64,000 nt of DNA from Macrostomum lignano (lineage: Eukaryota). A program made the position numbers and the translations under genes. Positions 1 to 64,000 of this stretch are shown here, piece after piece. The stretch spans positions 186,001 through 250,000 of the forward strand of contig NIVC01001362.1 in assembly GCA_002269645.1 (NCBI GenBank), written 5' to 3'. Position 1 is the stretch's first letter. Each line of letters opens with the position of its first letter. Below the pieces are notes generated by a model. It was not told the origin of the DNA. It saw only the letters and a program-made list of their open reading frames with translations, and made no database searches.

Positions 1-447
1 CCAATATCCTACAGTGGGAGCTCAGCTGCCATCCAATATCCTACAGTGTGAGCTCAGTTGCCATCCAATATCCTACAGTGGGAGCTCAGCTGCCATCCAA
101 TATCCTACAGTGGGAGCTCAGCTGCCATCCAATAACCTACAGTGGGAGCTCAGCTGCCATCCAATAACCTACAGTGGGAGCTCAGCTGCCATCCAATATC
201 CTACAGTGGGAGCTCAGCTGCCATCCAATATCCTACAGTGGGAGCTCAGCTGCCATCCAATATCCTACAGTGGGAGCTCAGCTGCCATCCAATATCCTAC
301 AGTGGGAGCTCAGCTGCCATCCAATATCCTACAGTGGGAGCTCAGCTGCCATCCAATATCCTACAGTGGGAGCTCAGCTGCCATCCAATATCCTACAGTG
401 GGAGCTCAGCTGCCATCCAATAACCTACAGTGAGAGCTCAGCTGCCC
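1..447. repeat. 32-bp tandem minisatellite (CCAATATCCTACAGTGGGAGCTCAGCTGCCAT)n in an ERGIC1 intron; continues beyond the window start
   Basis: About 14 near-identical units visible directly; explains the repetitive ORFs 14..433, 142..423 and 174..506. Confidence 0.97.
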
Positions 448-489
448 TCACAGAGGTACCTAAAGTCACCCCGGAGCATTCAGCCTCAC

Positions 490-3400
490 CCTGTACACAG
501 ACGTGAACTGATACGGAAACAGCCTGAAGGATGGTGCGTCAAATATCGAGGGCACAATTTTGAGAAAATAATCGTGCGAAATGCCTTCAGGCTTATCCGT
601 CACGGACCGATTATCAAGCGGCGTGAACGAAGAAACCTCTTTGAAAGCGTGACGCAGCTGACTGTTAGCCGTACTACCGAAGGACAGAGTGTGAATCACG
701 TGATCCAGACTGGGCACAGAAGCGGCTAAATCTTCGCTACTACTACTACTACTATCCTCGTCCGGAACAGTAGTAATATGAAAATTTCCAGAGATTTTGG
801 CAACGCGAAATGAACTGCGCAATAGGCAGCCAACGCCGCTGGGCAACTTCTCTTTGATGTTGCTCAGCTGAAAACCCACATCTTGCCGGCCGAGATCGTC
901 TTGAATAACCAATGCCAAACGATTGCAAGGTATGTGCAGCACCGATATGTTGATGTACACGGGAATAAATTCGTACGATTTTACTGGATCATCGATGTAG
1001 ACTTCACTTTTGCTGCAAACAAAGATAATATTTTTTTTAACAATTTCCATTGAAATGAAAGTGTCAATAATTACAGACTTACATCTCAGTATCCAAATAG
1101 GAGCTAAACTCTGACAACAGCAGGTAAAGACAAAATGTAATAGTTGCTATGGATATTATAGCACCAGTTCGAGTTGGTTGAGTCAGATCTTTAGGTATTT
1201 TCCGATAGATGTCGAACCTACAAAATTAAATAGTAGTGACATAGTGTAAATCATTAAGTTAGTTGATTTTTTTTAAAACTGGTGTTCCACCATCATTACA
1301 GTTACGGTTACAGTAAATTACGGGAGCAGCACTTTTCCAGCCATATTTTCATTATGGATTACTGCTACGGCAATTTTTAGCTTATGGCTATGGTTAGGAA
1401 TTACACCAAATTTTCAGGCTTTGCCATATTGGTTATCCAATATTGTTGTCATTGAGTATAAAATTAAAAATTAGAATTAAATATTTAGGCTTGATAAGAC
1501 AGTCATAGTTACTCCTGCCATTTACCCAAAACTGCGTTAATTTTGCTTTAGGGTTTCTTTCACAGGTAAGTCATTTCACAGCGTGGCGCAGGTTGTGTAG
1601 GCGTCTGGCGTACTTAAGCCATGCGCTGCAATAGGGTGCTGCAGGTCCGCATGTGCAGACAATAGAGGGAATTAGCAAGTCTTGGCATAGAATGGCAGTA
1701 GGAAGGTTGCAACCCTATGCTGACATGTCCCTTCTCCCCAAGCAATTTAAACTAGAGTCAGTGCATGTTTGCCTCACACTACTCTTAGTAATTAAGGCCA
1801 CAAGTCAGCCTTGCTCATAGCCACAAAGGATCCCCTACTGAGAAATCCTCCAGATTGAGCCCAGAGTTCCCAATCATGCCCCAAGCAGAGTCCCTATACT
1901 TGGCTGCATGTGTTTCCCCTGCTAGTCTAAATTCCCTAGTAACCAATCCAGGCGGGGCTCTAGCCTCAAGAGGTCTAGTAGTAAGATCTAGGTGCACCAG
2001 GTCACATAAAGTGATGGCAGCCACTCAGTGATGCTATGACCGAGTGACCAACTATTGCACCTTGTCTACAGGTGGGCTCCATGTGGGTCCTTGGCCTTCT
2101 GGTCTCAAAAGCGCTACCAAAGCTATCAATCATGTGGGGAGAACAGTCTGGTGCTAGAGGTCTGTCAGGTCATTGCCCAGTCATAGGCAGCCTATAGTCA
2201 TTGCCCCCTCTGGTCATGCGTTTGTCTCCCAGCAGAGTGGACAGGCAACAAGGGCAGTTATATCACTTAGTTTAATTAATATTAAAATAAAGTGTTTAAA
2301 AAATTAAAATAAAAAACTTAGGCTAAAATATTGATGCTAGAAGAATAAATAGATAGGCCACTTAGAAAATTTGTCTACAAGCTACTTTTAGTGTAGTAGT
2401 AAGCTAAATAGAAGCCTTTTAATGTATCTTAAAACCAGGGCTTATTTATGGCTCTTACATTCCCTAGCTTAAACCTATTCCAACAACACCATTCCACACA
2501 ACCTCTGCTTTTTTTTTAATATACATTTTAAATGTATTTTAAATTTTAAATTTATTTTAAAATTATAAAAATTAAAATTTATTTTAATAAATAAATTATA
2601 AATTAATAAATTATTAAATAAATAAATTTAATAAATTAATAAATTATTTTAATTTAAATAACAAATTTAAAAGTAGTCGTTGTTATAAAAATTCTAAACA
2701 AAATTGACTAGAGACTTAAATATCTTATTTTATATTATATTTGAAATATCTTATATCAAAAGCTAAGCAGAGTGGCAAGTAGAAATTAGATAGGATTGAT
2801 ATCATTAGGCAAGATTAAGGTTGGAAATAAAAAAAATCAAATTTGGAATCAGGATTAGGATTTAAGAATTGGGATCAATTCTTTCAATGTATTATAGTTT
2901 GTTGGTTTAAATAAAGTTGAACAAAGTTAAACAATGTTAAGATCAAAAGGTGAAACATTATAAAATAGCTTTAATATTTTGTAACTAGTTAAAAACAATA
3001 TAATAAATATTATTTAAATTAAAATATATTTAAATAATTATTAATGCTACAAAGCTTTAATTAAAAGACCTACTTTCAAATCATATTTTTAGGGTCTAGA
3101 TCCCAGTTTAATAAGAGTCTATTTTTCTTTAGAATCCTAAGACTTCAAGATTAGGATTGAGAATTGAGGATCCCATTTGACCAAACTTGCTTTATTGGCT
3201 AGGCAAGTTTAAAATGTATCTAATTCTAAATAGCTAAAAACTTAAATTCAAGACAAATGGGGGCTTACTAAAGATTAGGCCTATAATTAGATATAATTAA
3301 AAATTGAACAAATTTGCATTGTTTTTATTTGTTTAACAATAATAAATTAGCTTTGTTGCCTCTAAGTAGGAAAAAATTAAAAAATGCTAAATTGTATATT

Positions 3401-5837
3401 GACTTGCTTTGATTACAATTAGGGCCTATTAGGCTTTTCATAGTAAGATTTTCATACTGTTTATTTTGCTTTCAGAATTGGTTCCAGAACTATGTTCTAG
3501 TTCTGGAATTTGGAGCAATAAATTTTATTGATCCATTGTCATATTTATATTTTAATAGTAAAAAATGACATATTTGGAATTGTCAATTTTTTTATTATTA
3601 GCATATAACTAGCAATCTAGTGCAGCTCCCCTTTGGGGCACCCAATAAGCAAGGAGCAAAAATAGTTCATGGAAAACAATTAAAAAAGCACTTTTTCTTA
3701 AATACTGATTCCTTCTTCACTTTCATACATGCGCAACCCCCCTGATTTACACTGGCCATGCGACTTACTTTTTGACCAAAAATGTGACTTACCTGTAAAA
3801 GAAACCCTAACGCAATTTTGGGTAAACGGCAGGAGTAACTATGACTGTCTTATAAGGTATAAATGCCTCGTCATCTAATTAGTACTATGTCTGTATTCTT
3901 CAGGCTGGGAATTTTTGCGACTTACCCCTGGTCCACCACAATTTACGGTGGCCAGATCGGCCAGGTCGGCCAGCAGTTGCGCATGTATGTTCACTTTTAA
4001 AAAGGCACCTTATTCATGTGGAATTGTCATGGACAATGATATTTGCTATAAATCTTTTACTAAGAAACCATTTTTAGTTGGATGGATTATTTTATTTTTT
4101 GTCATGTCCAAGAAAAAACAAAATCAAGGAAAGAAAAAATCAAATTGTAAAGACTGGCAAACATAAAATGGGTTTGAAGCTTTTTATTTTCCTATTGATT
4201 CTAGTTTTGGAATCAGAATTATTCTAGTTCTAGAATGAATCTTTGTGAAAAGCCTATAAAAGAAGAAAAATAATTACAAGCATTGATTAGGCCTATATAT
4301 ATAAGGGGAAATCCAAAAATTGGGGGCAAGTTTTATGAAAATTCGTTTTTTGGCAATTTGAAAGCAATAAAGCTATAAAATAAATTTATTCAAGTTTTTA
4401 AAAGGTAAAAAAGTCTATTAAAGCACAAATTATTTTTGTATAGCATTATTTTTAATAAAATGATTTGTTAAAACGGTAAGTTTAATTACAACCTAAAATG
4501 AGTCTAATGAAAATGATAGAAAAGCTATAATAATGTATTTTATTAACTTTAACTATCTTATAATGTTACACTCTATAATTCTACAACATATTTAACATTA
4601 TTTTCAAGGGTTTATTTGTTTATCACTTTTGTTACTCTTGACAACGTGTATTTTGTAGAGTTCATTTGCAATAAATTGTATTCAACGTAAGTTTATTATT
4701 TAAACATACAAATTCCTATAAGGATCAGAAAATTTGCATTTTACTCAGCTTCTACTAAAGCGATTTGGAAAATTCTTTTTTTCCTGCATACACGCCGCGA
4801 TGATACATGTTTTTGTGTAATTTCATTGTTCTTCGTTGCTTAATAAGCATATAGTAAGCATCTGATTTGGAAGCCGGGTAACACATTGGAATTCCCATAA
4901 GGATTTGAAAATTGCATTTTACTCAGCTTCTACTAAAGCGATTTGGAAAATTCTTTTTTTCTTGCATACACGCCGCGATGATACATGTTTTAGTGTAATT
5001 TCATTGTTCTTTGTCGCTTAATGAGCATACAGTAAGCATCTGATTTGGATGCCGGGTTCACATTTTGTGGTACCATTTTTTACCCAAAATTTTTAAGTCT
5101 AAATATAGGCATATTACAAATACTAATACTATGCAAGTTGATATTTAAATGAAAGAAAACAACTTAAAGATTATTTTGCAACAATGAATTAGCGATATAT
5201 TTACTTTTAGAGAAAGATGTTTGCTGGCAAACTTTGCACTTTATATTAGTATGGATTTTTGCGAGTTTATATGGTTTTAGAAAAACTTTGAAATCCTTAG
5301 AAATACTTCATCTTTTTGAATTGAATAAAAAGTAAAACACAGATTACTTTCTGTTTTGTAAGTAGTAAAAAAATTAGCCTTCTCTAAGGCCTACAAGTCT
5401 TAAAATTAATTGTTTAATAATGAAAAAAGTGAAACAAAAAATTGCAAATCGGTCAACTCAGACTTTCAAAATGCTTTTTTGTGGTTTTTTCTTATTTATT
5501 CAACAATATAAAGCATGGAAACAATAGTTTTTATCCAGAACTATTTTTTAAAGACCTATCAATCTTTCAAAAACCTTTTTTAGATACATTACTTTCCATC
5601 AAATGTCCGCAGATTTGTTTTACTGTTTTATCCCACGTTTTTGGATTTCACCATAACAATAATAGCAATAAAATTGTAACATATCTATCTAGGCCTAGGG
5701 CCTATTCAAAGACATAGGGCCTAATAATATTAATAATTATGTATTGAGGCCTAGCCTATACTGAGGCCCTAGTCATTTATTCACTATTTAAAATTAATAT
5801 AATCAACTTACCTTCGAATATCAAATTGAAAAACCAT
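490..5837 (-). CDS. ERGIC1: ER-Golgi intermediate compartment protein 1 (ERGIC-32), 3'-partial; exons complement(5812..5837, 1083..1217, 490..1012)
   Basis: Spliced translation MVFQFDIRRFDIYRKIPKDLTQPTRTGAIISI...TEIKSEVYIDDP...GCLLRSSFRVAKISGNFHIT...HVIHTLSFG...SHDYFLKIVPS...YQFTSVYR matches ERGIC1 motifs as I recall them (RRFDIYRKVPKDLTQPT, GNFHV, HVIHKLSFG, SHDYILKIVP). All junctions are GT-AG with consistent phases (2,2,0); 684 nt in frame. The last exon(s) lie outside the window. Confidence 0.93.
1491..3883. mobile_element. Putative non-autonomous TIR element or inverted duplication whose termini contain 28S rRNA-like sequence
   Basis: 1491..1573 is the reverse complement of about 3785..3856 apart from an 11-bp indel and a few substitutions. 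The interior is degenerate, with no intact ORF. Confidence 0.5.
3820..3883 (+). pseudogene. 64-bp 28S (LSU) rRNA-derived fragment spanning the R2/Pokey/I-PpoI target site; a shorter inverted copy lies at 1491..1527
   Basis: GGGTAAACGGCAGGAGTAACTATGACTGTCTTATAAGGTATAAATGCCTCGTCATCTAATTAGT versus the conserved eukaryotic 28S GGGTAAACGGCGGGAGTAACTATGACTCTCTTAAGGTAGCCAAATGCCTCGTCATCTAATTAGT. Confidence 0.85.
4711..5064. repeat. About 179-bp tandem duplication (2 copies) in ERGIC1 intron 1
   Basis: AATTCC(T/C)ATAAGGAT at 4711 and 4890; the copies align throughout with a few substitutions. Confidence 0.9.
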
Positions 5838-6659
5838 AATAGAGCTCCCTGACTTCAGTGATGTTTATTGGTATTTACTATTACTATTACAAATTTAATG
5901 AAAGAGCTATGAGTTTAGGACACAATAGCAATAACAATTTTGAATGTTGTCTTGTCTATTAAGATTTAGGCTTTAGCTAGCTAGGCCTATATATAATTTT
6001 AATACTCTTAGGGGGGCCTAATGTAGTATATGATTAGTAAGCCTTATACTATTTAGGAAACGTAGAATTGTACTAATTTGAGTAGGGTACGCTAGTACAA
6101 ATAATTAAATATCAATAGCTAAATGCTCTTAAATAAATGCAAGCGCAGGCCAAGATGACAAGTAGAGTAGTAGAGTAGTAGACCTAGGGCTATAATGCAA
6201 TCGTAAAACACTTTAGTGAGTTGAATTGTTGGAATAAAATCTGATTAAATCGATCAGACCTAGTTGTTACCAATTATGCTTATCTACAACGACCATTCAA
6301 AACGCCAACTGACAAGGTAAATGTTAGTTAGGCCTATGAAAACTTGTATATTGTTGTACAGTGCGCTTTTACAAATTGCACTTGCCATATTTTAACTAAT
6401 TTATAAGCTACCATATAAGAATGATGAATTTATAAACGAAATAACTAAACATAATAAAATTTCAAACACAAAAAGGGTATAAGATTTATTATTTTGTTTT
6501 GATCGGAAGAACTTCTTATAATTTTTCTTAGAATACCTGTAGTATACAGTTTGCTCTTCGCAGTCAAGTGGAAATTCAACAAAGCCGCAGTTATTTTATG
6601 GTCTTTATGATTGCAATTTCAAGGGTTTTCAATGGATTAATTTTTTAAGGTGAAACATA
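5838..6659. promoter_or_regulatory. Shared bidirectional promoter region of ERGIC1 and CRTC
   Basis: Divergent ATGs at 5837 (minus) and 6660 (plus), 822 bp apart. TSS positions cannot be determined from sequence. Confidence 0.6.
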
Positions 6660-9600
6660 ATGCAGTCTTCTAAGTCAAACCACGGTTCACTGAATCCTCG
6701 AAAGTTCGACGAAAAAATTGCATTGCTTCAAGCAGGTGAAGATGAATCCAATGAAAAATTTAATCGTTTGCTAAACGAATTAAGCGTTTTAAAAAACAGA
6801 GTAAGTGTTTTTAACATAAATTTCATGTTAAATATAAGCTTTTTGTCTGTTCTATTTGTAGGCCTAGTTGAAGTGTATATTGTATCCTATTCTAATATTT
6901 ATAGCTATGCCTATGCCTATGGGTAATTTAGACTAGGCCTAAGGGCCTATCCATTCTTTGACTAAATTGTGGCTTTTGGTCTCTAGTCTAGTTTTTTAAT
7001 TTAATATTCAAAAAAATCTTCTAACACTAAACACATATATAACTTGGTTATTTATATATAGGGCCTAATATCTTAAAGTGCAATGTTTGGCAAAGTTCCC
7101 ACTTTTAGTACTGGAAGTTACTTTTTTACCTGTATAACTTTCACCAACACATTTTCAAACACAGTCTGATCATTTCAAATATTGCAAAAAGTGTCAGAAA
7201 AAGTGTTGTGATACCAATGGTTAACTTTTGCTATTCACATTTTAGATGCATCTTATAGTCCATAGTCTGGATCATGTTAAGTGGGGTGCATGCAGTATGC
7301 CCAAACAAAAATTGAATAATTACAAAAAATGCATACCAAAAAAATTAAGTGCACACCCATTCTCAAAACTATGCCAGTATTATGATAATAGGATACATGT
7401 GCAACTTTGGAATTACCTTGCTGTTTCTATTGGCAATGCACATATATAAGTTGCTTTTGGCTGAGAACAGTCATATGACTACTTTTCCATTTAATAGTGA
7501 CTTACATATGTGTGTTTCTAAAAGAAATGGCCAAGTGAAACAAAAGTTGCACCCAAACATGGACAATAAATGACATTTTTTGAATTGCATAATAAACATT
7601 TTTTGGCTAATAATTTGGTTCATTTCTCTACTTTTTTGATAATACTATTTACAATAGAAAATTAATGTATTCAGATTTGTTTGAATGCTTTATTATGAGC
7701 TTAAAAACTCAAAAGGCTTAAAATTTATTGTTTAAATAAACCTATTTTTAATTTTTTTATTTCATATTAATTCTTCCGCATGATTCTATGAAGTGCATGC
7801 TAGGCCAGGATGGAATTCTTGCACAAAAGTTGTTACGCATTTGTGCGCAATTGTTAAATTTGTGTCCACTGAAAAGGAGCCTACTTGCACGCTCTTAAAG
7901 AAGGTGCGTGCACGCTCCATTGTATGCGCTTGTGAAAAAGCTGTTTGCCATAGAATCATAGACAGGATTTGACTTTTACATGCATTCAACATGGCTATGT
8001 GCCATGTAGTGTATGCAGGCTTAAGTTCTCCTACTTTTCATAGTCTGGAAGGTTGTTTTTACTCTGGAAAATTTTGAACAAAAACAAAGAATAATAGGTT
8101 TTAGCAAAAACAGTTACTATTAAAGTTAAGTTAAGAATATTTTCTCTAAAAATTATAGTGTTCAAGCTACTTTACACTTAAAGTACAACTTTCTAATTTA
8201 CATCGGCATAAGAATTGAACAACTAAAAATTTCATAAAAGGCCATGATCTGAATGATGACTTTTTTACAGCTGGTATGCGTAGTTGCGCGCTGCTCCAAA
8301 AATCTGCGCGCACATTTTCCTACCCCCAAGCAAGTATTCCATCCTGGATGCTAGGTATATATGCACACTTTTCTTAAGAGTGATATACAATGCATGCCAA
8401 ATTCGCATGCCTACTTTTGGCATGCAAGGCCAATGGACACCCAAATTTTTAGGCATTTACTATATAATCTGGAGTGTGGCTTATATTTTGGAAGGCAATA
8501 TGGGAAAGGAAATCCTGGCATATAGTAAAAAGTCTAACAATTTTTCAGCATACATCAGAGTATATGACCTTAGGATACTCAGGATCATCTGAGTATCCTG
8601 AGGTCACCTGTACCAGAATGAATCCTATCAAAAATGCATGCTTATGCTATGCCAAAACTATTTTTATCAAAAAAAAATTGCTGACTTTGTGTACCATAGC
8701 TTTTTTAAAAATGCAGAAATCAAAAATTTTCCTTTTGAAAAATACTAGTAGAACTTGTTTTTTAATCTGTTTCATAGAAAATGCAATGTTAACGTAAATT
8801 AATTAAAAAGCTGTCAATATACCAGCAAAAAGAAGTGCTAATAAAAAGAAATTACATGCTAATTTTCTGTCAGAGAAAATATTGTCTTCTTAGAAGTTTT
8901 TGTCTTGCACCAAATTGTGTTTTTTTTCTATCTTGTGCTGTACTGTGCCATATTTTTCTCCCTTGCCTATAGTTGCACTGGAATGCACCAGTGTGGCACA
9001 TGTCCAACCCTCTTTTGCACCAGAATTTTCCATGAAAAAGGCCATCTTCCTAACTATGGCATTTGACTAGTATATATAGCATAGCAAATGCACATGCACA
9101 ACCTTGGGAATCACTTAGCTGTTTCTATTGATAACATACACATGTAAGTCGCTATTGGCTAAGAGCAATCATGTGACTACTATTCCGTCTAATAGTGATT
9201 TACATGTGCGTGTTGCCAATAGAAATAGCCAGGTGAATCCTTAGGTTATGCCCAAGCATGAAAGTATAGCTGCTATAAAACTATAGCACAATACTAGTAG
9301 GATGACAAGAATGACCCAGATAACTAAAAGTTGTCTAAAATATCCTACTCATTGTGACACACCTATTGGATAAAAATTATTTCTGTGAATTGCAAGTATA
9401 GTGTCATGATACATCAGATACTACTAATCCTTGTTTTGTAAAGGTTTTGTTTATTTAGTGAGATTTTGGATGCAATAATAATAAATATTATGTAGCATCT
9501 TTATTTGAGAAATAACTGAATGTTTAACTCTAGACCAACACATGTTTTTTGTTTTTTTACAGACATGCTTGAGCACTTTTTAATTAGTGGTTCTTTAAAA

Positions 9601-12600
9601 TTAGAAAGGACCAGTAACCAAAGTGCCTGAAGTTACTCTCCTTGGAACTGGAAGTTACTTAACCTCCAACATTGTTAAAATGTAATTGGACCATCTTGCA
9701 GCCAATAGCCATTATCATGGTCTGGTGCATATTGGCTCCTAGCAATGTGGGCATGGTCTAGTATGCTAGAATGGTCTGGCCTAGGAAAGGAGGGCATCTG
9801 GCACAATTTAAACCTTATTGGCTGCAATCTATATTATAGAAAGTATAGGATATACCAGAAATGCTTTAGCTAGTGTATCTAGTATATAAATGCTTTGGTA
9901 TTGGCTGGTATACATCTGGCATACAGGAAAAAATACAATTTAATTTCTGGCACAATTATTGGCTTACAGTTCTTAACTATATTTATTCAAGCTTGCAACA
10001 CAGTATATTAGGCCTAACCATTGTCAGAAAGGGGTCCAATGTATGCTAGAGTTTTTTTTGGGCAAAACTTTACATTTATACGAAGTATGCCAAAAATTGT
10101 AAATGTGACTGTCATGTCACATCATATGCTTTACTAGATAGCTGAATACTTTCTGGCATATATATATATCACAATCTGCAATATGGGCTTCAATAGGGTA
10201 ACCAAATTTGGTCATTGAAAAAACTACAATCAATACTCATAGAAGATAGCAAATTTATAATACAAAAGATTGCAGCAATTTTATTCTAGTAAATAAAAAA
10301 ATGAAACCTAAACATTTTAGAAAACCCCTAATTAAAATAGCTGCCATCAGAGGGCCTTGTTTTGTCACCAAAACATCTTGCTACCAAAACAATTATAGCT
10401 AATTCTTTAAAACAGAATTTAAAACATGCTATATAAACTTATTTAAACAAAAAAATTTTTTACTGCTCTAGATCACATGCAATCCTTGATTTTGTGTTGC
10501 CAAAAAAATTATAGAAAATTGCTCTTAAAAAATCATATAATCTTTGAGTTTGTCAATTTTATTTCAATGATCCTTATAATAGAAGTGTTTAGCAGTTTTT
10601 TGTTTATTTTCTAAATGCTTTTACCTTTTCTAAAGTAGGTGTCTCAACTTAATTTTTTACTGAATAAAATTGCAATTTCTGCTACACTTCTATATAATAT
10701 ACATTTTTATTGTCAAAATTTCATAATGATTTATAGAACTTGACCGATTTCAAGCTTGTGAAGATTTGAACTTGACGAATTTCAAGCTTGTGAAGATTGT
10801 CATGATCCTATGACGAATAATTCTGATCACTCCCTACCCCCCCCACTGCTCCACAATGTTGCTCAGTTGTCCACCGGAGACCCGGCCAGACGCACCGTAT
10901 CCACGCCAAATGTTTCCGGTGGCGCCAGGTCTGGCGGCGCCAGTCCCGCGCCAAGCGGTGTCTACCCAGCGGCAGCGGCGCCAGACTCCGCGGCAGCTCC
11001 ATCAACCCCAATCGGTCAATGCGGTTTGAGCGACTCTTCATCCAGCCTAGCCGTGGGATTGCAACAGCAGCCCAACCCCCTGACCCTGTCTCCTCAGCAC
11101 CAGCCCAACTACAGCAACTCTCCCGTGAGCTCTCCGACACACGCTGCCAGCGCCTATGCAGCCTCCCCAACTGGCTATGCTCTGAGCCCAGCCTCCGCCC
11201 TTCATCAGCAACAGCACAGCAGCAGTGCTAAGCATCGAGTTCGCGAATACATCATCTCTAAAAGCCGCGATCATCGACCGCATCCTTATTCGCCAACCCA
11301 TCGGTCCAGAGACGAGTACGATGAACAGCACTTTGGCGGAGCGGGGGTCGGTGGCGGCGGCCTGGGCCCCCCGCTGGGCCCTCGCCGGGCTTCATCAGAC
11401 ACAAATATTGCTGAGAAGCTGCAGCAGCCCGGCTTTGCAGATTTCTATTACGGAGCAGTTGGCAGCGATGGCCAGCAGTTCCAGGTTCAACAGCAGATGC
11501 CACCGCAGCCCATAGCCGTGTCAATGACTTCTCCGTTGCTGCAGCAGCAGCTTCTTCTTTTGCAACAACAACAGCAGCAGCAGCAGCAGCAGCAACCAGT
11601 GATGCTTCAGAGTGACATGACCAAACTAAGCTTGGCTAATCAGCCTGTGCAATCTGTCAATCAGCAGCCATCTCTGGTAGCCGCACTGTTAACTGCTCCT
11701 GGAAGCAGCAACTGTCACAGCAACAGCAATAATTCCGGCCAAAATTATCGATCCAGCTGGCATCACTATCAGATGACTCAATCGGATGAAGATCTATCCG
11801 GCTTAGCTGCTTCATCTCCGTCGGCCCAGCCTCCTCAACAGGTGGCGCCAGGCCAGCTAGTGCTGCCGCAATCGCCCACTGGCCCAATACCGGATATCCG
11901 GGTCACTCCCATCAGCCAGGCCGCCGACATGCCGCCTCCGCCGCCCCCGATGCAGCAGCCGCCGCCTCTGACCACCGTCTCGATGACCGCCTATGCAAAT
12001 TCTGACTTGACTCAACAGCACCTGGATAATAGCTGCGGTGGTGAGTGATGCTGCTGGCGGAATCTTGATCTTCATCTTCATCCAATAGATCAGGCCTGAA
12101 GCCAATCAATCAGCTCTGAAGCCAATCAATCAGACCCTGAACCCAATCAATCAGACCCTGAAGCCAATCAATCAGACCCTAAAGCCAATAACCAGACCCT
12201 GAACCCAATCAATCAGACCCTGAACCCAATCAATCAGACCCTGAACCCAATCAATCAGACCCTGAAGCCAATCAATCAGACCCTGAACCCAATCAATCAG
12301 ACCCTGAAGCCAATCAATCAAACTCTGAAGCCAATCAATCAGACCCTGAAGCCAATCAATCAAACTCTGAAGCCAATCAATCAGACCCTGAAGCCAATCA
12401 ATCAAACTCTGAAGCCAATCAATCAGACCCTGAAGCCAATCAATCAAACTCTGAAGCCAATCAATCAGACCCTGAAGCCAATCAATCAAACTCTGAAGCC
12501 AATCAATCAGACCCTGAAGCCAATCAATCAGACCCTGAAGCCAATCAATCAGACCCTGAAGCCAATCAATCAGACCCTGTAGCCAATTAATCAGACCCTG

Positions 12601-13330
12601 AAGCCAATCAATCAGACCCTGAAACCAATCAATCAGACCCTGAAGCCAATCAATCAGACCCTGAAGCCAATCAATCAGACCCTGAAGCCAATCAATCAGA
12701 CCCTGAAGCCAATCAATCAGACCCTGAAACCAATCAATCAGACCCTGAAGCCAATCAATCAGACCCTGAAGCCAATCAATCAGACCCTGAAGCCAATCAA
12801 TCAGACCCTGAAGCCAATCAATCAGACCCTGAAACCAATCAATCAGACCCTGAAGCCAATCAATCAGACCCTGAAGCCAATCAATCAGACCCTGAAGCCA
12901 ATCAATCAGACCCTGAAGCCAATCAATCAGACCCTGAACCCAATCAATCAGACCCTGAAGCCAATCAATCAGACCCTGAACGCAATCAATCAGACCCTGA
13001 AGCCAATCAATCAGACCCTGAAGCCAATCAATCAGACCCTGAACCCAATCAATCAGACCCTGAAGCCAATCAATCAGACCTTGAACCCAATCAATCAGAC
13101 CCTGAAGCCAATCAATCAGACCCTGAAGCCAATCAATCTGACCCTGAACCCAATCAATCAGACCCTGAAGCCAATCTAACTGACTTTTTAAGTGCACTTA
13201 AACACTCGCAGTCCGTCGAGACTCGTACACCATGGCAACTGAGGTGCTGGCCAGCTTAGCGACTGCGGCGCCCCCAGCTGGTTTGGATTCCAAAATGAAC
13301 GGCGATCAAGGTGGCGGATTCACTTTCTAA
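6660..13330 (+). CDS. CRTC: CREB-regulated transcription coactivator (CRTC/TORC)-like, about 477 aa; exons join(6660..6800, 10867..12040, 13212..13330)
   Basis: Exon 1 has the TORC_N motif NPRKFDEKIALL followed by a GTAAGT donor. Exon 2 has RTVSTPNV, the SIK/AMPK-type site RRASSDTNI, the PxIxIT-like PDIRVT and Q/P-rich tracts, ending at a GTGAGT donor. Exon 3 is the only open frame compatible with phase 1 and is followed by AATAAA at 13405. The exon 2 acceptor and exon 3 are less certain than exon 1. Confidence 0.82.
7399..7552. mobile_element. Palindromic MITE-like element, copy 1
   Basis: Ends GTGCAACTTT...AAAGTTGCAC; internally homologous to 9100..9247. Confidence 0.6.
9100..9247. mobile_element. 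Palindromic MITE-like element, copy 2 (57-bp arms, 34-bp spacer)
   Basis: 9100..9156 matches the reverse complement of 9191..9247 at 45 of 57 positions without gaps. Confidence 0.65.
12082..13176. repeat. 21-bp minisatellite (GCCAATCAATCAGACCCTGAA)n, about 50 copies, in CRTC intron 2
   Basis: Direct inspection; produces the heptad ORF 12172..13197. Confidence 0.97.
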
Positions 13331-13654
13331 GTCTGCGTGCTGAATATCGAGATGAAGAACAGGTATTGAAACATTGTATTTTAAGGCAACAACAAGATTT
13401 TGTAAATAAATTCGAAATTTTGAGCATTCTCTGGAGTGTTTTTTCATGGTTTTAAAACTATATGCTGGAATTCTGTTTGAACTGTTTGAATCTGTTTGCT
13501 GTTCCAAGGTTTTTGTCTGTTAATTAATAATCATATAAAGGATTGTTTTAACTGTGCATAAGTAGCAAATATAAGTGGCTATTTTCATCTCACTGCTGCC
13601 ATGTTTCTGTGCTTTATTTAAACTGTTTATTTGCCGGTATATGTCTGGGTGCCT

Positions 13655-13925
13655 GCGTACGGTATTGACGCGCCTGTATGTGCGACTGAAAGGTCGGGGG
13701 TTCGATTCTTGACCTACTCAGAACAATTTGTGTCCTTGAGCAAGAGACACTTAACTCTGCATTACTTCAGTTCACCCAGCTGTAAAATAGGTGCCAGCAT
13801 TAGCTGGGGTAATTGAGGATGTGTGTGGCGACCCCCCAGTCCTTGGACTGAACAGCCGTACGCAGCCTTCAGATGCGCCGCGCAATAGCTGCGGCTGAGC
13901 TGTCGGTTGCACATCTGCTCATTAG
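13655..13925 (+). mobile_element. tRNA-derived SINE, copy 1
   Basis: B-box GGTTCGATTC followed by the central domain GTCCTTGAGCAAGAGACACTTAAC...CCCAGCTGTAAAATAGGT, typical of metazoan conserved-domain SINEs; two more copies in the window. Confidence 0.8.
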
Positions 13926-14721
13926 GGTAGGTGTAATCAATTACTCTATTATTATGTGCTCAGGAGCCAGTGGAATGGGCCGAATTGCCAAGAGTTGCCA
14001 TCAACAATCGTGTTCTTTAAAACTCAAATTTGCAAGCCAAGCCCCGTCTGTCTAACTTGCAGCTGCAGTTGTACTTTTAACAAAGCGCAGAAGTAAGCAT
14101 AATTGCTTTACTGTGCATACACAATAATATGTTATCATAATTTCTTGCTGTCAGTTTTTTTTCGTTTGGTACGCTTACTCTGGGTTATAATTATAGTTGT
14201 GAAATTGACTCAATGCATGCTTTGGTTGTGGTTAAAGTCGTTTATAATCTTTCTTTGCCAACCACCCTATGATCAAAATATTTACTGGTTTAATCTGTAC
14301 TTTTGTCGTGCTTTTTTTCTTTGGTTCCTTTATATGCGATCAAAACAACATTAGTTCTTTATCAACTATTTAGTATTATGCTTTATACTGCATATTAACC
14401 TATTATAAGTTAGTTATGGTTAAACTGCTCAATGAAAGTTATCTGGGTTTTCATTGTGACAATGGTTATTGGTCAGCGTGAAATTCTTAGTAGAAGTCTT
14501 CTCTTCTCTCGCGGTAAATATTATCTTAACTAGCTCATTTTTTTACTTAAGCATATTCTTAGATGAAAAAGGTGAACCTCCTGTCCTATAATCGTGATTT
14601 GGCCAAAGCTTGTAATTTTTTTAATAGTAATTTTTTATGTGCGTTTAAATAGTATTTTTGCATATTGCGATACTGTACATATTTTAAGCTGCATCGTAAA
14701 TAATGATTGTGAGGTTGTGTT

Positions 14722-15293
14722 GAGTCAGGTGTCAGATTGATGAGCTGCTGACTCAGTCAGGTGTGAGATTGATGAGCTGCTCAGGTGTGAGATTGATGAG
14801 CTGCTGACTCAGTCAGGTGTGAGATTGATGAGCTGCTGACTCAGTCAGGTGTGAGATTGATGAGCTGCTGACTCAGTCAGGTGTGAGATTGATGAGCTGC
14901 TGACTCAGTCAGGTGTGAGATTGATGAGCTGCTGACTCAGTCAGGTGTGAGATTGATGAGCTGCTCAGGTGTGAGATTGATGAGCTGCTCAGGTGTGAGA
15001 TTGATGAGCTGCTGGCTCAGTCAGGTGTGAGATTGATGAGCTGCTGACTCAGTCAGGTGTGAGATTGATGAGCTGCTGACTCAGTCAGGTGTGAGATTGA
15101 TGAGCTGCTGACTCAGTCAGGTGTGAGATTGATGAGCTGCTGACTCAGTCAGGTGTGAGATTGATGAGCTGCTCAGGTGTGAGATTGATGAGCTGCTCAG
15201 GTGTGAGATTGATGAGCTGCTGGCTCAGTCAGGTGTGAGATTGATGAGCTGCTCAGGTGTGAGATTGATGAGCTGCTGACTCAGGTGTGAGAT
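14722..15293. repeat. Minisatellite of mixed 32-bp and 24-bp units (TCAGGTGTGAGATTGATGAGCTGC[TGACTCAG])n
   Basis: Direct inspection. Confidence 0.95.
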
Positions 15294-16048
15294 GAACGAT
15301 ATAGTGTCTCAGTCTCAAGTTTACAGGCGCACTCGACCTGATAAATAAAGTTTTGTGTTTATCTCAAGTGTACAATAACATGATTGTCAAATAAAATACA
15401 TGTCGAACTACAGTATCAATTCATCATTATTTATCTAGCCTTGTTCAGTGTCAAGTTTCTCTTTTTGTTTACTTTTTGTCTCTTTGCCTCTTCCTCGTTT
15501 TAAAAACACAAGACCGCCAGTACTGTTATAATTACCATTTAATGCTTACTTAATTATTTGTATTCTTTTTCTACCTGTACTATGGTTCACTCTCAGTTGC
15601 CAATGTAATCATTTGCTAATCCTACATTAATTTATACAGTATCAGCTCTGTTTGTCAGTTTGTCATCTCTGTCTGAGGCTTCTGTTTTACATCTGCTGCA
15701 TAAGTACTACTAATATACTGTACAAGTATTACTCCTATATTTACAAAGTAGAGATCGCCTATTCATTATGTTTGCTATTGAGAAAACAACAATATAGAGA
15801 TGAGATATTGCTTTTGGTGTGCTTCAACTTTTACCTTTTAATAAAATGCCCGCTTGCTTGGTACGCAAATTTTATTATTATTATTAAATATTTACTAAAC
15901 GAAAAGCAATTCAACTTACTCTTTGTTTTAAAAAATTGGCCTTCTGCGATTGGTTGCTTTGAGTGTAGGAGCTCGTAGTGCTCATTCTGTGGATATAAGA
16001 AATTCAGAACTAAGCTCAGTCGCTTGATGTATCTAGAATATAAATTTT

Positions 16049-17015
16049 GAGTGTTTAGAATCTAAACTGAACTCAAAACTAAACTCTAGCATCGAGTGTT
16101 TAGAATCTAAAATAAACTCGAAACTAAACTCTAGCGCAAAGTGTTTAGAATCTAAAACAAACTCTAAACTAAACTCTAGCGCAAAGTGTTTAGAATCTAA
16201 GACAAACTCTAAACTAAACTCTAGCGCAAAGTGTTTAGAATCTAAAATAAACTCAAAACTGAACTCTAGCATCGAGTGTTTAGAATCTAAAACAAACTCT
16301 AAACTAAACTCTAGCATCGAGTGTTTAGAATCTAAAATAAACTCGAAACTAAACTCTAGCATCGAGTGTTTAGAATCTAAAACAAACTCTAAACTTAACT
16401 CTAGCGCAAAGTGTTTAGAATCTAAAATAAACTCGAAACTAAACTCTAGCGCAAAGTGTTTAGAATCTAAAATAAACTCAAAACTAAACTCTAGCATCGA
16501 GTGTTTAGAATCTAGAATAAATTCAAAACTAAACTCTAGCGCAAAGTGTTTAGAATCTAAAATAAACTCGAAACTAAACTCTAGCGCAGTGTTTAGAATC
16601 TAAAATAAACTCGAAACTAAACTCTAGCGCAAAGTGTTTAGAATCTAAAACAAACTCTAAACTAAACTCTAGCATCCAGTGTTTAGAATCTAAAATAAAC
16701 TCAAAACTGAACTCTAGCATCGAGTGTTTAGAATCTAAAATAAACTCAAAACTAAACTCTAGCATCGAGTGTTTAGAATCTAAAATAAACTCGACACTAA
16801 ACTGTGGCATCGAGTGTTTAGAATCTAAAATAAACTTGACACTAAACTGTGGCATCGATTGTTTAGAATCTAAAATAAACTCGACACTAAACTGTGGCAT
16901 CGAGTGTTTAGAATCTAAAATCAACTCAACACTAAACTCTAGCATCGAGTGTTTAGAATCTAAAATAAACTCGACACTAAACTGTGGCATCGAGTGTTTA
17001 GAATCTAAAACAAAC
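16049..17015. repeat. 45-bp satellite (CTAGCATCGAGTGTTTAGAATCTAAAACAAACTCTAAACTAAACT)n, array 1
   Basis: Direct inspection; the 15-aa periodic ORFs are a by-product. Confidence 0.95.
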
Positions 17016-17654
17016 TGTAAACTTTAAATTTATAAAATGATTCCAGATTCTGGGGCACAACGAAAAAAGACGTATCAAAAATGTTTTGTTTGCTACTCCT
17101 GTAGTTGTCAATATTGGATGTCTGACAATAATTGCAATATTTATAATGTATCCAAACTTCAGGTACAACAGGTCTCTGTCTTTCAATTGCATGGACAGCC
17201 ATAAAATCAGTCGGATTAGTGGGATAGGAAGTCTTCTGCAGTTTTTTAGTGCTATAAATTTCCAGTATCTCATCTAATTGTGGAATTCCAAATTCCAGAT
17301 GAGGTGCAGTTAATTCGGGGAGTTCCCGGATACCCACTGAACTCGTACTGATCCCATTTCGCTGCAGTCGCGGGCAGGACCACTGTAGTATTAACAGGGC
17401 GATCAGAAGCTGAAAGATCATGTATTTTATGGAGGCCGATTTCCTAAAAAAAAGTACACTGCGGAGATAGGAAAAATCGTTTGAACTGGGGGGCAGTGAA
17501 GATTGGCATACTTTTACGAGTAATTTAGCATGCGCAACATGATGTTACTCTATTGTGTAGTAAAAGTTTCATGTTCATATTTTTATTTACACTCCATAAG
17601 CTCAAAACTGTAAACATTCACAAGGGAAAATTTTGTTTTATTACTTCTTGACAG

Positions 17655-17910
17655 CCACTGCGCTCGACTTGAAAAGTCGGGGGTTCGATTCTCGACCCAC
17701 TCGGAACAATTTCTGTCTTTGAGCAAGACACTCAACTCTGCATTGCTTCAGTTCACCCAGCTGTAAAATGGGTGCCAGCATTAGCTGGGGTAATTGAGGG
17801 TGTGTGTGGCGACCCCCCAGTCCTTGGACTGAACAGCCGTACGCAGCCTTCAGATGCGCCGCGCAATAGCTGCGGCTGAGCTGTCGGTTGCACATCTGCC
17901 CATTATGGCA
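17655..17910 (+). mobile_element. tRNA-derived SINE, copy 2
   Basis: Near-identical body to 13655..13925. Confidence 0.8.
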
Positions 17911-18841
17911 GTACATGTAAATCTACATATAATGTACATGTACGTACACGAGTGAGCATAAATTGTAGCGCAGCTCTAAAACGGTACACGTACATGCATG
18001 TACAGGTTTATGCTGACATAAAACGGGTGCCGTAATTTGTACTTTTAGTAATGCAGTGCATATACACGTATTCTTTTCTTTTTAGCAAGAGGCAGGGGCT
18101 GTGTGCACCTGGCGCACTTTAAGCGACATTGTTACACAACCGCGGCGAGGGGCATTATACTGCCCCCCAATCCGCCGAACCCCCTGAACAGGCACACAAG
18201 CGCGCGGATACGTACGCATGCAGTCATACGCACAGGCACGCACTCACACAGGAGTGTACAGCATTTATTACAATCTCCAATTCGGAGTCAACAATTTTCA
18301 TACATGGCCAGCAAGTTGTATCTACATAATTGCCATGGAAACCAGTCTACTCGTATTCTTTTTCTACCTGTACTATGGTTCACTCTCAGTTGCCAATGTA
18401 ATCATTTTCTAATCCTACATTAATCTATACAGTATCAGCTCTGTTTGTCAGTTTGTCATCTCTGTCTGAGGCTTCTGTTTTACATCTGCTGCATAAATAC
18501 TACTACGATACTGTACAAGTAATTCTCCTATATTTACAAAGTAGAGATCGCCTATTCATTATGTTTGCTATTGAGAAAACAACAATATAGAGATGAGATA
18601 TTGCTTTTGGTGTGCTTCAACTTTTACCTTTTAATAAAATGCCCGCTTGCTTGGTACGCAAATTTTATTATTATTATTAAATATTTACTAAACGAAAAGC
18701 AATTCAACTTACTCTTTGTTTTAAAAAATTGGCCTTCTGCGATTGGTTGCTTTGAGTGTAGGAGCTCGTAGTGCTCATTCTGTGGATATAAGAAATTCAG
18801 AACTAAGCTCAGTCGTTTGATGTATCTAGAATATAAATTTT

Positions 18842-19853
18842 GAGTGTTTAGAATCTAAACTGAACTCAAAACTAAACTCTAGCATCGAGTGTTTAGAATC
18901 TAAAACAAACTCTAAACTAAACTCTAGCATCGAGTGTTTAGAATCTAAAACAAACTCTAAACTAAACTCTAGCATCGAGTGTTTAGAATCTAAAACAAAC
19001 TCTAAACTAAACTCTAGCATCGAGTGTTTAGAATCTAAAACAAACTCTAAACTAAACTCTAGCATCGAGTGTTTAGAATCTAAAACAAACTCTAAACTAA
19101 ACTCTAGCATCGAGTGTTTAGAATCTAAAACAAACTCTAAACTAAACTCTAGCATCGAGTGTTTAGAATCTAAAATAAACTCTAAACTAAACTCTAGCAT
19201 CGAGTGTTTAGAATCTAAAATAAACTCGACACTAAACTGTGGCATCGAGTGTTTAGAATCTAAAATCAACTCGACACTAAACTGTGGCATCGAGTGTTTA
19301 GAATCTAAAACAAACTCTAAACTAAACTCTAGCATCGAGTGTTTAGAATCTAAAACAAACTCTAAACTAAACTCTAGCATCGAGTTTTAGAATCTAAAAC
19401 AAACTCTAAACTAAACTCTAGCATCGAGTTTTAGAATCTAAAACAAACTCTAAACTAAACTCTAGCATCGAGTGTTTAGAATCTAAAACAAACTCTAAAC
19501 TAAACTCTAGCATCGAGTGTTTAGAATCTAAAACAAACTCTAAACTAAACTCTAGCATCGAGTGTTTAGAATCTAAAACAAACTCTAAACTAAACTCTAG
19601 CATCGAGTGTTTAGAATCTAAAACAAACTCTAAACTAAACTCTAGCATCGAGTGTTTAGAATCTAAAACAAACTCTAAACTAAACTCTAGCATCGAGTGT
19701 TTAGAATCTAAAATAAACTCTAAACTAAACTCTAGCATCGAGTGTTTAGAATCTAAAATCAACTCAACACTAAACTCTAGCATCGAGTGTTTAGAATCTA
19801 AAATAAACTCGACACTAAACTGTGGCATCGAGTGTTTAGAATCTAAAACAAAC
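18842..19853. repeat. 45-bp satellite, array 2
   Basis: Same unit as array 1, more homogeneous. Confidence 0.95.
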
Positions 19854-20427
19854 TGTAAACTTTAAATTTATAAAATGATTCCAGATTCTGTGGCACACCG
19901 AAAAAAGACGTATCAAAAATGTTTTGTTTGCTACTCCTGTAGTTGTCCATATTGGATGTCTGACAATAATTGCAATATTTATAATGTATCCAAACTTCAG
20001 GTACAACAGGTCTCTGTCTTTCAATTGCATGGACAGCCATAAAATCAGTCGGACTAGTGGGATAGGAAGTCTTCTGCAGCTTTTTAGTGCTATAAATTTC
20101 CAGTATCTCATCTAATTGTGGAATTCCAAATTCCAGATGAGGTGCACTTAATTCGGGGAGTTCCCGGATACGCACTGAACACGTGTACTGATTCCATTTG
20201 GCTGCAGTCGCGGGCAGGACCACTGTAGTATTAACAGGGCGATCAGAAGCTGAAAGATCATGTATTTTATGTAGGCCGATTTCCTAAAAAACGAGTAATT
20301 TAGCATGCGCAACATGATGTTACTCTATTGTGTAGTGAAAGTTTCATGTTCTTATTTTTATTTACACTCCATAGGCTCAAAACTGTAAACATTCACAAGG
20401 GAAAATTTTGTTTTATTACTTCTTGAC

Positions 20428-20685
20428 AGCCACTGCGCTCGACTTGAAAAGTCGGGGGTTCGATTCTCGACCCACTCGGAACAATTTCTGTCCTTGAGCA
20501 AGAGACACTCAACTCTGCATTGCTTCAGTTCACCCAGCTGTAAAATGGGTGCCAGCATTAGCTGGGGTAATTGAGGGTGTGTAGCGACCCCCCCAGTCCT
20601 TGGACTGAACAGCCGTACGCAGCCTTCAGATGCGCCGCGCAATAGCTGCGGCTGAGCTGTCGGTTGCACATCTGCCCATTATGGC
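20428..20685 (+). mobile_element. tRNA-derived SINE, copy 3
   Basis: Duplicate of copy 2 within the 2.8-kb duplication. Confidence 0.8.
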
Positions 20686-22528
20686 AGTATATGTAAATCT
20701 ACATATGTACATGTACGTACACGAGTGAGCATAAATTGTAGCGCAGCTCTAAAACGGTTCACGTACATGCATGTACAGGTTTATGCTGACATACAACGGG
20801 TGCCGTAATTTGTACTTTTAGTAATGCAGTACATATAAACGTATGCTTTTCTTTTTAGCTAGAGACAGGGGCTGTGTGCACCTGGCGCACTTTAAGCGAC
20901 ATTGTTACACAACCGGCGAGGGGCATTATACTGCCCCCCAATCCGCCGAACCCCCTGAACAGGCACACAAGCGCGCGGATACGTACGCATGCAGTCATCG
21001 CACAGGCACGCACTCACACAGGAGTGTACAGCATTTATTACAATCTCCAATTCGGAGTCAACAATTTTCATACATGGCCAGCAAGTTGTATCTACATAAT
21101 TGCCATGGAAACCAGTCTACTCGTTACGGATCGTGGAATGTTAATTATTAATTAAACAATATCATCAAGCGTTTCTAGTATTCTAACATTAATTCTTGAT
21201 ATTAAAATTCGATTAATGTTATTAGGCAATTAATATAGGTATGTATTGTAATTTAATCTAATCTAAAATTAAAATGATTGTCAATATTGAACTAGTAGTT
21301 AGGCCGTGATAATTGAACATGTAGAATTTATAATTATTAGGACAAACTGTATATATAATTATATAATTCAGTATATTTACACGCTGCATAATGTGCTAGC
21401 AGAGATCCTTTATACTGCATGTGGTGCAGTGCGTACACCCTATGCAGCAGGTACGGATCAAAGCAGTACATTTTAGCAATTTTGATTGCATTGCATTTTG
21501 AATTGCATTTGCGTTTTGTTGGCAAGGACAATAAAGAGATAAGATATAAATATAAACACATATGAACATCAAATACGTCCCTCAAAATAGGAACTTAAGA
21601 TTGACATAGCCTGAACCTGAACATGTCATTTTGAATTTTAAAGCTCATATCAAACAGTGCGTTTAAACAAACAAAAATTGCAATTAGAAGTTGCGTGGGG
21701 TGCACATTGATAATTAAAATAGCTATAAGCATAGCATTTGCAGCTCAACTGAGCCCGCGAGTGAAAGCAGAGTGCGAAAGATGAAAAGGAACACAATTTG
21801 CAAAAAAAAAAATTAAAATTCACAAAGCAAAGAGAATATTTGCTTTTCTATATATGTATTCCTTATCAGCTGCTGTGTGCAGTAGCATATTGTGCGCATT
21901 TTGTTTAAACTTACAGCAATATGTGTGCGGCAAGAAGGACGTGCAAAAGTTGCTGCGCAAAAATGGAGACAAATTTGACGAGTTTGTTCGATTCAAACAA
22001 ATTCAAACAATGCGGCATATGGAGTAGCGATTATGTTCTCTTTGTTCGTTTGACGAATAATTTACATTTCCAAAGCTCATTACACAGGTACATGCTACTG
22101 CATGGTAGGCACATTTTAAACAACAGTTTAACACAGAATAGTATTAAAAAACGTGATTTTAAAATTCGAAATTGAAAAATGAGCTAAAATAATTATAATA
22201 TTCGATTGTCAGCAAACTGAACTTATGTTATTTAAAGGCTGAACCAATAAAGTTGGGGGTGCAAAAGTACGTTTCATTATAGAAGACTGTTGCACAATTC
22301 AAATCCTGGTAATAATTAAGGATTAACAGGCTTAACTAACAAAAATATCACCTTAGCTTGCCGTCTATAAAACTGACTGGGTTTAGCTCATTCGGTAGAA
22401 AAATATAAGCTTTCACAAATAATTCGTACACAATGTACAACACTCTACATCTACCTATCAAACTTAATATGCTTCGTTGGAGGATTCGTAGAGTACACAG
22501 TGCGAGTGTTGTTTTACAGGGCACAATT

Positions 22529-34267
<11,739 letters not shown>

Positions 34268-34302
34268 GATGATGCTGGGCCTGAGGGTGGTGTGACAATG
34301 AT

Positions 34303-34974
<672 letters not shown>

Positions 34975-36404
34975 GGATTTCTCAAAGTGTGGATTCCCCA
35001 ATGCAAACACGACAAAGTGTCTAAAAGTGGAGGCTGAGAGCGTTCAATATTTGAGCTTCATCAGCCGCGATGATGATGCTGGCATCTGTATCATTCTCTC
35101 ATTTTCCCAAATTCTTCCCAGGCCTAAATTGCCACCCATTCAGACACAGCAGCATTCTTCCCCATCCCTGATGAGGAATGAGGCTCTGCAGCGCCTCAAA
35201 CGTGGGGACTAAAAGCAGGATAGAGTTGAGAACGCAGGTAAATACTTCACATCTCCATCACAGGATGGTGTTGGGGATTTCTCTCTATAATAGCGATCCA
35301 TTTAGTAGATCCCAGAGCTACTAAAAGCTTCGGTTGGGATTTTTCACAACCCAGTGTTTGCCGAAGCATAATGGGGGTGGGGGATGCATTGGGGTGGTGG
35401 GGGATGCGACTGGCCAAGTTGATGGACAGGGAGCAGAGGCTGATGGACAAAATGCAGGTATGATGCATGATGGGGCAGAGACAGAGAGAGAAGTGGCGCA
35501 GAGTAAGGAACTCAACGCTTGCAGGTCCCACAGCATGCAGCTTCAGCAGCAGCAACAATATTCAACATTGGCCCCATGCAAGGACTTTGAAAAAAATGAA
35601 CGATTTTTTTGATTGACACACAATCTCTTTTTTTCTGGCACTGGGGGCGGCCACGCTACTACTAATGGGTGCTCTTAGTTTTTTTTATATCTTATAGTTA
35701 CCTAATGGGAGTGGCTGAATCTCTACATATTTCTGAGCAGAGTTCGTTAGTCAACCTTTTTGCATGCATGACTCATACGCCAATTGAGGTCTCTTAACAA
35801 ATGCAAGTTGGTTGGACCAATTTTTCTGGAGTTAGGGACCGGTAATTAAATTTTCCAACCAGCGGAGGCTGGGGAATCGGATAGTTTTGATGAGGATCGA
35901 ACTGGGACAATTTCAGCTACTATAGCAGCTTTGCATAGGTGTCAATCAATTACACGGTTCCAGTTCGAAAGAAGAAAAAAAGCAGAGTTCTGCAGTGACT
36001 AGATCGAATCTGACAGGCGTCCAAGCATCTCCACCCAGATCCCGGATGGACGCGACAGATCTTGCTGCATTGAGTCACCGTGACTACAGGCGGTGACACA
36101 TGAGATAATCCAGTCAGTAGGATATGCAGATTTCGTGGTTCGAGTTTGAGAACGAAGGGATTCGCAAATGAAGTTACAAGCGTGGTAGCTCGACTTCAAG
36201 GCTTCAAGGCAACTTCTACCGTTCGTTTTCTCTGCCCTCATGGGGAATGGCATTATTGATAGGTCTGAGTCATTGATGATTTGGATGGGAATTTAATTCG
36301 CTTGGAGATTAATAAGCACATTAGTCGGTTAGTTGTTTCCATGTTTCGTTAAGGTAAATCAACCAACACGCAACTTCATGTTGCCATTTCCTAGTTTCTA
36401 GAGA

Positions 36405-36750
36405 TCTGGCACCGTTCTGGCGCCTCCTATTTCTAAATTCTGGCGTCTCCCAGTATTGAATTCTGGCGCCAATGTGCTCTAGATTCTGGCGCCTCCCTGT
36501 TCTGAATTCTGGCGCTAATCTGCTCTAGATTCTGGCGCCCCCTCGATCTAGATTCTGGCGTCTCCCGGTTCTAGATTCTGGCACCAATTTTCTCTAGATT
36601 CTTGCGCCATTCTACTCTAGATTCTGGCGCCATTCTACTCTAGATTATGGCGCCATTCTACTCTAGATTATGGCACCATTCTACTCTAGATTCCGGCGCC
36701 ATTCTACTCTAGATTCCGGCGCCATTCTACTCTAGATTCTGGCGCCCCTC
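36405..36750. repeat. About 22-bp minisatellite (CTAGATTCTGGCGCC core)
   Basis: Direct inspection. Confidence 0.88.
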
Positions 36751-37594
36751 TGTACTAGATGAGAGAAAGCATTTAATGAACTTTAATATATCCATCATTC
36801 CGCAATGCCTTTGTCTGCCTATTAACCCAGATGATATGTAGGCAAGTGTCACAACCTGATCCTTCAAGAATATATATTTCATTGCCATCACTGCCCTTCT
36901 GTCTTTGCATAAGCGCCTTAGCACGACCCCCCCCCGCAGAATCAGAAGTCAGTCTGTCAGTCAGTCTGCTTGTCTAATTTATAAACAAAGACTTACACAG
37001 GTGATTCCTTCAACCATATTATGGTGCAGAAAGCTGACTGGTATGCTATAGCATTGGTAGACACATTTATAACTTTACAACTTATTTAAAATGCACTACG
37101 GGTGGGTGGCAGCTTGGTTGATTGACGCTTGCAATGATATCCAGATTTCAATCAGCATACTTGATTAATTTAACTAATATATACGTTATCAAAGATCTGG
37201 GTGGAATTGAACCTGTTTAAAATTTCTTATTCAATGTCTGTGAATGGTCATCGTTTGCATGCTTACATTATTGTATGTATAGATTTTAGCTGGCGTTAAA
37301 ATTCTAGCCTGAATTTAATTTCATTATTAACTTAACTTAACTTAACTACTCTACGAAACGGTAATGATAAGGATATTTGGTTGCACGGCAAAGTTAATTA
37401 AAATTAATGTCTGTGCATTTACAATCATGCTTGCGTGTTGACTGCCATCTCAAAATGCTTTTGTGAGGGTTTAAATTGTCATCTATGAAATCAATATTTT
37501 ATGTGGTAGGATTAAAAATAAGCGAGGAACAGAGGGAGATAGGGAGAGATAGAAGAGACAACAGAGGCAGTGGTAGAGGAAGAGCGAGGGATAT

Positions 37595-37945
37595 AGGTTG
37601 AGGTTGAGGGAGAGGGAGAGGGAGAGGTTGAGGGAGAGGTTGAGGGAGAAAGGGGGAGAGGAAGAGGTAGACAGAGAGGTAGATGGAGAGGTAGATAGAG
37701 AATGAGAGGTAGAGGGAGAGGTAGATGGAGATGGAGAGGGAGATGGAGAGGGAGGGATAGAGGGAGAGGTAGAGGGAGAGGTAGAGGGAGAGGTAGAGAG
37801 AGAGGTAGATGGAGAGGTAGATGGAGAGGTAGATGAAGATGGAGAGGGAGAGGTAGAGGGAGAGGGAGAGGTAGAGGGAGAGGTAGATGAAGATGGAGAG
37901 GGAGAGGTAGAGGGAGAGGGAGAGGTAGAGGGAGAGGTAGATGAA
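37595..37945. repeat. GA-rich repeat (GAGGGAGAGGTA)n
   Basis: Direct inspection. Confidence 0.9.
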
Positions 37946-39449
37946 GAGCGAACAAACAAATAACTGAGGAAAGTGAGGCAACCCAAACATAGTTATGTTC
38001 GAGAAAGGCAAGTTAAAAAAGAATAAAAGCTTGAACAAACCTATACTATCCTAACTTGGTTCCCATGCCCACCTCCCTAGCTCGTAAAACATGAGCTGAT
38101 TTAACGAATTGTCACGAACAGATTTCAATGCATCATCTAGAACTACATCTTGAATGTAAGCAAGCAATCTATAGATAGTTTTATAACATTATAGTTTGCA
38201 TTCCAACAGCTGGTGCAGCTGGTATAGGTGGCCGGGTGGAAATTATATTTCCAATGTTGGAAAAAGTCAATCAAGCTCTCAGTGGAGGCGCCATAAATCC
38301 TCCATCAGTAATTGGTGTCCTGCTATTTCTGGTTTAGAGTTTTTGGTTGCTGTTGACACAGGGGACAGCGATCTGCTGGGGACTTGCAAGTGCGCGCTAT
38401 TAGAGGAGAGAAGGATGTTTTTACAACGCTGGGGGGGGGGAGGAGCATCCCGTCAGTGTTATCGGGGAATTTAAAATAAACTGTCTTTTGGAGAATGAAG
38501 TTTGTCTCTGCTAAAAGACCAGCTCTGCATGCCTTCAACAGGTCACGCACAGATGAAGCTTGCCTCTGGGGAATCGAGCACCCACTTCTTGTGAAGATTT
38601 GGGAATTAGGATCTTGATGGTGGCATGTGTCTTTCAATTCTTTTCAAATCCTTTTAGGAATTGTTGCTGTTGCTTCTGTAAGACAGCTGTGTTGAAGAAC
38701 AAGATTTTGTATTCAAAACTGATGGCTCACCATTTTAGAGTCAAGATGAGCAGCTCCATTGACACGGCGGGGGGCTGGACAGGATTATGACGATCGAGCT
38801 GTTTCGATCAACCTTTAGTATTTTTATCGGAAAAAAAATATAACAATTTTTGCAGTTGGAAAGCTCCTCTCTGAAGCCTGCTGTCAATCAAAACCTGTTT
38901 AGAGATAATTACGAATGCAATTTTGTCCTGTGGAGTTTATACTTTTTAAATAGCGACAGTGAATGAATGAATGATGCTGCTGTTAATGTTGATGGATGAT
39001 GAAGCTTTAGCACGCTATAAAACTGACAGGCAATTGCAATTTGATTGGCTGGGGCTGTGCGCCAGTCCTGTGCCACTCAGTAATAACTGTGGCCACACTG
39101 CACGCGACACAATGTCTCTCTCTCCTACTGCACTGAAGAAATGAAAGTGGTGCAAGCTGTGGGTCATAACTTTGCCGAGAATAATTCTGGTTGGCTGGAG
39201 AGGACCAGAAGGACTGGGAATTGAAATATCAAGGAGATTTTGAAATAGAACTCCGGTTGAGAGAAAATTAAAGCATCGTTTTAAACTTTCCAATGCTGTA
39301 CCGCAGGCAAAGCACTGATGCACACGCTCGATCAGCCATGTACACTCTCTGAATCCCTGGGACAAGACTAAGTAATCCTAAACGAAAAATTCTCATAATA
39401 TTTTTTTGGAATTGGTGTTGTTTGTAAGTACTGACTTTTTGCGCTGCAG

Positions 39450-40015
39450 GCCATGCTCATTTTGGCGCCAAAGCATTCAATCATTTTTGGCGCCGAAGCA
39501 GGCCACTCATTTTGGCGCCGATGATGCAGGCCACTCATTTTGGCGCCGATGCAGGCTACTCATTTTGGCGCCGATGATGCAGGCCACTCATTTTGGCGCC
39601 GAAGCAGGCCACTCATTTTGGCGCCGATGCAGGCTACTCATTTTGGCGCCGATGATGCAGGCCACTCATTTTGGCGCCGATGATGCAGGCCACTCATTTT
39701 GGCACCGATGATGCAGGCCACTCATTTTGGCGCCGATGATGCAGGCCACTCATTTTGGCGCCGAAGCAGGCCACTCATTTTGGCGCCGATGCAGGCTACT
39801 CATTTTGGCGCCGATGATGCAGGCCACTCATTTTGGCGCCGATGATGCAGGCCACTCATTTTGGCACCGATGATGCAGGCCACTCATTTTGGCGCCGATT
39901 ATGCAGGCCACTCATTTTGGCGCCGATTATGCAGGCCACTCATTTTGGCGCCGATTATGCAGGCCACTCATTTTGGCGCCGATGATGCAGGCCACTCATT
40001 TTGGCGCCGAAGCAC
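39450..40015. repeat. 25-28-bp minisatellite (TCATTTTGGCGCCGATGATGCAGGCCAC)n
   Basis: Direct inspection; its reverse complement resembles the 21-bp arrays at 42.8 and 52.3 kb. Confidence 0.93.
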
Positions 40016-41054
40016 TGAAGCAGGCAGTCAAAACCAAACAAATTTTGTTAAGGAGTTGACCACTCCAGACTCCTAGTTGAAGAGAGCGCCTTGTATTTCA
40101 ACAGAAGTGAATCATTGACGCCAAGCGGGGTGAAGTGAGGAAAGAGTTTGGGGGGCGCATTTTGATTGACAGGGGTTAAGAGGGGCCAAGCTAGCTAAGG
40201 GGGCCAGAGAGAGAGAAGAGAGAGCCCAGGGTGAAAAAATGGAGCCTTTAGGGCTGTATTAGAGTGTGGAGAGGCCATTAAAAATCGCCTGGTAGCAGAC
40301 AGCAGCAGCAGCAGCAGCAGCAGCCGAGGTGGCGTGGTGGGAAGGTGGAGAGAAGAGAGCTGCAGAGCTGGACCTCTTAAGGAGAACAATAGATGTGGAG
40401 CACTGCATGGCAGACAGACAGCTCTGGCAAAGAAAGAGAGAAAGAGAGTGAGAGGTCATACAGCTTTATAGCAGTTTAGCATGTCAGTCAGTGGTCTCAA
40501 ACTCACAAGTGGGTTTTCCTTTGCTGTCAGTCATTCTTAATTTTCTTACGCAGTTTAGTAGCTTCTATACTCCATTGTGTTGTAGTGTAAAAAAGTATAA
40601 CGTTTAGCCAATACAATATGAGCTGCGATTTTGCAGTTGTATAGTTTCTATATGAAGAGCGAGTATTTAAAAAAATGGATTTCATTCTAAAGACACTTGG
40701 ACAACTTCTTATTTAGGCTATTGTTGAATAGCCAAGCTGGATTTTTAGATGGGTGGGCGGAGTGGTAGGCAGGTAGGTATGAATGTATCAGCCCAGTCAG
40801 TATGAGTAAAGAATTTAAAAGTGGGTGCGAGTGGCCTGAAAACTGCTACTGAATACGGAAAAAGCAACATTTATTTTTCTTAGTAGTTGGTGCTCGAATT
40901 TATTGATGCTAATCCTCTTATATAACAATTTCAGTCATGTCTTCGTCTTTCTGTTTTTTATCGTTCTTTCAAGTTTCATTCCGAAAATTAATAGTGTTTA
41001 ACTCAACTTACTTCAGTACTATTTTTCTTTCACCGATCGGATAGTTGACAAAGC

Positions 41055-41341
41055 ATGCAAATAGCTCTACTGCAAGTAGTTTACACTTGTTTTACAAGTT
41101 TAGCACACAATTATTGCTTTATTTAATAAAAATTGGTGAGTAAAGAACTCAATAAAATCGTATAAAATGAATTAATAATTGTTTTAACGCCGCTTTGTCA
41201 TTTTTAGGTAATATTTACGATTAGTATTGATGAAATTTTGATTTTAGCAAGGGCTGTAAAACTCGTTACGAAAACGAGCGCTTTAGTCTCTGCACCTCTA
41301 TTTTCTGTCAGTATATATACGGATCCGAATCCTACAGGATC
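41055..41341 (+). promoter_or_regulatory. U6 type 3 Pol III promoter: octamer ATGCAAAT (41055..41062), conserved PSE-position block near -70 to -50, TATA TATATATA (41312..41319)
   Basis: The same elements occur at the same spacing upstream of all three U6 copies. Confidence 0.75.
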
Positions 41342-41358
41342 GTACTTGCTTCGGCAGT

Positions 41359-41398
<40 letters not shown>

Positions 41399-41448
41399 GG
41401 CCCCTGCGCAAGGATGACACGCAAATTCGTGAAGCGTTCCATATTTTT
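41342..41448 (+). ncRNA. U6: U6 spliceosomal snRNA, copy A
   Basis: Full length, with the ACAGAGA box, AGC triad, ISL GGCCCCTGCGCAAGGATGAC and oligo-T terminator. The 5' stem GTACTTGC-TTCG-GCAGTAC keeps its pairing. Confidence 0.98.
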
Positions 41449-41794
41449 TGTCTTTTTTTCATAATCCATTAAGATTGTTATTTAATTACGGGGGATCGTA
41501 CAACGAAAGCCCCGACCCTCATATGCACGTTTGTAGATGATCACACAACGAAAGAATGTCCAAAATTTATGCAAAAATCTAATAGCTCGTACGAGTCCCG
41601 ATCGAGGTGCCCGAGCCAAATGGTAAGTTAGTTGAGAATGAAACTGAAAAATCAGGAATAATTCTTACTGACACTTTAAGTTTAAGTCGGTCTATGACCA
41701 GTGTGGGGAGGGCGGAGACCTGAAAAAAAAATTCAAAGGGTTTTGAGGGACCAAGCGAATTTTCACCAAAGCAGAGACGCCCCCTCTGCCCGGT

Positions 41795-42520
41795 GCCCCC
41801 TTCCAGAATCCGCCCCCTTCCAGAATCCGCCCCCTTCCAGAATCCGCCCCCTTCCAGAATCCGCCCCCTGCCCCTTCCAGAATCCGCCCCTTCCAGAATC
41901 CGCCCCCTTCCAGAATCCGCCCCCTTCAAGAATCCGCCCCCTTCCAGAATCCGCCCGCTTTGGTATTTACCCTCCAGAATCCGCCCCCTTTGGGTCTTTA
42001 CCCCCCAGAATCCGCCCCCTTTGGTCTTTACCCTCCAGAATCCGCCCCCTTTGGGTCTTTACCCTCCAGAATCCGCCCCCTTTGGGTCTTTACCCCCCAA
42101 AATCCGCCCCCCTTGGGTCTTTACCTCCCAGAATCCGCCCCCTTTGGATCTTTACCCTCCAGAATCCGCCCCCTTTGGGTCTTTACCCCCCAGAATCCGC
42201 CCCCTCGAGTCTTTACCTCCCAGAATCCGCCCCCCCTTGGGTCTTTACTTTACCCTCCAGAATCCGCCCCTTGAGTCTCTACCCTCAAGAATCTGCCCCC
42301 ACCTTGGGTCTTAATTACCGTCCAGAATCTGCCCCTTGAGTCTTTACCCTCCAGATTCCGCCCCTTGAGTCTCTACCCTCTAGCTAGAATCTGCCCCCCT
42401 TGGGTCTTTACCCTCCAGAATCCGCTCCCTTGGGTCTTTACCCTACAGAATCCGCTCCCTTGGGTCTTTACCCTCCAGAATCCGCTTCCTTGGGTCTTTA
42501 CCCTCCACAATCCGCCCCAC
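41795..42520. repeat. GC-box-rich minisatellite (CCAGAATCCGCCCC core), array A
   Basis: Direct inspection. Confidence 0.93.
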
Positions 42521-42789
42521 CTCAACAAATTTCTGGTTGCGCTAACTGTCTATGACTCTTTCTATAGTGACTAGAATAAAGGTCTCTTTTCGACTTAAGG
42601 GAAGTAAATTAGGCTCATTGACACTCCCGCCATCCTTGCCATCAAATAATGATGTATTTGTACAAAGGAATGAAAGTTGATGTACAAGTCTCGAGATTAG
42701 CTATACGAAATCTGGTCAGATTTGATAGAGGTGTGAGTTGTGAACGAACCTTCAGTCTTTAACAACAACAAAATACGCATCAAGCGTCA

Positions 42790-43660
42790 AGCCTGCGGCG
42801 CTCAAACGAGTGCCTGCGGCGCTAAAATGGTGCGTGCGGTGCTCAAATAACTGCCTGGGGCGCTAAAATAAGTGCCTGCGGCGCTCAATGAGTGCCTGCA
42901 GCGCTAAAATGAGTGCTTGCGGCGCTAAAATGAGTGCCTGCTGCGCTAAAATGAGTGCCTGCTGCGCTAAAATGAGTGCCTGCGGCGCCAAAATGAGTGC
43001 CTGCGGCGCCAAAATGAGTGCCTGCGGCTGCGGCGCTAAAATGAGTGCCTGTGGCGCTAAAATGAGTGCCTGCGGCGCTCAAATGAGTGCCTGCGGCGCC
43101 AAAATGAGTGCCTGCAGCGCTAAAATGAGTGCCTGCAGCGCTAAAATGAGTGCCTGAGGCGCTATAAGGAGTGCCTGCAGCGCCAAAATGAGTGCCTGCA
43201 GCGCTAAAATGAGTGCCTGCAGCGCTAAAATGAGTGCCTGCAGCGCTAAAATGAGTGCCTGAGGCGCTATAAGGAGTGCCTGCAGCGCCAAAATGAGTGC
43301 CTGCAGCGCTAAAATGAGTGCCTGTGGCGCTAAAATGAGTGCCTGCGGCGCTCAAACGAGTGCCTGCGGCGCCAAAATGAGTGCCTGCAGCGCTAAAATG
43401 AGTGCCTGCAGCGCTAAAATGAGTGCCTGAGGCGCTATAAGGAGTGCCTGCAGCGCCAAAATGAGTGCCTGCAGCGCTAAAATGAGTGCCTGCAGCGCTA
43501 AAATGAGTGCCTGAGGCGCTATAAGGAGTGCCTGCAGCGCCAAAATGAGTGCCTGCAGCGCTAAAATGAGTGCCTGCAGCGCTAAAATGAGTGCCTGCAG
43601 CGCTAAAATGAGTGCCTGAGGCGCTATAAGGAGTGCCTGCAGCGCCAAAATGAGTGCCAA
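42790..43660. repeat. 21-bp minisatellite (GGCGCTAAAATGAGTGCCTGC)n, array A
   Basis: Direct inspection. Confidence 0.95.
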
Positions 43661-44028
43661 AATTTTGTCATGTACATGTTGAATTCCTGGCTTTGTCCCC
43701 CCGCCATAAAATCCATGGCGACGCCCTTGAAGAGAGGTAAATGTACAGTCAATCATTCATTTAATAAATTGTTGCTGATGACCATTATGACGCAATGAAT
43801 TTTGCTGTCATTAAAACAAAACAAAACAGGAATTAGTAACAGATGAAGCTTAGTAACAGACTATTTTTACCTTGTTCCGAGCAAATTTAGCAGAAATTTG
43901 AAAGTTACTACAAGATTAAGCAATAGTAAATGCAATGTACACTCCGTTCTATACAGTGAATACGGCTCGAACAGTAGTTAGCTATTGCTCACAGTCAAGA
44001 TTGTCAAGAATCGCTGAGCACGAAGACC

Positions 44029-44714
44029 TCAGCAGGCCCGCAGCAGCATGGCGACTTTCTCATCCCGCAGTCTGGCAGCAGCTGTGGGGTCCAGCTGAAG
44101 TCCAGCAGCCTCCAGCTGCCGCATCCTGGCTTTGCACTCAGCAATCCTGTTTCGTTCAACGTCAATAGCAACAAACAGCCTGTCCAGTGACAAGGGTGGT
44201 GGTTCAATCGGTCTATACAATACGAGCGTACTGAATGCCCTATGAGCTGATCCAGTCCGTGTCCTCTACGTGATCTAGGCTGATCACTGGGCTGAGCACA
44301 GTGCCACTGACAGGTAATGTGATGATATGCTCTTAGCGGAAAAAATATCCAAGTATATTAATTGATTCTGCTTCTTTGAGAGACTTGGCCTAAATTCAAA
44401 TTGATAGCAACTAAAATTATTAATAAATAGACTCAATAGACTCAAACAGATTTCTTCCAACTTAAAAATGTCGCATTGCTTACATACTTTGTTTTACGAG
44501 CTACATAAACTTCTTTACTCTCAAGTGACTTTTGTGCTTTAAAAAGTATCAATTATTACAGTACAATTAGTGCAGTGTAATTTTTTAGTCTGAGAACGAC
44601 TCTCTGCAATGTTTCTGAGAGAATCCACCTCAGCAACACTCTCCAGTATACCTTCACAGCCCTGTCTTTGTCCTGACTGCTCACTCCAACCGATCCGAGA
44701 TACAATTTGATACT
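44029..44714 (-). pseudogene. Pseudogenised paralog 1 of the orphan gene at 57741..58635; its 5' part continues at about 49335..49500 beyond the LTR element
   Basis: Encodes GVSSQDKDRAVK and DRLFVAIDVERNRIAECKARMRQLEAAGLQLDPTAAARLRDEKVAMLLRAC*; contains frameshifts and is interrupted by the Gypsy insertion. Confidence 0.8.
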
Positions 44715-47700
44715 TGTAGCATGCGCAGGCAGGCAGTTCGGGTACCTAGTTTGCACTCCGTGACCCCCACCCAGCCTATCCACTTCCCTCTGCTCGAGCA
44801 CATCCCAACGCGCACTCAATGAACCGGAAATATGTGTTCTACCAGACAATAAATATACAGGCACAGCCACATTCTATTTCTTCACCTTTTGAGTGGCTAA
44901 CGAACACTCGCAACAACCAGCTAGTGTTGCTCGCTACATTGGCGTCACAAGCCAGAACCTAATGGCGCTACTACAGCTACAGCCGCCATCCGCATTCAGC
45001 ATTAGCGCGGACCCCCACACCGTCAGCAAGCGCTGGACAGAGTGGGCCACCACACTAAAGCGATTCTTGGCAGCATCAGGAATCTCGGACGACGCCCAGA
45101 AGCAGGAAATCCTCCTGTATACCGCGGGAAAAGAGGTTGCAGACATCTTTAAAGAGATCTCACAAACGCGTCCCGCCACTGACCAGCCGGAGCAGCAAAC
45201 GCTTGACTCACTCATAGCGGCGCTAACTCAGCACTTTCAAAAACGCGACAATGTGGTGTTCACCCGGTACCAATTCCGCCAGTGCACGCAGCTAGACGGC
45301 GAAGGCATCGACAGCTGGCACAACCGACTGTGCAACGCGGCTGAGGCCTGCCAGTTCGGAGAGCTGCGCCAGTCCCTCATCCGCGACCAGATCGTCGCCT
45401 GCTGCCGCAGTGAATCCCTCCGAAAGCGGCTGCTCAACGTGCCCAACATCAGCCTCCCCGATGCCCTCCAGCTGGCGAGAACAAACGAAGCAGCCAGCCA
45501 GCAAGCGGCAATCATGGAGCGCTCGGCAGCCGGACCAGCTGAAGAAGTGCATGCGGCAAGCGACAAGCGCCCCACCAGGCGCCCGCCAGCTAGCCCGGCC
45601 GACAAATGCCTGCGGTGCGGAGAGCCCGGCCACCGCACTTGCAACCGGGCCCAAGGCAAGCGCTGCAGCAACTGCGGCAAGCTGCACCACCTGGCGAAGG
45701 CCTGCCTAAGCGGCCGCGCACGCATCAACATGGCAGAGCCCGAGCCAGAGGAACCAGCAGTGGCGCACCTGGCGGAGGCGGTATTCTCCAGCCTCGACCC
45801 CAGCCGCACAAGCACCACCTTCAAAGCGGTCATCAACGGCGCGAACGTACCCGTCCTGATCGACAGCGGTGCGAGCTGCAACGTGCTCAGCCAGCGGACC
45901 CTTCGTCTAACGGGAGCACCCGAGCGGGCGCTTCAGCCCACGCACACGAGGGTCTATCCTCTCGGAGCAGCGAGGCCCCTGACACCCGCTGGCCAGATCA
46001 CTCTGCACACGAAGATCAACGGCAACTCGGAGAGAGTGCGCGTCATCGTCATCAGAGAAGACTGCATCACCATCCTAGGCCGCGAGACAAGCACGCAGAT
46101 GGGGATGCTGAGGGTCGGACCGCAGGCCGAGACAGCTCTCACCGCCGGACTGACACCAACGGTTAACGACCTGCACCTTCCGCAAGACTTGCGACTGTCA
46201 TCGATCAGGAAGGAGTTCAGCGACAGGTTTCAAGGAATCGGCTGCATCAAGGGCGTCTCAGTCAGCATCCAGCTGAAAGAAGAAGCGGTGCCAGTCTGCC
46301 ACCCTCCGTCTCGAGTTCCAGTGCATCTTCGAACCACCGTGGAAAAGGAGCTGAAGGGCCAGCTAGCAGCCGGCATCCTGGAGCGAGTGACGGGGCCCAG
46401 CGCTTGGAGTTCACGCATGGTGGTCGTTCCAAAGGCCTCGCCAGGCGAAATCCGCATCACGCAGGACCTGAGGGACGTCAATAAGTACGTCATTCCAGAA
46501 AAGCAGCCAATACCGACATTCGAAGAAGTCACCGACGAGATGGCCGGCTCCACCTATTTCTCCGAACTAGACGTTGCCAAGGCCTTCCACCAGATCGAGG
46601 TCAGCGAGGAGTCCCGGCAGCTGCTCACTTTCTCAACGCCTCTGGGCCTGCTCCGCCTCAAGCGCCTTTGCATGGGATTTACCTCAGCATCTGAAATCCT
46701 ACAGCGCGTCATGACATCTATCCTGAGCGGTTTGAGAGGCGTGCGGTGGGTCCATGACGATATCATTATCTTCGCCAGCACCATAAAGGAGCACAACGAG
46801 AGGCTGCGCAACTGCCTTGTCAGGCTGCGTCAACACAACGTGACTCTGAACCCCCGCAAATGCCGCATTGCAACCCAGCAGGCCGACTTCCTGGCCATGC
46901 GCCTCTCGGCGGCCGGAATCCAACCGACCGAGGAAAAGCTGGAAGCTGTGGCCAACTTCAAGCGACCAGAAAATGCAACGGAGGTGCGGTCCTTTCTCGG
47001 ACTCGTCACATTCGTAGCCCGCTTCATCCCAAACCTCGCCGACAAAGCGAGGCCACTTCGAGAGCTGACCAAGAAGAACGTGAAATGGTCGTGGGGTCCA
47101 CAGCAAGCCTCAGCCTTTCAGACAATCAAGCAGTCGATCGCTCACAGCACCACGCTTGCCTTCTTCAACAAGAACTGCGAGACCAGGCTGATCGTCGACG
47201 CCAGCCCGACCGGCCTCGGGGCGATCCTCGCCCAGGTGCAACCTGGCGGCCTCACCAGGCCAATCGCCTACGCCAGCCGCAGCCTCAGTGACACCGAGCA
47301 GCGCTACTCGCAAACAGAGAGGGAGGCGCTGGCCGTCAAATTCGGGTGCCTCAAGTTCCACCACTACCTTAGCGGCTGCCCAAAGTTCAAGGTCATCACC
47401 GACCACAAGCCGCTGGTCAGCCTGCTCAGCCCCGGCTCGCGGCCCCCGCCACGGATCGAGCGCATGGCACTTCGGCTGCAGGATCTCCACTTCGAAGTCA
47501 CCTACCAGCCGGGCGCAGACAACCCGGCAGATGTCCTGAGCCGTCAGCCACGTCCAACACCGCCGAACAACCAGGGTGAGGATCTCGACACGGCTTACAT
47601 CGCAATGACAGCACAGGCAGCAGCACCGAACAGCATCAGCCTCGAAACGATCAAGGTTGCCGCCGCAGGCGACAAGGCGATCCAAGCCGCCGTATCCGGG

Positions 47701-49334
47701 CTCCGTTCCCGTCGGTGGCAACTCGATAGCCACGACACGCGCAGCCTGCACGGCCTGCGGCACGAGCTCTCACAACACGACGGACTCCTGCTCAAAGGGC
47801 ACCAAATCGTCGTTCCTGCCATTCTGCGCTACCGCTGCCTGCAGCTGGCGCACCAAGGCCACCTGGGTGTCCAGAAAACATTGGCACGCCTCCAGACAAA
47901 GGTCTGGTGGCCCTCAATGCGGGCCTCCGTCGAGAACTTCGTAAACTCCTGCCTCAGCTGCAAGGCCTGCACGAACACAGCCGAATTGAAGGCAGCCCCA
48001 CTTCAGCCGACTGAGCTGCCGCAGGGGCCGTGGCTAGAGCTGGGCCTAGACTTCCTGGGACCGATCAGAGGCCACATGCTGCTGGTGTGCACCGACTATT
48101 TTTCACGTTTCCCACTGGTACAGACGATGTCGGGGTCGACAGCGGCAGCTCCGGTCATCCGAACCCTCCGCCAGTGGTTCAGCACGTTCGGCCAGCCAGT
48201 CAAGATCACCACCGACAACGGCCCGCCATTCTCGTCCGCAGAATTCAACGCCTTCCTGCGCAGCCAGGGCGTCCACCACCATCGGACTACGCCGCTGCAT
48301 CCCCAAGCCAACGGACTCGTAGAGCGATGCAACCGAGGCCTCAATAAGGCAATCAGAGCGGCGATTCTGGAAGGCAGCGACTGGCAGGCGGCACTGGACG
48401 ACTACCTGGCTGCATACCGGCGAACACCGCACGCAGCAACCGGCATGGCCCCAGCCGACCTGCTATTCGGCCGACAGCTCAACGACACGATCCCCAGCTT
48501 GCGCCACTCCCGGCCGGTTGACGCCAGGCGACAGACCGTCCGCGGCCACGACTCCAGGGCGAAGGAGCGGATGAAGGCCTTCGCCGACAGCAAGAGGGGC
48601 GCCACCGACCACCAGATCACCGTAGGCGACCTCGTACTCCGCCGGCTCACCAACCGCAGCAAGACCGACCCCTTCTTCGAGGCCTCGCCATGGACCGTGA
48701 CAGAAATCCGCGGCAACACCCTGCAGCTCCAACGGGCCGGCCAGAGGTGCTCCAGGCACGCCAGCCACGTCAAGCGAGTCTCCCAGGCAGCCGACGAGTG
48801 GCCGGGTGACCCCGGAGAACGCGACAGCGGACAGGACAGCCGGCCGGATGAACCAACCGGCCCGCCCGAGCCAACCGGCAACCAGGACGTCCCTCTCGCC
48901 AACAGGCCGCACCCCCGACAGGCCAAGGAGACGCCGAAACGCTACGAAGAGGGCGACCGGCGAAAGGCTCTGGACATCTGACAGCTGGCGGAACAGCAGC
49001 AAGGACTGATCATTGACTCTAATGACTGATACTGATTGCTCGATCGCGCGTAACATGAACCCAACGTTGTACCCAACCCCACCCCGGGTTCCAATCCACC
49101 AGACGAGGGATGTAGCATGCGCAGGCAGGCAGTTCGGGTACCTAGTTTGCACTCCGTGACCCCCACCCAGCCTATCCACTTCCCTCTGCTCGAGCACATC
49201 CCAACGCGCACTCAATGAACCGGAAATATGTGTTCTACCAGACAATAAATATACAGGCACAGCCACATTCTATTTCTTCACCTTTTGAGTGGCTAACGAA
49301 CACTCGCAACAACCAGCTAGTGTTGCTCGCTACA
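44715..49334 (+). mobile_element. Full-length Ty3/Gypsy LTR retrotransposon (4620 bp, Mag-like single ORF)
   Basis: 224-bp LTRs at 44715..44938 and 49111..49334, identical by eye, ending TGTAGC...GCTACA; TSD ATACT (44710..44714 and 49335..49339); PBS-like TGGCGTCAC right after the 5' LTR; purine tract AGACGAGGGA before the 3' LTR. Confidence 0.98.
44962..48981 (+). CDS. Gag-Pol polyprotein, 1339 aa (Gag with two Cys/His knuckles, protease, RT, RNase H, integrase)
   Basis: Protease LIDSGAS; RT LDVAKAFHQI and VHDDIII; RNase H VDASPTGLGA...AYASRSL...YSQTEREALA; integrase HQGHLG...CLSC and TDNGPPF...NGLVERCN; Gypsy order PR-RT-RH-IN. The first ATG after the PBS is at 44962. Confidence 0.97.
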   Translation: MALLQLQPPSAFSISADPHTVSKRWTEWATTLKRFLAASGISDDAQKQEILLYTAGKEVADIFKEISQTRPATDQPEQQTLDSLIAALTQHFQKRDNVVFTRYQFRQCTQLDGEGIDSWHNRLCNAAEACQFGELRQSLIRDQIVACCRSESLRKRLLNVPNISLPDALQLARTNEAASQQAAIMERSAAGPAEEVHAASDKRPTRRPPASPADKCLRCGEPGHRTCNRAQGKRCSNCGKLHHLAKACLSGRARINMAEPEPEEPAVAHLAEAVFSSLDPSRTSTTFKAVINGANVPVLIDSGASCNVLSQRTLRLTGAPERALQPTHTRVYPLGAARPLTPAGQITLHTKINGNSERVRVIVIREDCITILGRETSTQMGMLRVGPQAETALTAGLTPTVNDLHLPQDLRLSSIRKEFSDRFQGIGCIKGVSVSIQLKEEAVPVCHPPSRVPVHLRTTVEKELKGQLAAGILERVTGPSAWSSRMVVVPKASPGEIRITQDLRDVNKYVIPEKQPIPTFEEVTDEMAGSTYFSELDVAKAFHQIEVSEESRQLLTFSTPLGLLRLKRLCMGFTSASEILQRVMTSILSGLRGVRWVHDDIIIFASTIKEHNERLRNCLVRLRQHNVTLNPRKCRIATQQADFLAMRLSAAGIQPTEEKLEAVANFKRPENATEVRSFLGLVTFVARFIPNLADKARPLRELTKKNVKWSWGPQQASAFQTIKQSIAHSTTLAFFNKNCETRLIVDASPTGLGAILAQVQPGGLTRPIAYASRSLSDTEQRYSQTEREALAVKFGCLKFHHYLSGCPKFKVITDHKPLVSLLSPGSRPPPRIERMALRLQDLHFEVTYQPGADNPADVLSRQPRPTPPNNQGEDLDTAYIAMTAQAAAPNSISLETIKVAAAGDKAIQAAVSGLRSRRWQLDSHDTRSLHGLRHELSQHDGLLLKGHQIVVPAILRYRCLQLAHQGHLGVQKTLARLQTKVWWPSMRASVENFVNSCLSCKACTNTAELKAAPLQPTELPQGPWLELGLDFLGPIRGHMLLVCTDYFSRFPLVQTMSGSTAAAPVIRTLRQWFSTFGQPVKITTDNGPPFSSAEFNAFLRSQGVHHHRTTPLHPQANGLVERCNRGLNKAIRAAILEGSDWQAALDDYLAAYRRTPHAATGMAPADLLFGRQLNDTIPSLRHSRPVDARRQTVRGHDSRAKERMKAFADSKRGATDHQITVGDLVLRRLTNRSKTDPFFEASPWTVTEIRGNTLQLQRAGQRCSRHASHVKRVSQAADEWPGDPGERDSGQDSRPDEPTGPPEPTGNQDVPLANRPHPRQAKETPKRYEEGDRRKALDI

Positions 49335-49589
49335 ATACTGATCTCTGAAAAAGTTTCTCAGATCTCAGAGTTCCTTTGAGCTTAGCTTGAAGCTACGAGC
49401 GTACTTATAGCAGACCTTTCGAATGTCTTTGTTGCCTCGCTCGTTGAATATGATTTCGGGATCAGCAGCGTTGTCGCCGGTTTCTATTTTAAATATTATG
49501 TTTGATTTTTTAAACTTTTCTAACTTAATTGCATCTCCTCACCGGCGGTGGGGAAGAACTCAGCTCGTCCCGTGTCCTTGAGGTACCCA

Positions 49590-50095
49590 AGATAACCGCA
49601 TAGGATAACCGATAACCCAAAGATAAAGTGCTCAGAGTTTTCATTGCTTGAGCGACAGAATTGCGGCACCGCTCCTCATGCTAACTGGCCCTGAAGGAAG
49701 CGGTGGCTAAAGGAAGCAGCCATGCCCAAAGAGGGCCATGCTGACTGCTCTAAGATCCTTGCGTTCAAGCCTAAGGAGGGCTCTGTGCAGGAGGGGAGGG
49801 GCAGGGGACGGCAGCACGGGATTGCCTGCAATTCCGGGTGTCGTGTCACCTGAAGAGATGCTCGGAATCAGCCCAAGCCGTTGACCCGGGAGTTGATTAC
49901 CGAGGCGGGGATGGGGGCCCGGCCCCAGGAGCTGAGGTTTCAGGGCAGCGTACTCGTTGCTAAGAAAACCAGTGTGGTCCGGGATCCATTTGAGCTCCAC
50001 CTGATTGCCCAGCACAAAGTCCGAAGGGCTGCTTGGCTGTCGGAAAGCAATGTCGCTTTTAAGGCTAAGCGAGCCCAATCACTTTCTCTATCCCC
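49590..50095 (-). mobile_element. Degenerate non-LTR retrotransposon fragment (RNase H plus C-terminal region)
   Basis: Across frames it reads LSDSQAALRTL, VELKWIPDHTGFLSNEYAA and LLRLERKDLRAVSMALFGHG, then a decayed Cys/His knuckle region; these are hallmarks of RNase H-bearing LINEs (I/R1/Loa groups). Confidence 0.75.
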
Positions 50096-50704
50096 TTCAT
50101 TTTATTCCATCTAAATCTGCAGTGAAGTCGCAGTAGCAAAAAATGACTTTTTAATGCTGACTTTGTGATGAGGCTCGATGTATAAGCAGAGTAAGATAAA
50201 GTGCTGCATTCCATGATGATTAAACTATAAGTCTACCTCTTATTCTGTGTAGAATCTTAATAGTTATATTAATCCACCTGGCCAAAATTGTTATTAAAAC
50301 CTCAGCTTCAATCGGAAACTTTAAAATTCTAAAAACATGAACAATCACTTGAGAAATTGTAAATTTAGAATCCGTATCAAAAGGGGGTTTTCATAGCTGC
50401 GTTAACGAGGAAACAACATGCAAATAGCTCTACTGCAAGTAGTTTACGCTAGTTTTACAAGTTCAGCACACAATTGTTGCTTTATTTAATAAAAATTGGT
50501 GAGTAAATAAGTCAATAAAGTCGTATAAAATAAATTAATAATTGTTTTAACACCGTTTTGTCATTTTTAGGCAATATTTACGATTGATATTCATGAAATT
50601 TTGATTTTAGCAAGGGCTGTAAAACTCACTACGAAAACGAGCGCTTTAGTCTCTGCACCTCTATTTTCTGTCAGTATATATACGGATCCGAATCCTACAG
50701 GATC

Positions 50705-50721
50705 GTACTTGCTTCGGCAGT

Positions 50722-50761
<40 letters not shown>

Positions 50762-50811
50762 GGCCCCTGCGCAAGGATGACACGCAAATTCGTGAAGCGT
50801 TCCATATTTTT
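50705..50811 (+). ncRNA. U6: U6 snRNA, copy B
   Basis: Identical to copy A; octamer at 50418 and TATA at about -30. Confidence 0.98.
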
Positions 50812-51159
50812 TGTCTTTTTTCATAATCCATTAAGATTGTTATTTAATTACGGGGGATCGTACAACGAAAGCCCCGACCCTCATATGCACGTTTGTAGAT
50901 AAATGATCACACAACGAAAGAATGTCCAAAATTTATGCAAAAATCTAATAGCTCGTACGAGTCCCGATCGACTGATCGAGGTGCCCCGAGCCAAATGGTA
51001 GTTAGTTGAGAATGAAACTGAAAAATCATGAATAATTCTTACTGACACTAAGTTTAAGTCTGTTTATGAACAGTAGGGGGAGGGCGGAGACCTGAAAAAA
51101 AAATTCAAAGGGTTTTGAGGTACCAAGACCAAGCGAATTTTCACCAAAGCAGAGACGCC

Positions 51160-51997
51160 CCCTCCGCCTCCTTCCAGAATCCGCCCCTTTTCAGAATCCG
51201 CCCCTTCCAGAATCCGCCCCCTTCCAGAATCCGCCCCCTTCCAGAATCCGCCCCCTTCCAGAATCCGCCCCCTTCCAGAATCCGCCTCCTTCCAGAATCC
51301 GCCCCTTCCAGAATCCGCCCCCTTTGGGTCTTTACCCTCCAGAATCCGCCCCCTTTGGGTTTTTACCGTCCAGAATACGCCCCCCCTTTGGGTCTTTACC
51401 CCCCAGAATACGCCCCTTGGGTCTTTACCCCCCAGAATCCGCCCCTTGAGTCTTTACCCTCCAGAATCCGCCCCAAGGGTCTTTACCCCCCAGAATCCGC
51501 CCCTTGGGTCTTTACCCCCCAGAATCCGCCCCTTGAGTGTTTACCCTCCAGAATCCGCCCCTTGGGTCTTTACCCTCCAGAATCCGCCCCTTGGGTCTTT
51601 ACCCTCCAGAATCCGCCCCTTGGGTCTTTACCCCCAGAATCCGCCCCTTGAGTGTTTACCCCCCAGAATCCGCCCCTTGGGTCTTTACCCTCCAGAATCC
51701 GCCCCTTGGGTCTTTACCCCCCAGAATCCGCCCCTTGAGTGTTTACCCCCCAGAATCCGCCCCTTGAGTGTTTACCCTCCAGAATCTGCCCCTTGGGTCT
51801 TTACCCTCCAGAATCCGCCCCTTGGGTCTTTACCCTCCAGAATCCGCCCCTTAGGTCTTTACCCTCCAGAATCCGCCATTTGGGTCTTTACCCTCCAGAA
51901 TCCGCCCCTTGGGTCTTTACCCTCCAGAATCCGCCCCTTAGGTCTTTACCCTCCAGAATCCGCCATTTGGGTCTTTACTCCCCAGAATCCGCCCCAC
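51160..51997. repeat. GC-box-rich minisatellite, array B
   Basis: Paralog of 41795..42520. Confidence 0.93.
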
Positions 51998-52267
51998 CTC
52001 AACAAATTTCTGGTTGCGCTAACTGTCTATGACTCTTTCTATAGTGACTAGAATAAAGGTCTCTTTTCGACTTAAGGGAAGTAAATTAGGCTCATTGACA
52101 CTCCCGCCATCCTTGCCATCAAATAATGATGTATTTGTACAAAGGAATGAAAGTTGATGTACAAGTCTCGAGATTAGCTATACGAAATCTGGTCAGATTT
52201 GATAGAGGTGTGAGTTGTGAACGAACCTTCAGTCTTTAACAACAACAAAATACGCATCAAGCGTCAA

Positions 52268-54338
52268 GCCTGCGGCGCTCAAACGAGTGCCTGCGGTGCT
52301 CAAATGAGTGCCTGCGGCGCTCAAACGAGTGCCTGCGACGCTCAAACGAGTGCCTGCGGCGCTCAAACGAGTGCCTGCGGCGCTCAAACGAGTGCCTGCG
52401 ACGCTCAAACGAGTGCCTGCGGCGCTAAAATGGTGCGTGCGGTGCTCAAATAGGTGCCTGCGGCGCTAAAATGAGTGCCTGCGGCGCCAAAATGAGTGCT
52501 TGCGGAGCTAAAATGAGTGCTTGCGGCGCTAAAATGAGTGCTTGCAGCGCTAAAATGAGTGCTTGCGGCGCTAAAATGAGTGCCTGCGGCGCTAAAATGA
52601 GTGCCTGCGGCGCTAAAATGAGTGCCTGTGGCGCTAAAATGAGTGCCTGTGGCGCTAAAATGAGTCCCTGCAACGCGAAACTGAGTGCCTGTGGCGCTAA
52701 AATAAGTCCCTGCGGCGATAAAATGAGTGTCTGCGGCGCTAAAATGAGTGCCTGCGGCGCTAAAATGAGTGCCTGCTGCGCTAAAATGAGTGCCTGTGGC
52801 GCTAAAATGAGTGCCTGCGGCGCTAAAATGAGTGCCTGCGGCGCTAAAATGAGTGCCTGCGGCGCTAAAATGAGTGCCTGCGGCGCTAAAATGAGTGCCT
52901 GTGGCGCTAAAATAAGTCCCTGCGGCGATAAAATGAGTGCCTGCGGCGCTAAAATGAGTGCCTGCTGCGCTAAAATGAGTGCCTGTGGCGCTAAAATGAG
53001 TGCCTGCGGCGCCAAAATGAGTGCCTGCGGCGCTAAAATGGTGCGTGCGGTGCTCAAATAGGTGCCTGCGGCGATAAAATGAGTGCTTGTGGCGCCAAAA
53101 TAAGTGCCTGCGGCGCTAAAATGAGTGCCTGTGGCGCTAAAATGGTTGCCTGCTGCGCTAAAATGAGTGCTTGAGGCGCCAAAATGAGTGCTTGCAGCGC
53201 TAAAATGAGTGCCTGTGGCGCTAAAATGAGTGCCTGCGGCGCTAAAATTAGTGCCTGCGGCGCTAAAATGAGTGCCTGTTGCGCTAAAATGAGTGCCTGT
53301 GGCGCTAAAATGAGTGCCTGCGGCGCTAAAATGAGTGCCTGTGGCGCTAAAATAAGTCCCTGCGGCGATAAAATGAGTTTCTGCGGCGCTAAAATGAGTG
53401 CCTGCGGCGCTAAAATGAGTGCCTGCGGCGCTAAAATGAGTGCCTGTGGCGCTAAAATGAGTGCCTGCGGCGCTAAAATGAGTGCCTGCGGCGCTAAAAT
53501 GAGTGCCTGTGGCGCTAAAATAAGTCCCTGCGGCGATAAAATGAGTGCCTGCGGCGCTAAAATGAGTGCTTGCGGCGCTAAAATGAGTGCCTGCTGCGCT
53601 AAAATGAGTGCCTGTGGCGCTAAAATGAGTGCCTGCGGCGCCAAAATGAGTGCCTGCGGCGCTAAAATGGTGCGTGCGGTGCTCAAATAGGTGCCTGCGG
53701 CGCTAAAATGAGTGCCTGCGGCGCCAAAATAAGTGTCTGCGGCGCCAAAATGAGTGCTTGCGGCGCTAAAATGAGTGCTTGCGGCGCTAAAATGAGTGCT
53801 TGAGGCGCCAAAATGAGTGCCTGCGGCGCCAAAATGAGTGCTTGTGGCGCCAAAATGAGTGCCTGCGGCGCTAAAATGAGTGCCTGTGGCGCTAAAATGG
53901 TTGCCTGCTGCGCTAAAATGAGTGCTTGCGGCGCCAAAATGAGTGCCTGCAGCGCCAAAATGAGTGCCTGTGGCGCTAAAATTAGTGCCTGCGGCGCCAA
54001 AATGAGTGCCTGTGGCGCTAAAATGGTGCGTGCGGTGCTCAAATAGGTGCCTGCGGCGCTAAAATGAGTGCCTGCGGCGCCAAAATGAGTGTCTGCGGCG
54101 CCAAAATGAGTGCTTGCGGCGCTAAAATGAGTGCTTGCGGCGCTAAAATGAGTGCTTGAGGCGCCAAAATGAGTGCTTGCGGCGCTAAAATGAGTGCCTG
54201 CGGCGCTAAAATGAGTGCCTGCGGCGCTAAAATGGTTGCCTGCTGCGCTAAAATGAGTGCTTGTGGCGCCAAAATGAGTGCCTGCAGCGCCAAAATGAGT
54301 GCCTGTGGCGCTAAAATTAGTGCCTGCGGCGCCAAAAT
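52268..54338. repeat. 21-bp minisatellite, array B, with higher-order blocks
   Basis: Direct inspection. Confidence 0.96.
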
Positions 54339-54560
54339 TTTCTTTGCTGACTTTCTCTGCCAAACTTTCTTGAAATTCTGTCCAGTTTCGTTGTCAGTTC
54401 TTGCAATTCTTCCTCATATTTGCCAATCAAATCCATGTCATCTGCAAGCCGAAAGTTGTTGATATGTGCTTGGCATGTCATTATTTAATAGGGATGGGCA
54501 CAGCCTGCAAAAACGGAATATAAATACTTAAGTCTTGATGTATTATGATGAAAAAAGACA

Positions 54561-54610
54561 AAAAATATGGAACGCTTCACGAATTTGCGTGTCATCCTTG
54601 CGCAGGGGCC

Positions 54611-54650
<40 letters not shown>

Positions 54651-54667
54651 ACTGCCGAAGCAAGTAC
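54561..54667 (-). ncRNA. U6: U6 snRNA, copy C
   Basis: Reverse complement of copies A and B; octamer ATTTGCAT at 54946..54953. Confidence 0.98.
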
Positions 54668-55275
54668 GATCCTGTAGGATTCGGACCGTATATATACTGA
54701 CAGAAAATAGAGGTGCAGAGACTAAAGCGCTCGTTTTCGTAGTGAGTTTTACAGCCCTTGCTAAAATCAAAATTTCATGAATATCAATCGTAAATATTGC
54801 CTAAAAATGACAAAACGGTGTTAAAACAATTATTAATTTATTTTATACGACTTTATTGAGTTCTTTACTCACCAATTTTTATTAAATAAAGCAATAATTG
54901 TGTGCTTAACTTGTAAAACTAGCGTAAACTACTTGCAGTAGAGCTATTTGCATGTTGTTTCCTCGTTAACGCAGCTATGAAAACCCCTTTTTGATACGGA
55001 TTCTGAATTTACAATTTCTCAAGTGATTGTTCATGTTTTTAGAATTTTAAAGTTTTCGATTGAAGCTGAGGTTTTAATAACAATTTTGGCCAGGTGGATT
55101 AATATAACTATTAAGATTCTACACAGAATAAGAGGTAGACTTATAGTTTAATCATCATGGAATGCAGCACTTTATCTTACTCTGCTTATACATCGAGCCT
55201 CATCACAAAGTCAGCATTAAAAAGTCATTTTTTGCTACTGCGACTTCACTGCAGATTTAGATGGAATAAAATGAA

Positions 55276-55780
55276 GGGGATAGAGAAAGTGATTGGGCTC
55301 GCTTAGCCTTAAAAGCGACATTGCTTTCCGACAGCCAAGCAGCCCTTCGGACTTTGTGCTGGGCAATCAGGTGGAGCTCAAATGGATCCCGGACCACACT
55401 GGTTTTCTTAGCAACGAGTACGCTGCCCTGAAACCTCAGCTCCTGGGGCCGGGCCCCCATCCCCGCCTCGGTAATCAACTCCCGGGTCAACGGCTTGGGC
55501 TGATTCCGAGCATCTCTTCAGGTGACACGACACCCGGAATTGCAGGCAATCCCGTGCTGCCGTCCCCTGCCCCTCCCCTCCTGCACAGAGCCCTCCTTAG
55601 GCTTGAACGCAAGGATCTTAGAGCAGTCAGCATGGCCCTCTTTGGGCATGGCTGCTTCCTTTAGCCACCGCTTCCTTCAGGGCCAGTTAGCATGAGGAGC
55701 GGTGCCGCAATTCTGTCGCTCAAGCAATGAAAACTCTGAGCACTTTATCTTTGGGTTATCGGTTATCCTATGCGGTTATC
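55276..55780 (+). mobile_element. Degenerate LINE RNase H fragment (inverted duplicate of 49590..50095)
   Basis: ORF 55293..55664 has the same translation as 49707..50078. Confidence 0.75.
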
Positions 55781-55874
55781 TTGGGTACCTCAAGGACACG
55801 GGACGAGCTGAGTTCTTCCCCACCGCCGGTGAGGAGATGCAATTAAGTTAGAAAAGTTTAAAAAATCAAACATA

Positions 55875-56400
55875 ATATTTAAAATAGAAACCGGCGACAA
55901 CGCAGCTGATCCCGAAATCATATTCAACGAGCGAGGCAACAAAGACATTCGAAAGGTCTGCTATAAGTACGCTCGTAGCTTCAAGCTAAGCTCAAAGGAA
56001 CTCTGAGATCTGAGAAACTTTTTCAGAGATCAGTATCAAATTGTATCTCGGATCGGTTGGAGTGAGCAGTCAGGACAAAGACAGGGCTGTGAAGGTACTG
56101 GAGAGTGTTGCTGAGGTGAATTCTCTCAGAAACATTGCAGTAGAGTCGTTTTGGATGCTTTGAGGAGATTTTATAATTAGTACAGTGTATCGGCCATAAG
56201 TCTTTATCTGCTCATGTTTTCCTAATCTATAAACTGTACCATATAATGGCTATACCATTAAAATGTATATGCTGTCATTTGTTTAATTATTGCAATACAT
56301 GCCCATCGGTGTACACTCAGACTAAAAATTACCCTACATGTTCTCCCGCTACGAGCACATCATCACACTACCTGTCAGTGGCAGCTTCTCGTGCTCAGCG
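55875..56400 (+). pseudogene. Pseudogenised paralog 2 of the orphan gene (frameshifted exon 1, most of exon 2 deleted)
   Basis: Shares GGAGTGAGCAGTCAGGACAAAGACAGGGCTGTG with 57899..57931; contains the empty LTR site at 56032..56036. Confidence 0.7.
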
Positions 56401-56989
56401 AGTCTTGACAATCTTGACTGTGAGCAATAGCTGGCTAACTACTGTACTCACAGTAAAGAACTCAGTGTACATAGCATTTACTATTGTTTAATCTTATAGT
56501 AACTTTCAAAATTCTGCTAATTTTGCTCGGAACAAGGTAAAATTATAGTCTGCTCCTATGCTTAATTTGTTATTAATTTCGTTTTAATGACAGCAAATGA
56601 CAGCAAAATTCATTGCGTCATAATGGTCATCAAAAACTAATGAATGATTGACTTGCACCTCTCCTGATGCCAAAACGGCGTTTTAGGCTCCACTGCGATT
56701 CGTATTTCATGCCTTTTCAATAATATACTTAATCCATTCATCACTTCCAGTCCTGATGATTTATCGATATTAATACTTATTCAGTTACTCAGTAGTAGTA
56801 TGGTTAGGAAACTGTTTAACTTCTTTAACCTGTGAAATACGCTATTAAGCTATAAGACTTAAATAAGCTATTAAGTCTTACAGCTTAAAATTACCTAATT
56901 ACCAACTGCCGCTAAAATACATACAGAGGGCTGCGATTCTTTTACGAGTACGAGTATCTAATAGGATGCTTAGAGTTTCAAAAATGAGA

Positions 56990-57425
56990 GTAAGATCTCA
57001 GCTATGAGAATCTAATGGGGAATCCGAGAGTCTGGGCTATGAGAATCTAATGGGGGAAACTGAGAGTCTCAGCTATGAGAATCTAATGGGGGAACTGAGA
57101 GTCTCAGCTATGAGAATCTAATGGGGGAACTGAGAGTCTCAGCTATGAGAATCTAATGGGGGAAACTGAGAGTCTCAGCTATGAGAATCTAATGGGGAAC
57201 TGAGAGTCTCAGCTATGAGAATCTAATGGGAGAACTGAGAGTCTCAGCTATGAGAATCTAATGGGAGAACTGAGAGTCTCAGCCATGAGAATCTAATGGG
57301 ATAACTGAGAGTCTCAGCTATGAGAATCTCTTGGGATAACTTAGAGTCTCAGCTTGAAAATCTCATGAGGAACTGAGAGTCTCAGCCTAAGAGAATCTCA
57401 AGGGGAACTGAGAGCCTCAGCTATG
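56990..57425. repeat. 34-35-bp minisatellite (TGAGAGTCTCAGCTATGAGAATCTAATGGGGGAAC)n
   Basis: Direct inspection. Confidence 0.93.
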
Positions 57426-57740
57426 ATATTCATTCTCGAACCAAACCGAACAGTGACAAAATGTGCTCACAATCTAATTATCGATTGGTTCCTTATTACA
57501 GGATCTCTCAAAAACGGTTGTACCTTGTGGCGATTGTACTTTAAAAGGAAGTTTCGCTTTAATTCTTCGGCAATTCCACGAATTTTCCACGGCATTTTCG
57601 CGGAGTTACCGCTAATGCCTTTTGTTATGGCGGTCTCTTTTAAAAAGCAGCTTTATGCCAAACCAAAAAGAGAGTGAAAGCAGACACCCTGTTGTTGCAT
57701 ATTAGATTTACTATCCTGAATTATTAGGTTAGATAGAACA

Positions 57741-58635
57741 ATGGAAAACGATTCACCATCTCAAGAGTTCATTGCTCTCCAAATCGACCTTAACGAGGCA
57801 AAAAAGAAATTTGATAGCTCTGCTAAGCAGTTTCATGCTCAAGTGAAATCTGAGACCAACTTTCTCAGAGACAGCACCAGAGTGATTCTCGGCTCGGAAG
57901 GAGTGAGCAGTCAGGACAAAGACAGGGCTGTGGAGGCACTGGAGAGTTTTGTTGATGTGGGTTCTCTGATTAGCAGAGCAGAGCCCAGAACAGTAGTATA
58001 TTTGAGGTAAGTACGAGTATTCAACGATATATGCTTACTTTGTCATCGGTGTAAACTTGGTAGGACAGAATTTCCATTCACTGCTCGAACAGCAAATGAT
58101 ATTTTTTAGCATTCAAAAGTCATTTGAGAGTGGAGAAGTTTTACATAATTTGTGTCGGCAATGCGGTGTTTTTAGGTTAGAAGAAATCTGCTTGAGTCCA
58201 TCATTGTGATTGGCGTATCTGCTATCAATATATATCAATTTTAGATGGTTTCATGAGTTGAGACACAAGTTATTGACATCAATGGAGACACACCAGGAAA
58301 TTTGGGGCAGTTTCGAGCAGGTCATGACTCCACATGTACGTCGCATTGTGCTCAGCCCAGCCGAGCTAATCACGGATCACGCAGAGGACCCGGACTGGAT
58401 CAGCTCACAGGACATCAAGTATTATGTGGACCGACTGAACAACTACCCTGTCACTATTCGAGAGATGGACAGGCTAATTGTTGCTATGGAGATTGAAATA
58501 AACAAGATTGCCGAGTGCGAAGCCAGGATGCGGCAGCTGGAGGCTGAGGCGGGACCTGCTGGACTTCAGCTGGATCCCACAGCTGCCGCCAGACTGCGGG
58601 ATGAGAGAGTCGCCATGCTGCTGCGGGCCTGCTGA
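57741..58635 (+). CDS. Hypothetical helical/coiled-coil protein, 218 aa; exons join(57741..58006, 58245..58635)
   Basis: ATG in ACAATGG context; GTAAGT donor and TTTTAG acceptor, phase 2, in frame to TGA; paralogous pseudogenes show mostly conservative substitutions. No family recognised. Confidence 0.72.
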
Positions 58636-59174
58636 GCTCTGTGCGCGATTCTACCGAATTTACTACTTACGGTTTAGTCTTACTTCTAGTAGTAAAGTGT
58701 GTTTAAGCAGGCAATTTTAATGATCATCAATTAAGACTTTACACTTGTAAAATAATTTGTAAATTCATAAATTTAAGTTTCCCCAACTTTAAGGTTTTGT
58801 GTGCTTTTCGTTTTTTTATTCCCCTTTGTTCAGCTTAAACGCACGTCCAATGTGATGCAGTTCAACTTTGTAAACCATTGCTTTCTTTTAAAATTCGCAA
58901 AATCCCCCAAAAAATTAACAAAAACTGTAAAATTTAAAAATCATAAATCATAAAATGACAAAAACAGATTACTCTAATGTCAAATGCATGCGATTTTTTT
59001 TAACTGTATCAATTAATCGTACCTGTAATAAAATGCGCCATAACATATTGCATTGCTAATAGATGCGGAATTCACATTAAAAGGTTTTATTTGTACTTTT
59101 TCTTTGTATTTTGAACTTAAATAGACTTTGTTTCTAAGCCTTTGGCTCAATTTTAGCCCGTTCAATGTCCACTA

Positions 59175-59520
59175 CCCTCCCCCTCCTTTCTCCCCCCTCC
59201 AGCCTCCCCCTCCTTTCTCCCCCTCCAGCCTCCCCCTCCTTTCTCCCCCTCCAGCCTCCCCCTCCAGCCTCCCCCTCCTTTCTCCCCCTCCAGCCTCCCC
59301 CTCCTTTCTCCCCCTCCAGCCTCCCCTCCTTTCTCCCCCTCCAGCCTCCCCCTCCTTTCTCCCCTCCAGCCTCCCCCTCCTTTCTCCCCTCCAGCCTCCT
59401 CTCCTTTCTCCCCCTCCAGCCTCCTCTCCTTTCTCCCCCTCCAGCCTCCTCTCCTTTCTCCCCTCCAGCCTCCTCTCCTTTCTCCCCCTCCAGCCTCTCC
59501 TCCAGTCCTACCTCCAGCCT
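59175..59520. repeat. C/T-rich repeat (CCAGCCTCCCCCTCCTTTCTCCCCCT)n
   Basis: Direct inspection. Confidence 0.92.
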
Positions 59521-60175
59521 AATCCTCCAATCTCACCCTCATGTCTCGCCCTCCTGTCTCACCCTCTAGTCTCACTCTCTCGTCTCTAGTGAGTCTAGTC
59601 TCACCCTTCATTCTCCCCCTCAGAGTCTCAGACCCACTCGACCACTTTAGTCTCCAGTTTTTCCTAATCCCCCCTGCCCCTGGATTTCCTTGGAATTCTT
59701 AAGCCGAAAAGCAGTCATTTAATCTTTCAAATATTTCAGAAGACCGCGTATCAAACGAGGCAGAATTGTTTGACTTGTCAAATTCCTAAAAGCTTTTATT
59801 ATAAAGTCCAAAAGTACTTCTTTTTCCAAACTGTTTATGACGAAACTGTATGAAATCTAAAAACAGACATGACGAAATCGTTGATTTCTTAGATTAGGGA
59901 GCGCCAGGCCAGTAGTGTTAGCGTTAGACGTACGAGTTCTGTTTCTATTTTTAGAAACCACGTCAATCCCCGCTTGCTTTGGGGTAAACCCCGTGACTGT
60001 TTCTAAAAATAGCCTCGCCTCGCCTCAGTCCTCTAAACAATGAGTCACCGACCTACCAGGCTTTTTTTCGCTTCCTCCGCTATTTCGTCAGCTCAACTAG
60101 AATTTCTTATAAAATGAATCGTAGGCCAAACAAGTTGCAACGCTGAATTCTGAACATCTGACTATTTGAGTACAG

Positions 60176-62387
60176 AAATGACAACAGCAACATTGACGAT
60201 GACGATGACAGCAACAACTACAGACTCTGATTCCGGCGGTTCTAGCGGCGGTGATTCACCCATAGCCGCTAGTGGCAAAGACTCCTGCAACAGTTCAATT
60301 AGTGGCGAAAGCGACCCAGCAACAGCAGCTGGTGGCATGGAAGGCAGCTGTCGCGGTCAGCGGTACCGTCAGCTGCAACACCGTCAGCAGAGTGGCGACA
60401 GGCAACGAGGGTTCCCTCACCGCTGCTACTCTACCAGACGGCCTCTTCTGGCGACCTGGGAAGTCGTGCCGCTACGTCTGCAAGAACTTCCTTGTGGGTT
60501 ACATTGAGGATCGCCGGCGCATGTACAGGCTGGTGCGTGAGGCGCCGCAGGCTACTGATGGCCAGGTTGGTGACTGTGCGGTGGAGATCGGGGACTGGCA
60601 GACAGGGGCAGGGCATTGTGACAGAATTGTACTGACAGACAAACAGACATACTTAAGTAGATAGATTCTTATGCGAGGTAGAATATAAGCAGACACAAAG
60701 ACATGATGAAACTATAAGGCATAAAGACATGACGACATAAAAACACAAACACATAGAGTATTGAGACACTTAAGACATGAAGACACGAAGATAGAGACAT
60801 GAAGACAACTGAGATATGAAGACACGAAGACACGAAGACATGAAGACAGGAAGGCATGAAAACATGAAGACACAAAGACATGAAGACACGAAGACATGAA
60901 GACACGAAGACATGAAGACACGAAGACATGAAGACACGAAGACATGAAGACACGAAGACATGAAGACACGATTTTATGAAGACATTAAGACATTAAGACA
61001 CAAAGACACGAAGACATTAATACATGAAGACACGAAAACATGAAGACACGAAGACATGAAGACACAAAGACATGAAGACACGAAGGCACGAAGACACGAA
61101 GACAGAGACATGAAAACAACTGGGATATGGAGACATGAAGACACGAAGAGACGATTTTATGAAGACATTAAGACATTAAGACACAAAGACACGAAGACAT
61201 TAATACATGAAGACACGAAGACATGAAGACAGGAAGGCATGAAGACATGAAGACACAAAGACATGAAGACACGAAGACAGAGACATAAAAACAACTGGGA
61301 TATGGAGACACGAAGACACGAAGACATGAAGACATGAAGACACAAAGTCATGAAGATGCTAACACAGATACTTACATTTAACTAAATGATAAAAGGGCAG
61401 ACACTAACGAAGTAACTAATAAAGTACCGAATGACTCAAACTCAATTCAAACTTGACACCCACAGATTGGCGGCGGTCTTCACGTGACCACATTCGAGGC
61501 TGTCCGACGATTCAAAGACATGACGCTGACGAAAGAATCGCTGCGAATTCTCATCCTACCGAATGCTGGGGCAGCTCCCTGGTGTCCGAGGTTCTGTCCT
61601 ACGAGTACATGCGAAAGTGCTATCAAGCTGAGCTGTTGAAAACCGAAATGGAGGTGCAGTATTTTCCGTACGGCGGCTCAATCACTGACTATGTGATGCG
61701 GCTGTTTGATAGGAAGGTGAGTGGATTTTTTTCAATATAGTGCGGCTGCTTATTAATCCGATATGTATCGGTAATCAAATTTCAGCCAATATTTATCGAT
61801 AATCACATTGTAGCCGATATGTATCGATAGTCACACATTGTAGCCGATATGTATCGATAATCACATTGCAGCCGATATGTATCGATAATCACATTGTAGC
61901 CGATATGTATCGATAATGACATTGCAGCCGATATGTATCGATAATCAAATTGTAGCCGATATGTATCGACAATCACATTGCTGCCAATATGTATCGAGAA
62001 TAAAGTTCCAGCCGATATGTATCGATAATCACATTTCAGCCGATATGTATCGATAATGACATTGCAGCCGATATGTATCGAAAACCTCATTATTTACAGG
62101 TGGCTGTTTCTGTGACTCGAGCTCTCCGATTTGACGGCGAGCCGTTCACGGTGGATAATGGCGTCCGATTGCTCACCAAGAAGCTGCTGGGTATTCGACA
62201 GGCTGACAGAAACAGTCTGGAGTCCTGGCAGCGACACGTTCTGCACGTGTGGGCTGACGGTCGGGCGGTGACGGAGGCGCTGGCCGAGGCGCATCGCCAA
62301 CTACCGGCGAGCGTCCTTGGCAACGCAATCGTTCTGTTGACCTGCGTGCGGAACTGCAAAGAAATATTCACCAACAATGTGAATTGA
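60176..62387 (+). CDS. Uncharacterised AAC4-like family protein, or recent pseudogene; exons about 60176..60565, 61466..61716, 62100..62387, with apparent frameshifts
   Basis: Spliced reading DGLFWRPGKSCRY...ATDGQ|IGGGLHVTTFE...RILILPNAG[frameshift]GSSLVSEVLSYE...LLKTEMEVQYFPYGGSITDY...K|VAVSVTRA...RLLTKKL...WQRHVLHVW. Family assignment is from my recollection of proteins annotated AAC-rich mRNA clone AAC4-like, not from a search. Exon 2 is 251 nt, one base short, at a GGGG run (61568..61571); the start is uncertain. Confidence 0.68.
60695..61355. repeat. (GAAGACAT/GAAGACAC)n degenerate 8/16-bp repeat in intron 1 of the AAC4-like gene
   Basis: Direct inspection. Confidence 0.92.
61755..62082. 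repeat. 28-bp minisatellite (GCCGATATGTATCGATAATCACATTGTA)n in intron 2 of the AAC4-like gene
   Basis: Period of 28 confirmed (61871, 61899). Confidence 0.93.
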
Positions 62388-62925
62388 CTGAGTTTGCCGT
62401 TGGGTACGTGTACATATATGGGAGACGTATATCCGTCTATCTTAGTCTATCTTAGCCTATTAAATCTCTTTATAGGAAAAAGCTTTTAGAAAAGCAAAAT
62501 TTAAATATTAAAATAGACGATTTAAAGGCAAAAATCCCATGTAGTCTACTAAGCAGTAGCTAAATTCAAAAAAATTATTAGTAAAATCAAAACAGTGATC
62601 ATGACTAGCTCTTCGCAATGTAACTTAAAAAGACAGAATTGGTAAGTTTAAGAATTTGCAGTTCGCGCGCATATACTACTGTTATCCCTCTCATATTTTA
62701 GCAGTTTTAATGCTTCAACGAGTATCTAACACACTTTCTTGTCTTCACTTTGTGTATACTGTATGTTAATAAGTACTCCTACTACTTTTGCACATACTAG
62801 TATATGTACAATAGATGAGTGTTCTATATTTTACACGCAAGATGTACAGTTTTATTTATTTTAATATTTTAAAATGCTTATACTTTGCACTAATGACATT
62901 GACTAATGTGATACAATTTTTTTTC

Positions 62926-63260
<335 letters not shown>

Positions 63261-63936
63261 CGAATTCAGGAGACAGTTGTGCAATAAGCAAACGAGAAAC
63301 TTGAAGACACCAAATACTTAAACAAACAATAATATAAAAATACTAATAGTAAAACAAAACTCCAAAGTATCCCAAAGTAACCGATTATCTATTAGGAGCA
63401 GAGTAAAGCACCTTTTACAGTTTGTGCAACAATCTAGACACAAATTAAGATAGACTTACGAAATATTTAATGTTGTGTACAATTCTACAAAAATAACAGA
63501 GTAATAAATTTATTGCTAGTCAACCTTTCCCAACGCCAACAAAAGGTTTCATGCGCAAATGACGCAACACGTTCTGAAGTCACAGCCAGTAAATAAGCAC
63601 TATTACCGCGGCCAAACACCCTCAAGGTCAGGTGTTGTTTGCGAAAATGTGCGAACACTGGAATGTGTGAAGGCTATGCACCATTGTGAGGGCTGCATTT
63701 CGGACAGCTATACATGTAAGGCGCGAGATGCCTGAAGGTGAGCGATACGCTGGTATTGCCGGTTCCAATATTATAATAAGAAGCGCTAATTACCCGTATA
63801 ACACGGCATGTAGCGTGTTTGCCTGCTGATTTCAAACTTGCGTTCGCACCTCTGTCGAATCGTGGCAAGAGAATAGTGTGCAACATGTGGATTTACGTTA
63901 ACTTGCAGTTGACAGAAATGTTGACAGAAATGTTAC

Positions 63937-64000
63937 CTGTTGGACAGGGCAATCACACAGCCAGTGCTCACCTGTTGGACAGGGCAATCACATAGCCAGT
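63937..64000. repeat. Start of an about 35-bp tandem repeat (CCTGTTGGACAGGGCAATCACACAGCCAGTGCTCA)
   Basis: Two copies visible before the window ends. Confidence 0.7.

Follow-up and report, generated by a model that had tools for sequence, protein, structure and literature searches.

The 64-kb stretch of Macrostomum lignano DNA that we analyzed (hereafter the window) carries an ERGIC-like gene on its minus strand. Exon 1 of this gene occupies 5837-5812 (ATG...CGAAG) and is followed by the donor GTAAGT, intron 1 extends over 1218..5811, and exon 2 starts from 1217. Intron 1 hosts two pieces of 28S-like sequence, and the intronic location given in the preliminary description of this DNA is correct. 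The M. lignano assembly includes three homeologous subgenomes (PMC10733133). We compared the window with two homeologous loci, L001 and L002, so that the comparison covers three homeologous loci in all.

The 28S likeness of both pieces was evaluated with BLAST against true 28S, rebuilt from the metagenome contig L005. The right piece, 3820-3883, has 89.4% identity over 66 columns (E 6e-12), and 1495-1527 in the left piece has 93.9% identity. The Rfam model LSU_rRNA_eukarya (model positions 2206-2310) matched 3790-3885 with 34.1 bits and E 3.4e-7 when 111 nt were searched, the alignment being confident only from 3820 onward. The fragment appeared only in this 111-nt search and went unreported when Rfam was run on the whole window and on 1000-4600. 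An antisense match to snR63, also from Rfam, was rejected as a mere reflection of rRNA complementarity. These comparisons confirm that 28S-like sequence at 3820..3883 is accompanied by an inverted copy of its 5′ half.

The two pieces lie in inverted arms, 1483-1549 and 3798-3864, of 67 nt and 85% complementarity. A second pair of arms, 1543-1573 and 3785-3815 (31 nt, 94% complementary), is offset from the first by an 8-bp indel and, as had been claimed, takes the inverted match inward into non-rRNA sequence. Two 26-mers, GGCAGGAGTAACTATGACTGTCTTAT and TGACTTACCTGTRAAAGAAACCCTAA, each have one occurrence on either strand of the 64 kb and no others, while the shuffle control for such repeats gave 0 of 100 shuffles with any match. 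Both 28S-like copies also have the two substitutions reported for them, GGCAGGAG and GACTGTCT, as well as extra bases within TTAA, which reads TTATAA at 3849-3854 in the right copy and TTATCAA in the left. The first of these substitutions, GGCAGGAG, is also found in a genuine 28S gene (contigs L004 and L005), and it therefore need not be a mutation that followed capture.

Insertions of one MITE family at homeologous sites

The right 28S-like piece is internal to a complete MITE of 266 bp, copy A, which lies at 3724..3989 on the plus strand, matches the nhmmer family profile over the full model length (E 3e-82) and is missing from L001 and L002. Copy A is flanked by a perfect 8-bp TSD, TTCACTTT, read directly at 3716..3723 and 3990..3997. 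The same 8-bp target occurs once at each of the empty homeologous sites, near 19202-19209 in L001 and near 16119-16126 in L002. The TIRs of copy A on the plus strand, CATACATGCGCAAC at 3724..3737 and GTTGCGCATGTATG at 3976..3989, are complementary at 14 of 14 positions and coincide with the insertion boundaries set by the empty sites; the 5′ terminus recurs on a further copy, copy C, in L001 and L002. The insertion of copy A postdates the divergence of the window locus from its homeologs.

Within copy A, the 28S rRNA-derived module occupies 66 bp (3820..3885, plus strand; about 2236-2310 of the Rfam LSU model) and has the TTAAGG/TAGC hotspot inside it. Subterminal repeat motifs were detected on the plus strand by direct reading and motif scan: GCGACTTAC at 3760..3768, GTGACTTAC at 3784..3792 and, in the 3′ arm, a second GCGACTTAC at 3917..3925 in the same orientation as that of the 5′ arm. 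The motif GCGACTTAC recurs in all family copies and may be bound by transposase. Read as its reverse complement, GTGACTTAC falls within CAGGTAAGT, which matches the 5′ splice-site consensus perfectly and runs in the sense direction of the host gene.

At 7330..7337 the window has an empty target site, TGCATACC (GGTATGCA on the minus strand), which is occupied in both homeologs by copy C, 299 bp long with the TSD GGTATGCA (L001 8206-8504, L002 8259-8544). Copy A is present only in the window locus and copy C only in L001 and L002, and from this reciprocal presence and absence it follows that members of the family moved when the M. lignano subgenomes had already diverged. The family is a usable marker for the history of these subgenomes.

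The left 28S-like piece belongs to copy B (1483..1573, minus strand), a truncated MITE which matches only model positions 62-152 (nhmmer E 1e-27) and has neither TIR in the window. Its 28S-derived part, 1490..1527 on the minus strand by direct reading and BLAST against 28S, is the 5′ half of the module only. Orthologues of copy B lie at 23223-23452 in L001, with the 3′ TIR kept, and at 19649-19798 in L002. Copy B is an older insertion, common to the homeologs and opposite in orientation to copy A, and later deletions in the window removed both of its ends. Copies A and B belong to one MITE family, were inserted independently and face each other by chance, in agreement with the earlier view that both derive from a common intermediate and not independently from rDNA.

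We sampled the family in about 177 kb, comprising the window and L001-L003. The nhmmer profile found there exactly six copies, counting homeologs, from three independent insertion events, and no further or older ones; TIR and motif scans of the same sequences added just weak TIR-like strings near 7392. The family elements are about 266-300 bp long and non-coding, with 14-bp TIRs (CATACATGCGCAAC), 8-bp TSDs and 3-4 subterminal GCRACTTAC repeats per element. TIRs at the exact boundaries, 8-bp TSDs (TTCACTTT for copy A, GGTATGCA for copy C) that are each single at the empty site, and a non-coding length of 266-299 bp identify them as MITEs. The longest ORF has 49 aa, and a protein search with it returned no relatives. 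This anatomy implies that the elements would be mobilized in trans by cut-and-paste, probably by a DDE-type transposase, which would bind both the ends and the subterminal repeats and cut with a stagger of 8 bp. No autonomous partner with the same termini was found in the window or L001-L003.

Origin and conservation of the 28S module

The module is present in all six copies, and in all three independent insertions it is internal. Since every family copy seen has it, the module was most likely acquired once, by the family founder. By the most likely route, an rDNA unit would have been the template for filler DNA during double-strand-break or gap repair, and the module gained in this way would since have been a passive passenger with no role in the ends or target of the element. 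Very probably, then, this is a MITE family with one founding capture of a 28S module, carried passively ever since, the module defining neither ends nor target. The preliminary description had offered two alternatives. Its undescribed non-autonomous DNA element with ends mimicking rDNA is right in that a non-autonomous DNA transposon is involved, but the ends are not 28S. The second alternative, a captured and repaired cleavage site, is the better of the two as regards the capture of a 28S site.

The similarity to 28S is confined to the core of the element, since comparison of the arms with the 28S flanks gave p > 0.1. For the same reason we rejected an origin of the entire MITE by decay of an rDNA fragment, and the upstream extension of 28S likeness seen in lenient alignments is unsupported. 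In the sampled DNA, 28S-like sequence occurs exclusively inside copies of the MITE family. For annotation this is a caution: short dispersed "rDNA fragments" in M. lignano can be MITE cargo and not rDNA relics.

How much has the module changed relative to the rest of the element? Its only ancestral indels are a gain of 3 bp at TTA/A and a loss of 2-3 bp at GG/TAGCC, both within 12 of the 66 bp of the module, a stretch in which the two known cleavage positions also lie. Their placement at TTAA and AAGG/TAGC, seen in three insertions, could be more than chance. When copy C was compared with copies A and B, the module was more conserved than the arms (88% vs 68%, p = 0.002, and 80% vs 65%, p = 0.03), whereas copy A against copy B gave 86% vs 82% (p = 0.55). 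Conservation of the module above the arms is not the obvious behavior of a purely passive passenger.

These observations bear on a reading in which the MITE family is the same but the module is non-neutral. The module may have been retained for a benefit, such as nucleolar or rDNA tethering, pairing with 28S at the RNA level, or a landing pad outside rDNA for site-specific endonucleases; or it may preserve the trace of an rDNA unit damaged by cleavage and faulty repair at the TTAA/R2 hotspot. Two of the three comparisons, with the module conserved above the arms, agree with this, as do the ancestral indels in the 12-bp stretch with both cleavage positions. However, there are only three insertions, one of the comparisons (A against B) gives no difference, and the arms contain more CpG and low-complexity runs and give poor alignments. 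Ascertainment is also biased, the module being the most recognizable stretch of 28S, and no insertion within any module was seen. We regard this reading as improbable. Its fuller form, in which the MITE dispersed the copy of an rDNA unit with a cut and a faulty repair at the TTAA/R2 hotspot, and this copy was kept under some constraint as an endonuclease decoy or landing pad, or as an rRNA-pairing or nucleolus tether, appears quite improbable, but if true it would explain both why the module is the best-conserved internal part and why its indels lie solely at the two cleavage positions.

Less probable readings and the nearest known elements

The preliminary description had proposed a non-autonomous DNA transposon of 2.4 kb (1483-3864) that ends in the 28S fragments, so that its TIRs either are the 28S target or resemble it. 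This is suggested by an inverted similarity of about 90 bp in which the 28S part lies on the outside, but the right arm belongs to copy A, a 266-bp insertion that has TIRs and a TSD of its own. Both L001 and L002 hold the supposed interior, 1636-3723, together with the empty site of copy A, so the interior did not arrive with the right arm. The left fragment is not a terminus either, being truncated in the window, while its fuller orthologue in L001 continues outward beyond the 28S part to its own outer TIR. Positions 1483 and 3864 are not flanked by a TSD or any direct repeat, and paired inverted 28S termini with TSDs occurred nowhere in the sampled sequence, an outcome that the preliminary description had itself named as contrary to its proposal. 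The comparison with the empty sites refutes the 2.4-kb element, which is thereby extremely unlikely. A composite "macrotransposon" of copies A and B was rejected as well, because copy B has neither TIR and the interior is older than copy A. The attractive idea of transposon ends that mimic the rDNA hotspot is removed; the element is of an ordinary kind with one odd passenger, the 28S piece, and its value is modest.

That a one-off rDNA fragment underwent local inverted duplication would fit the occurrence of just two copies in the 64-kb window, but it is refuted, and hardly credible, given that copy C is a third insertion, at an unrelated homeolog site with its own TSD, and that copy A was inserted precisely, with a TSD, and did not arise by duplication.

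Retroposition, either of a 28S-derived SINE (SINE28-like) or as a by-product of R2-type retrotransposition, was considered because the 28S sequence in the element spans the R2 site. Environmental 28S genes do hold a genuine, degenerate RT-bearing insertion exactly at AAGG/TAGC. Two metagenome contigs, L004 and L005, were retrieved with the variant sequence of the module as query and proved to be unrelated to the MITE: both hold true 28S genes into whose R2 site a degenerate element with an RVT_1 remnant, about 3.2 kb long, has inserted. The M. lignano element resembles R2 in that its module includes the target AAGG/TAGC, with a small deletion there. It differs in having perfect TIRs, a fixed 8-bp TSD, no RT and no poly(A) or A-rich 3′ tail, and in lying in an AT-rich intron outside rDNA, while the genuine occupant of the site is the L004/L005-type insertion. 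We give retroposition almost no likelihood.

The 8-bp TSD is compatible with hAT, P, Merlin and other superfamilies. Elements of the hAT superfamily have TIRs starting YARNG and prefer the target nTnnnnAn. The TIR of the M. lignano family starts CATAC, and its two targets depart from that preference, T at position 2 being found only in TTCACTTT and A at position 7 in neither. MITEs and internal-deletion derivatives of cut-and-paste transposons with 8-bp TSDs, of hAT type (Ds1-like) and P type, resemble the M. lignano element in small size, lack of coding capacity, short TIRs, subterminal repeats, 8-bp TSD, foreign filler in the middle of the element and insertion polymorphism between homeologs; apart from TIR start and targets, the M. 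lignano element differs in having a recognizable 28S coding fragment as filler.

The preliminary description had also looked toward piggyBac/Pokey, Dada and R2, and a link to none of them was found. Dada elements are DNA transposons tied to multicopy RNA genes (U6, U1, tRNA, 5S), inside which they insert with 6-7-bp TSDs. The association of a DNA transposon with multicopy RNA-gene sequence is common to both, but the M. lignano family has 8-bp TSDs and AT-rich intronic targets, and the three U6 genes of the window are all intact and uninterrupted.

Pokey and mPok of Daphnia (piggyBac) likewise combine a DNA transposon and a MITE family with internal rDNA-derived sequence (PMC10946416 Table 2; PMC3849761), and the same 28S neighborhood is involved (TTAA in CTCTTAAGG). 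However, Pokey inserts into the 28S TTAA with a TTAA TSD and its rDNA part comes from the IGS, whereas the M. lignano MITE has 8-bp non-TTAA TSDs and intronic insertions, and the 28S site is inside it and not flanking. SINE28, a mammalian 28S-derived SINE, is also a mobile element with a 28S rDNA fragment (PMC10946416), but it is a retroposon, while TIRs and a fixed 8-bp TSD make the M. lignano element class II cut-and-paste.

Modules derived from rDNA are a known phenomenon in transposable elements, ascribed to modular reshuffling (PMC10946416). In a table of that 2024 review, the only entries derived from 45S rDNA (IGS or 28S) are the Pokey IGS repeats and the retroposon SINE28, the others being 5S promoter modules in SINEs and LTR/TRIM elements (PMC10946416). 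The M. lignano family adds to this short list a DNA transposon/MITE with a 28S coding fragment.

Nearby, no transposase was found apart from a mariner transposase in L001, of the type that makes a TA TSD, a mismatch to the 8-bp TSDs. A protein search with it retrieved only foreign short contigs at identities up to 66% and no new M. lignano loci. The window also contains a Ty3/gypsy ORF.

Host intron and inverted pair

A Macrostomum lignano ERGIC-like protein is matched at 100% identity by the exon at 487-1011 (minus strand). Positions 1-15837 of the window are identical to contig NIVC01001362.1 (L003) of assembly GCA_002269645.1. The first exon of the ERGIC-like gene occupies 5837-5812 and the second begins at 1217, both on the minus strand, so the inverted pair of 28S-like pieces falls within intron 1 (1218-5811, minus). 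The M. lignano assembly comprises three homeologous subgenomes, S, L1, and L2 (PMC10733133), and two additional loci of the gene were found in GCA_002269645.1, here called L001 and L002; comparing the window with them settles what the 28S-like pieces belong to. Intron 1 is 4.6 kb long in the window versus roughly 11-15 kb in these homeologs. The intron and its surroundings (2001-10000) are markedly AT-rich, with 28-34% GC versus 40-60% in most of the window. Tandem arrays of 32-bp and 21-bp period, at 1-450 and 12082-13176 and at the equivalent places in L001 and L002, vary in copy number among the three loci and produce long spurious ORFs. A later intron of the gene holds a mariner-type transposase ORF (HTH_48, HTH_32, Transposase_1; L001 29581-30612 and L002 25677-26540, both minus strand), intact in L001, whose best relatives in databases reach only 66% identity.

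The inverted repeat claimed in the preliminary description was confirmed between 1483-1573 and 3785-3864. An 8-bp indel divides it into arm pairs of 67 nt and 31 nt, which are 85% and 94% complementary, respectively. Across the 64 kb, two distinct 26-mers taken from the repeat have exactly two occurrences apiece, one on each strand; 100 shuffles gave 0 matches. That the right arm is 28S-derived in its outer part is also borne out by Rfam and BLAST. Positions 2206-2310 of the Rfam eukaryotic LSU model correspond to 3790-3885 (34.1 bits; E 3.4e-7 with 111 nt searched), the confident portion beginning only at 3820. With a true 28S reconstructed from an environmental contig as the reference, BLAST gave 89.4% for 3820-3883 (E 6e-12) and 93.9% for the left copy, 1495-1527. 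The shared substitutions and the extra bases within TTAA are as had been described.

A MITE family with a 28S module

The 28S fragments had been taken for the termini of a 2.4-kb element, its ends possibly mimicking the rDNA target. This is refuted, as the right arm lies midway along a 266-bp element with its own terminal inverted repeats (TIRs) and target-site duplication (TSD). The window alignment to both homeologs breaks exactly at 3723 and restarts exactly at 3990. Where L001 and L002 have a single TTCACTTT, the window has TTCACTTT, 266 bp, and TTCACTTT again, that is, an 8-bp TSD at a site that is empty in the relatives. The inserted sequence (copy A, 3724-3989) begins with CATACATGCGCAAC and ends with its perfect reverse complement, forming 14-bp TIRs; with the TSD and the homeologous empty site, this is a textbook insertion. 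Its 28S piece (3820-3885) is central, with 96 bp of the element on one side of it and 104 bp on the other. The supposed interior of the larger element (1636-2523 and 2648-3723) aligns to both homeologs at 90-92% (with L002, the second block aligns from 2843 on); since they have it without copy A, it did not come with the right arm. No direct repeat flanking 1483/3864 was found in the window.

Copy C (L001 8206-8504, 299 bp; L002 8259-8544, 286 bp) has the termini, subterminal motifs, and 28S module of copy A. It is bordered on both sides by GGTATGCA, and the window has a single GGTATGCA at 7330-7337 and no element. Being reciprocal to copy A, present in L001 and L002 and absent from the window, copy C indicates that these elements form a family.

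Nor is the left 28S fragment (in copy B, 1483-1573) an element terminus. By profile search it covers only family positions 62-152, in reverse orientation, while the fuller L001 counterpart (23223-23452) extends outward across what remains of the 28S module and across the 3′ arm, as far as a TIR of its own. The 28S part is thus internal here too, and it seems terminal in the window because of a deletion: about 1.5-1.7 kb found in L001 and L002, including the 3′ third of copy B, is missing. The L002 counterpart (19649-19798) has a different truncation. Since both counterparts are present, the insertion took place before the three loci diverged, and each locus has afterwards undergone different deletions or insertions. 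The 150 bp at 1486-1635 correspond to 3.1-3.8 kb in the homeologs (L001 24961-21189, L002 21233-18132), where the extra DNA forms two blocks of repeat sequence, partly GC-rich, one on each side of copy B.

The family therefore inserted both before and after homeolog divergence, and the intron contains two facing copies of one MITE with a captured 28S fragment. We hold the identification as a MITE to be very probable. The family alignment reads TIR, 5′ arm, 28S module, 3′ arm, and other TIR. In the 5′ arm, (A/T)TGCRACTTAC occurs two or three times; the 3′ arm has it once more, likewise oriented, along with GGCCAG/GGCCGA repeats. On its minus strand, copy A carries a perfect 5′ splice-site consensus, CAGGTAAGT (3788-3796), in sense orientation relative to the ERGIC-like gene within intron 1. 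Its GCRACTTAC subterminal motifs (also 3760-3768 and 3917-3925) each read GTAAGT on the host-gene strand, and such sites could act as candidate cryptic donors for the transcript.

Mobilisation and known systems

The element works like an ordinary MITE. It contains no meaningful ORF and would be mobilised in trans by a DDE transposase recognising the TIRs and subterminal repeats and cutting with an 8-bp stagger. A TSD of 8 bp is compatible with hAT, P, and a few others; the usual hAT terminus is YARNG, unlike the CATAC found here. No partner element occurs in the ~177 kb of sampled DNA, and the sole nearby transposase is mariner.

Unlike Pokey/piggyBac, the element lacks a TTAA TSD and lies outside rDNA; unlike Dada, it has another TSD length and sits in no RNA gene. 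In contrast to an R2 product or a 28S-derived SINE, it has TIRs and a fixed TSD, with no tail and no reverse transcriptase. A real R2-site occupant was seen in two metagenome contigs and bears no resemblance to the MITE. There (L004, OMLO01003472.1, 1483-4911; L005, Ga0126337_10003471, about 6350-9668) true eukaryotic 28S genes are split exactly at AAGG/TAGC by about 3.2 kb with a degenerate reverse-transcriptase ORF (RVT_1). The 5′ junction has an 11-bp duplication, TGACTCTCTTA, and an inverted 28S segment (model 1489-1888) adjoins the insert upstream. A recent review tabulates the rDNA-derived modules of TEs, and no DNA transposon carrying a 28S coding fragment is among its entries (PMC10946416), so the MITE family is probably undescribed and its cargo probably unusual.

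Origin of the 28S module

How did the module enter the family? It is carried by all three independent insertions, so the founder already had it, which confirms the common intermediate proposed earlier for the two pieces. Only about 66 bp resemble 28S: when the arms were compared with what borders this region in real 28S, no significant similarity emerged (p > 0.1), and BLAST found no 28S-like sequence outside the MITE copies in the sampled DNA. Most simply, rDNA would have been captured once, as filler in the repair of a break or gap, at the time the miniature element formed. Such an origin agrees with the attribution of rDNA modules in TEs to modular reshuffling (PMC10946416), and we regard neutral filler as a reasonably likely reading.

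Copy comparison suggests an ancestral CTTATTAAGG in place of 28S CTTAAGG and a 2-3-bp loss within GGTAGCCAAA, so the only ancestral indels of the module are at the TTAA and AAGG/TAGC positions. Comparison of copy C with copies A or B also shows stronger conservation in the module than in the arms (88% vs 68%, p = 0.002; 80% vs 65%, p = 0.03), but A and B show no such difference (86% vs 82%). Filler capture leaves the indel positions and this conservation unexplained; both are leads only, because there are three insertions, the arms align poorly, and taking the most recognisable 28S stretch is itself a bias. The GGCAGGAG substitution occurs natively in the genuine 28S genes of L004 and L005 too, and may be no more than the source's own native sequence.

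Elsewhere in the window, Frizzled-family receptor exons (7TM region, Fz cysteine-rich domain) lie at 22529-24377 and 28530-29372, both on the minus strand. U6 snRNA is encoded by three identical full-length genes (each scoring 118 bits; 41342-41448 and 50705-50811, plus; 54561-54667, minus), whose upstream sequences are nearly identical over about 110 bp and include a TATA-like box. Between two of these genes lies an uninterrupted 1362-aa ORF (44893-48981, plus), a Ty3/gypsy-type retrotransposon pol that has protease, RT, RNase H, and integrase domains. Tandem repeats of ~21 bp adjoin the U6 genes (long array 52268-54338, also 41910-43658), and the blocks at 41.9-43.7 kb and 51.4-53.1 kb are duplicates, about 89% identical.
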